From positions 234,838 to 298,837 of the forward strand of contig JAUQQN010000001.1 in the NCBI GenBank assembly GCA_030549845.1: a stretch of 64,000 bases of DNA. The letters are read 5' to 3'. Within the stretch, counting starts at the first letter, position 1. Each line of letters starts with the position of its first letter. The position numbers and the translations under genes were made by a program. Origin of the DNA: Patescibacteria group bacterium. Its GTDB lineage: Bacteria; Patescibacteriota; Minisyncoccia; UBA6257; HR35. This document shows, piece by piece, positions 1 to 64,000 of this stretch. The notes under the pieces were generated by a model. The model was not told where the DNA came from, searched no databases, and was given only the letters and a program-made list of their open reading frames with translations.

Positions 1-1112
1 TTACTAAGAGATGAATCTATTGAGAATGTATCTAAATTAGCTTTTGCATTTTTTATAAATTTTTCTCTTATTTCTTTATTTTTTAAAATAATTAAAATCT
101 TTTCCGACATAATTTGTGAATTGCCAACTGGCACTAAAAATCCATTATATCCATCTTTAATTATTTCTCTCGGTCCAAAATCACAATCAGTAGCGATAAC
201 TGGTAAATCACAAGCAATTGCTTCTATTAAAACAATCGGCATACCTTCATGAAAACTACTTAAAACAAAAACGTCTGAATTTTTCATATATTTATACGGA
301 TTATTTTTATGACCTAATAAAAAGACATTTGATTCCAAACATAATTCTTTGATTTCTGCCTCTATCTTTAACCTATCAGGACCTTCACCTACAATTACTA
401 AATAAGCATCAAGATTTTTAATCACAAGAGAAAATGCTTTTAGTAAGGTTATGATATCTTTTTGGTGTAAATCTAATCTATTTACAGCTAAAATTATTGG
501 CTTTAATTTATTTTTAAAAATTTCTTCATCAATTTCTTCATTACTTAAAAATTTAATTTTTTCTATATCTATGAAGTTATAGACAAAAGTTGCTTTTTCA
601 TTTTTTAAATTAAATAAGTTTTTTATATCTTGTGAAACACCTTCGCTAGCAGTAACTATTTTATCTACATTTTTAAAAGATATTTTGGTTAGAAATTTCA
701 CAATAAAATTTTGCTTATTAAATAAATATCTTGTATTACCTTGCTCAATAAAAATTATTTTACTTTTTGGCGAAAATATTTTACTTATATAGTAAAAATT
801 AGCATTTGAATGAGGACCGCCTCCAAAACAAATTATTAAATCTGGATTTATTTGAAAAATTCTTATTCCGAATAAAATAAAAAGTTTAAAGTAAAAAATT
901 AAGTTTCTTGGAAAAAAATAAGGAAAAATTTTAATGCTTTCTTCCAAACCTTTTTTAAAATCCTTAATAGATTCTTTTTTTATTTTTGTATCAATAGTTA
1001 AAAGATAAATATCATATTCTTTACTTAAAAAGTTCATTAAAGCTAAAACTATTTTCTTTCTACCACCCAAATCTCCCAACCAATTATCGCCTATAAAAAG
1101 AATCTTTTTCAT
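1..1112 (-). CDS. Glycosyltransferase family 4 (GT-B fold, RfaB-like); 3' end runs off the window
   Basis: My translation from the ATG at 1110-1112 (minus strand) stays open to position 1: MKKILFIGDNWLGDLGGRK...LLGHKNNPYKYMKNSDVFVLSSFHEGMPIVLIEAIACDLPVIATDCDFGPREIIKDGYNGFLVP. The EX7E motif is typical of retaining GT4 enzymes. It is missing from the ORF track because no stop codon falls inside the window. Confidence 0.75.
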   Translation of the reverse strand, partial: MKKILFIGDNWLGDLGGRKKIVLALMNFLSKEYDIYLLTIDTKIKKESIKDFKKGLEESIKIFPYFFPRNLIFYFKLFILFGIRIFQINPDLIICFGGGPHSNANFYYISKIFSPKSKIIFIEQGNTRYLFNKQNFIVKFLTKISFKNVDKIVTASEGVSQDIKNLFNLKNEKATFVYNFIDIEKIKFLSNEEIDEEIFKNKLKPIILAVNRLDLHQKDIITLLKAFSLVIKNLDAYLVIVGEGPDRLKIEAEIKELCLESNVFLLGHKNNPYKYMKNSDVFVLSSFHEGMPIVLIEAIACDLPVIATDCDFGPREIIKDGYNGFLVPVGNSQIMSEKILIILKNKEIREKFIKNAKANLDTFSIDSSLS

Positions 1113-1123
1113 TTCATAAAAAT

Positions 1124-2062
1124 TTAAAAAGAGATGTCGAACATTCGTTTTTTAAGTTTAAGTAAAAAGCTGTAAATGTTTTTCCCTAAAAAGGAAAGTA
1201 AAAAATTTCTGTATATGAAAAAATCCATCGGATAAACTTTAATGGCTTTTAAAAAATAAATCCTTGCTTTTGAAGAATCGCCACAGACCATATATAGAGT
1301 ACCAATAGTCTTCAATCTATGAGAATAACTTTGAGGGTATTTTTTAAAAAAATTTTCATGTTTTTTGATCAAGTATAAATTTTCAGAAACTTGATTTTCG
1401 TAAGGAAACTGACTAATAGATATATTTCCACCATGAATATAGTACTTTAATAAAATTGATGGCACAAAATCTACATTATAATATTGAAGTATTCGAATCC
1501 ATAAATCTTGATCTGCCATCCTTCTTAAATTTTTATCTATAAGTCCTATTTTATTAAAAATTTCTCTCCTAATTAAAAGAGCACTTAAAGTAGTAGGAAG
1601 TCTTCCTTTTAAAACATTTTCAATTAAATTTTCTTTTAGAGCAGAAAATTTAAATTCTTTTTTAAAATTTGTATTTTCTTTAATTATTAAAATATCACAA
1701 CCTACCATCCCAAGATTTGTACTATTTGATTTGTTAAATATATTTATTTGTTCTTCTAATTTTAGTGGCAACCATTCGTCATCAGAATCTAAAAAAGCTA
1801 TAAATTCACCTCTTACGACAGATAAACCCTTGTTTAGTGCTGAGGGCCAACCTTGATTTTCTTGGTAGACATAGACTATTCTAGAATCTTTTTGTTGAAA
1901 ATCTTCAACAATTTCCTTGGTATTATCAGTAGAACCATCATCTACAATAATTAGTTCAAAATCTTTATAAGTTTGATTAAGAACAGAATTTATTGCCCGT
2001 GGAAGAAGATCTGCTCTATTATAAGTTGTAATAATTACTGAAACAGTTGGGATTTTATTCAT
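1124..2062 (-). CDS. Glycosyltransferase family 2
   Basis: The ORF-track protein has the classic GT2 N-terminus PTVSVIITTYNRADLLPRAINSVLNQTYKDFELIIVDDGSTDNT. The likely start is the internal MNKIPTVSV at 2062; the ORF is open back to 2122. Confidence 0.8.
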   Translation of the reverse strand: MNKIPTVSVIITTYNRADLLPRAINSVLNQTYKDFELIIVDDGSTDNTKEIVEDFQQKDSRIVYVYQENQGWPSALNKGLSVVRGEFIAFLDSDDEWLPLKLEEQINIFNKSNSTNLGMVGCDILIIKENTNFKKEFKFSALKENLIENVLKGRLPTTLSALLIRREIFNKIGLIDKNLRRMADQDLWIRILQYYNVDFVPSILLKYYIHGGNISISQFPYENQVSENLYLIKKHENFFKKYPQSYSHRLKTIGTLYMVCGDSSKARIYFLKAIKVYPMDFFIYRNFLLSFLGKNIYSFLLKLKKRMFDISF

Positions 2063-2096
2063 GTTGTTTAAATTCGCTAAATATATTTTATACCAT

Positions 2097-3122
2097 TTAA
2101 AATAACTCTGACCAAGTTGCAATTGCTTTTTTTAATTTTTTGAAATAATTTATCTTTATGTTTAATTTTTCAGCAATTTCTCGATAACAAGTTTTAAAAT
2201 CGCTTTTAGTCAATTTTATCTCATTTATATATTTCCACAAATATTCATTAATTTTTATCCCTTTTCTCTCTTTTTCTAAATTTTTATAAGGATCACTTGC
2301 TCGATCATGCCAAATAACCGGATAGCCTGAAGTAATTCTATAACCCAGATGATCACAAATTTTTTTTACGAAAATTCCTGCCCAAATATCATCAAATCTA
2401 TCAACCCCCCAAGATTTTTCATTTTTATCTTTGCCCATTAACATAAAATACATTGCTGGGGTTAATTCTCGTTTCCAAGCTAGATTCATACCACACATTG
2501 GAAAATATTTTCCTACAGGAATAATTTGTTGAATAAAATAATTTTCAATTTTGGGGAATTTTTTAAATTTTAATTGAGTAATAGCATCGAAATCTGGAAT
2601 ATTGGCCCATAAACCATGATTTAAAATAATTTTATTTGAATCAATAATATCTTCCACCTGTTTATAAGGTAATCCTCTTGGCCTAATATTACCTTTTAAT
2701 CTGATAGTTGAAACCCATTTTATTTCCTGATATGAATTCTTAAACAATGCATCATAATGAGATTTAATAAAATTATTCTTATTAAAGTTTTTAATATAAT
2801 TCTCTAATGGGTAACAATCATCGTCTAGAGCTATTATCATATCACTTTTCATCTGATATGCTTTCCAAAAACCATAACTTTTAATTGCTGAAGTTCTTCT
2901 TGGAATAATCCAACTATCTTTCCCTAAATCTTTTTCTATATCCTCCCAACTGTAATGAAAGATTGGAAATTTTAAATTCTTATTTATTTCAAAAGATTTT
3001 ATAGGATTATCTTCAATAATAATTAAATTAATTTTATATTTATCAAAAACTTCTTCCCATTCACCAATAAATCTTCTTATAGAATTTTCTCTTATTGTTG
3101 GTACAACCACTGAAATTTTCAT
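2097..3122 (-). CDS. RGP/GT75-family protein, homolog of reversibly glycosylated polypeptide / UDP-arabinopyranose mutase
   Basis: Blocks collinear with plant RGP1: VVVPTIRE (cf. DIVIPTIRN), ALDDDCYP (cf. IDDDCFV), [16 protein letters not shown] (cf. HGLWLNIPDYDAPTQL), [25 protein letters not shown] (cf. [26 protein letters not shown]), [19 protein letters not shown] (cf. RYDDMWAGWCIKVICDHLG), [20 protein letters not shown] (cf. [20 protein letters not shown]). Confidence 0.75.
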   Translation of the reverse strand: [341 protein letters not shown]

Positions 3123-3143
3123 CTTTAAAATTATTATTTAAGC

Positions 3144-3626
3144 TTATAAAAATAATAAACCTATACCATAATTAAACTTATCAAAAATTATCTCGTTAAT
3201 TCTGTAGCGATTTTTAAGTACTGACCAAAATTTAGGCACTTCAATATCTTTCCTTAAAGGGTCTTTATTTATAATATCATGAAAAGCAATAATTCCTCCT
3301 TTTCTAACTAAAGGACTATACATTTCGAAATCTTTTTTAACTCCTTCATAAGTATGATCACCATCAATAAAAAGAAAATCTAATTGATTACCGCTTAAAA
3401 TATTTTTAACTTCTTCTAGGGTTTCTTGGTTATGAGAGTCTTTTCTTAAAAGAAGAAGATTTATTCTATTAATAGGCCGCTTCGTAGCTTTAATCAAAAA
3501 AATTTTCAAACCATAATTTTTAAGAACAAAAATTGATTTTTTAATTAATCTTAACATCTTGAGGTTTACGTAAATATTCTTAAACCAATAACTCCAATTT
3601 TTTCTTTCATTATTAAATTTTATCAT
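3144..3626 (-). CDS. Class I SAM-dependent methyltransferase-like protein (TylF/MycF, Methyltransf_24-like), possibly degenerate at the N-terminus
   Basis: C-terminal LDFLFIDGDHTYEGVKKDFEMYSPLVRKGGIIAFHDI matches the metal-binding FIDGDH...GG(I/V)IxFHD signature of macrocin/cephalosporin-type O-methyltransferases. No clear glycine-rich SAM loop. Confidence 0.5.
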   Translation of the reverse strand: MIKFNNERKNWSYWFKNIYVNLKMLRLIKKSIFVLKNYGLKIFLIKATKRPINRINLLLLRKDSHNQETLEEVKNILSGNQLDFLFIDGDHTYEGVKKDFEMYSPLVRKGGIIAFHDIINKDPLRKDIEVPKFWSVLKNRYRINEIIFDKFNYGIGLLFL

Positions 3627-3755
3627 AGAAAAATATTGGAGTTTAGCCTTTAAAATAAATAAAAATCTATTCCTATTTTAAGGATTTCCCATCTATCCAT
3701 TGAACAATACTATTGTAATATTCTTAATAATATTGGAGTACTAACGCAAAAATAT

Positions 3756-3781
3756 TTTCTATATTTCTATAGAAAAATAGA
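3756..3781. promoter_or_regulatory. Copy A of a conserved 26-bp imperfect palindrome TTCTAWATTTCTATAGAAAAWTAGAA (perfect core TTTCTATAGAAA at 3763-3774)
   Basis: The same element occurs three times in the window (also at 6723-6748 and 7119-7144). All three sit in intergenic DNA upstream of minus-strand gene starts. Confidence 0.6.
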
Positions 3782-4022
3782 ATTAGGTATATCATTTTTT
3801 TATTTTTTCAATTCCTTAAGAAAAACAAAGGGTTAACTTATAGCCGAAAATTAATTAAGAATTTAAGTCTGAATTCAGGAGAATATTTCTTTAAATATTT
3901 TTTTATTTTTGTTATCAATCTTATTTTTAATTAAAGACAAAACTACCATATATACTTTAATATAAGAATGGTTAATTTAAAAATCTAATTCTCTTTTGTT
4001 AATTTATTAAAAAGCTAAAAAT

Positions 4023-4967
4023 TTATTCTAAGTTTTCTTTGAACCATTCAACTGTAATTTTTAAGCCTTCATCTAAAGATACTTTTGGTATCCAACCTAA
4101 TTCTTTTTTGGCCTTAGAATAATCTAAGCAACTTCTTCTTTGTTCTCCAGGTTTTCTAGGTCCATGAATTTTTTTACAATTTGAACCAGTTAATTGTTTT
4201 AACTTTAGAAAAATTGTATTAATTGTTGTTTCTTTACCAGTCCCAATATTATAAACTCCGATCTTATTCTTCTTTATTGCTAAAATAAAAGCATTAACAA
4301 CATCATCAACATAAACAAAATCTCTAGTTTGTTTTCCATTACCATTAATTATTGGTTGGTCACCTCGAAGCATTTTATCACAAAAAATAGCAATAACGCC
4401 AGCTTCCCCTTTTGAGTTTTGTCTTGGCCCATAAACATTAGCTAACCTTAAAGCAATGTAAGGGATTTTAAAAACTTGAAAATAATAATTTAAATATTTT
4501 TCTACAGTCAATTTCTCAATTCCATAAGGGGAAAGAGGAAATTCAGGATAGCTTTCTGGAGTAGGAATAATTTTAACATCTCCATAAATAGCTCCACCAG
4601 TTGAAGCAAAAACAATTTTTGTGATTTTATTGTAATTTTTATAATGATATAATTTAGCGAAACTTTCAATAATATTTAATGAACCTAAAATATTTATTTC
4701 AGCGCTTTTAATAGGATTTTCAACTGATTTTCTAACATCAATTTGGGCTGCAAGATGATAAATTATGTCTGGTTTTTCTTTCTTAAATATTTCAAAAATT
4801 TTAGATGAGCAAATATCAATTTTATAAAATCTTGCTTTTTTATTTAAATTTTCTTTTTTACCTGACGAAAGGTTATCTATAATAATTACTTTGTGCTTTT
4901 CCTTAATTAGTCTATCAACTAAATGCGAACCTATAAATCCTGCTCCACCTGTGACTAAAATTCTCAT
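4023..4967 (-). CDS. NAD-dependent epimerase/dehydratase (UDP-sugar 4-epimerase-like, GalE family)
   Basis: MRILVTGGAGFIGSHLVDRL Rossmann motif at the N-terminus, and YxxxK in ...YGIEKLTVEKYLNYY. Typical extended SDR. Confidence 0.85.
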   Translation of the reverse strand: MRILVTGGAGFIGSHLVDRLIKEKHKVIIIDNLSSGKKENLNKKARFYKIDICSSKIFEIFKKEKPDIIYHLAAQIDVRKSVENPIKSAEINILGSLNIIESFAKLYHYKNYNKITKIVFASTGGAIYGDVKIIPTPESYPEFPLSPYGIEKLTVEKYLNYYFQVFKIPYIALRLANVYGPRQNSKGEAGVIAIFCDKMLRGDQPIINGNGKQTRDFVYVDDVVNAFILAIKKNKIGVYNIGTGKETTINTIFLKLKQLTGSNCKKIHGPRKPGEQRRSCLDYSKAKKELGWIPKVSLDEGLKITVEWFKENLE

Positions 4968-5956
4968 TTTTGTAAAAGTTTAATCCACTTATTTTTAAAT
5001 TTTAATGCTTTTTTAAAAGAAAGTTCAATACCTGTTTTTAAATCTATTTTTGGCTCATAGCCTAAAATATTTTTAATTTTTGATAAATCTGGTTTTCGAA
5101 ATTCAATATCAGTAAATATATCTCCTCTTTCTTTTGTTGGCAAGTAAATGACATCAATATCTTCATGTAAAATTTTTAATTTTTTAGCAATTTTAATCAT
5201 TAAATCTTTTAGCTCATTAATAGAATAGATTTCTTTGTCATTACCAATATTAAAAGTTTCTTTGCATTTATTTTTTATTAAATACTTTACCCCTAAAATA
5301 AATCCTTTAACTGTATCATCAATATAACAAAAAGCTCGTTTTTGATTCCCGTGTCCAAAAATTGTGATAGGTTTTTTAAAAATAATTGAATATAAAAAAC
5401 TTGCAAAAACACGCGATGGTTTTTTTAAATCTACACCGAACCCATATGTATTAAATATTCTAAAAATAATAAAGGGTAAATTTGAAAGTCGTATAACATT
5501 TTCTTCTAAACATTTAACATGGGCATAATTCCACCTATTAGAAAATTCAAATACAAAAAAATCATCTTCTTTAAAACTTTTCTTCTTAAATATCCCTAAC
5601 AAACCGTAAACATCAGAGCTTGATGAAAAAATTATAGGTTTATTATATTTCTGAGCAATCTTGGTTAAAATTAAGGTATTTTTCAAATTCTGAATAACTT
5701 TTTTAAAATTTTTTATTGTTATATCAACTCCAACTATGCTTGCAAGATGAATAATTAAATCTACATTTTTGACTATATTTTCTAAAATATCCTTATTTAT
5801 TTCTGAACGATATATTTTAATATTTGAATTCTTTTCCAATAATAAACCAGTTCCAGAAGAAAAATCATCTAGAATAAAAACAAAATTATTTTGAGATAAT
5901 GCATTTGATAGATAACTTCCTATAAATCCTGCCCCTCCGGTTATAAGAATTTTCAT
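4964..5956 (-). CDS. NAD-dependent epimerase/dehydratase family protein
   Basis: MKILITGGAGFIGSYLSNAL Rossmann motif. The likely start is the internal MKIL at 5956; the ORF is open back to 5998. It overlaps the upstream epimerase stop by 4 nt (operon). Confidence 0.75.
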   Translation of the reverse strand: MKILITGGAGFIGSYLSNALSQNNFVFILDDFSSGTGLLLEKNSNIKIYRSEINKDILENIVKNVDLIIHLASIVGVDITIKNFKKVIQNLKNTLILTKIAQKYNKPIIFSSSSDVYGLLGIFKKKSFKEDDFFVFEFSNRWNYAHVKCLEENVIRLSNLPFIIFRIFNTYGFGVDLKKPSRVFASFLYSIIFKKPITIFGHGNQKRAFCYIDDTVKGFILGVKYLIKNKCKETFNIGNDKEIYSINELKDLMIKIAKKLKILHEDIDVIYLPTKERGDIFTDIEFRKPDLSKIKNILGYEPKIDLKTGIELSFKKALKFKNKWIKLLQK

Positions 5957-5986
5957 ATTGATAAATTTTAACTTAAAATTTTTAAA

Positions 5987-6124
5987 ATGAGTTTGCAAAA
6001 TAGAGATTATTATAAAGAAAAATTAAAAGATATAGAAAGAGAGGAATCAAAAAGGAGCATTTTTGTTATTGGAGTAGTCCTTTTAATAATTTTAGCCTTA
6101 CTTTTAAGTTTGATAATATTTTAG
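5987..6124 (+). CDS. Possible small membrane protein (45 aa), unannotated
   Basis: My translation: MSLQNRDYYKEKLKDIEREESKRSIFVIGVVLLIILALLLSLIIF, with a C-terminal TM helix. It is below the ORF-track size cut-off and there is no homology evidence. Confidence 0.25.
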   Translation: MSLQNRDYYKEKLKDIEREESKRSIFVIGVVLLIILALLLSLIIF

Positions 6125-6131
6125 ATAAAAA

Positions 6132-6653
6132 TCAAATATTTCTATTAATTTCTATTGAATGTTCATTTAGTAATTGAATAATTCGTTTTATTAAGGAATC
6201 TTCATTTGGGAAATCTAAGTATTGAATTTCATCTTTATAAAATGTGCTTAATGCTAATATATGGTAAACAAGACATTGAGAATAAATATTAGGGAATTTT
6301 TCCCTTAAGTTATTAAATTCTTTACTAAATTTCTCAGTTAATTCAGGGCTTTTTTCTAAAATTCCATAAATTTTTGTTTTAAAATTCATTAATTCTTCAA
6401 CAAACCTTTCGTATAACTCATCTTCTTTAAGCTTTTGAATTTTCTTTTTTTCATTTCCTATTATTTGTTCATTATCTTTTAAATTAAACTCTAAAATAAC
6501 TAACAAAAGATTTCTTATATCTTCTTCGCTAATAAGGTTTTCCTTGATCAATCTCTTTACAACACTTTTTATTCCTTCCTTATTTGATGAGTTTATTAGT
6601 TTTTTGTTTTCTGGATGTTTTTTCATTGCCTTAATTATAGCAAAATATAACAA
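6132..6653 (-). CDS. Hypothetical protein
   Basis: 173-aa ORF from the track with no recognisable motif. Palindrome copy B lies about 80 bp upstream. Confidence 0.45.
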   Translation of the reverse strand: MLYFAIIKAMKKHPENKKLINSSNKEGIKSVVKRLIKENLISEEDIRNLLLVILEFNLKDNEQIIGNEKKKIQKLKEDELYERFVEELMNFKTKIYGILEKSPELTEKFSKEFNNLREKFPNIYSQCLVYHILALSTFYKDEIQYLDFPNEDSLIKRIIQLLNEHSIEINRNI

Positions 6654-6722
6654 AAATTACCATAGTGTATTAATAAAATTTTGTTAAGTTTTAAAATTAA
6701 CTCTTCTTTGTACTATTTTATT

Positions 6723-6748
6723 TTCTAAATTTCTATAGAAAAATAGAA
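6723..6748. promoter_or_regulatory. Copy B of the 26-bp palindrome (core TTTCTATAGAAA at 6730-6741)
   Basis: Sequence TTCTAAATTTCTATAGAAAAATAGAA. It sits between the ArsR gene stop (6787) and the start of the 6132..6653 gene. Confidence 0.6.
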
Positions 6749-6786
6749 ATTAAATTTTGGACAGTAAATGTTTGACATTTTTTATT

Positions 6787-7074
6787 TTATTGGTTCTTAA
6801 AAAGTCCTTTATAAAATTCTTCAACTTGGGATAAAACTCTTAAACCTAGCTTTGTTATTTTATAATTAACAATTAAGCCCTCTCTTTTTCTAGAGATCAA
6901 TTGGGCCTTAACTAATCTTTCTAAATGAGGAATTACTGTTTTATAATTTTTCTCCAAAAAATCAGCTATACTTCCTGTATCTCTTTCACCTGAATTTTTA
7001 AGATAAATTAAAATTTTTAATCTAGTTTTATTCCCTAATGCTTTAAATAATGATTCCAATCTTTGCAAGTCCAT
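6787..7074 (-). CDS. ArsR/SmtB-family winged-helix transcriptional regulator
   Basis: LFKALGNKTRLKILIYLKNSGERDTGSIADFLEKNYKTVIPHLERLVKAQLI is a typical ArsR HTH; 95 aa. Confidence 0.75.
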   Translation of the reverse strand: MDLQRLESLFKALGNKTRLKILIYLKNSGERDTGSIADFLEKNYKTVIPHLERLVKAQLISRKREGLIVNYKITKLGLRVLSQVEEFYKGLFKNQ

Positions 7075-7118
7075 ATTGCATTAAAATTTTATTTTATTAT
7101 AACAAATCATTTTTATTT

Positions 7119-7144
7119 TTCTATATTTCTATAGAAAATTAGAA
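7119..7144. promoter_or_regulatory. Copy C of the 26-bp palindrome (core at 7126-7137), about 55 bp upstream of the ArsR-family gene start
   Basis: Sequence TTCTATATTTCTATAGAAAATTAGAA. This is a candidate operator for the adjacent ArsR-family regulator (autoregulation). Confidence 0.55.
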
Positions 7145-7188
7145 AATTAATTTTAAAAATAGTTTAGTAAATTAAATGTATTTAATGA

Positions 7189-8517
7189 TTAAATTGAGGA
7201 ATAAATTTCTTTTAGGGCTTTGATTCCCTTAAAGAACATTTTTTCATCAAAGTTTTCATTAGGTGCATGGACATTGTCGTCAGGTAAAGTAAAACCAGTT
7301 AAAATTATTGGTTTTTTATATATTCTTTGTAAAACCTCAGCAGCTGGTATAGATCCACCAGCACGATTAAAAACAACCTTATTTCTAAAAACTCTCTCTA
7401 GAGCATTTTTTGTTTTAACAATAAATTCATTATTCAATGGAGTATAAAATGGAGCTGCTGAACCTAAAAGTTTTAATTCCCATTTTACTCCTTTTGGTAT
7501 ATTTTTTTTAATAAAATTCTTTACTAGTTTGATTATTTTCTCTGGTTTTTGATATTCAATTAATCTAAAAGAAAATTTGACGGCTGCTTCTTTAGGAATA
7601 ATTGTTTTTACTCCTTCCTGAGTGTAGCCAGATATTATTCCGTTTATATCCATTGAAGGATAAATTTTTGGTGAAAGTGAAGGTTCTTTTTTATCCAATG
7701 GATGGATTAAGTAAAGCTTAGTTTCTTTTAAGATTTCTTTTTCTTTAATACTTGCCAATCTTAGTAGCTCTTTTTCTTTTTTATCAATTTTTCTAACATC
7801 TTCATAAAATCTAGGGATTAATATCTTTCCTGTTTTTAAATCTTTCATTTTTGAAAATAAATCTGCTAAAAATTGAACTGGATTTAAAGCTAAATTTCCA
7901 TAGCTCCCTGAATGTAAATCATATTCTCCAACCTTTATTTTTAATTCAAAATAAACAATACCTCTTAAAGCATAATAAATTGTTGGTACATTCTTTTTAA
8001 TCATCCCAACATCCGTTAAATAAAAAACATCAACCTTTGATAAAACATTTTTTGCTTTTTTAACATATTCTTCAAAATGAGAACTTGCTGATTCTTCTTC
8101 ACCTTCAACCAGAAAAACAATATTATTTTTTAATTTATTTTCTTTAATCAATTCTTCAATTGCAAAAATATTTTGAACAATATGTCCTTTATTATCAGCA
8201 ATTCCTCGACCATAAATTTTTCCATCTTTCAAAGTTAATTTAAATGGTGGTGTTTTCCATTCATTAATTGGTTCTTCTGGTTGAACATCATAATGGCCAT
8301 ATATCCCGATTGTTTTTTTACCACCAATAAATCTATGAGCTAAAACCAAGGGTGGAGAGCTTTTTTCTTGAATTAATTTAACTTTAAAACCAAGAGATGA
8401 AAATTTATTTTTCAAAAATTCTGCAGCTTTTAAAATATCATTAAACCTTTCTTTTTGTGTTGAAACAGAGGGGATTGAAATAAAATCAGTTAAAAAGTTT
8501 AAAATTTCATTTTTCAT
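7189..8517 (-). CDS. M20-family metallopeptidase (dipeptidase / ArgE/DapE/CPG2-like)
   Basis: GIYGHYDVQPEEP ... RGIADNKG ... VEGEEES metal-binding blocks of peptidase family M20. Confidence 0.8.
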   Translation of the reverse strand: MKNEILNFLTDFISIPSVSTQKERFNDILKAAEFLKNKFSSLGFKVKLIQEKSSPPLVLAHRFIGGKKTIGIYGHYDVQPEEPINEWKTPPFKLTLKDGKIYGRGIADNKGHIVQNIFAIEELIKENKLKNNIVFLVEGEEESASSHFEEYVKKAKNVLSKVDVFYLTDVGMIKKNVPTIYYALRGIVYFELKIKVGEYDLHSGSYGNLALNPVQFLADLFSKMKDLKTGKILIPRFYEDVRKIDKKEKELLRLASIKEKEILKETKLYLIHPLDKKEPSLSPKIYPSMDINGIISGYTQEGVKTIIPKEAAVKFSFRLIEYQKPEKIIKLVKNFIKKNIPKGVKWELKLLGSAAPFYTPLNNEFIVKTKNALERVFRNKVVFNRAGGSIPAAEVLQRIYKKPIILTGFTLPDDNVHAPNENFDEKMFFKGIKALKEIYSSI

Positions 8518-8535
8518 AGAAAAATTATACTATTT

Positions 8536-9621
8536 TTACTTAGCAATTTGTACAACAAATTCTTTTAAGACTAAATAAAACTTATTTAAATCTTCTTTAT
8601 CTATCCATTCTTTATCTGAATGATGACCTCCACCTTTAGGTCTAATTAGAATAACAGGTATATTTTTTTCTTTAAAAAATCTAGCATCACTTGAACCATG
8701 CGAAAAGGCATAGCCTGTTTCGATTTTGAATTTCTCTTTCGCTATTTTTGAAAATAATTTTAAATAATAATTATTTCTTTCAACTTCATAAGGAGACCCT
8801 TCTACTAAATTTTCTATTTTTATTTTTCTAAATTTTTTTAACAAATTTTTAATTCTCTTAAGGATTTTATTTCTCTGCTTAAGATCAATATACCTTATAT
8901 CAATAAAAGCTTCTGCATAATTTGAAACTTGATTTGTTGCTTCTCCTCCTATAATTTTTCCTATGTTTAATGTATTATGCCAATGGATTTTGTTTTTGCA
9001 TGGTTCTTTAGGAAAAATTTTTGCAAGATTATTCAAAAATCTTAAAAGGTTTTCAATTGCTCCTTCTCCTTCCCAAGGTCTTGAACCATGTGCTGATTTG
9101 CCGTAGCTTTTAACTTTTAAATGCCAAACACCCTTGGCTTTGATTTCGAAATTCCAATTTTGACCTCCATCTGGCAGAAAACAGATTTTACAAGAATAAC
9201 CTTTATCTAAGATGGCTTTAGTTCCTTTAAACCCACCAATTTCTTCATCAGTTGTTATCATTATTCCTAAATCATATTTTTTTAAATCTTGATTTAGTTC
9301 TTTTAGAAGCTGTAAATAACAAGCAATAGCAAATTTCATATCATATACTCCTCTCCCCAAAATTTTCTTTTTTTCAATTTTTAATTTAAAAAGTTCTTCT
9401 GGTCCTGGTACTACATCAAGATGGGCAGATAATAATAATTTCGGCTTTTTTGTTTTGTGAGCAGTAATAAATAAAGATGGGTAATTATCAAAATTAAATT
9501 CTTTTATAAATACAGGTAATTTGTTAATTTCTTCTTTTATCCAATTAATTGCTTTCTTATTCTCTTCTTTGTTTTGGGGAATTGTTTTAAAAGAAATTAA
9601 TTTTTGTAAAATTTCTAACAT
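8536..9621 (-). CDS. M20-family metallopeptidase (ArgE/DapE-like)
   Basis: SAHLDVVPG ... GRGVYDMKFAIA ... ITTDEEIGG. Likely start at the internal MLEILQKL (9621); the ORF is open back to 9729. Confidence 0.75.
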   Translation of the reverse strand: MLEILQKLISFKTIPQNKEENKKAINWIKEEINKLPVFIKEFNFDNYPSLFITAHKTKKPKLLLSAHLDVVPGPEELFKLKIEKKKILGRGVYDMKFAIACYLQLLKELNQDLKKYDLGIMITTDEEIGGFKGTKAILDKGYSCKICFLPDGGQNWNFEIKAKGVWHLKVKSYGKSAHGSRPWEGEGAIENLLRFLNNLAKIFPKEPCKNKIHWHNTLNIGKIIGGEATNQVSNYAEAFIDIRYIDLKQRNKILKRIKNLLKKFRKIKIENLVEGSPYEVERNNYYLKLFSKIAKEKFKIETGYAFSHGSSDARFFKEKNIPVILIRPKGGGHHSDKEWIDKEDLNKFYLVLKEFVVQIAK

Positions 9622-9708
9622 GATTAAGTTATGTTTTTTCTCTATTATAGACCCTTCACGACAAAAGTTGGATTCTTTGTCTTTATAAAAAATTTTAACC
9701 AAAAATAA

Positions 9709-9734
9709 GGGGCGTGGAGTTCTTAACACGCCCC
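9709..9734 (-). terminator. Rho-independent terminator hairpin GGGGCGTG-(10 nt loop)-CACGCCCC, followed on the minus strand by TTATTTTT
   Basis: 8-bp GC stem seen directly. It lies just downstream of the GCS2-like gene and marks the lower boundary of the GC-rich island. Confidence 0.6.
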
Positions 9735-9748
9735 CGACTTTCTTGGAT

Positions 9749-10597
9749 TTAGTGGGTCTTCCTCTTCTCTACAAAAACACGCATCACCTCCTTTATTATT
9801 TCTTGTATCCCGTATAGAGAGGTGGAGTCAAATACCCGAATTTCGATTGTTCCTAGACTCCACCTCGGCCGGCACCACCACCATACACATCCTTCACTCA
9901 CTAAATCACCAGGCTGGGAGGGACTCTTTAGATCCACCTCCCAGCCGTTTTCTTTTTTTCTGATAAGGCGTGGGATAGAGCGGAAATGATTCACTACATC
10001 CTCCCATGTCTGAAACCGAGACCATTGTCCTGGCTGGGCTGGTGCCCTCCTAGGATCACACCAGCCCCACCAACATCTCGCTCTGTTCTTGCTGGCATAC
10101 TCCGTAAAGTTAATGTTGAAATGATTTAACAACGTCAGCCCTTCCCACGACTGTAATAAACCGGGGAAAGAAATATGGACGTGAACAGAAGAAACTAGGG
10201 CCATCCGCAGAACTCCCCACCACCTCCTACCCACCTCTTTCTCAAGGGCCCTCCAAAGAATCCTATAGCGATCCTTTGGGGCCCAGAATTTCCGAATTTC
10301 ATGCAGCTTCAAATTAATTAAGTTGGCATCAACTGGTACGAAGTGGATATCCACCTCGCCCAGCCTTTTTCTGGTCTCTTTTAAGACCAGAAAGTACTTC
10401 TCACTAAGTTCCTCCCAACTGGAGGAAGGATATATAGCCCACTCAATCTGGTGCCTGCCGGCATCAGTTTTGATGATGCCGGCTCCAGCAACCTCTAGAC
10501 CCTCGCCTACAGCTTCCCATACGTCCACGGGCTCGCCATTTTTATAGACGAACCCCTCCACTTCAATCCCTACAGTTAACTCTTTCGGCCACTTCAT
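9749..10597 (-). CDS. Glutamate-cysteine ligase family 2 (GCS2/YbdK-like) carboxylate-amine ligase, short form, in a GC-rich island
   Basis: Three collinear blocks match E. coli YbdK: LTVGIEVEGFVY (cf. FTLGIELEMQVV), SSVHVHISF (cf. GQHVHVG), GTIEIRVFDST (cf. GTVEVRVMD), with similar spacing. The region is about 50% GC against a roughly 28% genome. It has a strong SD, GGAGGTGA, 8 nt before the ATG. Confidence 0.6.
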   Translation of the reverse strand: MKWPKELTVGIEVEGFVYKNGEPVDVWEAVGEGLEVAGAGIIKTDAGRHQIEWAIYPSSSWEELSEKYFLVLKETRKRLGEVDIHFVPVDANLINLKLHEIRKFWAPKDRYRILWRALEKEVGRRWWGVLRMALVSSVHVHISFPGLLQSWEGLTLLNHFNINFTEYASKNRARCWWGWCDPRRAPAQPGQWSRFQTWEDVVNHFRSIPRLIRKKENGWEVDLKSPSQPGDLVSEGCVWWWCRPRWSLGTIEIRVFDSTSLYGIQEIIKEVMRVFVEKRKTH

Positions 10598-10826
10598 TTT
10601 AACTCACCTCCGTTTAGGGTTCTTTTTAAAATTAAAAGGGCCGGGTTGGCCCCGGCTGAAGTGATATAAAATTTTTATTTTTAAACTAAATCACCTCAGC
10701 CGGAGCACCTCGGCCCAAAATAACAAACAAAACAACTGAATTTCTTTTTGTAAGCATTGTTTGTAAATAATACTATAATCAACAAATTTATTTTTGTCAA
10801 GGGTTTATGAAATATTTTTAACAAAT

Positions 10827-11450
10827 TTAAATAAGTGTAAGTGATTTTAAATAATTTTCTTCTATTTTATCCCAATTTACAACATTCCACCAAGCTTGAA
10901 TATATTCATTTCTTCGATTTTGATATTTCAAATAATATGCATGTTCCCAGACATCTAAACCCATAATCGGCAAATCTCCATTCATTAAAGGATTATCTTG
11001 ATTTGAAAGTGAATAAACTTTTAATTTTTTATCTGGAGTTAAAACAAACCAGGCCCAACCTGAACCAAAATGTTTTAAGGCTGTTTCGGAAAATAAATTT
11101 TTAAAATTTTCAAATGAACCAAATGCTTCATTAATTGCTTTCAAAATTTCTCCTTGTGGCTGACTCCCTCCTGGTTTCATAATCTCCCAAAAAAGAGTGT
11201 GATTGGCGTGACCGCCGCCATTATTTCTTACGGTTGTTCTTATTTCTTCTGGCAACTGATTTAAATTCTTTAAAATTTCTTCTAATTCTAAATTATGAAA
11301 TTCTGGGTATTTTTCTAAGGCTGAATTTAGATTATTAACATAACCTTGATGATGCTTAGTGTGATGAATTTCCATTGTCATTTTATCAATATAAGGCTCC
11401 AAGGCATCATAGGGATATGTAAGTGGCGGTAACTCATACGGATATTTCAT
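10827..11450 (-). CDS. sodA: Fe/Mn superoxide dismutase
   Basis: [14 protein letters not shown] and [15 protein letters not shown] signature blocks. Confidence 0.9.
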
Positions 11451-11471
11451 TTTTAAAAAAATAAATTAATT

Positions 11472-11980
11472 TTAATCGAATTTTTCAGAGTAGTATTTTA
11501 ACTCATCAAACATACTTAACAAAAATTCTCTATAAGTTTCCTTTTCTTTCTCAAAATTCTGAACATTAGAAAAATAAACAGCATTTCTTAAGGGAATCAT
11601 CGAAAGTTCAATACATACTAATCTTAATTGTTCAACCATTCTTGCGCCACCTAATTGACCAATAGAAACTCCACAAATACCAACTGGTTTATGAGCATAT
11701 TCTTCATAAAAATTATCAAGCAAAAGTTTTAATTCCCCTGGAAAAGAATGATTATATTCTGGAGAAACTATAATGAAACCATTTGCTCTTTTAAAAATAT
11801 CTGAAAGTTTTTTTCTTTTTACTTCATCCATTTCACCAGTAAAAGGAGAATCTAACCAATCTCGGGGTTTAATTAACTCAACTTCAAAACCATAATTTTT
11901 GCTTCTTCAAAAACAAATTCAGCAATTTTTTCTGAATTAGCTCCTCTTCTTCCTGTGCCAAGTATGATTGGAATGTACAT
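11472..11980 (-). pseudogene. NAD(P)H-dependent FMN reductase (flavodoxin-like), interrupted by a -1 frameshift in an A5 run
   Basis: N-terminal MYIPIILGTGRRGANSEKIAEFVFEEAK from the ATG at 11980 hits a stop. In the -1 frame it continues NYGFEVELIKPRDWLDSPFTGEMDEV into the ORF-track 11472..11831 protein. The break is at the homopolymer at 11896-11900; one extra A restores ...EEAKNYGFEV... Confidence 0.6.
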
Positions 11981-12219
11981 AAAAATATTATAAATGAAAT
12001 TTTTTTGAGTTGAGGAACTAAAAATTAATTCTTACCATAAAATTCTATTTCTAAAAATACATTCTAGATTCTAAGGTCAATGATTCCCAAGTAGAGGAAA
12101 TTGTAAAAGTAAAATTTTAGACTTAAGTTTTATTTTTCTTGAATTCTTAAGAAAATAAGAAAAGTAAATAAGAATTAGGGATTTTATTTGTCTTTCAATT
12201 TTAGGCCTAGAATAAAAAT

Positions 12220-12305
12220 TGGCGGAGGGGGTGGGATTCGAACCCACACGGGCTTTAAACCCAATGGCTTTCGAGGCCATCCCATTTCCATTCTGGCACC
12301 CCTCC
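12220..12305 (-). tRNA. tRNA-Ser (anticodon CGA), type II with long variable arm, CCA encoded
   Basis: Hand-folded. Acceptor GGAGGGG/CCCCTCC, anticodon arm ATGGC-CTCGAAA-GCCAT, variable arm about 16 nt, T arm GTGGG-TTCGAAT-CCCAC, discriminator G. Confidence 0.8.
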
Positions 12306-12321
12306 TTATTTAATAATTTTA

Positions 12322-12627
12322 TCACTTAGAAAGGAATTTGTAAATCTCATAAAATAAACTAGCTAAAAAACTTTTTATTTTTATCCAAATTTCAATTATA
12401 TTTATCCCAAAAATGTTTTCGATTGTTTGTGGTATTTGAGAAAGGTCTATACCTAACGTATCTTTTAAAAATAAATTAAATTTTATCCAACCAAGTTTTA
12501 ATGTATTTAAAAAAATATCTATATTAAAGTAAGGTTTTAACCAATTCCAAAAATTTTGTGGTAGAGCTGCAAATATCAATAAAACTATGATGACTAAAGC
12601 AATTAATCTAACTAATCTGAATATCAT
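12322..12627 (-). CDS. Hypothetical small membrane protein
   Basis: 101-aa ORF with a hydrophobic N-terminus, immediately downstream of gltX. No homology evidence. Confidence 0.35.
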   Translation of the reverse strand: MIFRLVRLIALVIIVLLIFAALPQNFWNWLKPYFNIDIFLNTLKLGWIKFNLFLKDTLGIDLSQIPQTIENIFGINIIEIWIKIKSFLASLFYEIYKFLSK

Positions 12628-14044
12628 TTAATTTATCTATTGCTTTATTTATTAATTCTAGGCTTTTTTCTTTCCCATAAATTAACATAATATCTATCGG
12701 AGGAGGAGATGCTTCTAAGCCTGTTAAGGCTACTCTTAATGGCCAATATGTTAAACCCTTGTCTTCGCTTAAGGTATCTAAAACCTGCTTGATAAATTCA
12801 TAATTAAATTTATCCTCAGGAATATTCTTTATATTTTCTCTAACATTTATTAAAGAACTTTTTATTTGATCAAAAGTATAATCTTTCCATATTAATAGCT
12901 CTTTTGGATAATCAAATTTTTCATATAAAAACTTCATGGTTTCGAAAATTTCTTTTATAGTATTTGCTCTTTCTTTCCCAAGTTCTATTATTTTATAAGT
13001 AATTTCTTTTGGGTATTTATTTAAGTAATCTCTTAAATATTTTAGATACTCATCAGCTAAAATGATTTTTTCAATTTCTTGTGAGGTTTTTTTCCTCAAA
13101 TAAAATTTATTTAACCAAATTAATTTTTTTGAATTAAATACTGCCGATCTTTTTTCAACGTCTTCCAAGTTAAATTCTTTGATAACCTCTTCTATACTTA
13201 TAATTTCTTTCTCTCTTTTAGGATGCCAACCTAATAATACCAAAAAATTTAAGATTGCTTCTGGTAAAAAACCTTCAGCTCTATATTCTTTTATACTCTT
13301 AGCCCCGTGTCTTTTCGAAAGCTTACCTCCTGCTTCACCTAAAATCAGTGGAATATGAGCATAAATAGGTGGTTTCCAATTCATGGCTTTATAAATTAAT
13401 ATTTGTTTAGGGGTATTTGGTATATGTTCAGCGCCTCTTATTACATGGGTGATTCCTTGATAATAATCATCTACAGGGGTAGCTAAATGAAATAATGGTT
13501 CATTTTCTGATTTTGCAATTACAAAATCGCCTATTAATCTTAAATCATATTTAATTTCACCTCGCAATAAATCTTTAAATGTTAAAACTTGTTCTGGCAC
13601 CTTTAGTCTTATTACATAAGGCACATTTCTTGAAAGTTTCTCATTTATTTCTTCTTTTGTTAGCTTGGAGCATGTTCCATCGTATCTTGGTGGTTCGCCT
13701 TTTGTGATTTGCTCAAGTCTTTTGTTCTCTAGTTCTTCTTTTGAACAAAAACACCTATACGCCTTTCCTTTATTTAATAATTCTTCAATAACTCTTTTAT
13801 AAATTTCTATTCTCTCTGACTGAAATATAGGACCTTCGTCATAATTTATACCTAACCATTGTAGGCTTTCGATTATATCATCAACAAATTCTTTTTTTGA
13901 CCTCTCTCTGTCTGTATCTTCTATTCTTAAAATGAAAACTCCTTTTTGGTTTTTAGCAAAAAGAAAATTAAACAGAGCAGTTCTTGCAGATCCCAAATGT
14001 AGATATCCTGTAGGAGAAGGAGCAAATCTTGTTCTTACAACCAT
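12608..14044 (-). CDS. gltX: Glutamyl-tRNA synthetase
   Basis: RFAPSPTGYLHLGSARTALFN (HIGH region) and KLSKRHG (KMSKS) class I motifs. Confidence 0.9.
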   Translation of the reverse strand: MVVRTRFAPSPTGYLHLGSARTALFNFLFAKNQKGVFILRIEDTDRERSKKEFVDDIIESLQWLGINYDEGPIFQSERIEIYKRVIEELLNKGKAYRCFCSKEELENKRLEQITKGEPPRYDGTCSKLTKEEINEKLSRNVPYVIRLKVPEQVLTFKDLLRGEIKYDLRLIGDFVIAKSENEPLFHLATPVDDYYQGITHVIRGAEHIPNTPKQILIYKAMNWKPPIYAHIPLILGEAGGKLSKRHGAKSIKEYRAEGFLPEAILNFLVLLGWHPKREKEIISIEEVIKEFNLEDVEKRSAVFNSKKLIWLNKFYLRKKTSQEIEKIILADEYLKYLRDYLNKYPKEITYKIIELGKERANTIKEIFETMKFLYEKFDYPKELLIWKDYTFDQIKSSLINVRENIKNIPEDKFNYEFIKQVLDTLSEDKGLTYWPLRVALTGLEASPPPIDIMLIYGKEKSLELINKAIDKLNDIQIS

Positions 14045-14052
14045 TAATTAAA

Positions 14053-15303
14053 TTATAAATAAACTTCTTTATAACTTGGTAAGCTTATCAAAACTTTAGT
14101 TCCTTTGCCTTCTTCTGAAGTAATAGAAATTGTACCTTTATGGATATTTATTAGGTTTTTAGCTAAATATAAACCTATACCTGTACCAGTAGGTTTTATT
14201 TCTTTTGCAGACAAAGAGCGATAAAATTTTTCAAACATTTTAAGTAAATCTTTTTCTGAAATCCCAATTCCTGTATCCTCTATTGAAATTTTAACCTCGG
14301 ATTTCTCTTTATCTTTTTCTACTTTTATGTTAATCTCCCCTCCGATTTTATTGTAATCAACTGCATTTTCTATTATAGGGTATAGAGCAAAGAATAAGAT
14401 TTTTTTATCAAAGGGAAATCTTTTTACTTCTTCTTCTATCTCAATATTAACTTTTAATTTTTTTTCATTTATTTCAAAATTTAAAAGCGATAAACAGGAA
14501 AGTATTAATTCTTCAATATCATTTTCTTCTATTGATAATTCTATTTTCTTTTCTTCAACTCTACTTGTTAGTAAAATAGATTCAACTAAAGCTATGGATT
14601 TTGAAATAAGATTTAAAAAATTCTTTATTGACTCTTTTTCTTCTTCTGGTATATTTTCAGACTTTGCTAATGACTCTAAAAACCACCTAATTTGATTCAA
14701 TGGTGTTCTTAAATGATGGCTAATTAAACTAACAAATTCATTTTTATTTTTTATTTCTTTAAATAAGATAGACTTATCGATAATTATTTTTGAATTATAT
14801 TCTTCTTTATCAAAGCGCAATTTTGTTGTAATTAGGTCAAATACTATCTCATCTTTGTAATTTACTTCTACAATGTCTTTATTGTCTTCCCTAGCTTGAA
14901 TTTTAGTTGCGATTAATGATGGAAAAAATACCAAAGAAAGTTTGGTGTAAATAGGATTTTTGGTAACCCAGGTATCTAATTGAAGACTTAAAAGGGCGTC
15001 TTTTTTTAGTCCTGTAAATTCTTCAAAAGCTTTATTTACATAAATTATTTTCATCTCGTTATCATATAAGCATATAGGGGTGTTTATAGCTTCGAGAATA
15101 TTTACAAATTTTTCAAAAGACTTTTCTCTTTTTATAAATAGAAATCTAGAAAAATACAAAATACCGATTATTCCCAAAAATATTAAAACAATATTAGCAA
15201 AAATAACTATTTTTACGTGATTAAACTCCTGCAAAAATAATCCTATTAAATTGAAAACAAGATAAATACCAAAAATAGCAATTAAAAATTGTCTTAAACT
15301 CAT
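14053..15303 (-). CDS. Sensor histidine kinase (membrane, PAS-like + HisKA + HATPase)
   Basis: N-terminal TM helices, H-box SHHLRTPLNQI, and C-terminal G-boxes DTGIGI/GTGIGL. No response regulator is adjacent. Confidence 0.8.
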   Translation of the reverse strand: MSLRQFLIAIFGIYLVFNLIGLFLQEFNHVKIVIFANIVLIFLGIIGILYFSRFLFIKREKSFEKFVNILEAINTPICLYDNEMKIIYVNKAFEEFTGLKKDALLSLQLDTWVTKNPIYTKLSLVFFPSLIATKIQAREDNKDIVEVNYKDEIVFDLITTKLRFDKEEYNSKIIIDKSILFKEIKNKNEFVSLISHHLRTPLNQIRWFLESLAKSENIPEEEKESIKNFLNLISKSIALVESILLTSRVEEKKIELSIEENDIEELILSCLSLLNFEINEKKLKVNIEIEEEVKRFPFDKKILFFALYPIIENAVDYNKIGGEINIKVEKDKEKSEVKISIEDTGIGISEKDLLKMFEKFYRSLSAKEIKPTGTGIGLYLAKNLINIHKGTISITSEEGKGTKVLISLPSYKEVYL

Positions 15304-17810
15304 TGCTTTAAATCAGCTAAGTTTTTGCCTAATGAATACTTTACTTTTAAAGGTACAGCTAATTGGACAGGTTTTTCCATTAATTCAATTAATTTATCTA
15401 ACACTTTTTCAATTATATCATCTTTTATTTCAAAAATTATTTCATCATGAATTTGCAAAACCATTTTTATTTCTTCTTTCAGATTATTTTTTTCAATATA
15501 ATCAAAAATATTTGCCATTGCTAATTTTATAATCTCAGAAGCTGTACCTTGAATAGGAGTGTTTATTGCTATTCTAAATGCTTTGTTTTGTTCTGAGTAA
15601 GATCTTGAATATATCTCGGGAATAAATCTTTTTCTTCCTAAGATAGTTTCTGTATAACCATATGCTTTTGCTTTTTCTATAAAATCGTCGACCATCTTTT
15701 TTACTCCTGGAAAATTTTTAAAATATTTTTCAATCAAATTCTTGCATTCACTTAGGGGTAATTGTATCCTTTCTTGAAGACCTTTTGGTGTAATGCCATA
15801 TAATATTCCAAAATTTATGATTTTAGCTAACCTTCTAGTTTTTTCATTTTCTTCTTTAAAAAGAAGCTTAGCAGTAATGCTATGGACATCTAAATTTTGA
15901 TTAAAAATAGCAACGAGATTTTCGTCATTAGAAAAATGCGCAGCTATTCTTAATTCTATTTGAGAGTAATCTAGGGCAAGAAATGAAAAACCAGGTGAGG
16001 ATACAAAACAATATCTTAGTTTTTTAGCAAGCTCTCCTTCTATAGGTATGTTTTGCAAATTTGGCTCTTCAGAAGAAATTCTTCCTGTAGCAGATCCAGT
16101 TATTTCAAAATTTGTGTTTATTTTATTATTTTTATCTATGTATTTTTCTAGTCCAGAAATAAATGTTGTCAAGATTTTGTTATATTCTCTATAAGTCAGA
16201 ATTTTTTCAATAATAGGATGAGTTCCTATAAGTTTTAAAAGCTCGCTTTCTTGTGTAGATATTTCTCCTTTTGGTGTTTTCTTTAAACCCTTTGGACTTA
16301 TTTTTAATTTATCAAAAAGAATATACCTTAATTCAATAGGTGAATTTATATTAAATGGAGTTTTTGCTAATTCAAAAATTTCTTTTTTTATTTTATCTAA
16401 TTCATTTTTTAAATATAATTTAAACTCATTAAGTCTTGCTAGGTCTACTGAGATTCCATTTAGTTCCATAATAGCTAAAATTATGCTTATTTTTTGATCC
16501 AACAATAAAACTTTAATTAAATTTAATTCATCAATTTTTTTCAAAAGGTCTTCATAAATATTTTCATAATTTTCTAAAACAAAATTTTTTATATCTTTTT
16601 CATCAAAAAGAGTTTTAGGAGAATAAAAATTTGCTAGTTTTTCTAAGGTAATCTTATTCAAGTTTGAAGTTAACCATAGGGCTATTTTGATATCAAAAAA
16701 TTTCTCATAAGGTAAAACTTCTTTCAAAATTAAATAGCTCTTTTTAAAAAATTGTTTCAAATCAAATATTACTAATTTTTCTGCTTCTAATATTTTTCTT
16801 AAGTTTTCTTCATTATAATCCAGTTCATAAAATTTATCGGAAATTTTAGTATAAAAATTTTTCTCAAAAGGAAGTAGAAATATAATGTTATTTATTTCAG
16901 AAATTTTTGTCTGGTAATTTATTGGTCTTTGGGGAAAAAGTGTTAGAGGAGGTTGTTTATTTGTTTTTTTAATTAACCTTTCAATTATTGATTTAAAACC
17001 GAGCTCTTGCAAAAAAGGTAGTAACTTTTCTATGTCAGGAAATCTGTACTCTTTTAAGTTTACATTTATGTCTAGATTTCTTATAATCTTTGCTAATTCT
17101 TTGTTGAGGAGTAATTTTTCTTTGTTCTCTAAAATTAGTTTTCTAAAAGCAGGATCTACAGCTCCTTTTTCAGCTTTTTCAATGATTTCTTCTATTGAAC
17201 CATATTTTTGGATTAAATGTGCCGCTGTTTTTTCTCCTATTCCTTTTATACCGATTATATTGTCAGAAGGATCACCAACTAAAGCTTTAAGATCGGGTAA
17301 AAGTTCAGGTTTTATACCAAACCTTTCTATTACCTTTTTTTCATCATAAATATCAACTTCTCTAATTCCTTTTTTAAGGAAATAAATTATTGTATTTTTA
17401 TCAACTAATTGAAGAGTGTCTAAATCTCCTGAAACAATTATGTTTTGGTTTTCATTATCAACTAAACTTCCTATAACATCATCTGCTTCATAGTTTGTTT
17501 TTTCAACAATAGGAATATCGAAGCAATTTAAAAGTTTTTTAATTAAGGGAATTTGTATTTTTAAATCATCTGGTGTTTTTGGTCTTGTAGCTTTATATTC
17601 TTTTGCTTTCAAATGCCTAAATGTAGGGACAGGGCTATCAAAGCAAGCTATTATATAATTAGGTTTTTCTTCATCAATAAGCCTTAAAATAATATTTGCC
17701 ATACCATAAACTGCATTTACGGGAATATTTTTAGGAGATTTCAAATAAGGCAAAGCGTGGTAAACTCTATGAATCAGAGAATTTGTATCTAAAAGAATTT
17801 TCTTTTTCAT
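15300..17810 (-). CDS. polA: DNA polymerase I (5'-3' exonuclease + polymerase; Taq-like length, 836 aa)
   Basis: 5' nuclease N-terminus (DTNSLIHRVYHAL..., GDPSDNIIGIKGIGEKTA) and family A palm motifs (QIELRIAAHFS..., INFGILYG, VLQIHDEIIFE). Confidence 0.9.
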   Translation of the reverse strand: MKKKILLDTNSLIHRVYHALPYLKSPKNIPVNAVYGMANIILRLIDEEKPNYIIACFDSPVPTFRHLKAKEYKATRPKTPDDLKIQIPLIKKLLNCFDIPIVEKTNYEADDVIGSLVDNENQNIIVSGDLDTLQLVDKNTIIYFLKKGIREVDIYDEKKVIERFGIKPELLPDLKALVGDPSDNIIGIKGIGEKTAAHLIQKYGSIEEIIEKAEKGAVDPAFRKLILENKEKLLLNKELAKIIRNLDINVNLKEYRFPDIEKLLPFLQELGFKSIIERLIKKTNKQPPLTLFPQRPINYQTKISEINNIIFLLPFEKNFYTKISDKFYELDYNEENLRKILEAEKLVIFDLKQFFKKSYLILKEVLPYEKFFDIKIALWLTSNLNKITLEKLANFYSPKTLFDEKDIKNFVLENYENIYEDLLKKIDELNLIKVLLLDQKISIILAIMELNGISVDLARLNEFKLYLKNELDKIKKEIFELAKTPFNINSPIELRYILFDKLKISPKGLKKTPKGEISTQESELLKLIGTHPIIEKILTYREYNKILTTFISGLEKYIDKNNKINTNFEITGSATGRISSEEPNLQNIPIEGELAKKLRYCFVSSPGFSFLALDYSQIELRIAAHFSNDENLVAIFNQNLDVHSITAKLLFKEENEKTRRLAKIINFGILYGITPKGLQERIQLPLSECKNLIEKYFKNFPGVKKMVDDFIEKAKAYGYTETILGRKRFIPEIYSRSYSEQNKAFRIAINTPIQGTASEIIKLAMANIFDYIEKNNLKEEIKMVLQIHDEIIFEIKDDIIEKVLDKLIELMEKPVQLAVPLKVKYSLGKNLADLKQ

Positions 17811-18253
17811 TTTTCTTCAATGTTTACTTCCCTAAATTTTCCTATCTTTTTGATTGAAATTTTTATGTATTTAATTTTGTTTTTTAAAAGATAGCTCTCT
17901 AATTTTTCTCCCCACTCTATTAAAAAAATATTAAATTTTCTTTTTAACTGTTTTTTTAAGTTTAACCTTAAAATATCTTTTGCTGAAATTCTGTAAAGAT
18001 CAATATGGTTTAAAAAATAATTTGCTTTATTTAATTTAAGTGGATAAATTTGCCATAAAATGAATGATGGGCTTTTTAGGCTTTCTTTTATTCCTAAATT
18101 TTTAGCAATTTCTTTTATAAAAGTAGTCTTACCAGCCCCTAAGTGTCCACAGAATATTACAATTAATCTTTTTTTCTTTTTTAAGTCTTTTTTTATTTTA
18201 TTTGCAAGAGTTTTTAAAAATTTTTTAGACTCCTTTAATGATTTAAAGATCAT
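17807..18253 (-). CDS. tsaE: tRNA threonylcarbamoyladenosine biosynthesis ATPase TsaE
   Basis: P-loop GHLGAGKTTFIKEIAKNLGI. Small ATPase of YjeE size. The ATG is at 18253; the track used an upstream TTG. Confidence 0.75.
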   Translation of the reverse strand: MIFKSLKESKKFLKTLANKIKKDLKKKKRLIVIFCGHLGAGKTTFIKEIAKNLGIKESLKSPSFILWQIYPLKLNKANYFLNHIDLYRISAKDILRLNLKKQLKRKFNIFLIEWGEKLESYLLKNKIKYIKISIKKIGKFREVNIEEK

Positions 18254-18275
18254 CAAAAAATTTTACCAAATTTAA

Positions 18276-18307
18276 GATGCCCTCCTTAAGGAGGGCATCT
18301 TTTTATT
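18276..18307 (-). terminator. Perfect 24-nt palindrome GATGCCCTCCTTAAGGAGGGCATC (10-bp stem, TTAA loop) followed by TTTTTATT on the plus strand; likely bidirectional terminator
   Basis: Seen directly. It sits between the tsaE start and the stop of the acidic ORF/yebC unit. Confidence 0.65.
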
Positions 18308-18503
18308 CGACTTCTTCTCCTGCTTCTTCTAAATCTTCAAACTCTTCTTCGAACTCTTCTTCTTCTGGTTCTTCTTCAAACTCATATTCTTCTGTTTCAA
18401 ATTCTTCTTCATCCCACTCTTCTTCATCCCATTCCTCTTCAGCACCTAATTCTTCCTCTTCTAACTCTTCTTCATCCTGAAGCATTACTAATTTCCTTAT
18501 CAT
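18303..18503 (-). CDS. Possible small poly-glutamate-rich acidic protein (66 aa) within a TTC/GAA-type low-complexity repeat
   Basis: Both strands are open across this repeat (poly-E on minus, poly-S on plus). The minus frame is co-oriented with the flanking genes and ends just before the terminator. Coding status is uncertain. Confidence 0.3.
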   Translation of the reverse strand: MIRKLVMLQDEEELEEEELGAEEEWDEEEWDEEEFETEEYEFEEEPEEEEFEEEFEDLEEAGEEVE

Positions 18504-18527
18504 TAGATTCCAATTTTTAATGCGACC

Positions 18528-19241
18528 TCATTTGATATTACTGTAAACCTCATGAATATCTTGGTGCTCTAATAATTCTTCAATTAAATCATTAATTTTA
18601 TTTAAAACTTCTTTGTTATTTTCAATATTAACATAAGTTTTAGGAATTAATTGAATTTCTGTGGATAAAACGTTAATATTTTTATTTTCCAAAATTTCCT
18701 TTAATTTATAAAGGTTATTAATAGATGTGTACAAAATTATTTTATCGTCTTTTTCGTCAAAATCTTCTAAGTAATCTTGCAATTCGACTAAAATTTCATC
18801 TGACAACAAATTTTTATCTATTTCAATAACTCCCTTTTCTTCAAACATCCATAAAACCGAACCAGGTTCTGCTAACTTACTTTCGTATTTATTCAAAATA
18901 TGTTTTATTTCGCTTATTGTCCGATTCTTATTATCGGTTAAACCTTTTGCAATTAGTCCAACTCCAAATGGCGTATAAATTTCTAGCAAAATTTCTTCTA
19001 ATTTAACATCTTCTAATTGACCCTGAGCTTTTTTGATATTTCTTTCAATTGTTTCTTGGGACACACCAAAGTCTTTAGCTCTTTCAATTGCATTTCTAAG
19101 TTTTGGATTATTTTGAGGATCAGGATTTTCCTTTGCAGCAATTAATATAGCATTAATCAATTTTGCAATTAACTGGCTTCTCTTTTTATCAACTATGGCT
19201 TTTTTATGTTTTACTTGAGCCCAATGAGAATGACCAGCCAT
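18528..19241 (-). CDS. yebC: YebC/PmpR-family transcriptional regulator
   Basis: MAGHSHWAQVKHKKAIVDKKRSQLIAKL... is the canonical YebC N-terminus. The start is at the internal M (19241); the ORF is open into the rRNA 3' flank. Confidence 0.85.
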   Translation of the reverse strand: MAGHSHWAQVKHKKAIVDKKRSQLIAKLINAILIAAKENPDPQNNPKLRNAIERAKDFGVSQETIERNIKKAQGQLEDVKLEEILLEIYTPFGVGLIAKGLTDNKNRTISEIKHILNKYESKLAEPGSVLWMFEEKGVIEIDKNLLSDEILVELQDYLEDFDEKDDKIILYTSINNLYKLKEILENKNINVLSTEIQLIPKTYVNIENNKEVLNKINDLIEELLEHQDIHEVYSNIK

Positions 19242-19296
19242 TTTACTAAAGTAGTTATGATAATTAAAAAAGTACAGTTTTCTGCACCTCAGCAAG

Positions 19297-22221
<2,925 letters not shown>

Positions 22222-22421
22222 TTGCTGAGGTACAGAAAACTGTACTTTTCATCAATTACTTTCTTTGTAAATTTAATATAAGGGTGCTATATCCACTTTT
22301 ATTTCTCTAGCTTCTTTGGCTATATTTAGAATAAAAATAAAAGAAAAAATTCAATAACCCTCAAATCTTATCTTTCTTACTAAAATTAATTATATATTAA
22401 ATGTTGATAAATTTCAAGCAA

Positions 22422-23120
22422 TTATTCAAAAAATCTCTCTTTTATTTTATGTAAAGCTTCTTTAGCAAATTCCTGGCCACCTAATCCAAAAGCTAAACCA
22501 AAAGAAATTGCGAATGCCAAAACTACTCCAGCTATTATTAAGCCTATGATTTCCCTGGCTATGTTAAGTTGATACAATGCACTTGCTATACCAAAAATTA
22601 GAACCACATAGAAAATAAATTCAGAAGCTGTTTTAGCTCCCCTTAGCTCTAATCCTTTAAACCAAACATAAGAAACTTTTCTTAAAAAGTCACCTAAAAA
22701 GAATGCAATTATTACAATTACACCACTTACTATTGCATTTGGTAAATAGTTAACTATTTTCACTAAAAAGTCACTTATTTGTCTCCAACCTAAAATGTCA
22801 AAAGCTGGCATCCAAAAAAGTGCCCAGACAACCCAAAATGTTAAAGTACCTAAAAATTCTTCAGTCTTCAATGCAACATTTGTTTTTTCTAACCACTTTT
22901 CAAACCCAATATTTCTTAAAAGATCATTGATTTTTAATCTCTCAACTAACCATCTTATAGCAAACTCAAAGACCTTTGCAACTAAAAACCCTATTATTAC
23001 TATTACTAAGGCTACAACAAATAAAGCTAGGAAATTAAAAATCTTTGCTACATAATTTGCGGTATAAAAACCTAAGAGCTCTAATGGAGTTTGGAATGCA
23101 TAAGGTCCACTTGATGGCAT
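22422..23120 (-). CDS. Hypothetical polytopic membrane protein
   Basis: 232 aa with several predicted TM helices. No secure family assignment. Confidence 0.45.
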   Translation of the reverse strand: MPSSGPYAFQTPLELLGFYTANYVAKIFNFLALFVVALVIVIIGFLVAKVFEFAIRWLVERLKINDLLRNIGFEKWLEKTNVALKTEEFLGTLTFWVVWALFWMPAFDILGWRQISDFLVKIVNYLPNAIVSGVIVIIAFFLGDFLRKVSYVWFKGLELRGAKTASEFIFYVVLIFGIASALYQLNIAREIIGLIIAGVVLAFAISFGLAFGLGGQEFAKEALHKIKERFFE

Positions 23121-23376
23121 ATTTTATTTATTTAACTTTAATCCGATTAGCCATTTCGGCAATCGGATTTTGATTTTTAAGGTTAATTGTTAATTATTAA
23201 TTATTAAAAATTTTAACATACAACTTAAAAAATATTTTTGATATTGTGGATAAGTTATATTTGCTACTTGACTTTGAGGGTTAAAGGGATTATAATTATA
23301 GATTAAATGAGTAAAATTTGTTTGGGAAATAAAAATTATAAAAAATTGTTTATTACAGCAGCCCCGGTTAAGGCTA

Positions 23377-23454
23377 GAGGGGGCCTATTTGGGGTTTAGT
23401 TTAATTATCAAAAATCTAAAACTCCAAATAGGCCCCTAAATAAGGGGCCTTTTT
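23377..23454 (+). promoter_or_regulatory. GC-rich structured leader with mutually exclusive hairpins ending in an intrinsic terminator; candidate attenuator, riboswitch-like element or small RNA
   Basis: GGGGGCCTATTTGGGG (23379-23394) is complementary to CTCCAAATAGGCCCC (23422-23436). The latter overlaps the terminator GGCCCCT-AAATA-AGGGGCC-TTTTT (23431-23454). It lies 24 nt upstream of the ORF at 23478, and is a GC-rich island in AT-rich intergenic DNA. Confidence 0.45.
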
Positions 23455-23477
23455 AAATTAAGTTAAGCGAAATTAAA

Positions 23478-24041
23478 ATGCAAATTTTAGAAAGACTGGA
23501 AAAACTTAATATAGAGAAAATAGATCAAGAAAGGTTAAAAAATTTCTTTTCTAATTTAACCTCTGAAGAGATAGAGGTAATTTTAGATTTAGTTAAAAAT
23601 TTAGATTTTTACAAAATACGAATAGAAAATTTAGATATAGATGATGAAGAATTAAAGAAAAACCTGATTGTAAACTTGGCATTTAGAAATGAAGCAAAAT
23701 CAATCTCAAAAGAATTAATCGAAGTTGAGAGAAATCTTTTAAAAACAATTAATACGTTGCCTTCGGAAATAAAAAGAAAAATTTCTATAGCTTATATTTT
23801 AAAAGGATTGCACATTTTGAATTTAAACAAAAATCAAGAAATATTCAAGTACAAAAAGATAATTTTGAAGTATTTCCATGATCTTGGTGGATTTAAAACA
23901 GGACTTTGGGGAATAAAAATTGATTACGATTTATTTGAAAATATAATAGAAAATATCAATGAAGATCTGATCAGAAAATTAGAAGCAAAAAATAGGGTAT
24001 TAAACAAAGAAGAATTTATAATGCTTAGAAATCTATTTTAA
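23478..24041 (+). CDS. Hypothetical protein
   Basis: 187-aa ORF with no recognisable motif, preceded by the structured leader above. Confidence 0.45.
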   Translation: MQILERLEKLNIEKIDQERLKNFFSNLTSEEIEVILDLVKNLDFYKIRIENLDIDDEELKKNLIVNLAFRNEAKSISKELIEVERNLLKTINTLPSEIKRKISIAYILKGLHILNLNKNQEIFKYKKIILKYFHDLGGFKTGLWGIKIDYDLFENIIENINEDLIRKLEAKNRVLNKEEFIMLRNLF

Positions 24042-25277
24042 AAATAAAACCAAAACTCCTCCTAAAAGTAATGACAAAACTAACCCTATAAAAAGAATCT
24101 TAGCATTTATATTTATCAAGCTGCTTTTTAAAGAAGTCGTTGGGAAATTTATGACTTCTTCTTTGCTTTTGTTTGTATTTTGAAGGACTTGCCTATTATA
24201 AAATAAGAAATCTTCCTTTTCTTTATTATCTTCCAATAAGAAAATATTAGGCTTTCCTGGAGTAGGAATGGTCCAATCCCATCTACCATTTTCATCTCTT
24301 GCAAAACTGCGGTTTTCTTTTGCTTTTCCTTCATATTTTATATAAAAAATTTCTTTCCCATTTTCATCCAATAAAGAAATCTCTTCTCCTTTATTTCTTA
24401 TGCTAAAATTAAATTCTTTTTTTGAAAGCACTTTGTATTCCTTAGGAGCTATTACTCCAGATAATTTTATTTTTTTACTTCCAACTTTTAAAGTAACTTT
24501 TTCTAGATTAATAAAATCATCGCTTGGATTAAAAATTTCTATAAATTCTTCTTCGTCTTTTCCTTCGAGATCTGGTAAAAATTCATTTATTATTAAGTAA
24601 ATTGGTTTTTCTTTTATTTCTTGATTTCCTTTATTTACATCTTCGTTTAAAACTTCTTTTTTATTTAATTCAACTTCTTTTATTTCATTCTCTTTTAAGT
24701 ATTGCGGGTTATTTTCAGTTTGTTTTTTATCTTCTTTGGTTCTCGACTCATTTAAATTAAGTCCTTGAACTTCAGGCTCTGGATAAATTCCAGGAGTTCC
24801 TTTTTCTATCCTCCCTTCTTTTATATTTCCATTTTCATTTATTAAAGAAAAACCATTACCATTTCCACCCATTGAAGAGTTATAGTAAAATTCTGCTAGT
24901 ACATTTTTATTTTCATCCAAAATTTTTATTGTACCTTCTTTGTTATTTAAAGATATAGCTGTCTCAAATATTTTTATGCTTGGATCCAAATTGTATTCTG
25001 ATTTAAAAATATTTTTGTCTTTAACAAATAAAAAAATTTCTCCTTTTCTTATAATGGTATTTTCTCCTTTTAAGATTCTGTAATTTTTACCATCAAATAT
25101 TCTCCATCCTCTTTTCCCTGTTTTAATTTCTATATCTGAATCTAAGTTTATAACCTCTATCCATTCTTTATTCTTATCACTTCCTTTTGGATTGTACATA
25201 ACTTCTGTAATAGAGATTTTAGCTAAAGATACTAAGGGAAAAATAAAAACACAATAAATAATAAATAATCTCTTCAT
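24033..25277 (-). CDS. Secreted protein with two lamin-tail (LTD) domains and a C-terminal membrane anchor
   Basis: Signal peptide, then ISITEVMYNPKGSDKNKEWIEVINLDSDIEIKTGKRGWRI and a second LIINEFLPDLEGKDEEEFIEIFNPSDDFINLEKVTL. These match the LTD consensus (I)NE(V)xYxP.G.D..EWIEL.N...D..GW. C-terminal TM LFIGLVLSLLLGGVLVLFLK. Confidence 0.6.
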   Translation of the reverse strand: MKRLFIIYCVFIFPLVSLAKISITEVMYNPKGSDKNKEWIEVINLDSDIEIKTGKRGWRIFDGKNYRILKGENTIIRKGEIFLFVKDKNIFKSEYNLDPSIKIFETAISLNNKEGTIKILDENKNVLAEFYYNSSMGGNGNGFSLINENGNIKEGRIEKGTPGIYPEPEVQGLNLNESRTKEDKKQTENNPQYLKENEIKEVELNKKEVLNEDVNKGNQEIKEKPIYLIINEFLPDLEGKDEEEFIEIFNPSDDFINLEKVTLKVGSKKIKLSGVIAPKEYKVLSKKEFNFSIRNKGEEISLLDENGKEIFYIKYEGKAKENRSFARDENGRWDWTIPTPGKPNIFLLEDNKEKEDFLFYNRQVLQNTNKSKEEVINFPTTSLKSSLININAKILFIGLVLSLLLGGVLVLFLK

Positions 25278-25316
25278 TGTTTTTTAAATTATAAACAACT
25301 TTATTAAATAAATACC

Positions 25317-25673
25317 TTATTTGGAGTATATAGGTTTGAGTTTCTTTTTGATCTTTTTATCTGAAATCTCTCTAATAAAGTATAATTTTGCTCTTCTTGT
25401 TTTAGTTTTTCCTAATATTTCAATTTTTTTAATCACAGGAGAGTGGTACAGATAAGTCTTTTCCAAATATTGACCAGCTGCTTTACCTCTTACTGTAAAG
25501 GTTTTATTCAATCTATTTCTATTTTTAACAGAAATTATAATACCTTCAAATGGAGAAACTATTTCCTTATCTCCTTCTTTAAAAATTTGCCAAACTTTTA
25601 CAATCATTCCTGGTTCAATTTCTGGTAAATCTTTTCTTTTGAATTTTTCTTCTATTTTTTTTATAACATCCAT
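25317..25673 (-). CDS. rplS: 50S ribosomal protein L19
   Basis: MDVIKKIEEKF...GMIVKVWQIFKEGDKEIVSPFEGIIISVKNRNRLNKTFTVRGKAAGQ is a bL19 fold sequence. The ORF-track N-terminal extension is read-through across two tRNA genes and is not real. Confidence 0.85.
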   Translation of the reverse strand: MDVIKKIEEKFKRKDLPEIEPGMIVKVWQIFKEGDKEIVSPFEGIIISVKNRNRLNKTFTVRGKAAGQYLEKTYLYHSPVIKKIEILGKTKTRRAKLYFIREISDKKIKKKLKPIYSK

Positions 25674-25675
25674 TG

Positions 25676-25748
25676 TGCCCCGGGAGGGATTCGAACCCCC
25701 GACCTCCTGCTTAAAAGGCAGTTGCTCTACCAGCTGAGCTACCGGGGC
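25676..25748 (-). tRNA. tRNA-Lys (anticodon UUU)
   Basis: Hand-folded. GCCCCGG acceptor, anticodon loop CTTTTAA, T arm GGGGG-TTCGAAT-CCCTC. Confidence 0.75.
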
Positions 25749-25750
25749 GT

Positions 25751-25822
25751 TGGACCGGGTGGGAATCGAACCCACAACCTCCGGTGTGCAAAACCGGTGT
25801 TCTGCCATTGAACTACCGGCCC
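25751..25822 (-). tRNA. tRNA-Ala (anticodon UGC) with G3:U70
   Basis: Hand-folded. Acceptor GGGCCGG/CCGGTCC gives the G3:U70 Ala identity pair. Anticodon loop TTTGCAC. Confidence 0.8.
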
Positions 25823-25846
25823 ATTTATTAATATTTCATTATCAAT

Positions 25847-27130
25847 TTAGATTATATCAAAATTTACATACTTAGTTAAGACCTCAGGAATTTTTATATG
25901 GCCATCTTTTGTTTGAAAATTTTCCATGATTGCTATTAATGTTCTTCCTATGGCAAAAGCAGTGCCATTCAAAATATGCACGTATTCAATTTTATTTTTT
26001 CTTTTAACCCTAATATTTAATCTTCGTGCTTGAAAATCTGTAGTATTTGAACAAGAATGTGTTTCTCTGTATCTATTTTCACTTGGAATCCAAGCTTCAA
26101 TATCAAACTTTTCTGCAGCAGGAGGGCCTAAGTCGCCTGTACAAATATGAATAACTCTATAAGGTATCTTAAGTTTTTTCATTAAATACTCTTCTACACT
26201 TAGTAAAAATTTATGTTCTTCTACTGATTTTTCAGGTAAAGTAAAGGATACCATCTCTAGTTTATCAAACTGATGTACTCTTAAAATTCCTCTTACATCT
26301 TTTCCATAACTACCAGCTTCTCTTCTAAAACATGTAGAAAACCCTATAAATCTAATAGGCAGCTCTTTTTCTTCTAAAATTTCATCCTTAAAATATGGTA
26401 CAATAGAATGCTCTGCTGTTCCTACTAAGACCAAATTGTCTTCTGGAATTTTAAAAACTTCAATATCTCCATCATCTATATATCCTAAGCCCCACATTAT
26501 TTCTGGTTTAATCATTACAGGAGGGACTATAGGAATAAATGTTTTTAGCTCTATATTTAACTTATTTTCTTCTATTATGTTTTTAATGGTTTCCGGGTTT
26601 GTTAATTCATCAAAAACGAATTTTACAATAGCAAATTCCAAAATTGCTAGCTTATTTTTAAGATAACCAAATCTTGACCCTGATATTTTACTAGCTCTTT
26701 TTACATCTATAAGATCTAACTCTTCAGCTAAAGTCAAATAATCTTTCAATGAAAAATCAAATTTTGGTTTTTCGCCCTCTTCTTTTATAACAACATTATC
26801 TTCTTCGCTTTCTCCTATTGGCACCCAATCAAAAGGAGGATTTGGTATTTTCCTAGAAATTTCAAAAATTTCTTTTTCTAATTTTTCTATCTCTTCATCT
26901 AAAAACTTAATTTCTTTTTTCAGCTCTCTTAATTTAATTTTTTCTTTATCAGTCAAATTTTTAGTTGATTTAATTTTTAATTGATGTTTTAAATCGTCTC
27001 TTTTTCTTATCAACTTATTTTGCTTTTTTTTCTTTTCTATCAACTCGTCAATATTAACTTCAATATTTTTCTTTTTACAGGCTTCTTTAAAATATTTGGG
27101 GTTTTTTAAAAGCTCTTTTAAATCTATCAT
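25847..27130 (-). CDS. serS: Seryl-tRNA synthetase
   Basis: N-terminal coiled coil and class II catalytic core (FRREAGSYGKDVRGILRVHQFDKLEMVSF, GRTLIAIMENFQ). The start is at MIDLKELL (27130); the ORF is open back to 27166. Confidence 0.9.
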   Translation of the reverse strand: MIDLKELLKNPKYFKEACKKKNIEVNIDELIEKKKKQNKLIRKRDDLKHQLKIKSTKNLTDKEKIKLRELKKEIKFLDEEIEKLEKEIFEISRKIPNPPFDWVPIGESEEDNVVIKEEGEKPKFDFSLKDYLTLAEELDLIDVKRASKISGSRFGYLKNKLAILEFAIVKFVFDELTNPETIKNIIEENKLNIELKTFIPIVPPVMIKPEIMWGLGYIDDGDIEVFKIPEDNLVLVGTAEHSIVPYFKDEILEEKELPIRFIGFSTCFRREAGSYGKDVRGILRVHQFDKLEMVSFTLPEKSVEEHKFLLSVEEYLMKKLKIPYRVIHICTGDLGPPAAEKFDIEAWIPSENRYRETHSCSNTTDFQARRLNIRVKRKNKIEYVHILNGTAFAIGRTLIAIMENFQTKDGHIKIPEVLTKYVNFDII

Positions 27131-27145
27131 TTTTATAATTATAAG

Positions 27146-27814
27146 ATGCAAAAGACAAAACTTCAAAAATTTTCTTTTAAAAATATACTTCTTATAACAT
27201 TCTTATTGATCTTAATTTCTTTCTTTACTTTCTTAATATTCAGTCTTGATTTTGAAATAATAGAAAATAGCAAAATAATTGCCAAAGAGAATTTAATTTT
27301 ATTTCTTCTAACTAAAAATATAGTAGCCAAAAATTTATTTGAACAAGAAGCTGACTTAATTAAGATAAATTATAAATTTGATTTTAGAAATTTCAAAATC
27401 TATGTAGAAAAAATCAAAGAAGAGCCTGTTGCTTTAATATGTTATAAAGATGATTGTTATTTTTTAGGAAAGCATTCTTACATATATAAAAAAAGAAATA
27501 GTTCCTATAAAAATCTTCTTCCAATAAAAAGTTACTATCCTATATATGAAAACTCTTATTTAAAACCGGAGTTAACTAATGCTTTGGTTTTTTTATTTGA
27601 ATATTCAAACTTAAAATTACTGATTTTAAAAGAAATTAAAATACTTTCAAATTTTGATTTACTTGTCAAAACTAAAGATTTTTCTTTCCTCTTAGATCCT
27701 CATAAAAATGTAAAAAATCAATTAAATAAACTTTCTTTCTTTATAGAAAACTACAAAGACACAAATTATTCCTTAATAGATTTAAGAATAAACCACAAAA
27801 TTTTCTTTAAGTAA
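27146..27814 (+). CDS. Hypothetical membrane-anchored protein (possibly FtsQ/DivIB-like)
   Basis: Single N-terminal TM helix followed by a soluble domain. The assignment is weak. Confidence 0.35.
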   Translation: MQKTKLQKFSFKNILLITFLLILISFFTFLIFSLDFEIIENSKIIAKENLILFLLTKNIVAKNLFEQEADLIKINYKFDFRNFKIYVEKIKEEPVALICYKDDCYFLGKHSYIYKKRNSSYKNLLPIKSYYPIYENSYLKPELTNALVFLFEYSNLKLLILKEIKILSNFDLLVKTKDFSFLLDPHKNVKNQLNKLSFFIENYKDTNYSLIDLRINHKIFFK

Positions 27815-27825
27815 TATACTTGTTT

Positions 27826-27993
27826 TTATTTAGGAAGGCAATTTTTGTGATATACAGGCCTTTTAAGATTTCCATTTTCATCTCTATATGGTTCAAAGGG
27901 TAATTCTTCTATTTCCCCTCCACATTTTGCACATAACCATTTTTCTCCGGATTTAGGCCTATACATCCGCCGTCCTCCTTTTTTTGGCCTCAT
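27826..27993 (-). CDS. Small zinc-ribbon-like protein (55 aa), unannotated
   Basis: My translation: MRPKKGGRRMYRPKSGEKWLCAKCGGEIEELPFEPYRDENGNLKRPVYHKNCLPK. Motifs CxxC...HxxC. SD-like GGGAG lies 4 nt before the ATG at 27993. Confidence 0.4.
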   Translation of the reverse strand: MRPKKGGRRMYRPKSGEKWLCAKCGGEIEELPFEPYRDENGNLKRPVYHKNCLPK

Positions 27994-28086
27994 AAACTCC
28001 CAAATTTTTTAATAACCGACGAAAACCAATTATACCACTAATTTTTAAAAATCCAAATCCTAAAATATGCAAAGGAGGGTTAGAAG

Positions 28087-28905
28087 TTAAATTAATTTTT
28101 CTCTTAAAAAAACTATAATTTTATCTACTAGATCAGGGAAGATCTCAAACAAATCTGTACCGTGCGCATCTGAATCTAAGGTTATCAAAGTAGAAGAGGG
28201 GGTTACATTTTTAAATAAATCTAAAGAGCTTGCGCTTTGGAGATCTTTAATACCAGTAATAACCAAAATTTTGGAATCCATCTCTTTTTTTAAAAAATCT
28301 TCTATTTTAATACCTCTATAGTTCAGCCCAGGTGAAATTAAAACTACTGCTTTTATTTCTGAATTTAAAGAAAGAAATTGAAGTGCTATATTAGCTCCTA
28401 TGCTTGCTCCTATTAAAAATTGATTTTCGATGGGGAATCCTCTTTTTTTTAAATATTCACTAGCTGCTTTTACATCATAGATATATTCTTGGTGTTCTTT
28501 ATCTGTAAAATTCTTATAATTTAAAACTCCCTTTACGGAATTTATACTTTCTCCATGGCCTCTGAAATCTATAGCTAAAACAGAGTAACCTGCATCCTGT
28601 AATCTTTTTGCCAATTCACTATAGCTTTCTTTTATTGCTGGCATCATATGAAGTAAAATTCCAGCATATTTACTTTCTTTTGCTTGATAAAAATGACCTA
28701 TTATTTTTACTCCGTCTTCTGTTTGAAATTCTACTTTCTCGAAATTATTTACTTTTTTTAAAGCCTCCTCTTTAGTTGTTTTCTCTTCTTTAATTTTTGC
28801 TTCTTTTAGTGAGGTTGATAAATATTTATTAAAAAAAATCAATATCACACCTAAAATCACTACTACAGAAATTATTAAAAGAACCAAAATATTTATTCTA
28901 ACCAT
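28087..28905 (-). CDS. Alpha/beta hydrolase with N-terminal membrane anchor
   Basis: HGES oxyanion region and GASIGANIAL (GxSxG nucleophile elbow); N-terminal TM helix. Confidence 0.75.
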   Translation of the reverse strand: MVRINILVLLIISVVVILGVILIFFNKYLSTSLKEAKIKEEKTTKEEALKKVNNFEKVEFQTEDGVKIIGHFYQAKESKYAGILLHMMPAIKESYSELAKRLQDAGYSVLAIDFRGHGESINSVKGVLNYKNFTDKEHQEYIYDVKAASEYLKKRGFPIENQFLIGASIGANIALQFLSLNSEIKAVVLISPGLNYRGIKIEDFLKKEMDSKILVITGIKDLQSASSLDLFKNVTPSSTLITLDSDAHGTDLFEIFPDLVDKIIVFLREKLI

Positions 28906-28912
28906 AAATTTG

Positions 28913-28987
28913 CGGGGGCGACGGGATTTGAACCCGCGACCTCAGCCTTGACAGGGCTGCGCGCTAACCAGGCTGCGCCACGCCCCC
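28913..28987 (-). tRNA. tRNA-Asp (anticodon GUC)
   Basis: Hand-folded. Acceptor GGGGGCG, anticodon loop CTGTCAA, T arm GCGGG-TTCAAAT-CCCGT, discriminator G. Confidence 0.8.
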
Positions 28988-29143
28988 ATTTTGTTTTTCA
29001 AGTTTTTTGTATTACTTATTAATTATAAACGAAATTTCATTGTATCTTTTAATAACATCAAATTTTGATATAATATTTATTAAGAAATAATTCAAACTAA
29101 ATTAGCAATTTGATGAAGCTTAACAAAAATATAAACTACATAC

Positions 29144-29214
29144 CGCGGGGTGGTGGAGTAGTACCACGCGGGTCTCATAAGCCCGAGGCGCCGGTGCAAT
29201 TCCGGCCCCCGCAA
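29144..29214 (+). tRNA. Initiator tRNA-fMet (anticodon CAU)
   Basis: Hand-folded. Acceptor CGCGGGG/CCCCGCA gives the bacterial-initiator C1xA72 mismatch, and three consecutive G:C pairs in the anticodon stem. It is very similar to E. coli tRNA-fMet at the acceptor and anticodon arm, with an unusual T loop TGCAATT. A TGaTATAAT extended -10 lies about 70 nt upstream. Confidence 0.75.
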
Positions 29215-30906
29215 CACACAAAATCATTTACTTTTATAGAAGTTTTATCTTCAATTTTCATTTTAGGAATTTTAATTAGTGTTTTAATAATTGTTTTAAA
29301 GCCATCGACTATATTTGCTTATTTAAGAGATAAAAAAAGATTACATGATTTAAATTTGTTGGAATTTTCCATTAAATCAGCTTATTTGGAAAACCCTGAA
29401 TTATTTTTATCTCTTGCTACTAATACTATTTATATTTCCTTACCCGACGAATCACCATTCTGCAGTAAATGGCTATCTAAATTACCGCCTTTACCTTCTG
29501 GGTGGTATTATAAATGTTCAAATGATCCTACAAATATAACCTCTGGTTGGTTGCCTTTAAATTTGAGTAAAATAGGGCTTTTTAGCTTAAAAAAGCTACC
29601 GATAGACCCAATTAATAATGAAAATTTTTATTATAGTTTTGTAATTTCTAATAATGGCTTTGAGATTACATCGAGGCTTGAGAAGGAAATAGGATCGGAT
29701 TCCATAGCTGGAAATGATGATGGAGATAATTTATATTTTTATGAAGTGGGGACAGACAAAAAAGCCATGCCCCAAATGGCCCAAAGGGATCCTTATTTAG
29801 TACTTTATTGGAGTTTTGATGAAGGTAGCGGTTTTTATGCATACGACTATTCAGGAAATCAACAAACAGGGGTCCTTCGCAATTTTAGAGAAGTAATTTC
29901 TGATATGGAATCATTAAGTAATTGGTATGAACCAAATTATTATATTACTTTAGATTCTATAAATAAAATAAGTGGAAATTTTTCATTAAAATTAGATTTA
30001 GAAAATAACCAACCCCTGCCAAATACTACTTATACAATTTCTTATATTCCGCCTTCTCCTATCGATTTTTCTAATGCATACGATGTAGCTTATTACCTAA
30101 ATTACAACACTTCTACCAATTATATATCTTCTGCTCGGTTAATTATTTATGATCAAAACAATAATTATAGATATTGGAATATAGGAGTTAATAGGTATTG
30201 GCGTTTGTACTCATATTCTTTGTCTTATTATTCAGGACAAACCCCAATTCCTCCAAATCTTTCTTCTATTGCAAAAATAGAATTTCAATTCAAAACAGGA
30301 AGTAGTGTTGGTCCTTTTTATATTAATTTAGATTTATTAGCTTTTACCAAAGATACAAGTCCTAGATGGGTTGATGGTCGCGTTGGAAAAGCTATTGAAT
30401 TTGACGGGATTGATGACTACGTTTATTTTTACACAACTTCATCTATATTTATGCAATTCAACAATTCTAACACATCAATGACTAGCTGTTTTTGGTTAAA
30501 AAGGTATAGAACATTAATATGGGAAATACCCCTAAGAAGAGACCCTAATGAATTTTGGTGGGTTTCTATTTCTAGTAGTAATAACTGGATATATTTTTAT
30601 ACGGCTGGTAGTACTGCAATTAGAACTGATCTTCCTAATGTATTAGATAGAATAAATATATGGTACCATTTATGTGTTGTTTATGATGTAAACCAATCTG
30701 ATGGTTATAGATCTAAAATTTATTTAAATGGCCAATTAGTAGCAAGAGGTAATCCAGTACGTGCTTCTGGGGGTACTTATTCTAGTTTTTCTATAGGCGC
30801 AAGGACTGATGGAGCGCTTGCGTTTAAAGGAGTTATAGATGAAGTAAAAATTTACAATAAAGCGTTAACTTCCGATGAAATTTTGCACCTATATCAAAGT
30901 TATTAA
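29194..30906 (+). CDS. Type IV pilin-like protein (class III signal, FTFIE) with a C-terminal LamG/concanavalin-A-like lectin domain
   Basis: KS-FTFIEVLSSIFILGILISVLIIVL prepilin-like N-terminus. C-terminal GKAIEFDGIDDYVYF...WYHLCVVYD...KIYLNGQLVARG...FSIGARTDGALAFKGVIDEVKIYNKALTSDEILHLYQ is a Laminin_G_3 pattern. The start is uncertain: the only in-frame ATG/TTG lie upstream of, or inside, tRNA-fMet, and a GTG at 29194 lies in the tRNA 3' end. Confidence 0.6.
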   Translation: MQFRPPQHTKSFTFIEVLSSIFILGILISVLIIVLKPSTIFAYLRDKKRLHDLNLLEFSIKSAYLENPELFLSLATNTIYISLPDESPFCSKWLSKLPPLPSGWYYKCSNDPTNITSGWLPLNLSKIGLFSLKKLPIDPINNENFYYSFVISNNGFEITSRLEKEIGSDSIAGNDDGDNLYFYEVGTDKKAMPQMAQRDPYLVLYWSFDEGSGFYAYDYSGNQQTGVLRNFREVISDMESLSNWYEPNYYITLDSINKISGNFSLKLDLENNQPLPNTTYTISYIPPSPIDFSNAYDVAYYLNYNTSTNYISSARLIIYDQNNNYRYWNIGVNRYWRLYSYSLSYYSGQTPIPPNLSSIAKIEFQFKTGSSVGPFYINLDLLAFTKDTSPRWVDGRVGKAIEFDGIDDYVYFYTTSSIFMQFNNSNTSMTSCFWLKRYRTLIWEIPLRRDPNEFWWVSISSSNNWIYFYTAGSTAIRTDLPNVLDRINIWYHLCVVYDVNQSDGYRSKIYLNGQLVARGNPVRASGGTYSSFSIGARTDGALAFKGVIDEVKIYNKALTSDEILHLYQSY

Positions 30907-31727
30907 TCTTGAAACTTTGCTAATTTTAGGAAGTTTTTAAAAATCATAGCAGTTAAAATTGGGCCTGTTCCATTTGGAGTAGGTGTGATTAAGAAAGCTT
31001 TATTTTTGAGTTTATCAAAATCTATATCTCCATAAATTTTTCCACTTTCGATTTTATATCCAAAATCTATAAGAATAGCATTTTTTTTACATTCATTTAC
31101 AAAATTAGGAATACCTTCCCCGCTTACAATAATGTCTGAGATTTTAAAAAACTTTTCCTTGTTTTTAGTGGTTTTTCTTACAATAATAACAGTCGATCCT
31201 TCTGTTGCAAAATAGTGAACTAAGGGCTTCCCGATTAGTTTAGAATATCCTACAACAGAAACAATTTTGTTTTTAAAATCTAAAGAAAATTTTGCTTTTA
31301 AAAAATCAACGGTTTCTACAGCCGGTGGTCTTATGATGTATGAATCTGTAAAAAATTTACCTAAGTTTTTAGAAGATAGGCAGTCTACATCTTTTTCAGG
31401 TGGTATTGAATTTAAAAAATATTGGGTTTTAAATTTGCTTGGCAAAGGAAGTTGTACTATAGCTCCATGAACTAAATCTGATTTTACTATTTGATTGATA
31501 TATTTTCTCAAATTTTTCCTACTTATACTTTCATCAACTTCGTAAATTCTAAAATCTATTTCTAGTTCTTTAGCAAATTTTTCTTTTATTTTTAAAAATT
31601 TAACTTTTTCTTCTGATTTACCGATTAAGAATCCTACCAATCTCAATTTTCCTAATTTATCTCTTTCTTTTCTTAAATCTTCTATGATTTCTTTTGCTAG
31701 TTCTTTTCCATTGATTATTATAGCCAT
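30903..31727 (-). CDS. folD: Bifunctional methylenetetrahydrofolate dehydrogenase/cyclohydrolase
   Basis: MAIIINGKELAKEI...GAIVQLPLP...VVGYSKLIGKPLVHYF FolD signature blocks. Confidence 0.85.
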   Translation of the reverse strand: MAIIINGKELAKEIIEDLRKERDKLGKLRLVGFLIGKSEEKVKFLKIKEKFAKELEIDFRIYEVDESISRKNLRKYINQIVKSDLVHGAIVQLPLPSKFKTQYFLNSIPPEKDVDCLSSKNLGKFFTDSYIIRPPAVETVDFLKAKFSLDFKNKIVSVVGYSKLIGKPLVHYFATEGSTVIIVRKTTKNKEKFFKISDIIVSGEGIPNFVNECKKNAILIDFGYKIESGKIYGDIDFDKLKNKAFLITPTPNGTGPILTAMIFKNFLKLAKFQD

Positions 31728-32944
31728 TTTTTATAGGGCAATGGAAACTTACATAAAAACCTAATTACCTCTTCTTTAATCTTTTTTGGATCTTTTTGGT
31801 CGATTAATAATTCTTTTATAAACTTAGCTATTTTTAACATTTCTTTTTCTTTCATTCCTCTTGATGTAACTGCAGGCGTACCTAATCTTAAACCAGTTGG
31901 GTTAAAGGGAGAAGTATCTCCTGGTAATGTGTTTCTATTAGCTAAAATATTTGCAGACTCTAAAATTTCTTCTGCTATTTTACCATTTAGCCCTAAAGGC
32001 TTAAGATCTATCACCATTAAATGATTGTCTGTTCCATTTGTCCATAAAGTAAATCCTAAATTCATTAATTCTTTAGATAATACTTTAGCATTTTTTAAGA
32101 TTTGTTGTTGATATTTTATAAACTTACTTGTCAATGCTTCTTCAAACATTACACCTATTCCAGCAATTATATTATTGTGTGGTCCTCCTTGTAATCCTGG
32201 AAATACTGATTTGTTTATCTTTTCTTCTAAATGTTTTCTCATAAAAATAAGCGCTCCCCTAGGACCTCTTAATGTTTTATGAGTTGTAGTTGTGACTACA
32301 TCTGAATAAGAAAATGGTGTTGGATGAAGGTTTGCTAAAATTAAACCAGCTATGTGAGAAATATCTGCTAAATGATAAGCCCCTACTTTCTTTGCAATTT
32401 GACCAAATTTTTTAAAATCTATCTTTCTTGGATAAGATGTTAAGCCTGAAACAATCAATTTGGGTTTAAATTTTTTTGCCAATTTGTAAATTTCATCATA
32501 ATCTAAAAGACCTGTCTTAGGATTAACAGAATATTGTCTAACTTTGAATAACTTTCCACTATAATTAACAAAATGTCCATGAGTTAAGTGACCGCCACTT
32601 GTTAAACTAAATCCTAAAAGTTTATCACCAGGACTCATTAATGCTAAATAAACAGCTAGGTTTGCAGGTGAACCTGAATAAGGTTGAATATTCACAGACC
32701 AGTTTTTTTGATTTAACCTAAAGGCCTTTAATGCCAAATTTTGAACATACATTTCTATTTTGTCGTAGATCTCATTTCCAGGGTAATACCTTTTACCAGG
32801 ATAACCTTCTGAGTACTTATTAGTTAAAGGGCTACCAATCGCATCTAGAACTTTTTGAGATACATAATTTTCAGAAGGAATGAGATTTATAGAATTTTGT
32901 TGCCTTACTACTTCTTTTTTTATTAATTTATCGATTTTTTTCAT
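31718..32944 (-). CDS. glyA: Serine hydroxymethyltransferase
   Basis: NLIPSENYVSQKVLDAIGS and TTTTHKTLRGPRGALI (PLP-lysine block). Confidence 0.9.
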   Translation of the reverse strand: MKKIDKLIKKEVVRQQNSINLIPSENYVSQKVLDAIGSPLTNKYSEGYPGKRYYPGNEIYDKIEMYVQNLALKAFRLNQKNWSVNIQPYSGSPANLAVYLALMSPGDKLLGFSLTSGGHLTHGHFVNYSGKLFKVRQYSVNPKTGLLDYDEIYKLAKKFKPKLIVSGLTSYPRKIDFKKFGQIAKKVGAYHLADISHIAGLILANLHPTPFSYSDVVTTTTHKTLRGPRGALIFMRKHLEEKINKSVFPGLQGGPHNNIIAGIGVMFEEALTSKFIKYQQQILKNAKVLSKELMNLGFTLWTNGTDNHLMVIDLKPLGLNGKIAEEILESANILANRNTLPGDTSPFNPTGLRLGTPAVTSRGMKEKEMLKIAKFIKELLIDQKDPKKIKEEVIRFLCKFPLPYKKWL

Positions 32945-33004
32945 ATCTTATCCACAATTTATCCACTAAAACAGATAAAATAGGTTATAATTAATTATAT
33001 CAAA

Positions 33005-33448
33005 ATGACGTCGAAAAAAGTTTTATTTGCTTGTTTTACAATATTTTTGATATTTACTAGTTTTGTCCTGTCACCAACTAAAGCAGACATTGAACCTTTG
33101 TATTTTGATGAAACTGTATTCGAAAATTTAAAATTTAAATTAAGCAATTCAACAAAGAAAATTTTTATTGTTACAGTTACAGGCTATTCTTCGAGTTATG
33201 ACGAAACTGACGAAACGCCATATATAACTGCAAGCGGTGATTTTGTAAATGATGGGATAGCAGCATCTAATTTTTTGCCTTTTGGAACAAAAATTAAAAT
33301 ACCATCATTATTTGGAGATAAAGTTTTTATTGTAAAAGATAGGATGAATAAAAGATATTATTTTAGAATAGATATTTGGTTCCCAACAAAAGAAGAGGCT
33401 TTGAATTTTGGTATTCATTATAACGTACCTATAGAAATAGTTGATTAA
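33005..33448 (+). CDS. Secreted 3D-domain protein (MltA/YocH-like peptidoglycan-binding / lytic domain)
   Basis: Signal peptide, then TGYSSSYDETDETPYITASGDFVNDGIAASNFLPFGTKIKIP...IDIWFPTKEEALNFGIHYNVPIEIV, matching the 3D-domain consensus TAY..TASG...G.VAVD..IPLGTKV.I...IDIF..T..EA..FG. Confidence 0.65.
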   Translation: MTSKKVLFACFTIFLIFTSFVLSPTKADIEPLYFDETVFENLKFKLSNSTKKIFIVTVTGYSSSYDETDETPYITASGDFVNDGIAASNFLPFGTKIKIPSLFGDKVFIVKDRMNKRYYFRIDIWFPTKEEALNFGIHYNVPIEIVD

Positions 33449-35127
33449 GTTAAAGTACCTGCAACTCTTTCTACTTCTTCTATTGTTGTTATTTGTTTTA
33501 ATGCTTTTATAAGTCCTGCTTGTTTTAGGTTTATAAACCCATCTTTAATAGCTTGTTCTAGAATTGCGAATTCAGATGGTTTTTCATATATAATTTTTGC
33601 CATATTTTCTGTAATCTTCAAAAGCTCAAATATAGCAACCCTTCCTTTGTAACCTAAATAAAGACATTTTTCACAACCTTTAGCTTTAACTAATTTTATA
33701 TTCTCTAAATCTAGATTTTCTAAAACCTCTTTAGGGACAGTTTTTATAGTGTTTACTATAATATCTTTTAATTTATCATCTGGTTCAAATTCCTCCTTAC
33801 AATAATTACATGCCCTTCTTAATAATCTTTGAGCTATTACTAACCTTAACGCAGGTGGTATTAAGGTTTTTTCCACCCCTAAATCGATAAGTCTTGGAAT
33901 TGCTCCTAATGAATCATTTGTATGTAAAGTTGATAAAACTAAATGACCTGTTAACGAAGCATGAATTGCGATTTCTGCTGTTTCTTTATCCCTTATTTCT
34001 CCTACGAGAATTACGTCTGGGTCTTGCCTTAAAATTGATCTTAACCCATTTGCAAATGTATAATTTTCAGCTTCATTAACTTGGGTTTGCGTAATTCCTT
34101 CTAATTTATATTCTATTGGATCTTCTATTGTGATGATCTTTATTTCTGGTCTTTTAATTTTATTTAATATTGCATATAAAGTAGTGGTTTTTCCTGACCC
34201 AGTTGGCCCGGTATTTAAAATTAAACCATTTGGTTGCCTTATATAATATTCAATTATTTTTTTATCATAATCTTCCAAACCCAAGCTTTCCAAGGGCAAC
34301 ATTATTTTTTCTATATCTAAAATTCTCATAACAATGGTTTCATCATAACTACTTGGAATAGTGCTTACTCTGATTTCTATGTTTTTTTTACCTAAATAAA
34401 TGGAGAATCTTCCATCTTGTGGTTTTTCTGTAATATTTAAATAAAGCCCAGCAAATAATTTGATTCTATTTTTTAAGAGGCCATATATTGATTTATTAAA
34501 ATTTGCAATTTCATACAAAATTCCGTCAATTCTTAATTTAACAACTATATTTTTCTCTGTTGGTTCTAAATGAATATCAGAAGCATCAAATTTAATAGCT
34601 CCACCAACTAAATAATCTAAAATATCAAGTGGGTTTTCTTTTTCGAGTTCTCTTAAAATTTTCTTTAAATCTTCTTTAACCTGAAGAGAATTTAAAATAT
34701 TATTTAATTTTTCTTGATCAATTTCTAGAATTTCTGTATATTTAACTTTTTTGGTTTTAATATACTTATACTCTTGCCAGGCTTTTTCTAGGCTTCTTTT
34801 AGAAACCACTCCTATTTCAACTATAAAATCTTGTTTCTTAAGTTCGTCTAAGAATTTTTTCAGCTCTTTATCTAATGGATTGAGCGCTCCGATTATTAAT
34901 TTTTTCCCATATTTTTCAATGCCTACTATATTTAACTTTTTTGCTATATCTTCTGGAATTATTTTTAATGCATCTGGATCAACTGGATGAAATTTTAGGT
35001 TAAAATATTTTAATTGAAGCATGGAAGCTAATCTTTGTGCTAAGCTTTCTTCTTCCTCTTCTTGTAATTTATTTAAAAATTCTTGTAATTCATCACTCAT
35101 TTCAAAAATAATTATAATTCTTAACAA
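33445..35127 (-). CDS. pilB: Type IV pilus / type II secretion assembly ATPase (PilB/GspE family)
   Basis: Walker A GPTGSGKTTTLYAIL, Asp box, His box (LVLSTLHTND), and a C-terminal tetracysteine CNYC...CEKC. Confidence 0.85.
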   Translation of the reverse strand: MLRIIIIFEMSDELQEFLNKLQEEEEESLAQRLASMLQLKYFNLKFHPVDPDALKIIPEDIAKKLNIVGIEKYGKKLIIGALNPLDKELKKFLDELKKQDFIVEIGVVSKRSLEKAWQEYKYIKTKKVKYTEILEIDQEKLNNILNSLQVKEDLKKILRELEKENPLDILDYLVGGAIKFDASDIHLEPTEKNIVVKLRIDGILYEIANFNKSIYGLLKNRIKLFAGLYLNITEKPQDGRFSIYLGKKNIEIRVSTIPSSYDETIVMRILDIEKIMLPLESLGLEDYDKKIIEYYIRQPNGLILNTGPTGSGKTTTLYAILNKIKRPEIKIITIEDPIEYKLEGITQTQVNEAENYTFANGLRSILRQDPDVILVGEIRDKETAEIAIHASLTGHLVLSTLHTNDSLGAIPRLIDLGVEKTLIPPALRLVIAQRLLRRACNYCKEEFEPDDKLKDIIVNTIKTVPKEVLENLDLENIKLVKAKGCEKCLYLGYKGRVAIFELLKITENMAKIIYEKPSEFAILEQAIKDGFINLKQAGLIKALKQITTIEEVERVAGTLT

Positions 35128-37214
35128 TGAAAATAGGCAAATATAAGTTTATAATCTTAATTGAGCTTTTTTTGTGGTTTCTTTTTATAATTCTCTTACT
35201 CTCTTTAAGTGCTTTTTTACTTTTTGCTGCTTTTACAATCAAAAATTTACCCAATCCTGAGATATTAGCAAAAACCACAACAAGTGGTAGCCTTCAAATA
35301 TACGATAGAACAGGTACTATATTACTTTATGAAGTAGGTTTAAGAAAATATTGGGCAAATTATGAAGACTTTGGAAAAAATATAATTTATGCAACATTGG
35401 CCGCTGAAGATGATTCTTTTTTTGAACATAAAGGAATAAGTATAAAAGGAATTTTGAGATCAATTTGGCTTAATTTAAAGACGAGAAGTTTAACTTATGG
35501 TGGATCAACTATTACTCAACAACTTGCTAGAAATTTATTTTTGACTCAAGAAAAAACTTTATTAAGAAAAATTCAAGAGATTGTTTTAGCAATAGAATTA
35601 GAAAGAAGGTTTTCTAAAGAAGATATTTTGACATATTATTTAAATTCAATATATTATGGAGCAGGGAATATAGGCATAAAAGCTGCTGCTGATTTTTATT
35701 TTAATAAAAATATAAAAGACTTAACATTAGCAGAAGCAGCTACCTTAGCAGCAATTCCAAAGTCACCAAAATATTATGAACCAACAAATGAAAATAATCT
35801 AAAAAGATTAAAAGAAAGAAGGGATTTAATTTTAAAAAGATTATTAGATTTGAAATGGATAAGCGATGATGAGTATACTCAAGCTGTAAACAGTGAATTA
35901 AAAATCACCAAAAAGAAATATACAAAAATTGCTGCCCCTCATTTTGTTATTGAAGTTAAAAAAATATTAGAAAATATGTTTCCTAATAAAAATCTAGAAA
36001 ATTCTGGTTTTAAGGTAATTACAACTTTGAATTATAACTATCAAAAAATTGCTGAAGAAGTTGTTAAAGAAGGAGCATTAAAAAATGAGGAAAAAAGTGG
36101 TGCTAGAAATGCTGCTCTTTTAATGATGGACACAAAAACTGGGGAAATATTAGCTATGGTAGGATCTAGAGATTTTTTTGATGAGTCTATTCAAGGACAA
36201 GTTAATATGACTACTGCACCTCGGCAACCTGGATCTGCATTCAAGCCAATATCATATGTTACATTATTTCAGTTAGGTTATCCGATAGAGACAATAGTTT
36301 TTGATGTGCCTACAAATTTTGGTACTCCAGAAAATCCTTATTTCCCTAAAAATTTTGATGAAAGATTTAGGGGACCTGTAGATTTAAAAACAGCATTAGC
36401 ACAATCTATTAATGTACCTGCTGTTAAAGTATTTTACTTAGCTGGGCCAGAAAGAGTAATAGAAAATGCAAAAAAGTTTGGGATTACAACCTTAAAAGAC
36501 CCTCAGTATTATGGGCTTTCTTTAGCTTTAGGTAGCGCTGAAGTAAAAATGATAGATTTAGTAAAAGCTTATAGTGTATTTGCAAATGATGGAGAACTTG
36601 TAAGTCAAAGTTTAATTTTGAAAATTTATGACCATAACAATAATTTAATTTATGAATATAAACCTGAAAGAAAAAGAGTAATAGATAGTCAGCCAGTTAG
36701 AATGTTAAATTTTATATTAAAAGATTACGAAGCTAGGAGAGGTTTACTTGTTGCTTCTTTACCATTGACCAAAATCGATGATTATGAAATTGCTATAAAA
36801 ACAGGAACTAGTGAATATTATAGAGATGCTTGGACAATTGGCTATACTCCTAATTTTGTTGTAGCAGTGTGGGCAGGGAACACTGATGGAAAACCTACAA
36901 AAAAAGGAGCAAGTATTGTGGCTACCCTTCCTATATGGCATAATTTTGTAAAACAAATTATCAAAGATTATCCAAAAACAAAATTTTTAGAACCATTACC
37001 AGTAAGAGTAAATAAACCTATGTTAAATGGTAAGTGGTATGATGAAATTTACGGGGTTCATGAAATTTTACATTATGTGGATAGAAACAATCCTTTAGGT
37101 CCTATTCCTTCTAACCCCTATAAAGATCCTCAATATATAAAGTGGGAATCTGCTCTCCAAATTTGGCTTAATCAACAAGGATTTTTACTGAATACCCTTC
37201 AAAAAAAACTTTAA
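35127..37214 (+). CDS. Class A penicillin-binding protein (glycosyltransferase GT51 + transpeptidase), PBP1A-type
   Basis: N-terminal TM, then EDDSFFEHKGI and GGSTITQQLARNLFL (GT51 motifs), SAFKP (SxxK) and KTG (KTGTS) transpeptidase motifs. Confidence 0.85.
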   Translation: MKIGKYKFIILIELFLWFLFIILLLSLSAFLLFAAFTIKNLPNPEILAKTTTSGSLQIYDRTGTILLYEVGLRKYWANYEDFGKNIIYATLAAEDDSFFEHKGISIKGILRSIWLNLKTRSLTYGGSTITQQLARNLFLTQEKTLLRKIQEIVLAIELERRFSKEDILTYYLNSIYYGAGNIGIKAAADFYFNKNIKDLTLAEAATLAAIPKSPKYYEPTNENNLKRLKERRDLILKRLLDLKWISDDEYTQAVNSELKITKKKYTKIAAPHFVIEVKKILENMFPNKNLENSGFKVITTLNYNYQKIAEEVVKEGALKNEEKSGARNAALLMMDTKTGEILAMVGSRDFFDESIQGQVNMTTAPRQPGSAFKPISYVTLFQLGYPIETIVFDVPTNFGTPENPYFPKNFDERFRGPVDLKTALAQSINVPAVKVFYLAGPERVIENAKKFGITTLKDPQYYGLSLALGSAEVKMIDLVKAYSVFANDGELVSQSLILKIYDHNNNLIYEYKPERKRVIDSQPVRMLNFILKDYEARRGLLVASLPLTKIDDYEIAIKTGTSEYYRDAWTIGYTPNFVVAVWAGNTDGKPTKKGASIVATLPIWHNFVKQIIKDYPKTKFLEPLPVRVNKPMLNGKWYDEIYGVHEILHYVDRNNPLGPIPSNPYKDPQYIKWESALQIWLNQQGFLLNTLQKKL

Positions 37215-37389
37215 CCATACTTTCAAGTTTTTTTATCTCTTCAAAATTTGGTCTTTTGTCTATCCTTAAGTAGATATTTTTGTTTTTATGATCAACCTTG
37301 ATATAAATCTTGTAGTGAGGTGGTATTTCTTTTTTTAAATTTTCTACCAATTCTAAAAGTTTTGATTTTCTAATTTCAATACGCTCCAT
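37168..37389 (-). CDS. Hypothetical small protein translationally coupled to dnaN
   Basis: 73-aa ORF whose ATG overlaps the dnaN stop. No motif recognised. Confidence 0.4.
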   Translation of the reverse strand: MERIEIRKSKLLELVENLKKEIPPHYKIYIKVDHKNKNIYLRIDKRPNFEEIKKLESMVKVFFEGYSVKILVD

Positions 37390-38516
37390 TAAATTGGCAT
37401 TAATATATAAATAAAATCTTCTTCTAGGGGTGATTTCAAAAGAATAGGTTTTATTCCATATTCTGATGGTAAATTAATACCAACAAAAACTTTCTCACTA
37501 TCTATATTTTTAATACCTTCATACAAAAAATCAATATTAAAAGACATTTCTACTTTTTCTTCGTTATCTAATTTTTCCAAATCTATTCCTATAGTATTTT
37601 TTGTTTCACCAAGTAAATCATTTTTTGAATAAAATTCTATTGTTTTTTCCTTGGTATTAATAGTTACCTTTAGTTCTTTTGATTGATCTGTGTATACTTT
37701 ATTCAATTTCAAAGCCTTTAAACTTTCATCTCTGTTTATATAGAAGATAATATTGAAATCTTTGGGGATAACTTGTTGATAATCTGGATAATCTATAGTT
37801 AATAATTTTGTTAATAAAACCTGATCATCTAAATCAAAGGTAATTTGAGCTTTCTCTATATAAATTCTTAATTTTAATGGTTTCTTCTTTATTTTTAAAT
37901 ACTCAGTAATTATTCTTTCTGGAATCAAGATTTTTTCTTCTTGGATATTAGTAATAACTAAATCTTTTTTAAATTTAACCTCAGATAATCTTATAGTATC
38001 AGTAGTTACAAGCTTGACATAATTATTATCAATCACCATATAAACCCCAGCAAATTCTGGTTTTATTATATTTGCAGTTTTTATATTCCCATAAATTTTT
38101 TCTAAATAACCTTCAAAAAGTCTATTTTCTATTTCTAAATAAATATCCTCATTGTAATCAGGTATTAATGGATACTCTTCTTCTGAAACACCTGGTAGAT
38201 TTGAAATACTTGATTTACTTTTAATCAATAAATTATTTTCTGTGCTTTCTAAAGTTATATCTTCTTCAAAAAAATTTTGAAGAACTTCATAAAATTGTTT
38301 TGCTGGTATTAAAACCACTCCTTCTTCAATTATTTTTTTAGGTAAAACAGAGGCTTTATATGAAATTTCTAAATCAGTTGCAAATATATTTAATTTTTCT
38401 CCTTTTGCTTCTAATTTAAAAAAATTCAAAACACTTAAATCAGTCTTTTTTGGACAAATTCTATTAACTACTGTTATTTTATCTAGTAATGATGTTTTTG
38501 ATATATTTACTTTCAT
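37389..38516 (-). CDS. dnaN: DNA polymerase III beta subunit (sliding clamp)
   Basis: MKVNISKTSLLDKITVVNRIC... Three-domain length and position directly downstream of dnaA. Confidence 0.85.
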   Translation of the reverse strand: MKVNISKTSLLDKITVVNRICPKKTDLSVLNFFKLEAKGEKLNIFATDLEISYKASVLPKKIIEEGVVLIPAKQFYEVLQNFFEEDITLESTENNLLIKSKSSISNLPGVSEEEYPLIPDYNEDIYLEIENRLFEGYLEKIYGNIKTANIIKPEFAGVYMVIDNNYVKLVTTDTIRLSEVKFKKDLVITNIQEEKILIPERIITEYLKIKKKPLKLRIYIEKAQITFDLDDQVLLTKLLTIDYPDYQQVIPKDFNIIFYINRDESLKALKLNKVYTDQSKELKVTINTKEKTIEFYSKNDLLGETKNTIGIDLEKLDNEEKVEMSFNIDFLYEGIKNIDSEKVFVGINLPSEYGIKPILLKSPLEEDFIYILMPI

Positions 38517-38537
38517 AATAATAATAAAGTTTAAAAT

Positions 38538-38601
38538 TGTGGATTTAATTACAAATTAATTAAAAATTATACAATTTTTCATAAAAACTTTTTGTGGATG
38601 A
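38538..38601. promoter_or_regulatory. Two DnaA-box-like 9-mers (TGTGGATTT at 38538-38546; TGTGGATGA at 38593-38601) in the AT-rich dnaA-dnaN spacer; candidate oriC/DnaA-regulated region
   Basis: Consensus TGTGGATAA (reverse of TTATCCACA). Both are in the same orientation inside a 97-bp AT-rich spacer. Confidence 0.45.
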
Positions 38602-38613
38602 AATGTTAATTAA

Positions 38614-39963
38614 TTATTCATTTAAAATCCTGTTCTTTAAAACTTCTATTTCTTGAAATAAATCGAAGCTTTCTTGAATTTCTTTTTCAATTTTTTCGCA
38701 AGAATATAAAACTGTTGTATGGTCTCTTTTGTTTAATAATTCACCTATTGAATTATAAGATAATTTCCCTATTTCTCTTAATAAATACATTGCAACTTGT
38801 CTTGGTTTAATGAGTTCCTTTTTCCTTATTTTTTTAGTTAAATCTTCTTCTTTTATATTGTAAAATTCAGCTACTATTTTGAGAATTTTTTTAGGTGAAA
38901 TAGTTTTTATATTATGCCTTTGATATTCTTTAATAAGAGTTTCAATTTTTTCTGGTGTAGCATCCTTTAAAGACCTTAATTTAAAAGCGGTATAATTTAA
39001 AGCTCCTTCTAGCTCTCTTATATTTTTTGTAATTTTTTGAGCAATTATTTCTAAAATATAATCCGGTAAATAATAAGCCCTTTCTTGGTTTTTAAGTCTT
39101 AAAATAGCAAATCTTGTTTCAAAATCAGGAGGTGTAATATCTATTACTAAACCACCTTCAAATCTAGATTGTAGTCTTTCTTCAATATCAGGTATCATTT
39201 TAGGAGGTCTATCTGATGAAAAAACTATTTGTTTTCTTGCATTATATAACTCATTAAATGTATGAAAAAGCTCTTCTTGTGATTTGGTTTTACCTGAAAG
39301 AAAATGGACATCATCTAAAATTAGAACATCAACTTCTCTAAACTTCTGCCTAAATTCTTCTATATTTTGGTTTTTTAATGTATTTATAAGCTCATTAGTA
39401 AATTGTTCTGTTGTAGCATACCTCACTTTTTTAGTTGTGCTGTATTTTTTGACAATTTCATTCCCAATTGCTTGTAAAAGATGTGTTTTACCTAAACCAA
39501 CTCCACCCCAAATAAAAAGAGGATTAAATTTTTCACCCAAATTATTTACTACACCTTGCGCAGCTGCAAACGCTAACTCATTATTACTTCCTACTACAAA
39601 ATTTTCAAAAGTATATTTTGGATTAAGGTTAGTAGAAGGGCTTACCTCAAAAATTGTTATTTTTTGACTAAAAAGATATTTTCTAATTCTTGTCTTTTTA
39701 ACTTCATTGCTGCTTATTATGTATTCTATTGATTTAAGTTCTTTAAAAACTTCTTTAGCTGTTTTTAATAAAATTACATGGAATTTATTTTCTAACCAAT
39801 TTTTCACTAGTTTATTAGGAACTTCTAGTTGTAATATTCCGTTTAAAATCTGAAGAGGTACAACATTACTAAACCAAGTTTTAATTGTTGGTTTTGATAC
39901 TCTTTCTTCTAAAATTGTTATAATTTTTTGCCAACCAGTATTTAAATCAAGTTTATCTTCCAT
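38614..39963 (-). CDS. dnaA: Chromosomal replication initiator protein DnaA
   Basis: AAA+ Walker A GGVGLGKTHLLQAIGNE, Walker B VLILDDVHFL, and a C-terminal DNA-binding helix region. Confidence 0.9.
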   Translation of the reverse strand: MEDKLDLNTGWQKIITILEERVSKPTIKTWFSNVVPLQILNGILQLEVPNKLVKNWLENKFHVILLKTAKEVFKELKSIEYIISSNEVKKTRIRKYLFSQKITIFEVSPSTNLNPKYTFENFVVGSNNELAFAAAQGVVNNLGEKFNPLFIWGGVGLGKTHLLQAIGNEIVKKYSTTKKVRYATTEQFTNELINTLKNQNIEEFRQKFREVDVLILDDVHFLSGKTKSQEELFHTFNELYNARKQIVFSSDRPPKMIPDIEERLQSRFEGGLVIDITPPDFETRFAILRLKNQERAYYLPDYILEIIAQKITKNIRELEGALNYTAFKLRSLKDATPEKIETLIKEYQRHNIKTISPKKILKIVAEFYNIKEEDLTKKIRKKELIKPRQVAMYLLREIGKLSYNSIGELLNKRDHTTVLYSCEKIEKEIQESFDLFQEIEVLKNRILNE

Positions 39964-39998
39964 ATTTTAAAAATTATATTATAATAAATTTACTGGGA

Positions 39999-40115
39999 AT
40001 GAATACGGTTAAAAAGAAAAAAAAGAAAACAGGATTTTTAGCAAGGTCAAGTTATAAAGCAGGGAGAAAAATTTTGCAGAGAAGAAGGAGAAAAGGTAGG
40101 AAAAGATTAGCTTAA
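39999..40115 (+). CDS. rpmH: 50S ribosomal protein L34
   Basis: My translation: MNTVKKKKKKTGFLARSSYKAGRKILQRRRRKGRKRLA (cf. E. coli ...[30 protein letters not shown]). It is divergent from dnaA and below the ORF-track size cut-off. Confidence 0.85.
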   Translation: MNTVKKKKKKTGFLARSSYKAGRKILQRRRRKGRKRLA

Positions 40116-40453
40116 TGCTTCCGAAAAAATATAAATTAAAGAAAATAGACTTTGAAAATATTTTTAAAGTGGCGAAAAAATTTAATAATGAATATTTTGT
40201 GGTTTTAAAAGTAAATAAATTAGAAAAAAAATTTGGAGTATTTCCAAGTTTAAAAGAATTTAAAAAGGCGGTAGAGAGAAATAAAATCAAAAGGAGGATA
40301 TTTGAAATTATAAGATTAAATTTTGATAAAATACCTTTAGGGTGGTTTTTAATTTTTCCAAAAAAGAATTGTTTAAAATTAAACTTTGAAGAATTAAAGA
40401 AAAAATTGTTAGAAATAATTATTAACATAAAATCCACAAATTATTCACAATGA
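40115..40453 (+). CDS. rnpA: Ribonuclease P protein component
   Basis: KAVERNKIKRRIFEII RnpA motif. It overlaps the rpmH stop (TAATG). Confidence 0.85.
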   Translation: MLPKKYKLKKIDFENIFKVAKKFNNEYFVVLKVNKLEKKFGVFPSLKEFKKAVERNKIKRRIFEIIRLNFDKIPLGWFLIFPKKNCLKLNFEELKKKLLEIIINIKSTNYSQ

Positions 40454-41076
40454 AAGAAATTTTTTACGGAATTTTCGTTCATCCGCTTGTAGTTATTCTT
40501 TTAACTATTTATTTGTTTTTGAATGATTTTGGAATCACGATAATTTTAATGAGTCTTTTGTTAAAAATATTTTTAAGTCCACTTTCTTTTTTACAATATT
40601 TGGAAGAGAAGAAACTAAAAAAAATACGGGAAAGAGTTAATAAGGAAACTATAAATATAAAAGATTTTATAAAAAAAGTTGAAATTATGAATAAAATTTA
40701 CGAAGAAGAAAAATTCAGTCCATTTAAAAATATTTTGATTAACTTTTCTTTAATTCCATTTTACTTAGGAGCAATTCTAGCAATTTATGAATTAGTTAAA
40801 ACAATCCCAAACGCTTTATTTTTGAATTATGTAAATTTACTAAAACCGAATATTTATCTGGCTTTTATCACAACATTTTTTAATTTTTATTATGCTTATA
40901 ACCAACCAGGAGAAAATAGGAAAATTATGTTTTTTATTTTTGGAGTGCTTTCAGTAATACTTTTTACTTTACCATCCTTTTTAATTTTATATATATTAAC
41001 TTCGATTATTTTGAGTTTTTTAGAGAGAAAGATTTTCGATTGGTACTACGTAAAGTTTATTATCAAATCTGTTTAA
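40450..41076 (+). CDS. yidC: Membrane protein insertase YidC/Oxa1 family (short form)
   Basis: FGITIILMSLLLKIFLSPLSFLQY...MNKIYEEEKFSPFKNILINFSLIPFYLGAILAIY matches the YidC/SpoIIIJ core. Position after rnpA. Confidence 0.7.
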   Translation: MKEIFYGIFVHPLVVILLTIYLFLNDFGITIILMSLLLKIFLSPLSFLQYLEEKKLKKIRERVNKETINIKDFIKKVEIMNKIYEEEKFSPFKNILINFSLIPFYLGAILAIYELVKTIPNALFLNYVNLLKPNIYLAFITTFFNFYYAYNQPGENRKIMFFIFGVLSVILFTLPSFLILYILTSIILSFLERKIFDWYYVKFIIKSV

Positions 41077-42099
41077 AAATATTACACCTAAAGGAGTTAT
41101 AACAGGTTGTAAAATATCAAATTTTCCATCTAAATCAAAATACTTAAGTTCGTTTTTAATTGGATCAAAAATTACTAATCTATCATTAAAGTTTTCTTTG
41201 TAATAATACCACCTTGTTAAATCAGTGATAGACTGATTTAAGGGAACGCCACAAACAAGCTTTGTTTTAAATGTACATTTTTCTTTTAATGTTCCAAAAT
41301 TGAATTCTTTAAGTTTAATCCCTTTTGAGTTAATTAAATAACTTTTCCATTCTTTTTCTAATAAAGAAACAAAAATCAAGTCTTTTTTGTTAGATAATGC
41401 ACTTAAATTAATGCCATTTTCTAATAAAATTGTTTTTTCTCCTCTTTTGTTAATAAGAATTAATGGTGAAGAATATGTATATTTTAAGTTTTCATAAACT
41501 AAGATACCATTCTCAATTACATCAAACTCAGGGTTTAAAATATAAATATCTACAAAAGGTTCTAGAGATTTTTTAAAGGTTGCTAAATAAGAAAATTCAT
41601 TTGTTAATACATAGATATATAAATCATCTCCATACCAAAATGTTTTTTTAGTGCTTCTTGGAAGTTTTTCTATTCTATCTTTTGTGGTATCTAATAAATA
41701 ATAATCTTCATCTTTTTTAAAAATAATTTTCGTTTTTGAATTAGAAAAAGAGATATTTTTAATACCCTCTTTTTTATAAAATTCTTTATAAGTTTTATCT
41801 TCTATATTTATTTCTTTAATAGTTTTTGACTCTGGATCATAAGCATATATATAAGGATAATCTATTTCAGGATATAATAAAATTTTTTCATAAAGAATAT
41901 TAGGTTTTTTTACTTCTTTTTGTTCAATTCCTCCAACCGAAGGAGAAGGCTCTTCGATACTTTCTTCTATAGTTTTTTCTTCTGTTATTTTAATTTCCTC
42001 AGGTTGTTTTGGTTTCAATTCTTTATAAAAGTAAAAAATAAAGCTTATGAATAAGATCAAAACTAAAACGAAGAAAATTTTTTTAACTGTACCTATCAT
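41020..42099 (-). CDS. Hypothetical N-terminally anchored extracytoplasmic protein (first gene of the T4SS-like block in coordinate order)
   Basis: N-terminal TM helix, then a beta-rich 330-aa domain. No motif recognised. Confidence 0.45.
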   Translation of the reverse strand: MIGTVKKIFFVLVLILFISFIFYFYKELKPKQPEEIKITEEKTIEESIEEPSPSVGGIEQKEVKKPNILYEKILLYPEIDYPYIYAYDPESKTIKEINIEDKTYKEFYKKEGIKNISFSNSKTKIIFKKDEDYYLLDTTKDRIEKLPRSTKKTFWYGDDLYIYVLTNEFSYLATFKKSLEPFVDIYILNPEFDVIENGILVYENLKYTYSSPLILINKRGEKTILLENGINLSALSNKKDLIFVSLLEKEWKSYLINSKGIKLKEFNFGTLKEKCTFKTKLVCGVPLNQSITDLTRWYYYKENFNDRLVIFDPIKNELKYFDLDGKFDILQPVITPLGVIFLNRFDNKLYVVPIENLSL

Positions 42100-42728
42100 T
42101 TTTTTCTTTTTATAAAATAAATTATAAGAACAAAAACCAAAATAGCCCCAATTGTTGCTAAAGTTATCAAAAAAATATTAGAGAAAATTTTAGAAGGCAA
42201 GGGAATTTCTTTTTCAGTAGTTTTTGTTACCACTTTAAATTGTGTGGTTATAGGAACTAACTCCTTTATTGGTTGAGAAAATGGATAATTTGGGTTTTTT
42301 GCTGTTTTACAATCTAAGGGACATAAATTTTCTTCTCCTGGTTCACATATATTATTTTCATTACAAATTGTTAACCCTGATAAATCTAAATTTTCTTTTT
42401 GGTTATTTTTTGCATTGATTAGTTCTATTTTACTTAAATTTAAATAATTAGGAATTGTAATAAAATCAAAATAAGGTTCATTACTGGGAGAAAAATAAAT
42501 TATATCAATAATCTGATTTTTAGTGTTATAAATTAAAAGCAAATAATCTTTGCCATTTCTATTTACAGTTTCATTACTGTTATTTGAATATTCTGCTCCT
42601 TTAAAATAATTGAATTTTATTTCATTATTTTCTTTAATAAAATAGATAGTTAAAAATTTAGGAAATTCTGTTTCTCCCGTTTCGCTTTCTTCAAGTTCTT
42701 CAGGTAAAATTGTTAATATTTTTTTCAT
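42096..42728 (-). CDS. Hypothetical protein with C-terminal membrane anchor
   Basis: C-terminus IPLPSKIFSNIFLITLATIGAILVFVLIIYFIKRKK (TM followed by a basic tail). Cys-rich stretch CNENNICEPGEENLCPLDC. Confidence 0.45.
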   Translation of the reverse strand: MKKILTILPEELEESETGETEFPKFLTIYFIKENNEIKFNYFKGAEYSNNSNETVNRNGKDYLLLIYNTKNQIIDIIYFSPSNEPYFDFITIPNYLNLSKIELINAKNNQKENLDLSGLTICNENNICEPGEENLCPLDCKTAKNPNYPFSQPIKELVPITTQFKVVTKTTEKEIPLPSKIFSNIFLITLATIGAILVFVLIIYFIKRKK

Positions 42729-42742
42729 AGATTTATTTTAAA

Positions 42743-43837
42743 TTACTTAAGGTTAACTTTACCAATTTTACAGACTGTTATATAAGAAGGTTTTATTGAT
42801 GTGGCATTATTTAAATCTCCTTTACCGAAACCAGCAAATAGATCCAACCAAGCATCAGCTCCATTTTTTAACCCACCACCTGTATCAGTAACTATCAAAA
42901 TTTTACTGAAATTAGGATTACAAGAAATTTGAGTCCCATCTTTTTTATTGCACGCTAAAACCTTTAGGATATCAAAAGCATTAAAAACCATATCATTTCT
43001 ATTATGAGCTACAGTTATAAGAGGAATTAATGGGCCATAACTTCCATAAATTTTCCCAGTAAATGACTTTCCAACACTATCTGCTGTAGTTATAGCTTTG
43101 TTTTCATCTAAAACATCTTTGTTCTTAATTGATTCTTTTTGGGATGACATTGCTGCAGGACAATTATGAGGAGGATTTCCTGTGACTTTAATCCAAGTCC
43201 ATTTCCAACCATATCTACATTTATCTAATTCTTCCCCTGATTTTTTAGATTCATTTAAAATTTGTATCCCATCCAAGGCATTTAATACTTTCTTTGTTCC
43301 AGCAGATCCAAATAACCCTGTTCCTTGCAGGGTGACATCAGAAGAAAACTTATGCCAATTATATGTATCTTCATAAAAAGGAATATAATAAGTTGTTAAT
43401 CTAACCAAATAATTTTTAGATTTACATTCTCTTTGTTGTAATTGATTTATTTCTTCTTGCGGAATTCCTGTAACAGATATGGTGTAATCTAAATAATTTA
43501 TAGTAGTAGTGGTAACAGCAACATTTATTGATGGAAGTTGAATGTTAATTATTTTAAACATTATTAATCTTGCATTAAATATTTCTGGGTTTATCCAATA
43601 AAGCAAAACACCAGAAGAAAAAATAACAATTAAGCCTATAATAGAATTTCTCATCTGTCTTTTGCCTTCCATTTTTATATCAGGCACAACACTTAATAAG
43701 TTCTTAAAAGCTCCTATAAAAAACATAATAAAAGCAATAACAACAGCTAAAGCTACTATTAAGTTATAAATAGCTTGAATACATCCTTGTATAGTAACAC
43801 AACTTGAAGCAATAAACTGTTGTATATCTGGTATCAT
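42743..43837 (-). CDS. Membrane-anchored protein with a C-terminal 3D-like (MltA-fold) domain; putative peptidoglycan hydrolase of the T4SS-like cluster
   Basis: Long hydrophobic N-terminal segment (QAIYNLIVALAVVIAFIMFFIGAF). C-terminus VRLTTYYIPFYEDTY...ILIVTDTGGGLKNGADAWLDLFAGFGK resembles the 3D-domain blocks TAY...DTGGAIKG..IDLF. Confidence 0.5.
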   Translation of the reverse strand: MIPDIQQFIASSCVTIQGCIQAIYNLIVALAVVIAFIMFFIGAFKNLLSVVPDIKMEGKRQMRNSIIGLIVIFSSGVLLYWINPEIFNARLIMFKIINIQLPSINVAVTTTTINYLDYTISVTGIPQEEINQLQQRECKSKNYLVRLTTYYIPFYEDTYNWHKFSSDVTLQGTGLFGSAGTKKVLNALDGIQILNESKKSGEELDKCRYGWKWTWIKVTGNPPHNCPAAMSSQKESIKNKDVLDENKAITTADSVGKSFTGKIYGSYGPLIPLITVAHNRNDMVFNAFDILKVLACNKKDGTQISCNPNFSKILIVTDTGGGLKNGADAWLDLFAGFGKGDLNNATSIKPSYITVCKIGKVNLK

Positions 43838-44544
43838 TTTTCTATTTTTATTTGGTCTGAGCTAAATTCAATTGGATTATCTATATTTGTAACAATAACC
43901 TTTACTTCGCTTCCATTTTCGAGCCCTTCGGGATCAAATAAAAGGCTGTAATAAAATTTATTAAAAACATTCCAAGCAATTGATAAGTTATCTGAAGAAA
44001 AATTAAATGTCAAAGGAAAAAGTTTTTCATTTTTTTCGATTCTTCCAAAAGGCAAAACTACATTAAGTTCTTCTAAGTACCTTACAATAGAAACAGCAGG
44101 CAAATTTTTTTGTTTAAAAACAAAACTATATTTCTTGTCAAAACTTAAATCATTTGAATAAATTCTTACTTTTCCTGAAAGAAGTTTATTTTTTGATTCG
44201 AAGTGCAAAAGTGGTTTATGGGTCTCATACGTTGCTTGGCTTCCTTCAAAAAATAATACCCATTCATAATTTAATAAATCAGGCTTATATTTAGAAAAAT
44301 CTGCTTCAATTCCTATTAAATACTTATCTCCATTTTTCTGAAACGAAAAATAAGCAAAATCTTTTTGAGAAAAAACAAGGCTATAAGAAAAAAGCGAGAA
44401 AATAAAAATTATGAGTAAAATTTTAATAAATTGTGAATTAATTTTCATAAAATTATTATAAAATATCAAATGGTTTCTCCAATTACTTCTTCTTGTTGCT
44501 TTTTTACTTCTTTCTTTAATGACCTTAATCTTTTCACTCTCCAA
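43834..44544 (-). CDS. Hypothetical N-terminally anchored protein
   Basis: 236-aa ORF with an N-terminal TM helix. No motif. Confidence 0.4.
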   Translation of the reverse strand: MESEKIKVIKERSKKATRRSNWRNHLIFYNNFMKINSQFIKILLIIFIFSLFSYSLVFSQKDFAYFSFQKNGDKYLIGIEADFSKYKPDLLNYEWVLFFEGSQATYETHKPLLHFESKNKLLSGKVRIYSNDLSFDKKYSFVFKQKNLPAVSIVRYLEELNVVLPFGRIEKNEKLFPLTFNFSSDNLSIAWNVFNKFYYSLLFDPEGLENGSEVKVIVTNIDNPIEFSSDQIKIEK

Positions 44545-45005
44545 AGCCTTCCTCTAGAAACTAGCATTGTTAATGTTTTTATTGGAGCAATTTCTATTAA
44601 GCTTCCTATTATTGGAATAAAACCAAAGAATTCTATCGCAACTAAGAAAACATAAACACCTCCTTCAATTTGAGAAAGGTATCCATTTTTAGTATAATAA
44701 AATATCAAATATAAAAACAGTAAGGCTCCAGGTATCTCAAAAATCAAAGGAATGATTCCTAAAATACTTAAAGCTCCTGCACTTGCTAACCCTATTATAC
44801 TAAATATAAATTCAAAAATATCTGCTGTTATTAATAAAATAAAGCTTAGATACCAAATCCAGCTTATATAATGAGGTTCTTCCTCTTCTTCAGTTGTCTC
44901 TTCAAATTTTTTTAATCTTCCTGATTTTTGTAAATAATCTTCTTTTTTCTCTTCGGTGTAATCTAATTTTTTAATTTCAGAATTTGTTTCAAACACTGCC
45001 TTCAT
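44466..45005 (-). CDS. Small polytopic membrane protein immediately upstream of the VirB4-like ATPase
   Basis: Acidic N-terminus, then three to four TM helices (ISWIWYLSFILLITADIFEFIFSIIGLASAGALSILGIIPLIF...). Confidence 0.45.
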   Translation of the reverse strand: MKAVFETNSEIKKLDYTEEKKEDYLQKSGRLKKFEETTEEEEEPHYISWIWYLSFILLITADIFEFIFSIIGLASAGALSILGIIPLIFEIPGALLFLYLIFYYTKNGYLSQIEGGVYVFLVAIEFFGFIPIIGSLIEIAPIKTLTMLVSRGRLWRVKRLRSLKKEVKKQQEEVIGETI

Positions 45006-46798
45006 TGATTTTTCAAAGCTTCTTTTATTGCCATTAATTGCTCTAGGGAAGCTTTAATTATTTGATCTTCAGCATAAGATGCTAAAACATACAAAGGAAT
45101 TCTTTTAAGACCAGCAATTAAAATTCCTCTTCCTCTTTCAGCTTGTATTAAAAATCTTTTTTCGCCTTCAGATAAGGCAAATACTTGGCCTACTGTATCA
45201 ATTGTTGTTGGTGATTGTTTCATTAAAAATGTAAGTGCAGAGTTTGTAATTATAGGCTTACCATAAGGAGAGCTCAAAAAATCATCTATATCTTGAGTTA
45301 TTGTGGTTATTCCTAAAAGATATTTCCTACCTCTTTTTATTGCATTAAGCAAAAAATTAGCACCTGATTCATTTTTCATTATCCACCATGCTTCATCTAT
45401 TATTAAAATTCTTTTCTTTCTTTCTCTTCTTATTTTATTCATTAAATCATTCAAAACAATATACATACCAATAGGTCTTAACTCTTCTACTAAATCTTTA
45501 AACCCAAAAACAACTATTCTCTTTTTAAGATCAACATTTGTTGGTTGATTAATAAAACCACTAAAACTACCCTGAGTAAATGGATATAATTTTTCAGCTA
45601 TAGACTTACCTCCTTCTATACTTAAAAGAACTTTTTCTAAGTCATTTAATGTAGGGAAAACTTCTATTTTTCCAAAATCTGTATCAGGTAAAATATTAAA
45701 GGAAGCATACGTTTGGCTTATTGCTCTATCTAATATAGTAAGTTCTTCTGCGTTAAATTTCTCACCTGCTATAACTTCTAAAAGTCCAATTATATCACTA
45801 ACTTTTTCTTTGTATACATCTTCAGGATTTTCTCCCTCAAGTAAAGGAGGTAAATCAAGAGGGTTAATTTTGTGCTCTGATCTTAAAGAAATTGGTATAA
45901 AAGATCCTCCATAAACTTCAGCTATTGATTGATATTCATTTTCTGGGTCTAACACAATGACATCTTGCCCCATCATTAGATTTCTCATAATTTCAATTTT
46001 TGCAGTATAACTTTTACCTGATCCTGATCTTGCTAAAATTACCATATGAGCATTCTCAAAAGCAAATCTATCGAGAAGAACCAGGGAGTTGTCTTGCAAA
46101 TTAATACCCATCAAAATTCCTTTTTCCATAGACAATTCTGATGAGATAAATGGGAAAAATGAACTTGCGGCAGATGAGTTCATTACATATTCTATTTGAA
46201 GTCTATTAGAATTAAGAGGTAGTGTTGAAAAGAAAGCATCTTCTTGTTCAAATATAATTGGTTTTGCAACAATTAAATTACTTTCTAAAATTTTTATAAT
46301 TCTTTTTTCTTTTAATAATAATTCATCTTTATCTTCAGAAAATATAGTAAGATATAAAGCAACATTAAATATCTTTTCTCTTCCTTGTACTATAGCATCC
46401 CTTAATTCCTCTATATCATTGTAGGCTGTTTCAAGTTGTGGGTCTCTAGGCAAGCCTTTTTCTTCAATTTCTATTAATTGACTTTCTACTCTTAAAAGCT
46501 GTTTTTGTAATTGCTTAAGAATAACTCCAGGATCTCTAGGAACAAAATAAATCGAAAGATTAAAAGGCTCTTCTAATGCTAAAAGATTTTCTAACCAACC
46601 AGCAAACAAAAATCTTGGATAAGTAATTATAGCTATAACCTTTCCATAAACTTCTCCTATTTGAAAATCAGATACCCCAAATAAAGCTCCTGGAGGGGCT
46701 ATTATATTTTTTATTTTCTCAAAACCTTTTGCCTCCTCGATTTTAACGATAGGAATCCCTTTATTTGTTTGTTGGAAAAATGGTAATTTGAATGCCAT
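45002..46798 (-). CDS. VirB4/TrbE/CagE-family type IV secretion ATPase (short, 598 aa)
   Basis: Walker A VILARSGSGKSYTAKIE, Walker B RILIIDEAWWIMK, C-terminal ITTITQDIDDF, and an N-terminal VirB4-like domain. Confidence 0.8.
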   Translation of the reverse strand: MAFKLPFFQQTNKGIPIVKIEEAKGFEKIKNIIAPPGALFGVSDFQIGEVYGKVIAIITYPRFLFAGWLENLLALEEPFNLSIYFVPRDPGVILKQLQKQLLRVESQLIEIEEKGLPRDPQLETAYNDIEELRDAIVQGREKIFNVALYLTIFSEDKDELLLKEKRIIKILESNLIVAKPIIFEQEDAFFSTLPLNSNRLQIEYVMNSSAASSFFPFISSELSMEKGILMGINLQDNSLVLLDRFAFENAHMVILARSGSGKSYTAKIEIMRNLMMGQDVIVLDPENEYQSIAEVYGGSFIPISLRSEHKINPLDLPPLLEGENPEDVYKEKVSDIIGLLEVIAGEKFNAEELTILDRAISQTYASFNILPDTDFGKIEVFPTLNDLEKVLLSIEGGKSIAEKLYPFTQGSFSGFINQPTNVDLKKRIVVFGFKDLVEELRPIGMYIVLNDLMNKIRRERKKRILIIDEAWWIMKNESGANFLLNAIKRGRKYLLGITTITQDIDDFLSSPYGKPIITNSALTFLMKQSPTTIDTVGQVFALSEGEKRFLIQAERGRGILIAGLKRIPLYVLASYAEDQIIKASLEQLMAIKEALKNQ

Positions 46799-47427
46799 TA
46801 TTCCTCTAATGACTCTATTAATTCTTCAAACAATTTTATTGGAGCAAGCCCCCATCTTAAGCTAGGATTGTACATCTCATACAAAAGCTGCAAAAGTTCA
46901 TAATTATTTAATCTTATTGGTTGAAGTCCAATAGCAGAAAGTTTTTCTGTTATATAAATAACCCTAGTCTCTAATTGCTCTAATTTTGTATAAAATTCCT
47001 CTTCTTTAATTTTTGTTTTTTTACCAAATTTTTTTATTTCAATTACTTCTCCCTCATATGGTACAACAATATAAAATATTTTTTTCATTATTTTGTGGGT
47101 TTCTACATAGCTTTGTATAAATTTAATGTATTCTTCTAGTTGTAATTTAATCAATGGTTCATCTTCTACTTCAAGTCTTTCTTTTAAGTAATTTAAATAA
47201 CCCTCTATATACGCATACCTTGAAACAACTAATATTTGTAAATTAAAATCTAGCCCATCTAGAAATTCTTTAAAAGCACCAACTACTGCTTCCTTTTCTT
47301 GTTCTGAAAGTAATGTAAAATTAATTCCCGGAACAGCTAAAATAGCTCTTAAACTTCCATCTTCTAATATAAGAGTGTCATTTTTTATATCTTTTACTTG
47401 TATTAAAGATGCAGTTGTTTTTACCAT
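46798..47427 (-). CDS. Hypothetical cytoplasmic protein within the T4SS-like cluster
   Basis: 209 aa, no TM, no motif. Confidence 0.4.
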   Translation of the reverse strand: MVKTTASLIQVKDIKNDTLILEDGSLRAILAVPGINFTLLSEQEKEAVVGAFKEFLDGLDFNLQILVVSRYAYIEGYLNYLKERLEVEDEPLIKLQLEEYIKFIQSYVETHKIMKKIFYIVVPYEGEVIEIKKFGKKTKIKEEEFYTKLEQLETRVIYITEKLSAIGLQPIRLNNYELLQLLYEMYNPSLRWGLAPIKLFEELIESLEE

Positions 47428-47948
47428 CTTCTTTTAGGAAATTTTGGAATAGGGAAATTAATATAAGGATTAAAAGGATTATAACCTCTTTCTATAGCTT
47501 TTTTTACATATACAGCTAAAGATTTATTTACTTCTTTTTCTTCTTTTGGTTTTTCATAACTTACAAGAGGGAGCTCTTTTTGTGTTTCAGTTTCTGTTAT
47601 TTCTTCTAATTCAATATATTTTTCTAAGAGAGGAGATTTTATATATTGAGTAGTAATTTTAACTTCTTCTTTCCATATATATTTTTTAGGAGATAATAGA
47701 ATCATGATAAGTTTTGGAAGAAAGGCATAAATATATTTATTATTTATTTTCAACCAACCTATAATAAAAGCTGCTAAAACAATAATTCCAGAAAGAAATA
47801 CTGCAATAAAGCCACCAAATAATTTAAATGTAGCAAAGGATAACAAAAATGCCCCAAAACTTATAAAAAGCTGAGGAAATGTAAAAGAAATCATTCCTAA
47901 ACGTAATTTATCTTCTATTGTTATATATTGTGGTACACTAAATCTCAT
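47421..47948 (-). CDS. PrgI-family (VirB3-like) small membrane protein
   Basis: MRFSVPQYITIEDKLRLGMISFTFPQLFISFGAFLLSF matches the PrgI N-terminal pattern (VP..I...EDKL..GLT.RQ) followed by two TM helices. Upstream of the VirB4-like gene, as in Gram-positive conjugative T4SS. Confidence 0.55.
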   Translation of the reverse strand: MRFSVPQYITIEDKLRLGMISFTFPQLFISFGAFLLSFATFKLFGGFIAVFLSGIIVLAAFIIGWLKINNKYIYAFLPKLIMILLSPKKYIWKEEVKITTQYIKSPLLEKYIELEEITETETQKELPLVSYEKPKEEKEVNKSLAVYVKKAIERGYNPFNPYINFPIPKFPKRRW

Positions 47949-47956
47949 TAAAATAA

Positions 47957-48595
47957 TTATAAATTAGAAAGATCTAAAACTTCTCCCTCTTTTTTTTCTT
48001 CTTTTGGTTTTTTGATTACCACAATTTTAGAAGATATATCCTCAGTTGGCTTAGGAGGCTCCCAAGAAATCGTTTGTTTTATATCAATTGTAGATTTAGG
48101 AACTTCTGTCTTTATTTGTTGGAGTTTAGATAAATCTATGGGAGTAGTTGGCTTAGGAACCTCGATTGCTTCTTTTGTTTTTACTACTTTTTGTAAATTT
48201 AGAATTTTTTGTGGTGGAACTTCTTTGGCTTTCTGTATTAGATCAATCACTTCTTTTGGCACTTCTTTTTTGATTTTTTGAGTCTTTTCTTTCTCTTCTT
48301 TCCATAATGGTTCTACAAGTGGCAGGAATCTTGCTTTTATATGATATTCTAATTGTTTAGCTTTTTCTGTATCATAATTTAATCTATTTCTAATAATTTC
48401 CGTTAAGCTTTCTTTTTCTAAATCAAATCTTTTTATTGCTAAATCTTGCAATAAATAAATAAATTCAACCTCATATTCATCACTAATTTCAAATTTCTTT
48501 TTATATTCTTCAAAAAAAGAATAAAAATCATCAGAATATAAAAATTCTTTTACTCTATCTGGTGCTTCTGTATATGCATCTATAAATGATTTCAT
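47957..48595 (-). CDS. Hypothetical protein
   Basis: 212 aa with a K/E-rich C-terminal half. No motif. Confidence 0.4.
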   Translation of the reverse strand: MKSFIDAYTEAPDRVKEFLYSDDFYSFFEEYKKKFEISDEYEVEFIYLLQDLAIKRFDLEKESLTEIIRNRLNYDTEKAKQLEYHIKARFLPLVEPLWKEEKEKTQKIKKEVPKEVIDLIQKAKEVPPQKILNLQKVVKTKEAIEVPKPTTPIDLSKLQQIKTEVPKSTIDIKQTISWEPPKPTEDISSKIVVIKKPKEEKKEGEVLDLSNL

Positions 48596-48619
48596 TTTTA
48601 AATATTATAAAAATAAATT

Positions 48620-51118
48620 TTATGTAGAACTTGCACCACCACCCCCTCCAGTAGATTGGGCTGATTCAGATTTTTCTTTTTCTCTCGCCTCTTCTAGTGC
48701 CCGAATTCTTTCCTCAATTTCTTCTCTTTCTCTTCTAGCTTCTGCCCTATAAGGTCTTTCAAAAATCCCAGCAATCTTTTCAAGCAGAGGAGTTAATTCT
48801 TCGGGATTTGAAAGTTGGACACCTTGTTTTTGTATTAATTGTTGTAATTGTACGATTTCTTGTTGTAGGTCATGTATTTCTTCAAGTCTTTGCTGTAATT
48901 CGGTTTTTCTTTGGTTCAAGTTAATTTTTTCATCTTCACTTGCTCCTTGTATTTCCCCATCTATGGCTTGTATTTCTTGGTTTAATGAATTAATTTCTCT
49001 ACCTAGTTCTACTTCAATACCTTTTAATATCTGCTGTAGGTCTATTTTCCCAATAAGTTTTTGAGGATCTTTTGCCCAATCTTTTACTGTCTTATGTGAT
49101 ATTTCTCCTTGAGAATAAGAACCCATTAGTTGTCTTCTAATCTCTTCTTCTAATTTTGGTTGAAGCGTATCTGGTATTTTTTGGCCTCCAATCACTAACC
49201 TCTGAGCTATTTGTGGTCCTAGCTCTCTTATACTTCTTGCAGCTGGAGAAGCTCTAATAATTCCTTGAAGTCGTTGTGGACCTATATTTCTTTCGACATC
49301 TTGATAAATACCTAAATCATGTAAATACTTTAAATTCTTTGGATTCCAGAATATATCATTTAAATCTCTACCAGAAGTAAACATAAAATAATTGGATAAT
49401 AATGTTTTAACTTCAGCCTCATCTGCTCCAGCTTTTCTAAGTAAAGTTCCTATTGTTTCTAATCCAACCTCGCGATGACTAATAATTTCTGGAAGGGTTG
49501 ATAATACCTCAGCTCGTTTTTCTCTTCCTTCAGTAATTTTTGTTAAAATACATCTTAATTTCTTACCACATAATGCTTTACGAGTACTTAAATCTAATTT
49601 ATCCCAATCCAAAATACTAGCAATTTTAAATAGTTCATCTGCACTTAGTTTTGAATTCATTACTTTAGCTAATTCTTCTTTGAATGGTCCTCTATATCTT
49701 TCAAATATTCCAGCAATCTCTTCAGGGCTTTTACCTTCCATGTGGTCACTGAAAATAGCTTCAGCTTCTTTTTTAACTTTTTCCTTTGTTGGTTTTTCTA
49801 ATTTTTCACCTACTCCTTTGGTCCATAACCCTAAACTTCTAATGAATCCAACCCTACTTTTTTCTAAAGCTTTTCCTATAGTAGAAATTCCTCCTCCTAT
49901 TTTTGATATAGCTGGTCTTACTGTCCACATTCCTACTCCTGCTGCAGCAGCACCAGCCAATCTCCAACCTTTCAATGCCAATCCATAAGTATAATTTGCA
50001 AAAACACCTCCTAAACTTAAAGAAACTTTCATTACAATATAGAAATAAAGAACAAGGAAAACAAATTTAGTAGAGACAGCAAAGAAAATACTTAAAGTAG
50101 TTTTTTCACTTTCTTCTAGTCCTGCTATAGGTTCTGCTTCTAATGAAGGTTTCATTAAATTTTGTAATTTCTCTTCATTAAATGCACCAGTTATGCCTTC
50201 TGTTTTTGTTGTTGCAACTAAAGCTACTCCTATTAAAATTAAGACAATTAAAATCAAAACATTGACTGTCCAATTTAGAAACCATTGCCACCAAGTATTC
50301 CAATATTTTTCATATCCAGGTGTTGCATATGCTATAGCAGCTAAAGGAAGTAAGCCTGCTAAAAATCCAATAATAAAGTATCTTCCAATAAATATTCCCA
50401 CAAAAGACCACAAAGTAAGAGAAAATATAAGAGAAAGAACTATACCTACTAAATTAGCTACTATATTTAATGCTCTTCTTAAAGCTGCTGCTTGATCTGG
50501 AGTTAGATCAGTTTGATATTTAGTAGCATTTTCAATCATTCCTTTTAATTGTTCTGTTATAAAACCTGGAGGTACAGCATTAAATATTGCATAAATCAAT
50601 GTACCTAATTTTGAAGAGTTATAATTTTCAGTCATTAAATTTGCAGAAAGCAAAATACTTCTTTGTATAAAATTGATTGTTCCAAAAAATACTTTTGCTA
50701 AAAGAAACGAAAAGTTTATTAAAAATGCTATAAGTATTACACCGAATAAAATCCTTCTCGCCTGGTCTTCTTTATTTAAGATCCAATTAATTCCTGAATA
50801 TAATGCTAAAAATACTAAAATTACATAAGATAGATTTTTGAAGAATTCCCATAAAAATGATGCAAGCCCTCCTTCTTCAAATGGATTTAAAACGCTGAAT
50901 ATGTCTATAATAATTCTTGCTAGTCTTGCGAAGATATTAAAAAGAAAAATCACTCCGGTTAAAACAATATAAGATACATAATCTATTATTCCAAAAACAA
51001 GCGCAGGAATTTTAGCCCAGAAATAATATCCTAATAAGCCTAATCCCAAAGCTCCAAGTAAACTTAGCCCTATAACTACCCAAACCACTGCTTTATTTTT
51101 TAATTTTTGATTTTTCAT
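48620..51118 (-). CDS. Large polytopic membrane protein (VirB6/TrbL-like candidate) with long coiled-coil C-terminal domain
   Basis: 832 aa. At least six predicted TM helices in the N-terminal 400 aa, then a hydrophilic coiled-coil region ending in STGGGGGASST. Confidence 0.5.
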   Translation of the reverse strand: MKNQKLKNKAVVWVVIGLSLLGALGLGLLGYYFWAKIPALVFGIIDYVSYIVLTGVIFLFNIFARLARIIIDIFSVLNPFEEGGLASFLWEFFKNLSYVILVFLALYSGINWILNKEDQARRILFGVILIAFLINFSFLLAKVFFGTINFIQRSILLSANLMTENYNSSKLGTLIYAIFNAVPPGFITEQLKGMIENATKYQTDLTPDQAAALRRALNIVANLVGIVLSLIFSLTLWSFVGIFIGRYFIIGFLAGLLPLAAIAYATPGYEKYWNTWWQWFLNWTVNVLILIVLILIGVALVATTKTEGITGAFNEEKLQNLMKPSLEAEPIAGLEESEKTTLSIFFAVSTKFVFLVLYFYIVMKVSLSLGGVFANYTYGLALKGWRLAGAAAAGVGMWTVRPAISKIGGGISTIGKALEKSRVGFIRSLGLWTKGVGEKLEKPTKEKVKKEAEAIFSDHMEGKSPEEIAGIFERYRGPFKEELAKVMNSKLSADELFKIASILDWDKLDLSTRKALCGKKLRCILTKITEGREKRAEVLSTLPEIISHREVGLETIGTLLRKAGADEAEVKTLLSNYFMFTSGRDLNDIFWNPKNLKYLHDLGIYQDVERNIGPQRLQGIIRASPAARSIRELGPQIAQRLVIGGQKIPDTLQPKLEEEIRRQLMGSYSQGEISHKTVKDWAKDPQKLIGKIDLQQILKGIEVELGREINSLNQEIQAIDGEIQGASEDEKINLNQRKTELQQRLEEIHDLQQEIVQLQQLIQKQGVQLSNPEELTPLLEKIAGIFERPYRAEARREREEIEERIRALEEAREKEKSESAQSTGGGGGASST

Positions 51119-54100
51119 TTAATATAAATTTTTTTTGGCTTAAATATATTAATTATCTCAAAAATGTTTGCTAAAAATCCTACTCCTATATTGAAAATTC
51201 TTTTTATTAAAGAGACCCTTTGAGTTTTTTCAGGTAAAGATTGTGATGTAGATTCTTCAGCAGGTAATTCCTCTTCCTGTTGTTGAATTAATTTATTATT
51301 TATTTCCTCTTCAATTTTATCAATTAAAGAATTATATTCTTCGCATAGATTATTAATTTCTTCAATTTTTTCATTTATTCGATCCAAGTTTTGTTCAATA
51401 TTAGTTTGTATGCTTTGAATTTCTTCTGGCTTAAATTGACTTAGATAATCTTCCCAAATTTTATCTGTTTCTTTTTGCATTTCTTGTATTAATTGATCTT
51501 TTTGTTGCTGTAAATTATTTAATTCTTGTAATTTAGTCCAAAAATCTTGATTTTGTTGTGTAGAGTTTCTATATAATTCTATTACTTCTTTAAAGGCCTT
51601 GCTTGTTTTTAAAATAAGCTCTAAAGACTCATCCATTCTTAAATATATAGCTTCTCCTTTTTCAGCACTCCATTTATTTGGTACCTTAGAAATGGCAAAT
51701 TCCCACTCTAAAATATTAGTTCTTTTTGCATATTCCATGGTATTTGAAGCATAATTCTCCAAAGCATTGAAGTAATCATAAAGTTTATTTAAGTCATTTT
51801 GGATTGCTTCAGGAGTTGTAGAGGGTGGATTTGTTATTAAATTTGTTAAGAAATTATAAGATGCCATAACTAGGTTTTCTTGTTGAATACCACTTTTTGA
51901 TGCTGGTGAATTGTATAAAGAATAAAATATATGTATAAGATCATGAACAATAAAGTATATTTTATACTCAGGTTGTTGATAACCATATTTCCAATCTGTG
52001 CCATCATGAAAGTCTGTATCTAGCTGGCTATAATGGAATCTTCTTCTGAAAAATTCATAATCTTTATCCTTCATACAATTTGTAATGTGGGTAGGATAAA
52101 AATCATTAAAGAATGATAATTTTTCTCTTTTTCCTAAAGAAGGAGCACAATCTGTGTATTTTGTGCCTTCACCTACTCGATATATCTTTGTACCAGTGGC
52201 TACTGCAATGTAATCTCTTGGGAAATAATTATCATCTAAATCCAAAGGCGGTCGTTCTAGATCAATATACCTTTCAAAAAATATTGCTATTTTATTTGAA
52301 TATAAATTACTAGCTCCGTATAAGCTTTGAGATATTTTTGAATTTATTTCTCTAATAAGATTATCAATTTGAGATTTAATTGAATTTATTTGTTCATCCA
52401 ATTTATTTATTTTTTCGGTATAACTAGCAGTTATAGAATCAATTTGATTTAAAATATTTTGGTTTATTAATTTTTCTAATGTAGTTGTGTTTGAAGATAT
52501 TGAATTGGAAATCTCATTTAGTTCATTTTCTAAATTTTTGAAGTTATAAACTATTTCATTTAATCTTTCTATACTTTCTGTAGTTTGCTCTTCTTTTAAT
52601 TTTTGAATTATATTATCAATTTCATTTTTTGACCTTTCGGAAGTAGAAGTATAATCTTGAATATTATTCATAAGTTGATTTATAGCCTTCACTATATTAA
52701 TTACTCTTGAATTTAAACCAATAAGATTTCCTTTTTCTATTTCAGTAATTTTTCTTAATTGTGATTCCATAGCAGATTTACATACTTGTTGCGATCCTGG
52801 AATTGATACAACCTGAAATTCATTGCATACTACATTTACTCTTTCAGGTCGATAGGCATTTTTAATATCAGCCATATAAGAAGAGTTACTTGAAGACCTA
52901 GCCTCCAAGCTTGCAAAACCTTTATCAATTATCTTAAACAATTTACTAGAAAGCCAACTTCTTATAAAAGCTACTAAAACATTTGTTGCTCGCTCTTGTG
53001 ATTTAAATATTTCTAAGGGGGATGTTAATATTTGCTCTTTTAACTTTTCATAATCTGCTGGGGATGATAGGGTTGGCCCAGGTATTAAACAATTAGGATC
53101 TTCACCAGGAATATCTTTTTGAGCCTCTATCTTTTGTTTAATTTCTTGTAATTTTTTATCCAACTTATCAATTTGAGTTTTATCTCCTTTTAGCATAGCA
53201 TCTTCTAATTGTCTTGAAACTTCTTCATATTCTACATCTGCCCAAGTTTTTAAACATTGAGTTTTTGGTTTAAAGGTTAAACCACCGGGTTGTTGAATTT
53301 GAGTTTGAAATTGTTCATGTTCTTTATTTAAAGCTTCAATCAATGCTGCTGCATATCTATCTTGTATAAGCAAACAATTTGAAATTTTAGCAGCGTCTAA
53401 AATAGGTTTATTATAGTCAAAAAATATAGTTTGAATAGCACTAAATTCGGAATCAGGATAAATTTGTGCTAGTAATTTTTTGAAATTAAGTTTATTTTTT
53501 ATAGTTCCAAAAATATTAGCTAGCATTTTAAAACTAGGCTTTTCTATCTTAGCTACATAAGTTTCTGGTTTTTTTAAGCTATAAAGATTTTCTTCTTGTA
53601 AAGAAGCAGGTTGAATAAGTTCTAAATTTTTATATACTTGCTGCTCCTCGTATTTCTCGCATATTCTTTTAGAGGCAATATTAAATTCTTGATATTTATA
53701 GAAAGCATTCAAAAACCCCATTAATTTAATTGAATTTTCTGCATTTCTTGCAACCTCATAACTCAAATCTTTTGTTGAATATAAAAGATTAATTAAACAA
53801 CCTTTTAATTCTTCTGGGATACAGGGCTGCTCTTTATATTTATTAAATATTCTATTAAATACTCTTTGATGTTCTAAAAAAATCTTAAAATTTCTATAAG
53901 CTTCTATATCTTTTATATAATTTTTCAAAATTCTTCCATATATGAATTCATTAAGTTTATTAATTAATTGAAATTTAAAATATTGAAGGGCATCCTGTAA
54001 AGCAAGATGAATAGAAGTTTTAATACTTGCTAAAACATTTTTAGTTGCTTCTTTTATAGAACTTGCTATAGCTTTATTTGTTTCTGGAGCTCCTACTGGA

Positions 54101-54423
54101 ACTTTTCCAATTAGTGAACCTAAAATAGATTCTACTGCTTCAATTATTAAACTGGATAAGAAATCTCTAATCAAGCTTTCAAAAAACCCAGGGCCTTTTG
54201 GAAGATTCCCGGCAAAAGCGTCTAATTCTGTTATATAATCAGTTGTTGATGTTGAAAATTCTTCGGTTTCTTCAATTTCAATAGGTTTTAAATTGCATTG
54301 TAATTTATAAGAAGATAAATCAATTTTTTCAGGGAAATCATCTGATTGAGAAAATATAAATCTTACTGGCAAGGCATTGAATAAAATAACAAAGATTATA
54401 AAAATTGATAAAAATTTTTTCAT
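51115..54423 (-). CDS. Giant secreted coiled-coil protein (1102 aa) with C-terminal membrane anchor
   Basis: Signal peptide MKKFLSIFIIFVILFNALPVRFIFSQ, long helical/coiled-coil stretches, and a C-terminal hydrophobic segment IFNIGVGFLANIFEIINIF. Confidence 0.5.
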   Translation of the reverse strand: MKKFLSIFIIFVILFNALPVRFIFSQSDDFPEKIDLSSYKLQCNLKPIEIEETEEFSTSTTDYITELDAFAGNLPKGPGFFESLIRDFLSSLIIEAVESILGSLIGKVPVGAPETNKAIASSIKEATKNVLASIKTSIHLALQDALQYFKFQLINKLNEFIYGRILKNYIKDIEAYRNFKIFLEHQRVFNRIFNKYKEQPCIPEELKGCLINLLYSTKDLSYEVARNAENSIKLMGFLNAFYKYQEFNIASKRICEKYEEQQVYKNLELIQPASLQEENLYSLKKPETYVAKIEKPSFKMLANIFGTIKNKLNFKKLLAQIYPDSEFSAIQTIFFDYNKPILDAAKISNCLLIQDRYAAALIEALNKEHEQFQTQIQQPGGLTFKPKTQCLKTWADVEYEEVSRQLEDAMLKGDKTQIDKLDKKLQEIKQKIEAQKDIPGEDPNCLIPGPTLSSPADYEKLKEQILTSPLEIFKSQERATNVLVAFIRSWLSSKLFKIIDKGFASLEARSSSNSSYMADIKNAYRPERVNVVCNEFQVVSIPGSQQVCKSAMESQLRKITEIEKGNLIGLNSRVINIVKAINQLMNNIQDYTSTSERSKNEIDNIIQKLKEEQTTESIERLNEIVYNFKNLENELNEISNSISSNTTTLEKLINQNILNQIDSITASYTEKINKLDEQINSIKSQIDNLIREINSKISQSLYGASNLYSNKIAIFFERYIDLERPPLDLDDNYFPRDYIAVATGTKIYRVGEGTKYTDCAPSLGKREKLSFFNDFYPTHITNCMKDKDYEFFRRRFHYSQLDTDFHDGTDWKYGYQQPEYKIYFIVHDLIHIFYSLYNSPASKSGIQQENLVMASYNFLTNLITNPPSTTPEAIQNDLNKLYDYFNALENYASNTMEYAKRTNILEWEFAISKVPNKWSAEKGEAIYLRMDESLELILKTSKAFKEVIELYRNSTQQNQDFWTKLQELNNLQQQKDQLIQEMQKETDKIWEDYLSQFKPEEIQSIQTNIEQNLDRINEKIEEINNLCEEYNSLIDKIEEEINNKLIQQQEEELPAEESTSQSLPEKTQRVSLIKRIFNIGVGFLANIFEIINIFKPKKIYIK

Positions 54424-55079
54424 AATTTTTCTAAAATTTTTTCTTGTAAATTTGCTAAATCGTTAAGAATTAATAATAACGAAGTTCCTTTTTCTGAATC
54501 TTCTGTATTAGAAAGTTCAACCAGAGCCTCTCCTAACATCCCTAGTATTATTACTTCTAATTTGTGAAATTCATAATAACTTTTAGGTACCTCTATTTTA
54601 GAAATATTATTTGCCACACTTAAAATATATTGTCCATTGGCCCTTAAATTGTTTTTATCATTAAAATCTAAATTAACATATTTTAAATTTTCTATTTCTT
54701 TTTTAAGTTCCTCAGCATATACTCTTTCATCCTTTAGGTTGTTTATTTTTATATTTTTTACATAATTGTCTATTTTTTTAATTAATTTTGCCTCAAGTTC
54801 AATTCTTTTTCCTCCTGTACTTATCATCTCTGCTTTTAAATAATCCAAGGCTGCTTTTTCTAAATATAAATCCTTACCTTCTAATACTTGTAATAAATCT
54901 TTAAACTCAGGATATTTGTTAAGTTCAGATTTGTAAAAATTAACGTCCTTTTTATAATTTGTTTTCTTGCTTTGGGTTTTAGAACCTGATATTAAAGAAA
55001 TAAACCCTAAAATAAAAATTATGAATAGAAAGAATAAGATGATAAGCAATAATAATTTTTTGTTTTTTAAAATTTTCAT
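54420..55079 (-). CDS. Hypothetical N-terminally anchored protein
   Basis: 219 aa, N-terminal TM. First gene (highest coordinate) of the minus-strand block. Confidence 0.4.
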   Translation of the reverse strand: MKILKNKKLLLLIILFFLFIIFILGFISLISGSKTQSKKTNYKKDVNFYKSELNKYPEFKDLLQVLEGKDLYLEKAALDYLKAEMISTGGKRIELEAKLIKKIDNYVKNIKINNLKDERVYAEELKKEIENLKYVNLDFNDKNNLRANGQYILSVANNISKIEVPKSYYEFHKLEVIILGMLGEALVELSNTEDSEKGTSLLLILNDLANLQEKILEKL

Positions 55080-55084
55080 AGTTG

Positions 55085-55156
55085 AGCCAGTAGCGGGATT
55101 CGAACCCGCAACCTACCGCTTACGAAGCGGTCGCTCTACCATTGAGCTATACTGGC
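55085..55156 (-). tRNA. tRNA-Thr (anticodon CGU)
   Basis: Hand-folded. Acceptor GCCAGTA/TACTGGC, anticodon arm ACCGC-TTCGTAA-GCGGT, T arm GCGGG-TTCGAAT-CCCGC. Confidence 0.8.
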
Positions 55157-55179
55157 TTATTAAATAAATTTTAAAACAA

Positions 55180-55464
55180 CTATTCTTCAAAATTTTCAGG
55201 CAAAATAATAACACTTTCTCCTGGTTCAGCTAGATTAAGCTTTTCTTTTAATTCTTTTTTAAAATTTTCTGGATCACTTAAATATTCTAATCTGCTTTTA
55301 AGTTTATTATTTTCGTTTAACTTTCTTTCTAAATAATTTTTGTAAATATAAATTTCATCTTTTAAGGGTTTATTAAATCTCATTTCTTTTACTATTAAAA
55401 AACCTAAATAAATTATTATTAGAATTTCTAAAATAAGCAGAAATTTATAAAGATTTTTAAACAT
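55180..55464 (-). CDS. Septum-formation initiator family protein (FtsB/DivIC-like)
   Basis: N-terminal TM, then a coiled coil (KNYLERKLNENNKLKSRLEYLSDPENFKKELKEKLNLAEPGESVIIL). Typical FtsB size. Confidence 0.5.
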   Translation of the reverse strand: MFKNLYKFLLILEILIIIYLGFLIVKEMRFNKPLKDEIYIYKNYLERKLNENNKLKSRLEYLSDPENFKKELKEKLNLAEPGESVIILPENFEE

Positions 55465-55792
55465 TTTCGTATACTTTTATTTTCACCTTTTTACCCAAAG
55501 ATACTGTAATTAATAAGATTTTAAACTCATCTATTTTATTTTTATTTACTAAATAGTTAATCAGATTATGAAATTTTTTAGTTTTTTTGTTGGTATAATG
55601 CCAAGAAGGGTCGTAATTTTTATTTGTTTTTAAAGTTTTAACTTCTATAAAATAATAAATATTATTCTTTTTAGCTATGATATCAATTTCTCCATACCTT
55701 TTAAACCACAAATTTTTTTCTAAAACCTCATACCCTTTTCTTTTTAAGAATTCAGCTGCAATTTTTTCTCCTAAATAACCCACTTTGTTCAT
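55457..55792 (-). CDS. YraN-family (UPF0102) endonuclease
   Basis: GEKIAAEFLKRKGYEVLEKNLWFKRYGEIDIIAKKNNIYYFIEVKT matches the YraN PD-(D/E)xK pattern. Confidence 0.7.
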   Translation of the reverse strand: MNKVGYLGEKIAAEFLKRKGYEVLEKNLWFKRYGEIDIIAKKNNIYYFIEVKTLKTNKNYDPSWHYTNKKTKKFHNLINYLVNKNKIDEFKILLITVSLGKKVKIKVYENV

Positions 55793-56283
55793 CTAAAAAA
55801 TCTTCTATACATTAATTCCCATTTAGGAACAGCCTCTTCATATTCATCAAGGAATTCTCTTAAAGTTTTTCTTAATTCTTCCATATCAATAAGAAATTCT
55901 TCAATAGGTATGATAGCGCCTATGGTAAAAATATGCTTAGGTACAAAATACAAATAGTATTTATCTTCTATTTTAAAAATTTCAAACCCGATAATTTCAT
56001 CCCAAGTATATTTTTTATTATTTATAGAAATCCCTTCTTGATTCAATACTATTTTTAATTCTTTTGTTTCATAAAATATAGGGTGAAAAAAAAAGAAAAG
56101 GGCTATGAAAGAAATTACTAAAAAAAGAAAATCTTTTGCGATTATAGAATATAAAATCGATGCACCTACTACAACCCCCCAAAATAAATGCCATAAAATA
56201 TCGCCATAAGGATGTTCGTCATGAGAAGTAGTAACCCATGAAAATGAAAAAGAGGGTATTCTATCTTCTTTTGCCATTATCAA
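55789..56283 (-). CDS. Hypothetical membrane protein
   Basis: 164 aa with two predicted TM helices. Confidence 0.4.
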   Translation of the reverse strand: MIMAKEDRIPSFSFSWVTTSHDEHPYGDILWHLFWGVVVGASILYSIIAKDFLFLVISFIALFFFFHPIFYETKELKIVLNQEGISINNKKYTWDEIIGFEIFKIEDKYYLYFVPKHIFTIGAIIPIEEFLIDMEELRKTLREFLDEYEEAVPKWELMYRRFFR

Positions 56284-56312
56284 TTAATTTTTTATAATAA
56301 TTAAATTATAAA

Positions 56313-58718
56313 ATGAGTTACCCGTTTAAAAAAATAGAAAAAAAGTGGCAAAAGATTTGGAAAAAAAATAAATACAAAAACTGGAAAGCTAAGGATTTTA
56401 AGGGTAAAAAAATTTATATTTTAGATATGTTTCCTTACCCTTCAGGTGAGGGATTGCATGTCGGCCATGTAGAAGGGTATACTGCAACAGACATTTTAGC
56501 AAGATATTATCGTATGAAAGGATATAATGTTCTCCATCCTATGGGGTGGGATGCTTTTGGTTTACCTGCTGAGAATTATGCATTAAAGATGAAAAAAAAT
56601 CCAATGACATTTGTTCCTAAAAATATCAAAAGATATAAAAATCAAATGGAAATGATAGGGTTAAGCTATGATTGGGATAGAGAAATAAATACAACTGATC
56701 CAAATTATTATAAATGGACCCAATGGATGTTCTTGAAAATGTATGAAAAAGGTTTAGTTTATCAAAAAACTGCGCCTATTAATTTTTGCCCTTCATGCAA
56801 AACAGGATTGGCAAATGAAGAAGTTATTGGAGGTAGGTGTGAAAGGTGCGGAAGTATTACAGAAGTGAAATACCTTAATCAATGGCATATTAAAATAACA
56901 GCTTATGCAGATAGGTTATTAGAAGATTTGGATGAACTTGATTGGCCTGAAAATGTCAAAGAAATGCAAAGAAATTGGATAGGAAAAAGTGAGGGTTATG
57001 AAGTAACATTCAAAATTGCAGGAGAAGAAAAAGAAATTATTATTTTTACCACAAGATTGGATACAATTTTCGGTGCAACATTTGTAGTATTAGCTCCTGA
57101 ACATCCTTTAAGTGCAAAAATTCCTGAAGAAGAATACGTTTCTAATGTGGAAAGCTATATAGAAAATTCACTTAAAAGGCCCGAAAGAGAAAGGAAAATA
57201 GAAGAAGAAATGTCAGGAGTTTTTACTGGTAGGTATGCTATCCATCCTATAACTGGCGAAAGAATACCTATATGGGTAAGCGACTATGTTCTTTATTATT
57301 ATGGCACTGGAGCTATAATGGGAGTTCCTGCACATGACTCAAGAGATTATAGGTTTGCTAAAAAATTTGGATTAAAAATAATATCTGTGGTTTCACCAAA
57401 TAAAAACGAAGAACCCCAAAATCTTCCATTTGAAGATTACGGATATTTAATAAACTCATTTGATTATAATGGTTTAGATTCAAAAACGGCGATAGAAGAA
57501 ATAGGTAAATATTTAGAAGAAAAAGGATTAGCTAAAAAAGCTGTTTATTATAAATTAAGAGATTGGGTATTTTCAAGGCAAAGATATTGGGGAGAACCAA
57601 TTCCTTTAATAAAGTGTCCAAAATGCGGCATAGTTCCTGTCCCAGAAAAAGATTTGCCCCTTAAGTTACCTAAGGTCAAAAGCTATGAACCAACAGGTAC
57701 GGGAGAGTCCCCATTAAAGAATATTACAAAATGGGTGAAAACCAAATGTCCAAAATGTAAAAGTGATGCTGAAAGAGAAACTCATACAATGCCACAATGG
57801 GCCGGATCCTGTTGGTATTATCTAAGATATATAGATCCTAAGAATAATAAAAAATTTGCTGGTTTTCAAAAATTAAAATATTGGTTGCCAGTGGATATAT
57901 ATGTAGGCGGAGTAGAGCATGCTGTTTTGCATTTACTTTATGCTAGATTCTGGCATAAATTCTTATACGATTTAAACCTTGTTCCTACCAAAGAACCGTT
58001 TATGAAACTAGTAAATCAAGGAATTATTTTAGGGCCAGATCATGAGAAAATGTCAAAATCAAGAGGTAATGTTATAAATCCAGACGAAGTTATCGAAAAA
58101 TATGGAGCAGATACTTTGAGGATGTATGAAATGTTTATGGGTCCATTAGAAGCTGTTAAGCCTTGGGATACAAAAGGAATCATAGGAATTTTTAGATTTT
58201 TAAATAAAGTTTGGGAATATAATAAAAAGGTTAGAAAAAGTAAGAAGAAAAAAGAAGACACTAAAATAAATATAGAACTTAACAAAACAATTAAAAAAGT
58301 TACTGAAGATATAGAAGCCATGAAATTTAATACAGCGATAAGTTCTATGATGGAATTTTTAAACTATGTGTGGGACAAAGAAGTAACCAAAACTACTTGG
58401 CTTAATTTTATAAAAATTTTATTTCCTTTTGCACCACACATAACTCAAGAAATTTGGTCTCAATACAAAAAAGGATTTTTAGATAAAGAAGCTTGGCCCA
58501 AATATGATGAAAAATTACTAAAGGAAAAAGAAAAACTAATAATAATTCAAATAAATGGCAAAAAAAGAGATGAAATGAGCGTTGATGTAAGTGCTTCATT
58601 AGAGGAAATTCAAAAAGAAGCGCTAGAAAGAACAAAAGTTAAGAAATTTTTAGAGAATAAAAAAGTCCATAAAATAATATTTGTCCAAGATAAAATTTTA
58701 AATATAGTTACAGATTAA
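56313..58718 (+). CDS. leuS: Leucyl-tRNA synthetase
   Basis: PYPSGEGLHVGHVEGYTATDILARYYRMKGYNVLHPMGWDAFGLP (HIGH region) and KMSKSRGN. Confidence 0.9.
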   Translation: MSYPFKKIEKKWQKIWKKNKYKNWKAKDFKGKKIYILDMFPYPSGEGLHVGHVEGYTATDILARYYRMKGYNVLHPMGWDAFGLPAENYALKMKKNPMTFVPKNIKRYKNQMEMIGLSYDWDREINTTDPNYYKWTQWMFLKMYEKGLVYQKTAPINFCPSCKTGLANEEVIGGRCERCGSITEVKYLNQWHIKITAYADRLLEDLDELDWPENVKEMQRNWIGKSEGYEVTFKIAGEEKEIIIFTTRLDTIFGATFVVLAPEHPLSAKIPEEEYVSNVESYIENSLKRPERERKIEEEMSGVFTGRYAIHPITGERIPIWVSDYVLYYYGTGAIMGVPAHDSRDYRFAKKFGLKIISVVSPNKNEEPQNLPFEDYGYLINSFDYNGLDSKTAIEEIGKYLEEKGLAKKAVYYKLRDWVFSRQRYWGEPIPLIKCPKCGIVPVPEKDLPLKLPKVKSYEPTGTGESPLKNITKWVKTKCPKCKSDAERETHTMPQWAGSCWYYLRYIDPKNNKKFAGFQKLKYWLPVDIYVGGVEHAVLHLLYARFWHKFLYDLNLVPTKEPFMKLVNQGIILGPDHEKMSKSRGNVINPDEVIEKYGADTLRMYEMFMGPLEAVKPWDTKGIIGIFRFLNKVWEYNKKVRKSKKKKEDTKINIELNKTIKKVTEDIEAMKFNTAISSMMEFLNYVWDKEVTKTTWLNFIKILFPFAPHITQEIWSQYKKGFLDKEAWPKYDEKLLKEKEKLIIIQINGKKRDEMSVDVSASLEEIQKEALERTKVKKFLENKKVHKIIFVQDKILNIVTD

Positions 58719-59077
58719 AATCCAGAAGCACTACCATAGCCAGTAATAGTACCCACAGTTGGTATAGGTATAGGATGGGGAAATGCAGGTTTTAAGCATA
58801 CGCCTCCTGGGATCCACCAACCAAGCATTTTAGTTCCAGGAACAGGGGGATAAATAAACATCATATACCTATTAGAACCTGCAGGTACAAAATATGGCCC
58901 AGGTGGTATAGAAATAGAACCAACTGGTGGTTGTACTTTTATCATAACTCCTCCATTTAAGCAAGGAAAAGGAGAGATCCAAACTACTCTAGGGGTACCA
59001 AAAGGAAGTCCTACTGCATAAGTTTTTGTGCTTATTAATAAAAATAACAATAAGAGAAGAAACAAAAGTTTTTTCAT
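58715..59077 (-). CDS. Hypothetical secreted Pro/Gly-rich small protein
   Basis: Signal peptide, then a P/G-rich 100-aa region. No motif. Confidence 0.4.
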   Translation of the reverse strand: MKKLLFLLLLLFLLISTKTYAVGLPFGTPRVVWISPFPCLNGGVMIKVQPPVGSISIPPGPYFVPAGSNRYMMFIYPPVPGTKMLGWWIPGGVCLKPAFPHPIPIPTVGTITGYGSASGF

Positions 59078-59149
59078 TGCGGCTGGGAGGATTCGAACCT
59101 CCGACCTGGTGTTTATAAGACACCCGCTCTACCACTGAGCTACAGCCGC
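59078..59149 (-). tRNA. tRNA-Ile with anticodon UAU (AUA decoder)
   Basis: Hand-folded. Acceptor GCGGCTG/CAGCCGC, anticodon arm GGTGT-CTTATAA-ACACC, T arm GGAGG-TTCGAAT-CCTCC, discriminator A. Confidence 0.7.
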
Positions 59150-59169
59150 TTATTATATAATTTTACTAC

Positions 59170-59538
59170 TTATTCTAGAGGAATTTTCTTAACTCCTTCT
59201 GATCTAATCTTAGGAATTCTTATCATTAATATTCCATCTTTTAAGGAAGCTTTAATATTTTCTGTATCAACATCTCTTGGAAGAATTATTGTCTTTGAAA
59301 AAGGACCCCAATAACATTCTCTATAAAGATAATCTGTAATTCTTGGATTTTCAGGAGGCAACCTTTTACCTCTTATTATTAACATATCACCGTGAACCAA
59401 AATCTCTATATCATTCATAGTAACCCCAGAAATAGGTGATACTATAACTAGTTCATCATCTTTTAAATAAACATCTACAGCTAATTGTCCTTCTTCTTCG
59501 CTTAAGTTTAATGGATGCTCATGTTCCCACTCTGTCAT
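59170..59538 (-). CDS. Hsp20/alpha-crystallin family small heat-shock protein
   Basis: Alpha-crystallin domain blocks: DVYLKDDELVIVSPISGV...DIEILVHGDMLIIRGKR...FSKTIILPRDVDTENIKASLKDGILMIRIPK. Confidence 0.8.
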   Translation of the reverse strand: MTEWEHEHPLNLSEEEGQLAVDVYLKDDELVIVSPISGVTMNDIEILVHGDMLIIRGKRLPPENPRITDYLYRECYWGPFSKTIILPRDVDTENIKASLKDGILMIRIPKIRSEGVKKIPLE

Positions 59539-60244
59539 CTTTTATCTTTAATATTTTAAATTGAATTAAAACTAAAAGAAAAACAGCCCATAAAATTGGA
59601 AAAATATAAATTCTTATATCATCTTTAATTATAAAAATATTATAAATAAAATGCAAAAGGGTTGAAGAAATAAATGCTACAATAAAAGGTAAAATCCTTC
59701 TAATTTTGATTGAAATACCATACCCAAAGCCAATTATTAATGAAGCTAATAAATGTAAAAAATTTGCCCCCAAAAATCTCAAAATAGAGATAATTATTAC
59801 TAAAAATATAGAAACAACAAACTGATAGTTTAATTCAAGAAAACTCTTACATAAATAAGCAAATGTTTCTAAAAAACTAAAACCTATAGCAGAAAATCCC
59901 ATATATATCATAGCATCTACAGGTTCGTCAAAATATTTTGTTGGAAATATAAAAAGAAAAATTAAAAAAAACTTTAAAAATTCTTCTATAAATGCGCTTA
60001 AGAAAAAATATAAATAACTATCAGAACTACCTAATGCAAGATAAGTCCAATACTCGCCATAATAACTTATAATAGTCGCTAAAAATCCCAAGAGAATCGA
60101 AAAAATTATTAAATATCTAGGTTCAGGATGAGGGTCCTCATTTAATATAAATTCTAAATAAATCCAAATAGGTACTAATGTTGTAAAGAAAAGAATAAAT
60201 ATATTTGGATATCTAAGACAAGTAATTAAATCTGTTGTGGCCAC
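59519..60244 (-). CDS. PrsW-family intramembrane metalloprotease-like protein
   Basis: Polytopic membrane protein with EEFLK (ExxK), FSFLETFAY and LLHFIYN (HxxxN) motifs in the PrsW order. Confidence 0.55.
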   Translation of the reverse strand: MATTDLITCLRYPNIFILFFTTLVPIWIYLEFILNEDPHPEPRYLIIFSILLGFLATIISYYGEYWTYLALGSSDSYLYFFLSAFIEEFLKFFLIFLFIFPTKYFDEPVDAMIYMGFSAIGFSFLETFAYLCKSFLELNYQFVVSIFLVIIISILRFLGANFLHLLASLIIGFGYGISIKIRRILPFIVAFISSTLLHFIYNIFIIKDDIRIYIFPILWAVFLLVLIQFKILKIKDDRVGT

Positions 60245-62307
60245 GTTTGAAGCATTAATAAATCCTTATTTCCTATCTCTTGCCATAAATATTCTGTAAG
60301 AAAAGGCATAAAAGGATGAAGCATTTTTAATGAATTAATAATAATCATTCTTAAGACTTCTCTATTATTTTTAGTTTGCCCCTTACAAGATTCGATATAA
60401 ACATCGCAAAATTGATTCCAGAAAAATTTATAAAATCTTTTAAGAGCATCAGAAAACCTCAAATTCTCAATGTTTTTAGTCACGTATTTTAACGTAGAAT
60501 TAAAAGCTTTTATGATCTTTCTATCTTCTGCTGAGAACCCATTCTTTTTTTCCATCTCAGGATACCTTATTAAATAAAATCTAACAGCATTATAAACTTT
60601 ATTTGCAAATTTCATTCCATTTTCTACATTTACTTCGTCAAATTTTAGATCTTGCAAAAAAGTTGTTTGCCATGTAAGACCAAATCTTAAAGCATCAGCT
60701 CCGTATTTTTCAATTAAATCCAAAGGATCTATACCTGTTCCTAAACTTTTTGACATCCTTTTTCCCTCCTTTGTCAAAACTGTAGGATGTACATAAACTA
60801 ATTTGAATGGGGGTTTTTTCATAAAAAATATTCCTGAAAATATCATTCTACCGATCCATAAATTAATAATATCTCTTGCGGTAAAAACTACATTCGCAGG
60901 ATACCATTCTTTTTCTTTTTGTGTATATAAAATAGCAAAAGGCCATAAGGCAGAAGAAAACCATGTATCAAAAACCTCTTCTGTTCTATACCAATTGCTC
61001 TTTTTACATATCTTGCATTTTTTGTTTGGTTTTTTTCTAGAAACCTCATAACTATCTTCACAATTTTTGCAATACCAAACAGGTAAAGTTTGTCCCCACC
61101 ATATTTTTCTTGATATACACCAATCCCTTATATTTTTTAGCCAATCAAAATAAATTTTTTTAAATCTTTGAGGGAATATATAAACTTCTCTTGATTTAAC
61201 CGCATCCTTTGCAATCTTAGCAAGAATATCCATTTTTAAAAACCATTCTTTAGATGGAATTACTTGAAGTTCTGTATGACATCTATAGCAATAAGGAACA
61301 TTATGAAGTATTTTTTCTTCTTTGACAAGATAACCCTTTTCTTTAAGAATTTTTAAAATTTTTTCTCTTGCAGAAAGATAATCCAAACCTTCAAAGCCTT
61401 TTATATTTACAATTTTTGCGTTTTCATCTATAACTTTTACTATTTCTAAACCATGTCTTTTCCCTATTTCATAATCTATTATGCTATGAGCTGGGGTAAC
61501 TTTTACAACGCCAGTGCCAAATTTAGGATCTACTCTTTGATCTGTAATTACCAATAGCTCTCTATTAATAATTGGTAAAATAGCTATATGACCCCAATAT
61601 TTTTGATACCTTTCATCTGAAGGATTTACTGCTAAAGCTACATCACCTAACATAGTCTCAGGTCTAGTTGTAGCTACAGTTAAAAATTCATCTAAGTCTT
61701 TTAGGGGGTATTTTATGTAGTAAAGAGACCCTTCTTTGGTTTCATATTCAATTTCTAAGTCTGATAAACTTGTTTGACATCTTGGGCAATAATTTATAGC
61801 CCTATAATCTCTATAAATCCACCCTTTTTTGTAATACTCTATAAAAGCCTTTTCAACCCAATCAACATATTTTTTATCCATCGTAAATCTTGTTCTTGTC
61901 CAGTCAGGAGATATGCCTAATTTCTTAAATTGCTGCAAAATAATCCCACCATATTTTTCTTTCCATTCCCAAACTCTTTTTAAAAATTTTTCTCTACCTA
62001 AATCAAACCTTGTTAAGCCTTCTTTTTTTAATTCTTTTTCAACTACATTTTGCGTAGCTATTCCAGCGTGATCTAAGCCAGGTATCCAAATTATTTTAAA
62101 ACCGCGCATTCTTTTATATCTTAATAAAATATCAAGTAAGATATTTTGAAGAGAATGGCCCATATGTAAAGACCCGGTTACATTAGGAGGAGCCATTAAA
62201 GCAATGAATTTTTCACCTCCTTTTTGTTTTTCAACCTTAAGATAAGGCAACCATTTTTTATAAATTTTTTCTTCTATTTCTTGAGGGTTATATCTTGATC
62301 CAAGCAT
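60226..62307 (-). CDS. valS: Valyl-tRNA synthetase (short form lacking the C-terminal coiled coil)
   Basis: PPNVTGSLHMGHSLQN (HIGH), editing-domain block TTRPETMLGDVALAVNPSDERY, and RMSKSLGTGIDP (KMSKS). Confidence 0.85.
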   Translation of the reverse strand: MLGSRYNPQEIEEKIYKKWLPYLKVEKQKGGEKFIALMAPPNVTGSLHMGHSLQNILLDILLRYKRMRGFKIIWIPGLDHAGIATQNVVEKELKKEGLTRFDLGREKFLKRVWEWKEKYGGIILQQFKKLGISPDWTRTRFTMDKKYVDWVEKAFIEYYKKGWIYRDYRAINYCPRCQTSLSDLEIEYETKEGSLYYIKYPLKDLDEFLTVATTRPETMLGDVALAVNPSDERYQKYWGHIAILPIINRELLVITDQRVDPKFGTGVVKVTPAHSIIDYEIGKRHGLEIVKVIDENAKIVNIKGFEGLDYLSAREKILKILKEKGYLVKEEKILHNVPYCYRCHTELQVIPSKEWFLKMDILAKIAKDAVKSREVYIFPQRFKKIYFDWLKNIRDWCISRKIWWGQTLPVWYCKNCEDSYEVSRKKPNKKCKICKKSNWYRTEEVFDTWFSSALWPFAILYTQKEKEWYPANVVFTARDIINLWIGRMIFSGIFFMKKPPFKLVYVHPTVLTKEGKRMSKSLGTGIDPLDLIEKYGADALRFGLTWQTTFLQDLKFDEVNVENGMKFANKVYNAVRFYLIRYPEMEKKNGFSAEDRKIIKAFNSTLKYVTKNIENLRFSDALKRFYKFFWNQFCDVYIESCKGQTKNNREVLRMIIINSLKMLHPFMPFLTEYLWQEIGNKDLLMLQTWPQQI

Positions 62308-62337
62308 GGTTTGTTATTTAAATTATTAAAAAGAAAT

Positions 62338-62409
62338 TGGGCGGGAGAGGACTCGAACCTCTGACCTTCTCGTTGTAAGCGAGACGCTCTGCCACTGAGC
62401 TACCCGCCC
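62338..62409 (-). tRNA. tRNA-Val (anticodon UAC)
   Basis: Hand-folded. Acceptor GGGCGGG/CCCGCCC, anticodon arm TCTCG-CTTACAA-CGAGA, T arm AGAGG-TTCGAGT-CCTCT. Confidence 0.8.
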
Positions 62410-62424
62410 TATTTAATTTTATAA

Positions 62425-62985
62425 TTATAAACCGAGTTTATCTCTTATTTTTTTCATTGCATTAAGGCAAATTTCAGCAAGTTCTTCAACTTTTATCCCT
62501 AATAACTCTTCACATTTTTTGATAATTTCTCTATTAACTCCTCGCGCAAAGGAAGGTTCTTTAAATTTGCTCATTATTCTTTCAACAGTTACTTCATCTA
62601 AAGATTTATTAGGCATAACCAGTGCTACAGCTACAATAAAACCAGTCATTTCTTCACAAGAATATAATGCTTTTTCTAAAAGAGTCTTAGGTTCAAATCC
62701 ATGAATATGATTATGGATTTTTACAGCGTTTACAATTTCTTCTGGGAAACCTTCTTTTTGCAAAATTTCTGCACCAAGAAGAGAATGTTTTTCTGGGGTT
62801 TCTTTTGTCAATTCCCAATCTATATCATGAACTAAACCTGCAATTTTCCAAAGCTCTTCATTCTCGCCAAACTTTTTTGCGAGTTCTCCCATCAATGCTT
62901 CAACTGCAAAAAGATGTTTTTTCAGGTTTTCATTCTTTATGTATTTTTCCAAAAGTTTAAGTGCTTTATTTCTTAATTCTTCCAT
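62425..62985 (-). CDS. HD-domain phosphohydrolase
   Basis: H...HD motif (LVHDIDWE, HSLLGAEIL, KIHNH); 186 aa. Confidence 0.7.
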   Translation of the reverse strand: MEELRNKALKLLEKYIKNENLKKHLFAVEALMGELAKKFGENEELWKIAGLVHDIDWELTKETPEKHSLLGAEILQKEGFPEEIVNAVKIHNHIHGFEPKTLLEKALYSCEEMTGFIVAVALVMPNKSLDEVTVERIMSKFKEPSFARGVNREIIKKCEELLGIKVEELAEICLNAMKKIRDKLGL

Positions 62986-63025
62986 TTCTGAATTTATTCA
63001 ATTAAAATGAAATTATAAAAAATTT

Positions 63026-63844
63026 TTGTTTTTTATTAAAATAATTCTAATAATAATGAAAAATATAATTTCAAAACTTTTATTGGTTTCTTTATTGTTT
63101 TTGGTATGTAACCATTTTGCCTTTGCCCAAAATTTTTATCTTGAAAATTTAAAATTTAAAACTGCTTATAAAATTTCTATTCTAATTCCTAATCCTGTTC
63201 AAAAAATTTCTTTATTAAATAGCTTAGCAACAACTTCTTTGCAAACCTATAAAAAATTGAAAAATACAAGACAGAAAAATATTTTTTTAAATAACTATTT
63301 AGAAGTCTTAAAAGAATTAGATAAAACTTGGGATAATTTTTCATTTAATTATTCAGAATATCCAAAACTATATGAAAATTCCATTAAGTTATATGTAAGT
63401 CATCTAAAGGAAAATAATGAAACAATAAAAAATTTGAAAATTCAAGAATATCTAATAAAAATAATAATAAAGGTAGCATCTAAACTTGACAGCAAAGAAA
63501 GCTTAAATTTATTAAACAATATTATCACTAAATATAAAGGAACGGATCTAAATATTTTACAGAACTATTTAAAAGAAACAAAAAATTTAAATAACAAATA
63601 TTATGTTGAATTGATAAAAATTTTAAATGAACTTAAAACTTTAATAGATGAATTTGAAAAAGGAGAAAGAATTATAGTTAGTAATTATGACAAGATGGAA
63701 GAAAAGCTGTTAGAAATGCAAAAAGAAGCAAATTTAGCTATGGAAAATATTAAAAAAATGAAATTAAAGGAATTTGAAGAAAATATTTTAAAATTAAAAG
63801 AAGCTGTAGATTTTATTAAGAAAAATTCCAAAAAAATAAAATGA
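63026..63844 (+). CDS. Hypothetical secreted protein
   Basis: A signal peptide (KLLLVSLLFLVCNHFAFAQ) follows an internal M at 63056. K/N/E-rich helical remainder. No motif. Confidence 0.45.
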   Translation: MFFIKIILIIMKNIISKLLLVSLLFLVCNHFAFAQNFYLENLKFKTAYKISILIPNPVQKISLLNSLATTSLQTYKKLKNTRQKNIFLNNYLEVLKELDKTWDNFSFNYSEYPKLYENSIKLYVSHLKENNETIKNLKIQEYLIKIIIKVASKLDSKESLNLLNNIITKYKGTDLNILQNYLKETKNLNNKYYVELIKILNELKTLIDEFEKGERIIVSNYDKMEEKLLEMQKEANLAMENIKKMKLKEFEENILKLKEAVDFIKKNSKKIK

Positions 63845-64000
63845 AAAAAGTATTATTTATAATAGCAAAACAAGGATTTAGAGATGAGGAATATTTTATA
63901 CCTAAATCTATACTAGAAGAAAAATTTGAAGTTAAAACAGCAAGTAATTCTAAGGAGAAAAGTATAGCCTTAGGATTTTTAGGAGGAGAAGCCGAGGTTG
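63841..64000 (+). CDS. DJ-1/PfpI-family protein, 3' end beyond the window
   Basis: MKKVLFIIAKQGFRDEEYFIPKSILEEKFEVKTASNSKEKSIALGFLGGEAEV is a DJ-1/PfpI-type N-terminus. Its ATG overlaps the upstream stop (ATGA). Confidence 0.6.
   Translation, partial: MKKVLFIIAKQGFRDEEYFIPKSILEEKFEVKTASNSKEKSIALGFLGGEAEV

Follow-up and report, generated by a model that had tools for sequence, protein, structure and literature searches.

A glycan locus in the 64-kb stretch of Patescibacteria DNA analysed here (the window) encodes a protein that is probably an active, Mn2+-dependent and FAD-independent UDP-pyranose/furanose mutase of family GT75, which would feed the GT2 glycosyltransferase encoded downstream. 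We base this on family membership, the conservation of catalytic residues, the predicted fold, gene order and the family-wide tie to glycan-assembly genes. Its substrate would most likely be a UDP-sugar of D-galacto/L-arabino configuration, and we tentatively propose UDP-L-Arap, converted to UDP-L-Araf. The first-pass annotation had noticed the plant-like gene and read the locus as a UDP-Araf route: the observation is confirmed and the interpretation is partly supported. All of the genes it named between positions 1 and 5960 (GT4, GT2, RGP, methyltransferase-like and two SDRs) were found, on the minus strand (Table 1).

Table 1. Features of the glycan locus (window coordinates; L001 is the locus of the closest GT75 relative)
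Feature	Position	Strand	Remarks
GT4 glycosyltransferase	1..1112	-	C-terminus cut by window edge; start codon read from sequence
GT2 glycosyltransferase	1124..2062	-	PF00535 E=5.9e-41; ORF to 2122, likely ATG at 2062
GT75/RGP protein, predicted Mn2+-dependent NDP-sugar pyranose-furanose mutase	2097..3122	-	341 aa; PF03214
Methyltransferase-like ORF, internally deleted	3144..3626	-	160 aa; 136 aa from Met used in L001
Non-coding AT-rich gap	3627..4022	.	divides SDR pair from MT-GT75-GT2-GT4 unit
GalE-type UDP-sugar 4-epimerase	4023..4967	-	314 aa; PDB 4zrm
Divergent extended SDR, UDP-glucuronate decarboxylase (UXS/ArnA) clade	4964..5956	-	330 aa from likely ATG; ORF to 5998

A plant-type GT75 protein

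The window GT75 is a full-length, genuine plant-type GT75/RGP homologue. The profile search proposed in the first-pass annotation aligned it to positions 6-336 of the 342 in PF03214 (E=1.7e-45; 156.2 bits, the gathering score being 23.8), and the motifs quoted there as matching plant RGPs block by block were located as DDDC (D100-C103), PMCGMNLAW (208-216), RFDDIWAG..KKICDHLG (242-260) and VIWHDRASDP (269-278). Class-1 UAMs of plants and algae are 37-38% identical to it when the alignment is taken in full; in the 223 core columns their identity is 39%, against 28% for the actinobacterial mutase MtdL, and class-2 plant proteins reach only 24-25%. The resemblance to class-1 UAMs lies far beyond chance. 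Sequence search of the PDB returned GT75 proteins as the only close relatives, namely rice UAM2 (8cid, E=1.5e-19) and MtdL (E=2e-17, the aligned part comprising only residues 72-318). The fold predicted by AlphaFold (pLDDT 92.2, pTM 0.91) likewise matches only MtdL (TM 0.76-0.77, E=3e-21) and rice UAM2 (TM 0.74) in Foldseek, generic GT-A folds attaining a TM of at most 0.43.

Residues conserved in the alignment are P8, D38, D100-D102, C103, R149, D177, G211, M212, R242, D245, H272 and R274, which include the DxD and the catalytic arginine of RGPs. D100-D102, R149, D177, R242, D245 and H272 are invariant in all 79 related loci, drawn from many phyla, and their counterparts are essential by mutagenesis in MtdL or AtRGP2 (PMC9937993). 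The closest relative, encoded at L001, shares 89% protein identity (dN/dS 0.17), with 91% DNA identity over the methyltransferase-GT75 stretch. Eukaryotic GT75 proteins were monophyletic in 200 of 200 NJ bootstraps, the window protein falling into a separate prokaryotic clade.

The prokaryotic family is small but phylum-spanning: about 1,230 clusters at 50% identity match, and a relative is encoded in 170 of 185,579 species genomes, all of them MAGs among the 80 listed. Its genes sit in glycan-assembly loci, with GT2, GT1/4, Wzy_C, WecG, DegT, Wzx, Wzz and Bac_transf as neighbours, and most often lie just upstream of GT2, the commonest neighbour (56 ORFs at 33 of 79 loci, the majority in position +1 or +2 and on the same strand). 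A bacterial RGP is no novelty in itself, since CAZy already lists GT75 proteins from bacteria and archaea, and two bacterial enzymes, MtdL and Hyg20, are characterised (PMC9937993, PMC6861824); the window protein is a further uncharacterised member.

Organisation of the locus

The locus is a mosaic, its minus-strand genes running in the order UXS-clade SDR, GalE-type 4-epimerase, a gap of 396 bp, deleted methyltransferase, GT75, GT2 and GT4. None of the ORFs in the gap reaches 30 aa, the longest having 26 aa, and the gap is probably a promoter region. The methyltransferase-like ORF noted in the first pass exists, but it matches only positions 56-105 of the Methyltransf_24 profile, the C-terminal half, without the SAM-binding half, and it misses about 366 bp in frame relative to full-length homologues of 260-267 aa (L003, L004 and L009); it is an internally deleted remnant. 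This short form is common to the window and L001, with a dN/dS of 0.09 from only about 15 substitutions. The GT2 gene begins 35 nt downstream of the GT75 gene, and its product, whose best PDB matches, chondroitin synthase and GalT1 among them, are GT2 enzymes of a generic kind, is a candidate furanosyltransferase that would use the mutase product. The GT4 protein is best matched in NCBIfam by a PglJ-like model (E=2.2e-47), under the equivalog cut-off.

The two SDRs had been described as UDP-sugar 4-epimerase-like, which holds for one of them. The GalE-type protein is 53% identical to the solved UDP-glucose 4-epimerase 4zrm (E=2e-99) and has the GxxGxxG, STGG and YxxxK motifs, while its score against TIGR01179 (galE) is 178 bits, under the cut-off of 262. 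The start of its gene overlaps the stop of the preceding SDR gene by 4 nt. That preceding SDR is closest to UDP-glucuronate decarboxylases: its best NCBIfam model is PRK11908 (bifunctional UDP-4-keto-pentose/UDP-xylose synthase; 124.8 bits, cut-off 294), ahead of ArnA (94.9 bits) and GalE (83 bits), though it lies under every curated cut-off. Human UXS1 was retrieved in the PDB sequence search (E=8e-27), and UXS1 is matched at 178 bits by the larger family nearest to this SDR, which is about 40% identical to it (P0245, for example). The protein has SSS-SDVYG where UXS has ST-SEVYG, the catalytic E being replaced by D, and retains YxxxK and R-x-PD. From these features it is possibly a UDP-xylose or UDP-4-keto-pentose synthase. 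The SDR pair recurs on other contigs (L080, L086 and L085). However, none of the 79 related GT75 loci has an orthologue of the UXS-like SDR next to it. At L001 neither SDR occurs within 8 kb, so that the linkage between SDRs and mutase is strain-specific. No UDP-glucose 6-dehydrogenase (UGDH) motif was found within the window, and no UGDH or UXS signature recurs among the 277 ORFs neighbouring GT75 genes of the family.

Proposed reaction and precedents

By analogy with MtdL and plant UAMs, Mn2+ would be held by D102 and H272, bridging the diphosphate, and R149, deprotonated by D245, would attack the bound NDP-pyranose at C1, forming an arginine-sugar adduct, whose ring would open and reclose via O4 before the NDP re-attacks and NDP-furanose is released without need of a flavin. 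The furanose may then pass to GT2 and onward to GT4 and to other transferases encoded past the edge of the window, which would build a cell-surface glycan. The translationally coupled SDRs upstream plausibly supply the substrate, the UXS-clade protein converting UDP-GlcA to UDP-Xyl and the 4-epimerase making UDP-L-Arap from UDP-Xyl, UDP-Gal from UDP-Glc, or both. With both SDRs nearby, a plant-like route from UDP-GlcA via UDP-Xyl and UDP-L-Arap to UDP-L-Araf is a coherent reading, matching the logic of de novo UDP-Ara synthesis in plants; it is weakened by the UDP-Galf alternative, by the lack of a UGDH in the window and by the absence of the UXS-like gene from the 79 loci.

Such a route would not be as unusual for bacteria as first supposed. 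The decaprenyl-phospho-arabinose pathway, to which it had been contrasted, makes D-Araf rather than L-Araf, and a UDP-beta-L-arabinofuranose pathway of UGDH, UXS, UDP-Xyl 4-epimerase and an FADH2-dependent mutase is known in Campylobacter jejuni HS:15 (PMC10615251). The three-enzyme logic proposed here has precedent, since the order UXS, 4-epimerase, mutase has been established by experiment in C. jejuni HS:15 and in plants; C. jejuni HS:15 also encodes the three together in a surface-glycan/capsule locus, and its product is the one proposed for the window. Its cluster, however, includes a UDP-glucose dehydrogenase, and its mutase is a Glf/UGM-type flavoenzyme with a fold unrelated to GT75. 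Glf/UGM, the FAD-dependent UDP-galactopyranose mutase, contracts the sugar ring in an analogous way and provides the substrate for GT2 furanosyltransferases of bacterial glycan loci, but with flavin N5 as the nucleophile instead of the arginine guanidinium proposed here. Membership of the window protein in that family was rejected for want of homology and of a flavin-binding domain.

Substrate and alternative explanations

The sugar site follows plant class-1 enzymes rather than MtdL at S78, G211-M212 and C103. S78 occupies the position of AtRGP2 S91, and G211-M212 are as in the plant motif PMCGMNLAF; in AtRGP2, S91D abolishes UDP-Galf formation, and S91 and G216 matter for Galp activity (PMC9937993). 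Class-1 UAM/RGPs of plants and green algae (OsUAM1/3, AtRGP1-3; CAZy GT75; EC 5.4.99.30), 37-39% identical and matching the same Pfam family from end to end, share with the window protein the DDDC, R-G-x-P, PMCGMNLA, R-[FY]-D-D-[IM]-W-AG and H-x-[RK]-AS-[ND]-P blocks, as well as Ser, Gly and Pro at the positions of AtRGP2 S91, AtRGP2 G216 and MtdL T13. Unlike them, the window protein carries no N-terminal extension of the plant kind, has ED-N in place of their first DGD motif and T77 where they have Asp, and its gene lies in a bacterial surface-glycan locus beside GT2 and GT4. Across the family position 78 varies (D 46, S 20, A 12), implying several substrate specificities within it.

D-Galf is far commoner than L-Araf as a bacterial surface sugar. 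It is conceivable, though less likely than the reading above, that the protein is a flavin-independent UDP-galactopyranose mutase, GalE converting UDP-Glc to UDP-Gal, GT75 producing UDP-D-Galf and GT2 acting as galactofuranosyltransferase, with the UXS-like SDR serving another sugar of the same glycan. This is a serious rival because plant UAMs also take UDP-D-Galp, the class-1 enzymes OsUAM1 and AtRGP2 turning it into UDP-D-Galf (PMC9937993), and because the adjacent epimerase is GalE-type, with the identity to 4zrm given above. Both Galp-relevant residues, S78 and G211, are in place, GT2 is the family of GlfT-type galactofuranosyltransferases, and the lack of a visible UGDH fits. Yet galactose is a poor substrate for plant UAMs (PMC6861824), and the coupling of the epimerase to a UXS-clade SDR, in a conserved pair, better fits UDP-Xyl to UDP-Ara.

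A GDP-sugar (GDP-L-Fuc or GDP-L-Gal) or another NDP-sugar, with SDRs unrelated to the substrate, is an improbable choice. MtdL, from the A201A pathway of Marinactinospora thermotolerans, and Hyg20 of Streptomyces hygroscopicus are GDP-L-Gal/L-Fuc mutases (PMC9937993, PMC6861824), the sole characterised bacterial GT75 enzymes, and they share with the window protein the fold, Mn2+ ligands, catalytic Arg and Asp, beta-phosphate Arg and bacterial hosts; the window protein would be expected to have a flavin-independent mechanism as well. At the MtdL base-selectivity positions T13, N42 and S86 (P, D and D in plants) the window protein has P8, N39 and T77; only P8 is plant-like, the other two being MtdL-like or neutral, which keeps GDP-sugars in contention, as do the SDR linkage, which the family does not conserve, and the variation at position 78. 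However, T13P in MtdL weakens GDP binding 28-fold, the MtdL-essential D87 and Q229 give way to S78 and M212, an exact match to the plant UDP-sugar enzymes, and identity to MtdL/Hyg20 is only 26-28%. Moreover, no equivalog of GDP-mannose dehydratase, GDP-fucose synthase or GDP-mannose 3,5-epimerase was found in the locus, the corresponding NCBIfam models scoring far below GalE/UXS for both SDRs. MtdL and Hyg20 act in actinomycete antibiotic (secondary-metabolite) clusters, the window gene in a candidate-phyla cell-envelope glycan locus. It is more doubtful still that the protein is no mutase in vivo and acts as a self-glycosylating or scaffold protein like class-2 RGPs, or as an arginine glycosyltransferase on another protein. 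GT75 proteins do autoglycosylate an arginine, class-2 AtRGP5 and OsUAM2 are without mutase activity (PMC9937993), and the nearest solved plant structure by sequence, 8cid, is a class-2 protein. Against this, the marks of class-2 inactivity (DDN for DDD, loss of the equivalents of MtdL R257 and H287) are absent from the window protein, which keeps both residues; the full catalytic set is invariant over the 79 loci, the dN/dS relative to L001 is 0.17, and class-1 identity exceeds class-2 identity.

A UDP-sugar mutase, the assignment that we favour, would suggest a flavin-free way to furanose sugars for the surface glycan of a tiny uncultivated bacterium.

A full-length GT75 protein with a plant-like active site

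The 341-aa protein encoded upstream of the GT2 gene had been named in the first-pass annotation as a plant-type RGP homologue, and this identification stands. PF03214 (RGP) matches it with E=1.7e-45 and 156.2 bits (Pfam gathering score 23.8), residues 3-340 cover profile positions 6-336 of 342, and all the quoted motifs are present. NCBIfam holds no model matching the protein. PF03214 is its sole Pfam match at E<=0.01 and its structural neighbours are GT75 or GT-A proteins, with no homology to the FAD-dependent UGM (Glf). By sequence, its only solved relatives are the non-catalytic class-2 protein rice UAM2 (PDB 8cid; E=1.5e-19) and the actinobacterial mutase MtdL (E=2e-17). For the plant and algal class-1 UAMs (Raphanus, Hibiscus, Miscanthus, Physcomitrium, Chlamydomonas and Coccomyxa), a plant RGP query served only as bait for retrieval from the protein database; the comparisons rest on the retrieved sequences (P0121 and others), the bait itself being left out. 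Identity to these class-1 enzymes is 37-38% over the full alignment and 39% over 223 core columns, compared with 25% and 24% for 8cid and 26% and 28% for MtdL. The AlphaFold model, built with 29 homologues as input (pLDDT 92.2, pTM 0.91), has a GT-A Rossmann-like N-terminal region, a GT75-specific core and a C-terminal helical region. Foldseek places it close to MtdL (TM 0.76-0.77) and OsUAM2 (TM 0.74) and to no other structure, the next matches being generic GT-A folds at TM <=0.43.

Catalytic positions were mapped from MtdL structures and from mutagenesis of MtdL and of the plant class-1 protein AtRGP2 (PMC9937993). In MtdL the third Asp of the DDD motif binds Mn2+, and the motif is essential in the class-1 enzyme OsUAM1. 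All mapped residues are kept in the window protein and in 79/79 related loci, including the DxD motif and the catalytic Arg on whose conservation the first-pass annotation had made its reading depend; both are also invariant in the 29 homologues. R149 lies within RPRGLPY, which aligns with VRGYPF in plants and FPRGFPF in MtdL. Also kept, as R242 and H272, are the equivalents of R257 and H287 that are missing from the inactive AtRGP5 and OsUAM2.

Catalytic positions of characterised GT75 proteins and their equivalents in the window protein
Role	Reference residue	Window residue
DxD motif	MtdL D109-D111	D100-D102, then C103
Nucleophilic, autoglycosylated Arg	MtdL R159, OsUAM1 R158	R149
Helper Asp	MtdL D195, AtRGP2 D182	D177
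Beta-phosphate Arg	MtdL R257	R242
Proposed general base	MtdL D260, AtRGP2 D246	D245
Mn2+ ligand	MtdL H287	H272
Diphosphate contact on loop A	MtdL R289	R274

The sugar pocket is plant-like. S78 corresponds to AtRGP2 S91, where MtdL has D87; G211-M212 correspond to the plant G-M pair (AtRGP2 G216), where MtdL has S228-Q229; and C103 continues the motif as DDDC, as in plants, whereas MtdL reads DDDN. The base-selectivity sites are mixed: P8 matches the plant Pro rather than MtdL T13, N39, which adjoins an alignment gap, differs from the plant Asp and equals MtdL N42, and T77 stands against Asp in plants and Ser (S86) in MtdL. Across the 79 related loci position 78 is D in 46, S in 20, A in 12 and G in one, a variation that suggests more than one substrate specificity within the family. 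Among these loci the D/S/A state shows no association with whether an SDR lies next to the gene. Natural D/S/A variation at the AtRGP2 S91/MtdL D87 site offers a ready panel for studying sugar choice in GT75.

A small and old prokaryotic family

The prokaryotic GT75 family is small. A word-indexed protein search returned 1,722 relatives (90% clusters, E<=1e-5), nearly all of them unnamed or 'hypothetical protein', and a profile search run exhaustively against 1.84 billion 50% representatives returned 2,041 at E<=1e-3, 1,230 at E<=1e-10 and 581 at E<=1e-30. A scan over 185,579 species, each represented by one genome, yielded 170 genomes with a relative. The best 80 matches represent 79 distinct loci, MAGs throughout, from many Patescibacteria and from Planctomycetota, Acidobacteriota, Chloroflexota, Melioribacteraceae, Nitrospirota, Dormibacterota, some bins labelled Gammaproteobacteria and one Thermoplasmata archaeon. 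CAZy listed 9 bacterial and 43 archaeal GT75 entries in 2019 and 308 entries overall in 2023, and the actinobacterial enzymes MtdL and Hyg20 stand alone as characterised prokaryotic members (PMC6861824, PMC9937993).

In neighbour-joining trees the eukaryotic RGPs are monophyletic in 200/200 bootstraps. The prokaryotic family occupies the opposite side, a split recovered in only 53/200 replicates, and the window protein falls within it. Phylogenetic placement, as proposed in the first-pass annotation, therefore assigns the protein to the prokaryotic family but does not group it with the characterised UAMs, and by this tree the window GT75 is a homologue, not an orthologue, of the plant enzymes. 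Given the monophyly of the eukaryotic proteins and the placement of the window protein, the gene is no recent acquisition from a plant; the identity of 37-39% and the breadth of the prokaryotic family likewise rule out such a transfer. On these grounds the window GT75 belongs to a prokaryotic branch of the family that is old and sparsely distributed.

A mosaic glycan locus in a bacterial genome

Within its first 6 kb the window has about 25% G+C, and every gene there lies on the minus strand. Promoter and terminator scans of the locus gave no difference from shuffled sequence at 25% GC, and PDB similarity gave only generic GT2 matches when the donor sugar of the GT2 was sought.

Features of the locus, in transcription order, and other features of the window
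Feature	Position	Strand	Remark
ArsR/HTH_5-family regulator and 164-aa protein without Pfam match	6132-6626 and 6787-7074	-	directly upstream of the SDR pair
UXS-like extended SDR	4964-5956	-	ORF extends to 5998; first in transcription order of the first 6 kb
GalE-like SDR	4023-4967	-	start overlaps stop of UXS-like SDR by 4 nt
AT-rich non-coding gap, 396 bp			between GalE-like SDR and methyltransferase-like ORF
Short methyltransferase-like ORF	3144-3626	-	between gap and GT75 gene
GT75 ORF, 341 aa	2097-3122	-	PF03214
GT2	1124-2062	-	immediately downstream of GT75 gene
GT4	1-1112	-	extends past window edge
GltX	12608-14044
23S rRNA gene, complete	19286-22229	-	standing alone
dnaN	37389-38516
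dnaA	38614-39963

The GalE-like SDR has 53% identity to a solved UDP-glucose 4-epimerase (4zrm, E=2e-99) and contains STGG and YGIEK; it scores 177.9 bits with TIGR01179, below the cut-off of 262.3. A literature search on the function of PDB 8VR2 and 4ZRM found nothing useful. The UXS-like SDR is divergent, with four close relatives at 68-99% identity and the next at about 40%. Its best curated model is PRK11908 (bifunctional UDP-4-keto-pentose/UDP-xylose synthase; 124.8 bits, cut-off 294), followed by ArnA (95 bits) and GalE (83 bits), each below its own cut-off. The relatives at about 40% are clearly UXS-like, P0245 scoring 178 bits to human UXS1. YxxxK (YAHVK) and R-x-PD are kept, and S-S-D replaces the catalytic T-S-E of UXS, a substitution preserved in its subclade (P0242 and P0243, 68-78% identity). 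Perhaps this subclade has altered chemistry; it may, for example, release the 4-keto intermediate.

The SDR pair recurs on other contigs, at 99/98%, 78/77% and 68/45% identity for the UXS-like and GalE-like proteins. The order regulator, 164-aa ORF, SDR pair is found on six of the Logan contigs that carry the pair (L080-L084 and L087); on L085 only an HTH regulator is kept, upstream of the SDR344 homologue there. The regulator and the 164-aa ORF may belong to the SDR-pair cassette. Contigs L080-L087, which bear the SDRs, break off just past the GalE gene, consistent with variation between strains at that point.

In the closest relative, a Patescibacteria MAG locus (L001), positions 7500-9025 match window 2098-3631 at 91% DNA identity, a block made up of the methyltransferase remnant and the GT75 gene. 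No SDR pair was found beside that GT75 gene, and both flanks are unrelated. Since only this block is shared, the locus is a recombination mosaic built from cassettes, the usual state of surface-polysaccharide loci. An in-frame deletion has shortened the methyltransferase-like ORF: relative to homologues of 260-267 aa in three related loci (L003, L004 and L009), about 366 bp (about 122 aa) are missing, including the SAM-binding motif. L001 has the same short form, and dN/dS between the two copies is 0.09, calculated from only some 15 substitutions; the ORF thus does not resemble a pseudogene in free decay.

Proteins with 90% identity or more to the window GT75, GalE-like and GltX proteins occur in MAGs labelled 'Candidatus Aenigmatarchaeota' and 'Candidatus Pacearchaeota' (P0361, P0362, P0370 and P0385). 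An archaeal origin of the window is ruled out by its bacterial 23S rRNA, dnaA and dnaN; the archaeal bins in question probably include Patescibacteria contigs that were mis-binned, and several low-GC GT75 loci labelled Gammaproteobacteria or Pseudomonadales look similarly suspect. The 64-kb window has no 16S or 5S rRNA match beside the lone 23S gene, so the rRNA genes appear to be unlinked.

GT75 genes in surface-glycan loci

ORFs were called in the 79 loci and four neighbours per side were clustered. GT2 is the commonest neighbour (56 ORFs in 33/79 loci), mainly at +1 or +2 on the same strand, and the downstream GT2 of the window conforms to this arrangement. A Pfam scan of 277 neighbours from about 70 loci identified GT2, GT1/GT4, Wzy_C polymerase/ligase-like membrane proteins, WecG/TagA, DegT aminotransferases, Wzx, Wzz, Bac_transf and methyltransferases, a gene content that marks these as surface-glycan assembly loci. 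Among the 277 neighbours no UDP-glucose dehydrogenase or Glf family recurs. Extended SDRs lie near GT75 in 19 loci, directly upstream in 5; they are non-equivalog, and none is an orthologue of the window UXS-like gene. The family context thus supports an enzyme that modifies nucleotide sugars and supplies a glycosyltransferase, without indicating the sugar.

A recurrent Patescibacteria-type module has, in this order, GT2, a DUF4330 protein, a Wzy_C membrane protein, a GT1-like protein (about 384-400 aa), GT75 and then several GT2 (L047, L057, L059, L061, L068, L074 and L079). In four other loci (L071 and L076-L078) the GT75 gene adjoins dnaA-dnaN, with a 670-aa Wzy_C protein next. One Paceibacterota locus (L004) carries two GT75 genes, one of them at 8860-9732 (-), whose products share 73% and 51% identity with the window protein; they are convergent, 3 kb apart and within one glycan cluster, a hint that a single glycan may draw on two different furanose donors.

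Possible reaction and substrate

We consider it likely, by analogy with the characterised enzymes, that the window protein is an active, Mn2+-dependent and flavin-free pyranose-furanose mutase. An NDP-pyranose would form an adduct of the sugar with R149 and leave as the NDP-furanose, to be consumed by the GT2 encoded immediately downstream. A role other than that of a mutase is very improbable on residue grounds, since the positions lost from AtRGP5 and OsUAM2 are retained. A GDP-sugar substrate is also improbable, if less so: S78, M212, C103 and P8 are plant-like and unlike MtdL. The plant-like sugar pocket, together with the UDP-sugar chemistry expected of the neighbouring SDRs, points to a UDP-sugar of D-galacto/L-arabino configuration.

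Within that configuration, the coupled UXS-like and 4-epimerase pair favours a route from UDP-GlcA through UDP-Xyl and UDP-L-Arap to UDP-L-Araf, a reading that we hold tentatively, at somewhat short of even chances. The logic would be that of plants and of the C. jejuni HS:15 capsule pathway, in the latter of which the final step falls to an FADH2 enzyme that is unrelated (PMC10615251). The chief rival, conversion of UDP-Galp to UDP-Galf, is somewhat less likely; in its favour, plant UAMs also perform this reaction (PMC9937993), the window epimerase is of the GalE type, and no UGDH motif was found within the 64-kb window. The UDP-Araf pathway put forward in the first-pass annotation stands as a hypothesis. 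Of the supply route that it calls for (UGDH, then UXS, then UDP-Xyl 4-epimerase), candidates for the last two steps, the UXS-clade SDR and the GalE-type epimerase, lie directly upstream.

Significance

The argument that a bacterial UDP-Araf route would be unusual, since arabinofuranose is normally made by way of decaprenyl-phospho-arabinose, is weaker than first stated: the decaprenyl-phosphate route yields D-Araf, not L-Araf, and both bacterial UDP-L-Araf synthesis and bacterial GT75 proteins, some of them characterised, are known. Such synthesis has been described in C. jejuni HS:15 (PMC10615251). What is new is an uncharacterised GT75 clade that has a plant-type active site and sits in the primary cell-envelope glycan loci of phyla most of which are uncultivated. 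For the furanoses of bacterial envelopes, the flavoenzyme UGM/Glf and lipid-linked donors are the sources normally named. Should the clade be active, it would represent a second, mechanistically different furanose route in primary cell-envelope biosynthesis, based on Mn2+ and an arginine nucleophile and spanning many uncultivated phyla, the ultra-small Patescibacteria among them. A family annotated almost wholly as 'hypothetical protein' would then also gain its first functional assignment, and robust bacterial enzymes for producing UDP-L-Araf and UDP-Galf would become available. A broader scenario, doubtful as a whole, is that many uncultivated lineages (Patescibacteria, Planctomycetota, Acidobacteriota, Chloroflexota and others) make UDP-furanoses for surface glycans by a plant-type, flavin-free GT75, here UDP-L-Araf by a complete plant-like UXS/4-epimerase/mutase route, and that the prokaryotic family was the evolutionary pool of the plant cell-wall UDP-Araf pathway. 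The clade also has a bearing on where the plant UDP-arabinofuranose pathway came from.

What the first reader, a model, noticed from the sequence alone, without database searches (positions are those of the whole stretch)
3756..7144. Thrice-repeated 26-bp palindrome upstream of minus-strand genes; candidate operator of the adjacent ArsR-family regulator
The element TTCTAWATTTCTATAGAAAAWTAGAA (perfect 12-bp core TTTCTATAGAAA) occurs at 3756-3781, 6723-6748 and 7119-7144, with 23 of 26 positions identical in all three copies. Each lies in an intergenic region 55-140 bp upstream of a minus-strand start (the methyltransferase-like gene, a hypothetical gene, and the ArsR-family gene itself).
This pattern is what an autoregulated repressor with a small regulon looks like. 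The core also embeds TATAGAAAAAT, which could double as a -10 element.
Basis: seen in the sequence. Interest (0 to 1): 0.55.

Follow-up and report, generated by a model that had tools for sequence, protein, structure and literature searches.

The report
Operator sites of an ArsR-type autoregulator
The three 26-bp palindromes are real and are very probably the DNA-binding sites of the small ArsR-type regulator encoded next to them. The same protein-and-palindrome pair recurs across at least 79 species of the little-studied Patescibacteria and appears to be undescribed, but the mechanism is a textbook one.

Summary
TTCTAWATTTCTATAGAAAAWTAGAA occurs three times (3757-3782, 6723-6748, 7119-7144) and nowhere else in the 64 kb, where 0 copies are expected by chance.

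The element is four TTCTA units in the order two forward, two reversed (5-3-5|5-3-5, also readable as 12-2-12). The window is a 27% GC patescibacterial genome.

- The motif occurs in at least 79 patescibacterial species and is always intergenic (0 of 130 sites inside genes).
- The gene most often beside it, together with a 570-aa Cys-rich protein, is the orthologue of the window's 95-aa ArsR-type protein.
- All 12 family loci retrieved through the protein alone carry the motif just upstream of the regulator gene and again at or after its 3' end.
- Regulator subfamilies with different recognition helices have different palindromes in the same two positions.

The protein has the canonical ArsR/SmtB fold (pLDDT 95) but no Cys and one His, so it has no canonical metal site.

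Site 3 overlaps the -35 position of an extended -10 promoter, so autorepression is likely. Sites 1 and 2 lie further from any predicted promoter.

Binding, the sign of regulation and the signal are untested. This is a new, uncharacterised member of a known kind.

The parts
7119..7144 (.). Site 3. The 26-bp four-unit palindrome lies 44 nt upstream of the regulator ATG and 44 nt after the stop of the M20 peptidase gene. It is the proposed autoregulatory operator.
   Evidence: Exact match. On the minus strand its last unit plus one base, TAGAAA (7123-7118), is the -35-position hexamer of the best promoter-like hit in 3500-7300. An orthologous site is present in all 6 close orthologue loci.
7096..7104 (-). 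Extended -10 element TGTTATAAT of the predicted regulator promoter. It lies 16 nt downstream of the TAGAAA hexamer and 21 nt upstream of the ATG.
   Evidence: Promoter scan: 10 of 12 matches plus the TG; sequence read. This is a consensus match only. Promoter-like hits are not enriched over shuffles in this AT-rich region.
6787..7074 (-). Gene for the 95-aa ArsR/SmtB-type winged-helix protein, the proposed binder of the palindrome.
   Evidence: Pfam HTH_5 scores 31.1 bits (cut-off 22) and HVO_A0114 scores 28.3 (cut-off 27.6). PDB profile hits include HlyU at 4e-12, CadC, CzrA and NolR. The AF2 model has pLDDT 95.3 with the order a1-a2-a3-a4-b1-b2-a5. Foldseek TM is 0.78-0.85 to Mb0332 and CzrA. 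The sequence has 0 Cys and 1 His.
6723..6748 (.). Site 2. The palindrome lies 38 nt after the regulator stop codon and 96 nt upstream of the ATG at 6626 of the 164-aa hypothetical gene. It is the conserved second site that brackets the regulator gene.
   Evidence: Exact match. A site at or after the 3' end of the regulator gene is found in the window-class loci L095, L118, L119, L121, L122, L123 and L124, and overlapping the last codons in the majority class.
6132..6626 (-). 164-aa hypothetical protein (173 aa if read from the TTG at 6653). It is a candidate regulated gene with no family match. TGCTATAAT at 6642-6634 lies 7 nt before its ATG, which suggests a leaderless promoter.
   Evidence: The same gene order is seen in L123 and L124.
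3757..3782 (.). Site 1. The palindrome lies in the 396-bp gap between the epimerase/dehydratase gene (stop at 4023) and the methyltransferase-like ORF (ATG at 3626), and 56 nt upstream of a short ORF starting at 3700.
   Evidence: Exact match; sequence read. No orthologous locus covering this gap was recovered.
3144..3626 (-). Methyltransf_24-like ORF followed by two glycosyltransferase genes (2097-3122 and 1124-2122). This is the candidate operon downstream of site 1. The ORF matches only the C-terminal half of the domain.
   Evidence: Pfam hit covers profile positions 56-105 of 105. The short upstream ORF MDRWEILKIGIDFYLF* lies in another frame.

Best explanation
The 26-bp palindrome is the cognate DNA site of the 95-aa ArsR/SmtB-type winged-helix protein encoded at 6787-7074.

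The site consists of four TTCTA units with 8-bp spacing within each half, two forward and two reversed. This is formally a 12-2-12 inverted repeat and probably holds two dimers (inferred).

The regulator gene is bracketed by two sites. Site 3 overlaps the -35 position of the gene's own extended -10 promoter, so the bound protein should hinder RNA polymerase and repress its own synthesis (inferred from geometry). Site 2, just after the stop codon, is the conserved second bracket site. It may help repression by cooperating or looping with site 3, 396 bp away, or it may control read-through into, or transcription of, the 164-aa gene. Site 1 puts a third transcription unit, the methyltransferase-like and glycosyltransferase genes, under the same protein.

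The protein lacks the canonical metal sites of the family, so the signal that releases it from DNA, if there is one, is unknown.

Shown here: the repeat; its restriction to intergenic DNA; its association with this protein family across about 79 species in both search directions; co-variation of helix and site; and the protein fold.

Inferred: binding, stoichiometry, repression, looping and regulon function.
For: Statistics of the repeat:
- 3 copies against 0 expected.

Starting from the motif:
- At least 117 loci and about 79 assemblies, nearly all labelled Patescibacteria, carry it.
- 0 of 130 sites lie inside genes.
- The recurrent neighbours are the ~90-aa ArsR-type family (16 loci by clustering, 28 by tblastn) and a ~570-aa Cys-rich protein (18-20 loci).

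Starting from the protein:
- 6 of 6 close orthologue loci have the site upstream and downstream of the gene.
It ends 6-10 nt before the ATG in five loci and overlaps the called ATG in L127.
- The same six loci have a second site with 2-3 mismatches over the last codons, and nothing else in 17-20 kb.
- Synteny around the gene is conserved, so it is chromosomal rather than mobile.

Co-variation of helix and site:
- Helix xKxx[IV]PHLE[KR]L goes with TTTCTA units in 6 of 6 cases.
- Helices ending S/A-[AQ]-H go with ATTCTA units in 20 of 20 cases.
- Helices with Q-H go with CATTCTA units in 5 of 5 cases.
- Paralogue L044 (helix YQSGAVH) is bracketed by TTATA-unit palindromes, and L116 (helix FVTIASH) by ATGACATTAT/ATAATGTCAT.

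Protein:
- ArsR/SmtB by sequence and by fold.

Promoter geometry:
- The best promoter-like hit in the region has its -35 hexamer inside site 3.
- Orthologues L121 and L107 likewise have TGnTAnnnT 11-14 nt after the site.
- In the majority class the unit TAGAAT sits where ordinary genes of the same genomes have their -10, 5-10 nt before the ATG. Shine-Dalgarno motifs are rare: 2 of 48 genes in the window and 11 of 95 in relatives.
Against: - No binding, footprint or expression data exist.
- Sites 1 and 2 are not placed to occlude a promoter. Site 2 is centred about 110 nt upstream of the predicted leaderless start of the 164-aa gene, and site 1 lies 24-39 nt upstream of the nearest -10-like hexamers.
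- In some relatives the downstream bracket site lies between convergent genes, where there is no promoter to control (L095, L118, L119).
- Across all loci, sites are not depleted in convergent gaps: 14 of 106 against 50 of 483 in the background. The gene calls behind this count are crude.
- 46 of 129 sites sit inside longer perfect palindromes whose outer arms differ from site to site, which a plain operator model does not predict.
- The helix/site co-variation rests on a few clades, so on few independent events.
- The regulon is functionally mixed, and no signal-sensing site is visible.
- The NCBIfam ArsR/SmtB model scores 52.7 bits, just under its cut-off of 55.
Confidence: 0.78

Rival explanations
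1. The palindromes are a REP-like dispersed family of structured extragenic elements (DNA or RNA hairpins acting in termination, mRNA stability or chromosome organisation). The winged-helix protein whose gene they bracket is their dedicated binding or architectural protein, not a classical regulon repressor. The layout resembles a REPtron, but there is no transposase.
For: - The sites are strictly intergenic.
- The gene is bracketed by two copies in nearly all lineages.
- 36% of sites are embedded in longer perfect palindromes with site-specific outer arms, a few with A-run/T-run flanks like bidirectional terminators.
- Sites occur between convergent genes.
- One locus has a tandem array of 5 copies with a period of about 71 bp (L122).
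Against: - The window copies form only weak AU-only hairpins (-6.8 to -8.1 kcal/mol), lack a U-tract, and two of the three fold in a shifted register.
- Palindromy extends only 0-2 bp beyond the core in the window.
- Site positions are stable and orthologous: upstream of the regulator in 12 of 12 loci and upstream of the 570-aa gene in 18-20 species. There are no extra copies in six syntenic 17-20 kb regions.
- No nuclease or transposase gene is associated.
- Extra units are added in 8-bp phase (L119, L123), which fits protein units rather than a stem.
- This rival still has the ArsR-type protein binding the palindrome, so it differs from the main explanation only in what the binding is for.
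Confidence: 0.1
2. The palindrome is itself a promoter module, a bidirectional -10-bearing element recognised directly by RNA polymerase or a sigma factor. The neighbouring regulator is incidental.
For: - In the majority class the unit TAGAAT matches the -10 consensus at 5 of 6 positions.
- It lies 7-10 nt before the ATG, exactly where leaderless genes of these genomes have their -10.
Against: - In the window class the unit is TAGAAA, which lacks the final T of a -10.
- The site lies 41-56 nt from the ATG in WIN, L095 and L107, 26 nt in L121 and 77 nt in L119, with separate TGnTATAAT elements between site and ATG in the loci read.
- A promoter does not need four units in two orientations.
- This model does not explain why the sequence changes with the recognition helix of the adjacent protein.
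- It does not explain sites between convergent genes.
Confidence: 0.05
3. The palindrome is the target of a different protein, for example a site-specific recombinase, a partition protein or another regulator. Alternatively it is a chance AT-rich repeat.
For: - The genome is 27% GC, so AT-rich words recur. The 12-bp core alone is not significant.
- AspA, a centromere-binding ArsR-like protein, is among the structural neighbours.
Against: - The full 26-mer never occurs in shuffles.
- It is conserved in about 79 species.
- No recombinase, ParA or ParB gene lies next to the sites in the window or in the six 17-20 kb loci.
- The only DNA-binding family that recurs beside the site is the ArsR-type protein.
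- No copy occurs in 2.9 million viral contigs.
Confidence: 0.04

Closest known systems
ArsR/SmtB-family autorepressors with 12-2-12 inverted-repeat operators (SmtB, CzrA, CadC). What these proteins do on DNA is from established knowledge of the family.
   Same: - Same fold and size, with TM 0.78-0.85 to CzrA, Mb0332 and CadC and profile E-values of 1e-8 to 1e-7.
- The operator is a 26-bp inverted repeat that can be written 12-2-12.
- It lies in the regulator's own promoter region.
- The length and repeated units suggest more than one dimer per site.
   Different: - There is no alpha3N or alpha5 metal site: 0 Cys and 1 His.
- No metal-efflux or metallothionein gene lies downstream.
- The half-sites are tandem TTCTA units in 8-bp phase rather than TGAA/TTCA-type arms.
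- A second operator brackets the gene at its 3' end.
- The family is confined to Patescibacteria.
- The NCBIfam family model scores just below its cut-off.
Non-metal ArsR-type regulators: HlyU (Vibrio), NolR (Sinorhizobium), PagR (Bacillus anthracis) and the SdpR autorepressor family
   Same: - These give the best sequence matches among solved structures: HlyU at 4e-12 over the full length.
- The SdpR-family model scores E=5e-11.
- They are small, lack metal sites and bind AT-rich palindromic sites. NolR and SdpR autoregulate (established knowledge).
   Different: - Identity is only 20-30%, and the SdpR model scores 42 bits against a cut-off of 100.
- There is no redox-active Cys, unlike the Cys-dependent sensors of this family such as BigR and SqrR.
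- No SdpI-like membrane partner gene lies adjacent.
- The operator sequence and four-unit layout are unrelated to the published NolR or HlyU sites, as far as I recall. This was not tested here.
AspA, the ArsR-like centromere-binding protein of Sulfolobus plasmid pNOB8
   Same: It is a ~90-aa ArsR-like winged helix that binds a palindrome and can occupy multiple or extended sites. It is a structural neighbour.
   Different: No ParA or ParB partner genes are present. The gene is chromosomal with conserved synteny. The sites sit at gene starts.
REPtrons: a RAYT transposase gene bracketed by its cognate REP palindromes, which are also dispersed in intergenic DNA
   Same: A gene is bracketed by copies of a palindrome that is otherwise dispersed only in intergenic regions. 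Some copies are embedded in longer hairpins.
   Different: The bracketed gene encodes a 90-aa DNA-binding domain with no HUH nuclease. Copy number is low, and positions are orthologously conserved.

Membership tests
ArsR/SmtB family of transcription regulators | Sequence membership: Pfam HTH_5 (PF01022) and NCBIfam NF033788 | tested here: inconclusive
   Pfam HTH_5 scores 31.1 bits, above its cut-off of 22. NCBIfam HTH_metalloreg scores 52.7 bits, just below its cut-off of 55. The PDB profile search hits only ArsR-family chains at the top, with E down to 4e-12.
ArsR/SmtB family of transcription regulators | Winged-helix fold in the order a1-a2-a3-a4(recognition)-b1-b2-a5 | tested here: met
   The AF2 model has pLDDT 95.3 with H3-13, H16-28, H33-40, H44-56, E60-65, E68-73 and H75-92. 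Foldseek gives TM 0.85 to 3gw2, about 0.8 to CzrA, and hits CadC, NolR, SqrR and HlyU.
ArsR/SmtB family of transcription regulators | Homodimer that binds an inverted-repeat operator in or near its own promoter (autoregulation) | tested here: inconclusive
   A 12-2-12-type palindrome lies upstream of the gene in 12 of 12 protein-selected loci and overlaps the predicted -35 or -10. Dimerisation, binding and repression were not measured and cannot be with these tools.
ArsR/SmtB metal sensors (SmtB, CzrA, CadC, ArsR) | Metal-binding site: alpha3N Cys motif (ELCVCDL-like) or alpha5 His/Asp/Glu cluster | tested here: not met
   The window protein has no Cys and a single His, H50 in the recognition helix. 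This is read directly from the translation. The alpha3 segment is TGSIADFL, and alpha5 has no His.
SdpR-family autorepressors | NCBIfam NF033789 above its cut-off, and an adjacent SdpI-like membrane immunity gene | tested here: not met
   The model scores 42.4 bits against a cut-off of 100. The neighbours are an M20 peptidase and a soluble-looking hypothetical protein.
AspA-type centromere-binding proteins | Encoded in a partition cassette with ParB-like and ParA genes | tested here: not met
   No ParA or ParB domains occur among the neighbours in the window or in six 17-20 kb loci with conserved chromosomal synteny.
REP/RAYT (REPtron) systems | The bracketed gene encodes an HUH (Y1) transposase. 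The repeats are numerous and variable in position. | tested here: not met
   The bracketed gene is a 90-95-aa winged helix. Only the two bracket sites occur in each of six syntenic 17-20 kb regions, and only 3 in the 64-kb window.
Intrinsic terminators | Stable G+C-rich hairpin followed by a U-tract | tested here: not met
   The hairpins are AU-only at -6.8 to -8.1 kcal/mol and are followed by A-rich sequence on the gene strand. The terminator scan does not flag them.

The most novel reading that the evidence does not exclude
This may be a Patescibacteria-wide master regulator system with an unusual design.

A sensor-less 90-aa ArsR-type protein has a four-unit operator that brackets its own gene. 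In most lineages the second copy is written into the last codons (..QFVRIIE*). In those lineages the operator also serves as the -10 element (TAGAAT) of leaderless promoters, so promoter and operator are one and the same palindrome.

The protein and the palindrome diversify together into paralogue-specific pairs. Many copies have grown into long perfect palindromes, which points to a structural or mutational process beyond plain operator function, such as template switching or hairpin formation.
Probability: 0.3. Interest if true: 0.65.

Novelty: new member of a known kind. Interest (0 to 1): 0.45.

Why it matters
Almost nothing is known about gene regulation in Patescibacteria (the candidate phyla radiation), because they are largely uncultured.

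If this assignment holds, it supplies a conserved regulator family and a predictable operator:
- 3447 sequence clusters at 90% identity, annotated only as 'ArsR family', 'winged helix' or 'hypothetical'.
- A core regulon: the regulator itself, a 570-aa Cys-rich protein of unknown function, and several tRNA synthetase, purine and folate genes.
- A simple in vitro test system consisting of a 95-aa protein and a 26-bp duplex.

It also shows, as a by-product, that these genomes almost lack Shine-Dalgarno sequences and place the -10 element 6-9 nt before the start codon. That affects gene calling and promoter prediction in this group.

For this window alone the result is ordinary: a small autoregulated repressor with three sites.

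Tried and rejected
- **Chance repeat.** Rejected by shuffles and the PWM scan.
- **Further or degenerate copies in the window.** None found. Half-site hits are at background level, 20 against 10 expected, and 6 of the 7 perfect ones come from the three sites.
- **Archaeal TATA/BRE reading.** Rejected: the window carries a bacterial 23S rRNA.
- **Terminator or RNA hairpin.** Weak AU stems and no U-tract.
- **Known RNA families.** Rfam finds only rRNA and tRNAs.
- **Mobile element or phage origin.** Conserved chromosomal synteny and 0 hits in viral contigs.
- **Metal sensor.** No Cys and one His.
- **Known named motif.** No paper contains TTCTATAGAA in a regulatory context, and none links CPR/Patescibacteria with an ArsR regulon or with leaderless/Shine-Dalgarno usage.
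- **Function of the 570-aa Cys-rich target and of the 164-aa neighbour.** No Pfam, NCBIfam or PDB match.
- **The search for related loci with the broad alignment.** It failed for lack of conserved blocks. With the narrow alignment it gave only 3 loci, one of them a distant GC-rich ArsR without the motif.
- **Variant palindrome TTCTT..AAGAA at 12136-12161.** Single copy, absent from all other loci. Left as a side note.

Full report
**Observation.** The pattern TTCTAWATTTCTATAGAAAAWTAGAA matches exactly three times, at 3757-3782, 6723-6748 and 7119-7144. None of 100 dinucleotide-preserving shuffles gave a match. A looser pattern that fixes only the four pentamers (TTCTA-N3-TTCTATAGAA-N3-TAGAA) with up to three mismatches returns the same three places, against 0.08 expected. 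A symmetric PWM built from 19 sites of this subclass scores the three copies at 39-43 bits. The next independent hit scores 5.7 bits, within the range of shuffles. The copies agree at 24 of 26 positions. The 12-bp core alone would not be significant. All three copies lie between ORFs.

**Anatomy.** The element is four TTCTA pentamers in the order forward, forward, reverse, reverse, with 3-bp spacers inside each half (5-3-5|5-3-5). The direct repeats are in 8-bp phase, and the whole can also be written as a 12-2-12 inverted repeat. About three more bases on each side are conserved (ATTTTCTA...TAGAAAAT). In relatives, extra TAGAA units are added in the same 8-bp phase (L123 and L119).

**Context in the window.** The window is bacterial (23S rRNA at 19286-22229), about 27% GC, and by its relatives belongs to the Patescibacteria. 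Read along the minus strand, the order is:
- M20 peptidase (7189-8517)
- site 3
- the 95-aa ArsR-type gene (6787-7074)
- site 2
- a 164-aa hypothetical gene (6132-6626)
- two nucleotide-sugar epimerase/dehydratase genes (4964-5998 and 4023-4967)
- a 396-bp gap holding site 1
- a methyltransferase-like ORF (3144-3626)
- two glycosyltransferase genes

**From motif to genes.** By accession prefix these come from about 79 assemblies. Nearly all are labelled Patescibacteria (Nomura-, Campbell-, Wolfe-, Jorgensen-, Brenner- and Paceibacterota, Minisyncoccia). The exceptions are a few records labelled only 'bacterium' and two contigs of about 1 kb binned as Nanoarchaeota and Omnitrophota. No site lies inside a called gene. 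Clustering the ORFs that start next to a site gives two large families:
- a ~90-aa ArsR-type protein that includes the window's protein (16-17 loci, site 7-56 nt before the ATG)
- a ~570-aa Cys-rich protein without any Pfam, NCBIfam or PDB match (18-20 loci, site mostly 6-15 nt before the ATG)

Smaller recurrent targets, recognised from their N-termini, are IleRS (3 loci), PurQ, FolA, an M24 peptidase and DUF5674 (2 loci each). Single cases include PurD, RibE, Fmt, Pgk, TrpRS, SOD, a nitroreductase and a HolB-like protein. Of 105 site-to-gene pairs within 150 nt, 55 have the ATG within 15 nt of the site.

**From protein to motif.** This direction is not biased by the motif.
- The window protein has three near relatives in the protein collection. 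Their contigs, plus two metagenome loci found through the protein, all carry the palindrome upstream of the regulator gene. The copy is cut by the contig end in L122 and L124. All carry it again 38-99 nt after the stop codon (L118, L119, L121, L122, L123, L124).
- A distant (29% identity) ArsR from a GC-rich contig has none (L120).
- A profile of the family finds 3447 clusters with E <= 1e-8, almost all 90 aa long. Sources name them only 'ArsR family', 'winged helix-turn-helix' or 'hypothetical'.
Each locus (17-20 kb) has a site with 0-2 mismatches. In five loci it ends 6-10 nt before the regulator ATG, and in L127 it overlaps the called ATG. Each also has a second site with 2-3 mismatches that encodes the C-terminus (..QFVRIIE*, TTCTACAATTCGTTAGAATTATAGAA). 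No other site is present.
- Gene order around the regulator is conserved (Obg, GatB, aldolase, regulator, FAD oxidase, L25, SLT, L31, RF1, ATP synthase). It is therefore a stable chromosomal gene.

In total, 12 of 12 protein-selected family loci have the palindrome in front of the gene.

**Co-variation of helix and site.**
- The window subclass (recognition helix YKxx[IV]PHLE[KR]L) always has TTTCTA/TAGAAA units: 6 of 6 cases.
- All other members, with helices such as FKNISAHINKM, have ATTCTA/TAGAAT: 20 of 20.
- Members with Q before the conserved His have CATTCTA units: 5 of 5.
- L044 is a paralogue in the same genome as a canonical pair (L077) and has a different helix (YQSGAVHTQRL). It is bracketed by a different palindrome of the same layout, TTATA-TTA-TTATA|TATAA-TAA-TATAA. 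The upstream copy lies inside a 42-bp perfect palindrome.
- L116 is another divergent member (FVTIASHLQKL). It has ATGACATTAT-CA-ATAATGTCAT 10 nt before its ATG and a related palindrome over its last codons.

These are few independent events, but they all point the same way: the palindrome follows the protein.

**The protein.** Pfam HTH_5 (31.1 bits against a cut-off of 22) and HVO_A0114 (28.3 against 27.6) both pass. NCBIfam's ArsR/SmtB model scores 52.7 against 55, and the SdpR autorepressor model 42 against 100. A family profile hits HlyU (4e-12, full length), CadC, CzrA, NolR, PagR and AspA among solved structures. An AlphaFold2 model built from 46 family sequences has pLDDT 95.3 and the canonical a1-a2-a3-a4-b1-b2-a5 order. 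Its nearest solved folds are Mb0332 (TM 0.85), CzrA (about 0.8), CadC, NolR, SqrR and HlyU. The window protein has no Cys and one His, in the recognition helix. The alpha3N and alpha5 metal sites that define the metal sensors are therefore absent.

**Promoter geometry and likely mechanism.**
- *Leaderless genome.* Only 2 of 48 window genes have a Shine-Dalgarno-like motif, and many have TATAAT 6-9 nt before the ATG. The majority-class genomes behave the same way: a Shine-Dalgarno motif in 11 of 95 genes, and TAnnnT ending 5-10 nt before the ATG in 47 of 95, with TAGAAT itself used at ordinary genes. Leaderless or near-leaderless mRNAs therefore seem to be the rule.
- *Majority class.* The outer TAGAAT of the palindrome sits exactly where a -10 element would be. 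Operator and core promoter coincide, and a bound protein must block RNA polymerase.
- *Window class.* The unit is TAGAAA, a poor -10, and the site lies further upstream.
- *The window's regulator gene.* The best promoter-like hit in 3500-7300 is TAGAAA (7123-7118, the last unit of site 3), a 16-nt spacer, then TGTTATAAT (7104-7096). L121 and L107 show the same order, with the site followed 11-14 nt later by TGnTAnnnT. I infer autorepression by occlusion of the -35 and upstream region. Activation from this position cannot be excluded.
- *Site 2.* It is centred about 110 nt upstream of the predicted leaderless start of the 164-aa gene (TGCTATAAT at 6642-6634, ATG at 6626).
- *Site 1.* It lies 24-39 nt upstream of the nearest -10-like hexamers and 130 nt from the methyltransferase-like ATG.

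The roles of sites 1 and 2 (auxiliary or looping operator, roadblock, upstream control site) are open.

**What does not fit a plain operator.**
- 46 of 129 sites in other genomes lie inside longer perfect palindromes, with 4-14 extra complementary base pairs per side. The outer arms differ from site to site even within one genome, and a few have A-run/T-run arms like bidirectional terminators. The window copies extend by only 0-2 bp.
- With crude gene calls, sites are not depleted in convergent gaps (14 of 106 against 50 of 483). In L095, L118 and L119 the downstream bracket site lies between the regulator gene and a convergent GalU gene.
- L122 has five copies in a tandem array with a period of about 71 bp, between the regulator gene and a Sua5/MGMT-domain gene.

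Possible causes are template-switch extension of a perfect palindrome, a hairpin-related function, or cooperative multi-site binding. I could not discriminate between them.

**Rivals.**
- A REP-like structural element with a dedicated binding protein (confidence about 0.1) would still have this protein binding this palindrome. It is disfavoured by stable orthologous positions, low copy number, weak AU hairpins and the absence of a nuclease gene.
- A pure promoter element fails for the window class, and it does not explain the co-variation with the helix.
- Another binding protein, a recombination site or a chance repeat are not supported.

**Comparison with known systems and novelty.** In working principle this is a standard ArsR/SmtB-type autoregulator with a 12-2-12 inverted-repeat operator. 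By sequence and fold it belongs to that superfamily, but not to the metal-sensing branch and not to the SdpR, AspA or REP/RAYT systems (see the membership table). I found no paper that describes this motif or a regulon of this kind in Patescibacteria. I therefore rate it a new, uncharacterised member of a known kind. Its unusual features are the sensor-less minimal protein, the four-unit operator, the bracket of two sites around the gene (one often inside its last codons), and fusion with leaderless promoters in most lineages.

**Limits.** Everything about binding, stoichiometry, the sign of regulation and the physiological signal is inferred. The genome scan was truncated, so site counts per genome are lower bounds. 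The full genome of this organism was not available.

Noticed in passing
window, all genes (e.g. 7189-8517, 6132-6626, 27146-27814, 35127-37214, 47957-48595): Shine-Dalgarno motifs are almost absent: 2 of 48 genes have one. Many genes have TATAAT, often preceded by TGn, 6-9 nt before the ATG. Leaderless mRNAs seem to be the rule. Related genomes L125-L130 show the same pattern: a Shine-Dalgarno motif in 11 of 95 genes and a -10-like hexamer 5-10 nt before the ATG in 47 of 95.
   Followed up: partly
window 12136-12161: TTCTTGAATTCTTAAGAAAATAAGAA is a single perfect palindrome with the same 5-3-5|5-3-5 layout but with TTCTT/AAGAA units. It lies between tRNA-Ser and a leaderless-looking gene. It is absent from all 130 fetched loci. 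It may be a diverged site, the site of another regulator, or chance.
   Followed up: partly
window 3627-3700 and 3144-3626 (minus strand): The methyltransferase-like ORF matches only the C-terminal half of Methyltransf_24. A 16-codon ORF starting at 3700 (MDRWEILKIGIDFYLF*) in another frame looks like the start of the missing SAM-binding part. This suggests a frameshifted gene or an assembly error.
   Followed up: no
window 11472-11979 (minus strand): A flavin-reductase-like gene starts at 11979 (MYIPIILGTGRRGANSEKIAEFVFEEAK..), breaks after an A-run near 11900, and continues in the ORF 11472-11831. This is a second apparent frameshift.
   Followed up: no
L122 362-674 (contig JBEQAR010000014.1): Five copies of the palindrome form a tandem array with a period of about 71 bp, between the regulator gene and a Sua5/YrdC plus MGMT-domain gene. 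The last copy lies just downstream of a TGTTATAAT element.
   Followed up: partly
46 of 129 sites in L001-L117 (e.g. L020 4897, L050 1562, L069 1646, L077 7133, L033 3956): The conserved 26-bp core is embedded in longer perfect palindromes, with 4-14 extra paired bases per side. The outer arms are unique to each site. A few have A-run/T-run arms. This remains unexplained.
   Followed up: partly
L044 4685-4725 and 5060-5105; L116 500-525 and 780-810: Divergent paralogues of the regulator are bracketed by different palindromes in the same two positions. L044 has TTATA units and L116 has ATGACATTAT/ATAATGTCAT.
   Followed up: partly
L011, L023, L049, L057, L080, L081, L089, L093, L125-L130 (3' ends of the regulator genes): In the majority class the second operator copy is written into the last codons of the regulator gene (..QFVRIIE* = CAA TTC GTT AGA ATT ATA GAA TAG). 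In the loci read, the next gene's ATG follows a few to about 30 nt after the stop codon.
   Followed up: yes
about 20 loci, e.g. L047 2774-, L028, L078, L093 5864-7561: A ~570-aa Cys-rich protein has zinc-ribbon-like CxxC pairs at both ends. It has no Pfam, NCBIfam or PDB match and is the most frequent target of the motif. It is not encoded in this window.
   Followed up: partly
L107 660-1259; L012 551-; L122 752-1516; L075: Several genes next to sites deal with damage or oxidative stress: an Ogg-type 8-oxoguanine glycosylase directly after the regulator gene, an HhH-GPD protein, an MGMT-domain protein and a superoxide dismutase. This is only a weak hint about the regulon's theme.
   Followed up: no
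window 59078-59149: A tRNA-Ile with anticodon UAU, which is unusual for bacteria.
   Followed up: no
L049 (JBBTBN010000028.1, 1177 bp) and L075 (JAUXSB010000007.1, 1070 bp): These short contigs carry the patescibacterial motif, and L049 also carries the regulator gene. They are binned as Nanoarchaeota and Omnitrophota, which is probably mis-binning.
   Followed up: no
window 15139-15159 (minus strand): Three direct TTCTA-like units in 8-bp phase (TTGTA TTT TTCTA GAT TTCTA) lie inside ORF 14053-15303. There is no inverted partner, so this is probably chance.
   Followed up: no

Follow-up and report, generated by a model that had tools for sequence, protein, structure and literature searches.

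A GC-rich, hairpin-dense gene for a predicted miniature GCS2/YbdK-like ligase in Patescibacteria: leader layout, family-wide composition and allele replacement

In the PuuA/PuuD gamma-glutamylation cycle, a ligase of the GS fold and a peptidase C26 hydrolase act on polyamines, and the trp, his and pheA leaders are transcription attenuators that operate through a leader peptide. The vls locus of Borrelia is a GC-rich, recombining variation locus in an AT-rich genome. GCS2-type ligases possess acidic metal ligands and, close to core strand 5, a pair of arginines in the active site, and the 'new CAL' family, which includes C. perfringens CJD_1902 and for which synthesis of a glutathione-like peptide has been predicted, adjoins a GATase-like thiol peptidase (PMC2588565). 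The gene described here lies in a 64-kb stretch of DNA (64,000 nucleotides, hereafter the window) from a genome of the Patescibacteria (CPR), and it resembles each of these systems in part. As an overall explanation, to which we assign a probability of about one half, we propose a single-gene unit that has long been resident in CPR genomes, in which high GC content and hairpins are kept by the family, the ligase is controlled by a leader, and alleles are replaced by recombination.

The GC-rich island and the predicted ligase

The region 9700-10720 has a GC content of ~0.49, compared with a genome background of ~0.26. Windows of 300 nt across 9750-10649 range from 0.47 to 0.49 and both flanks from 0.21 to 0.32, which bears out the GC-rich island reported in a preliminary description made from the sequence, and the 23S rRNA gene is the sole equally GC-rich segment elsewhere in the window. 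The single open frame of the island (9749..10597, minus strand, 284 codons) is the gene of the predicted miniature GCS2/YbdK-type carboxylate-amine ligase (282 aa, GC 0.49), with a GC3 of 0.53 as against 0.13-0.21 in the four adjacent genes. GC-rich islands within AT-rich genomes are usually structured RNAs, and this island folds strongly; the possibility that it is a structured non-coding RNA with a fortuitous ORF nevertheless has next to no probability in our estimation, as the five other frames each contain 9-24 stops, dN/dS values are 0.13-0.25, catalytic residues are kept across 44 homologues, and the AlphaFold (AF2) model of the product has a GCL fold. Rfam gave no match to the island at gathering thresholds in a scan of the whole window, and a permissive scan of 9000-11500 likewise gave no explanatory family, in disagreement with the structured RNA family that had been named beforehand as the alternative. 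Non-coding RNA as the sole explanation is refuted; a dual role as coding sequence and structured RNA is possible and is taken up below.

The product belongs to the GCS2/YbdK superfamily, of which it is a divergent and truncated representative with predicted enzymatic activity: it is related to YbdK at the profile level, its model has the GCL/GS fold, and catalytic Glu and Arg residues are conserved. Single-sequence Pfam and PDB searches were uninformative for the ligase, and a family profile was required: the window protein by itself remained below the Pfam threshold for PF04107, and its match to TIGR02050 (E=6.7e-6, 25.7 bits, cutoff 176.4) covered only the C-terminal 62 residues and missed the NCBIfam threshold, whereas the family profile matched E. 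coli YbdK (PDB 1R8G) with E=1.1e-12 and Salmonella 1TT4 with E=2e-11, in two collinear blocks each. PF04107 is matched by 12 of 32 relatives (best E=9.2e-12), and the assignment to GCS2 made earlier therefore stands for the family, although not through a direct match of the window protein. A word-indexed homology search returned one relative only, and the family, which has ~70 members, surfaced through an exhaustive HMMER scan; the search for related loci (L002, L003 and so forth below) was seeded with an alignment of 10 close sequences. In a Foldseek comparison with the PDB, the AF2 model (pLDDT 96.7, pTM 0.92) first retrieved the plant glutamate-cysteine ligase 2GWC (E=4e-8, TMq 0.66), followed by 1R8G, 1TT4, GshA entries and glutamine synthetases.

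The three signature blocks TVGIEVE, HVHISF and GTIEIRVFD, all noticed at the outset, fall on invariant or near-invariant columns of the family (G10 E12 E14; H139/H141; E252 R254). Residues E12, E14, E52, R243, E252 and R254 are invariant among 44 sequences, and R245, H139 and H141 are near-invariant among close relatives; by alignment, from which residues were mapped to functions, the acidic metal ligands and both active-site arginines of GCS2-type ligases (PMC2588565) appear to be present. As in YbdK and its families (PF04107, TIGR02050, 1R8G), an N-terminal GxExE ... TDaG..qiE block is followed collinearly by a C-terminal WW.RPR...GTxExRxxD block. Unlike YbdK, the window ligase is about 90 aa shorter, as had been estimated (282 vs 372 aa in E. 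coli); its chain stops ~25 residues past the GTIEIRVFD strand, and it lacks most of the C-terminal helical region and with it the full-length YbdK architecture of ~370 aa. It further differs in carrying extra conserved Trp-rich motifs and in the properties of its gene, which is GC-rich, hairpin-dense, fast-evolving and preceded by a uORF-terminator leader. The Trp/Arg-rich stretches WWGWCDPRR and WWWCRPRW, which had made the C-terminal half appear odd, correspond to the motifs WxGWAxxxRLP and WWxxRPR, and as these are conserved throughout the family they are no peculiarity of this sequence.

Gene neighbourhood and candidate attenuator

All genes around the ligase gene considered here are on the minus strand. 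An M20 metallopeptidase gene (8536..9621, Pfam PF01546/PF07687, likely start at the ATG at 9621) lies directly downstream, and genes for a Fe/Mn superoxide dismutase (SOD, 10827-11450) and an FMN reductase (11472-11831), both identified by Pfam, are located on the other side. An amidohydrolase, either an M20 peptidase or a class-I GATase/C26 protein, always adjoins the ligase gene. The M20 gene is directly downstream in the window, L005, L021 and L022, whereas the GATase-like neighbour of the 'new CAL' family (PMC2588565) is found in L002, L003, L006-L010, L012, L013 and L016 and is absent from the four loci with M20. Compared by description, 'new CAL' is of similar size, belongs to the same superfamily and resembles the present family in having a class-I GATase/peptidase C26 neighbour at most loci, and its predicted role is the same kind of inference as the one made here. 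In L021 the gene order is ligase, M20, FMN reductase, SOD and BpsA_C, and the M20/FMN-reductase/SOD set is common to the window, with identities of 85% for SOD and 82% for FMN reductase. PADLOC HMMs matched neither the ligase nor its GATase partner nor a gene designated 'small116' (see below).

It is most likely that the ligase would make a gamma-glutamyl amide, either gamma-Glu-Cys or a gamma-glutamyl-amine/polyamine, and that the product would be hydrolysed or recycled by the adjoining amidohydrolase, which is M20 here and class-I GATase/peptidase C26 elsewhere in the family. Similar to PuuA/PuuD, a ligase of the GS/GCL superfamily is paired with a class-I GATase/C26 hydrolase, and a BpsA-like polyamine synthase is encoded near it in two neighbourhood types; PuuA, however, is a full-size glutamine-synthetase homologue and not a GCS2 protein, and the role of the window ligase is a predicted one. 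The SOD, FMN reductase and BpsA-like neighbours point to redox or polyamine metabolism, with the substrate assignment being predicted. Together the loci make up a subfamily of minimal GCS2 ligases that is rare, centred on CPR and linked to SOD, FMN reductase and polyamine genes, and the pairing pattern suggests a small gamma-glutamyl thiol/amine system in organisms thought to be without glutathione-type metabolism.

The proposed arrangement would lead from the gene's own promoter through a uORF running into a long terminator hairpin to a strong Shine-Dalgarno sequence (SD), the ligase gene and an intrinsic terminator. A predicted sigma-70-like promoter (10772..10800; TTGACA, 17 nt, TATAGT) has 11 of 12 consensus matches, and a TTGACA box occurs at the equivalent position in L002, L008-type loci and L021. 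The uORF (10686..10757, 23 codons, MLTKRNSVVLFVILGRGAPAEVI followed by a stop) encodes a candidate leader peptide; it crosses the 5' arm of the hairpin and stops at the loop, and small ORFs built alike, whose hydrophobic core (LF[IV]IL) is similar, are present in L002/L012/L016, L006, L007-L010, L013 and L021. The hairpin itself (10638..10716), long and imperfect with an AT-rich loop, is a candidate attenuator/terminator that dominates the fold of the 163-nt leader (-60.5 kcal/mol, z -5.8); a U-rich tract read from the sequence (CUUUUAAUUUUAAAAAG, 10620..10637) follows it, and a terminator-like site was called at 10656..10640. Its inner stem is homologous between the window (CCGGCTGAGGTG/CACTTCAGCCGG) and L021 (GCCGGCTAAGTG/CACTTAGCCGGC), as is the leader as a whole (promoter, uORF, terminator hairpin and T-run), and the layout of uORF, hairpin and U-tract was seen at 10 other loci.

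The order of elements is that of leader-peptide attenuators: a promoter comes first, then a short uORF that extends into the 5' arm of a terminator hairpin, a U-run and finally the structural gene. This layout suggests that the ligase gene may be subject to ribosome-dependent attenuation. In contrast to the trp, his and pheA attenuators, the leader peptides of the ligase family do not repeat a codon for any single amino acid. An alternative antiterminator pairing was found in neither the MFE nor the centroid fold of the leader, which also differs from known leaders in matching no Rfam leader family; the hairpin gave only sub-threshold, chance matches resembling miRNA precursors. Of the 58 ORFs of the window, 53 have no SD match at all, and the sole match longer than 4 nt is that of the ligase gene (GGAGGTGA, 10604..10611); both the strong canonical SD and the contrast with the neighbours in composition and SD use are as originally described. 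Across the family, 12 of 15 loci have an SD that is 5 nt or longer, versus 8 of 91 other ORFs, and even low-GC alleles keep it. Downstream of the gene, an intrinsic terminator (9700..9735) consists of a hairpin, GGGGCGTG...CACGCCCC, at 9709-9735 (-21.8 kcal/mol with its T-run, z -3.3) followed by UUAUUUUUG at 9700-9708, and an equivalent GC hairpin and T-run lie 3' of the gene in L002, L005, L006-L013 and L021.

Both hairpins that the preliminary description had seen as the boundaries of a mobile cassette thus exist, but they are an ordinary terminator and a conserved leader. A small cassette of integron-like, MITE-like or other type with these hairpins as its ends would fit the occurrence of one gene between hairpins in at least 3 different gene contexts, and the relatives L017 and L020 hold other genes at the equivalent site upstream of M20. 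We judge it very improbable, and the cassette reading is largely refuted: both hairpins are conserved with the gene, neither of the attC cores RYYYAAC and GTTRRRY is found on either strand of 10625-10730, no recombinase or transposase adjoins this single isolated gene in any locus examined, and plasmids, phages and IMG/VR viral contigs contain no relatives. Moreover, the variable block of the pair L008/L010 does not include the leader, which belongs to the conserved backbone. Flanking direct repeats were considered as target-site duplications; the matches are all weak and AT-rich, and they were put down to chance. A search through M20 orthologues yielded no precise empty site. Upstream of M20, L017, L018 and L020 have other genes or uncalled DNA, none of it homologous to the ligase, and an ATP-grasp signal in L017_379 was sub-threshold.

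GC excess across the family and replacement of alleles

The foreign appearance of the gene is shared by its relatives. Flanks of 200 nt or more are available at 15 other CPR loci, and at 13 of these the homologues, 33-44% identical to the window protein, have a GC content 6-24 points above their flanks. The difference between gene and flank is about +0.22 in the window, +0.10 to +0.24 in L002, L005-L010, L012, L013, L016 and L021, and +0.06 in L015, whose context has a GC of 0.44 and little contrast; alleles that are low in GC and unstructured occur at scattered places in the family tree. High GC is best explained as a maintained property of the ligase gene family and not as a mark of recent import, and with hairpin-dense, GC-rich coding sequence occurring family-wide, composition alone wrongly flags the gene as recently imported. 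The family is a multi-locus counter-example to inferring recent horizontal transfer from deviations in GC, codons or SD.

Recent import from a moderately GC-rich, SD-using donor, not yet ameliorated, would account for the foreign-looking GC, GC3, amino-acid usage and SD, and the low-GC alleles interspersed in the tree would then go back to earlier imports whose composition has ameliorated and whose structure is gone; the little contrast of L015 in its 0.44-GC context also agrees with it. The closest relative (P0001) is 86% identical, with a stretch of ~95 residues in its centre that is 100% identical. Its annotated source is an Aenigmatarchaeota MAG (MEM5815515.1), a hint that long-range transfer has really occurred. 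We consider recent import unlikely in view of the same anomaly at 13 of 15 loci in at least 3 gene contexts, the conservation of partner genes and leader, and the retention of the SD by low-GC alleles as well. No GC-rich donor was found among 1.84 billion representative proteins, and the named carriers are CPR. In the syntenic clade, replacement covers the UTRs and ends within AT-rich flanking DNA; the donors thus share those flanks, and are related CPR. Furthermore, alleles separated by dS of 0.6-1.5 are all still GC-rich, with a GC3 of 0.44-0.49 compared with 0.23-0.34 in neighbouring genes, so that the 'foreign' signature has been kept in place across saturating synonymous divergence.

Maintenance in resident CPR lineages is accompanied by exchange at the locus. 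Between L008 and L010, neighbouring genes show 98-99% aa identity with dS of 0.035-0.107, but the ligase shows 77% identity with dS of 0.61, dN of 0.155 and dN/dS of 0.25, and the divergent block (~5942-6930), which is mosaic, coincides with the GC island. A gene only 77% identical within near-identical backbones indicates old alleles that were exchanged by homologous recombination and are still GC-rich. Divergent alleles replace one another at this locus by homologous recombination and plausibly circulate among related CPR genomes, and such replacement makes the ligase gene the fastest-evolving in its neighbourhood while it remains under purifying selection: its divergence is about 10-fold faster than that of its neighbours, and its dN/dS of 0.13-0.25 denotes purifying selection overall. 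The horizontal acquisition first proposed for the island is mostly unsupported as a recent import and survives as horizontal replacement of alleles at one locus. As in Borrelia vls, GC is locally raised in an AT-rich genome and replacement is segmental and mosaic; unlike vls, the locus has no array of silent cassettes anywhere in the 64-kb window, and the product is a predicted cytoplasmic enzyme under purifying selection instead of a surface antigen.

Hairpins within the coding sequence

Nine local helices of 9-12 bp lie within the coding region on the minus strand (9819..10555), at 10529-10555, 10457-10483, 10368-10393, 10338-10359, 10254-10278, 10181-10234, 10036-10067, 9912-9946 and 9819-9866. 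The window mRNA is 38-44 kcal/mol more stable than synonymous-codon permutations (z -4.4 to -5.1) and has a z of -7.1 against dinucleotide shuffles, and the 54 other ORFs of the window have a mean z of 0.02 (sd 1.35). Excess structure with z from -4.4 to -7.3 is seen in the window, L002, L006, L008, L010, L013 and L021; values are -3.3 in L005, -2.7 in L015 and -1.9 in L014, and four low-GC alleles have no excess (-0.8 to +1.1). Within the syntenic clade, 20 pairs with compensatory double changes were counted as against 5-8 in slid controls, and none of 500 shuffles reached the observed value, in a test of five related sequences with the structure derived from the same five; some stems are kept through compensatory substitutions that alter amino acids.

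GC-biased gene conversion (gBGC) has been proposed for bacteria (PMC4450053), and a recombination hot spot subject to it, with the hairpins incidental or recombinogenic, would explain the mosaic recombination tracts as well as the coincidence of variability and raised GC in the ligase gene, the 'small116' gene and a third variable patch in L008/L010. By itself, gBGC does not create inverted repeats or compensatory stem changes, and it leaves unexplained the z of -5 to -7 relative to shuffles of the same composition. The 'small116' gene has raised GC with little excess structure (z -0.3 to -2.3), which indicates that the GC and structure signals are separable. To our knowledge, gBGC effects reported for bacteria are far below a GC3 rise of 25-35 points, and we regard this explanation as quite improbable.

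We infer that selection for nucleic-acid structure keeps the GC content high. A further-reaching and tentative reading, possible but with the odds against it, is that the coding sequence serves at the same time as a structured nucleic-acid element, in which selected hairpins would drive the high GC, the fast divergence of the protein and a dependence on the strong SD and ribosome-gated leader. The effect of such an element might lie in the mRNA, where unfolding under heat or stress, for instance, would adjust transcript lifetime or translation in a CPR cell that is AT-rich and poor in SDs. Alternatively, it might lie in the DNA and promote allele exchange. The antisense strand retains 69-98% of the excess folding energy, and as the excess largely persists there, it does not single out selection at the RNA level; the sense excess is greater in 8 of 8 alleles, by a small difference. 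A single RNA architecture for the whole family was rejected, since RNAalifold on 8 alleles gave -45 kcal/mol with an unfavourable covariation term and the architecture is supported within the syntenic clade only. With no family-wide consensus, the conserved feature is 'structuredness', and a mutational process could yield this as well. If the dual reading is true, one sequence would contain both a protein gene and a structured element that evolve together across a bacterial lineage. The combination in one gene of hairpin density, protein-altering compensatory changes, fast divergence with allele replacement and a predicted ribosome-gated leader makes the ligase gene an unusual and tractable case of nucleic-acid structure that may constrain and drive protein evolution.

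Enrichment of internal SD-like sequences (GGAGG/GAGGTG) was considered as a family trait and was significant in the window allele only. Elsewhere in the window, the other ORF with a high |z| (44466-45005) is unexceptional under dinucleotide shuffling.

A GC-rich, densely folded gene and its relatives

Overall GC content of the window is about 26%, rising to 0.47-0.49 across positions 9750-10649 against 0.21-0.32 on either side (300-nt windows), a level equalled elsewhere in the 64 kb only by the 23S gene. The island holds a single open frame on the reverse strand (9749..10597, 284 open codons), with 9-24 stops in the remaining five frames; a non-coding RNA, which the folding described below might otherwise bring to mind, is essentially excluded. 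GC3 of this ligase gene is 0.53 compared with 0.13-0.21 in four neighbouring genes, and it codes heavily for Arg and Trp, whereas the neighbours favour Lys, Asn and Ile. A Shine-Dalgarno (SD) sequence, GGAGGTGA (10604-10611, reverse strand), precedes the ORF and is the sole SD match longer than 4 nt among the 58 ORFs of the window in a survey that is approximate, the start codon being taken as the first ATG of each ORF. At least 5 nt of SD were found in 12 of 15 ligase-family loci versus 8 of 91 other ORFs. The preliminary description of a roughly 1-kb GC-rich island with two hairpins and a strong SD unlike its neighbours is confirmed in all particulars as an observation, both hairpins being real by folding. 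The genome appears nearly devoid of SDs, as 53 of the 58 window ORFs have no 4-nt match to AAGGAGGTGA at -20 to -4. In addition, the coding strand of the window allele holds six copies of GAGGTG where codon permutation expects 1.6, and the related 10-mer CACCTCGGCC occurs four times on the forward strand, twice inside the leader hairpin; neither the excess nor the recurrence is seen in other ligase alleles.

Homologue DNA was drawn from species-representative genomes, metagenome contigs and exact-protein look-ups, and the homologues collected are only 33-44% identical to the window ligase. GC of the gene exceeds that of its flank by 0.24 in L021, 0.23 in L009, 0.18 in L005, L007, L010 and L016, 0.16 in L002 and L012, 0.14 in L008, 0.12 in L006, 0.10 in L013 and 0.06 in L015, the difference being about 0 in L003 and L022; L004 and L011 (low-GC genes with almost no flank) and L014 (gene GC 0.46, little flank) were left out of this comparison. 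The GC anomaly is a property of the ligase family, not of the window locus. Low-GC alleles (L004, L011, and L003 with L022) are interspersed among GC-rich ones in a neighbour-joining tree, L004 being the sister of the window allele, and the GC state has therefore switched at least three times. Named carriers belong to Pacebacteria/Paceibacterota and Minisyncoccales, in addition to one partial protein in an Aenigmatarchaeota MAG. The closest homologue (P0001, NCBI MEM5815515.1; 86% identity, 100% over residues ~38-133) is a partial protein ending a 12-kb contig binned as Aenigmatarchaeota (archaea), and could reflect either cross-domain transfer or a mis-binned CPR (Patescibacteria) contig.

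For the folding of the coding sequence, the null was obtained by permuting synonymous codons with protein and codon usage held fixed. Native GC-rich mRNAs were 30-59 kcal/mol more stable than these permutations, with z-scores of -4.4 to -5.1 in the window, -7.3 in L006, -7.1 in L013, -6.6 in L002, -6.2 in L008, -4.8 in L010, -4.6 in L021, -3.3 in L005, -2.7 in L015 and -1.9 in L014. All four low-GC alleles (L003, -0.8; L022, +0.4; L004, +0.8; L011, +1.1) lie above all ten GC-rich ones (exact one-sided rank probability 1/1001), and 54 other window ORFs gave a mean z of 0.02 (sd 1.35). With dinucleotide-preserving shuffles, the 941-nt sense RNA reached z -7.1 (-352 kcal/mol) and its antisense z -5.0; for scale, a 941-nt piece of the host 23S rRNA folds at -408 kcal/mol.

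Inside the window ORF are nine local helices, each of 9-12 bp, and some hairpins occupy homologous codons in distant alleles with different sequences. For instance, the stem at the WAPKxRY motif is AAGGATC/GATTCTT in the window, AGTCGC/GCGATT in L005 and AGCAAA/TTTGCT in L008-L013, and the residues it encodes change in coordination between alleles. Five syntenic GC-rich alleles share a consensus structure of 32 helices and 218 pairs, which was built from the very sequences it tests, with 91.5% of cells paired versus 37-49% for slid partners and 20 double-change pairs versus 5-8 slid and 9.6±2.2 shuffled (20 was reached in 0 of 500 shuffles). The sense excess was greater than the antisense excess in all eight alleles compared, and 69-98% of it persists on the antisense strand. 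What these data show is that dense local inverted repeats are either selected for or generated, with RNA or DNA as the relevant molecule. A single conserved RNA architecture was not shown, the consensus of eight more distant alleles being weak (-45 kcal/mol) with an unfavourable covariation term. Elsewhere in the window, a small membrane-protein gene (44466-45005; DUF4112, sub-threshold) that precedes a VirB4/TraG-like type IV secretion ATPase gene (45002-46798) has z -5.3 by codon shuffling and just -2.1 by dinucleotide shuffling.

Leader and terminator signals

Transcription of the ligase gene appears to start from a near-consensus promoter on the reverse strand (TTGACA-17-TATAGT, 10800..10772, 11/12 matches), followed by a uORF of 23 codons (MLTKRNSVVLFVILGRGAPAEVI, 10757..10686) that crosses the 5' arm of a long imperfect hairpin (10716..10638) and stops at its loop. 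This hairpin dominates the fold of the 163-nt leader (-60.5 kcal/mol, z -5.8) and is followed by a U-rich tract and then the SD. The layout is that of leader-peptide attenuators, in which a uORF runs into a terminator hairpin, and ribosomes translating the uORF would melt the hairpin, giving attenuator-type control; neither a regulatory codon run nor an antiterminator was identified in the leader. The same layout, with a similar hydrophobic core in the uORF, was found in L002/L012/L016, L006, L007-L010, L013 and L021, and the sequence of L005 is cut within it. The window and L021 have inner stems that are recognisably homologous; the gene upstream of the leader is SOD in the former and CofD in the latter. 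In L005 (55-200) the ligase leader bears an insert of ~130 nt full of repeated ATTCGCG/CGCGAAT motifs, which interrupts a hairpin (GGATCTT...AAGATCTT) that is unbroken in L021.

The downstream hairpin (stem and T-run, 9709-9735, reverse strand; -21.8 kcal/mol, z -3.3) is an intrinsic terminator of ordinary type, and other loci have equivalents. Both hairpins are signals for transcription and accompany the ligase gene, and the earlier proposal that they delimit a mobile cassette is essentially excluded, as the leader hairpin contains no attC cores and no relatives of the ligase were found on plasmids, phages or viral contigs. In Rfam, the leader hairpin matched only miRNA-like models, below threshold and by chance. 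High GC in this family comes with three other traits: densely packed hairpins, a strong SD within SD-poor genomes, and a putatively ribosome-gated leader. A plausible link is that a heavily folded mRNA would need an explicit SD in genomes where translation usually starts on unstructured AU-rich leaders. As far as searches show, these nucleic-acid-level traits are undescribed in the literature.

Exchange of divergent alleles at a fixed locus

Ten neighbouring genes are common to L006, L008, L010 and L013. Between the close relatives L008 and L010, the neighbouring genes are 98-99% identical at the amino acid level (dS 0.035-0.107, dN ≤0.01), whereas the ligase is only 77% identical (dS 0.61, dN 0.155, dN/dS 0.25). 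The divergent block (L008 ~5942-6930) begins just past the conserved leader, ends at the terminator and coincides with the GC island; it is a mosaic of 98% patches among 65% patches. Ligases of the other pairs are 65-74% identical versus 82-97% for neighbours, and the corresponding values for ligase and M20 metallopeptidase are 54% and 85% between L005 and L021, and 44% and 57% between the window and L021. Divergent ligase alleles therefore swap by homologous recombination at a fixed locus, and the donors would be related CPR, since the recombination end points sit in AT-rich flanking DNA.

The ligase evolves at roughly tenfold the rate of its neighbours and remains under purifying selection. 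Synonymous sites are near saturation between alleles (dS 0.6-1.5) and GC3 remains 0.44-0.49 versus 0.23-0.34 in neighbours, a sign that the high GC is being preserved, not that the signature of an import is decaying. This persistence and the recurrence of the GC excess in such distant homologues speak mostly against the recent horizontal acquisition suggested earlier. There are two main rival readings. One, that copies were repeatedly imported from a GC-rich donor not yet seen and then ameliorated, a scenario in which GC-rich and low-GC alleles would both be expected, is unlikely. The other, a recombination hot spot with GC-biased gene conversion, for which the coincidence of exchanged block and island could speak, is somewhat less probable again. 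The best supported reading, with a probability of roughly one half for the whole package, is that this mini-GCS2 ligase gene is resident and under special regulation, with its GC and structure maintained in place and its alleles exchanged among relatives.

Two further variable patches were noted. A gene of 116-131 aa lies two genes downstream of the ligase (L008 7776-8126, L006 7729-8085, L013 7717-8112; not called in L010) and has no Pfam or PADLOC match. It is a second fast-evolving, GC-elevated gene (GC3 0.41-0.49; 62-64% identical where the genomes' other genes are 82-97%) with little RNA structure beyond expectation (z -0.3 to -2.3). The third patch, between TP-methylase and GATase genes (L008 4741-5045 versus L010 4675-5025), shows 28-66% identity in genomes otherwise 96-100% identical, with locally raised GC (0.35-0.38) and a 71-aa ORF in L008.

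The protein, its gene context and predicted role

The window protein alone matched nothing in Pfam or in a PDB sequence search, and scored 25.7 bits against TIGR02050 (the YbdK family model, cutoff 176) over its last 62 residues only. The family is small, with 72 proteins at E<1e-3 and 9 at E<1e-30 in an exhaustive HMMER scan of 1.84 billion representatives; 12 of 32 members individually reach PF04107. The family profile matches E. coli YbdK (1R8G; E=1.1e-12) over two blocks, one N-terminal and one C-terminal, which are collinear. An AlphaFold2 model from the family alignment (pLDDT 96.7, pTM 0.92) has as its top Foldseek match in the PDB plant glutamate-cysteine ligase (2GWC, E=4e-8, TMq 0.66), followed by YbdK, E. 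coli GshA and, more distantly, glutamine synthetases. The carboxylate-amine ligase superfamily is defined by metal ligands and arginine fingers (PMC2588565), to which the invariant Glu and Arg correspond (invariant residues: G10, E12, E14, E52, R243, E252, R254). The GCS2/YbdK-like assignment thus stands at the superfamily level, as does the shorter length: the window protein, a truncated member with 282 versus 372 aa, is without most of the C-terminal helical part. Its Trp/Arg-rich motifs, once regarded as odd, turn out to be hallmarks of the family (WxGWAxxxRLP and WWxxRPR). It represents a new short branch, centred on CPR, of an established superfamily.

A class-I glutamine amidotransferase (GATase)/peptidase C26 gene adjoins the ligase in L002, L003, L006-L010, L012, L013 and L016, with TatD and a BpsA-like polyamine synthase nearby; no homologues of these three occur in the window. 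In the window, L005, L021 and L022, an M20 peptidase is directly downstream instead, and the closest named relatives of the window M20 are all Patescibacteria (Nealsonbacteria, Pacebacteria, Wildermuthbacteria), which makes the host a CPR bacterium. L021 has the order ligase-M20-FMN reductase-SOD-BpsA_C, and the window has the same gene set in a different order (SOD 85%, FMN reductase 82% identical). With a ligase of the GS/GCL superfamily beside an amidohydrolase, a gamma-glutamyl amide may be made and broken down in a cycle; Iyer et al. drew a like inference for a GCS2-sized 'new CAL' family that lies beside a GATase-like thiol peptidase (PMC2588565). Given the SOD, FMN-reductase and polyamine-synthase context, the most plausible predicted product would be gamma-Glu-Cys or a gamma-glutamyl-polyamine.

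Two tandem M20-family metallopeptidase genes lie directly downstream of the window ligase (7189-8517 and 8536-9621), and linkage is kept elsewhere for the proximal one alone. Upstream of orthologous M20 genes in two relatives are unrelated genes without a Pfam family (L017 1498-2637, L020 694-1644). One of them, L017_379, matches ATP-grasp below threshold (E 0.03-0.09) and has a VVKPxxGSSGxGV motif, a hint that the same slot may be filled by another type of amide ligase. In L022, a 790-aa protein encoded at 4000-6372, a few genes from the low-GC homologue, matches MJ0043_C and, faintly, LAGLIDADG. No 16S or 5S rRNA gene was detected anywhere in the 64-kb window, so rRNA genes appear to be unlinked; the window contains a complete bacterial 23S rRNA gene with no intron-sized insertion (19286-22229) and eight tRNAs.
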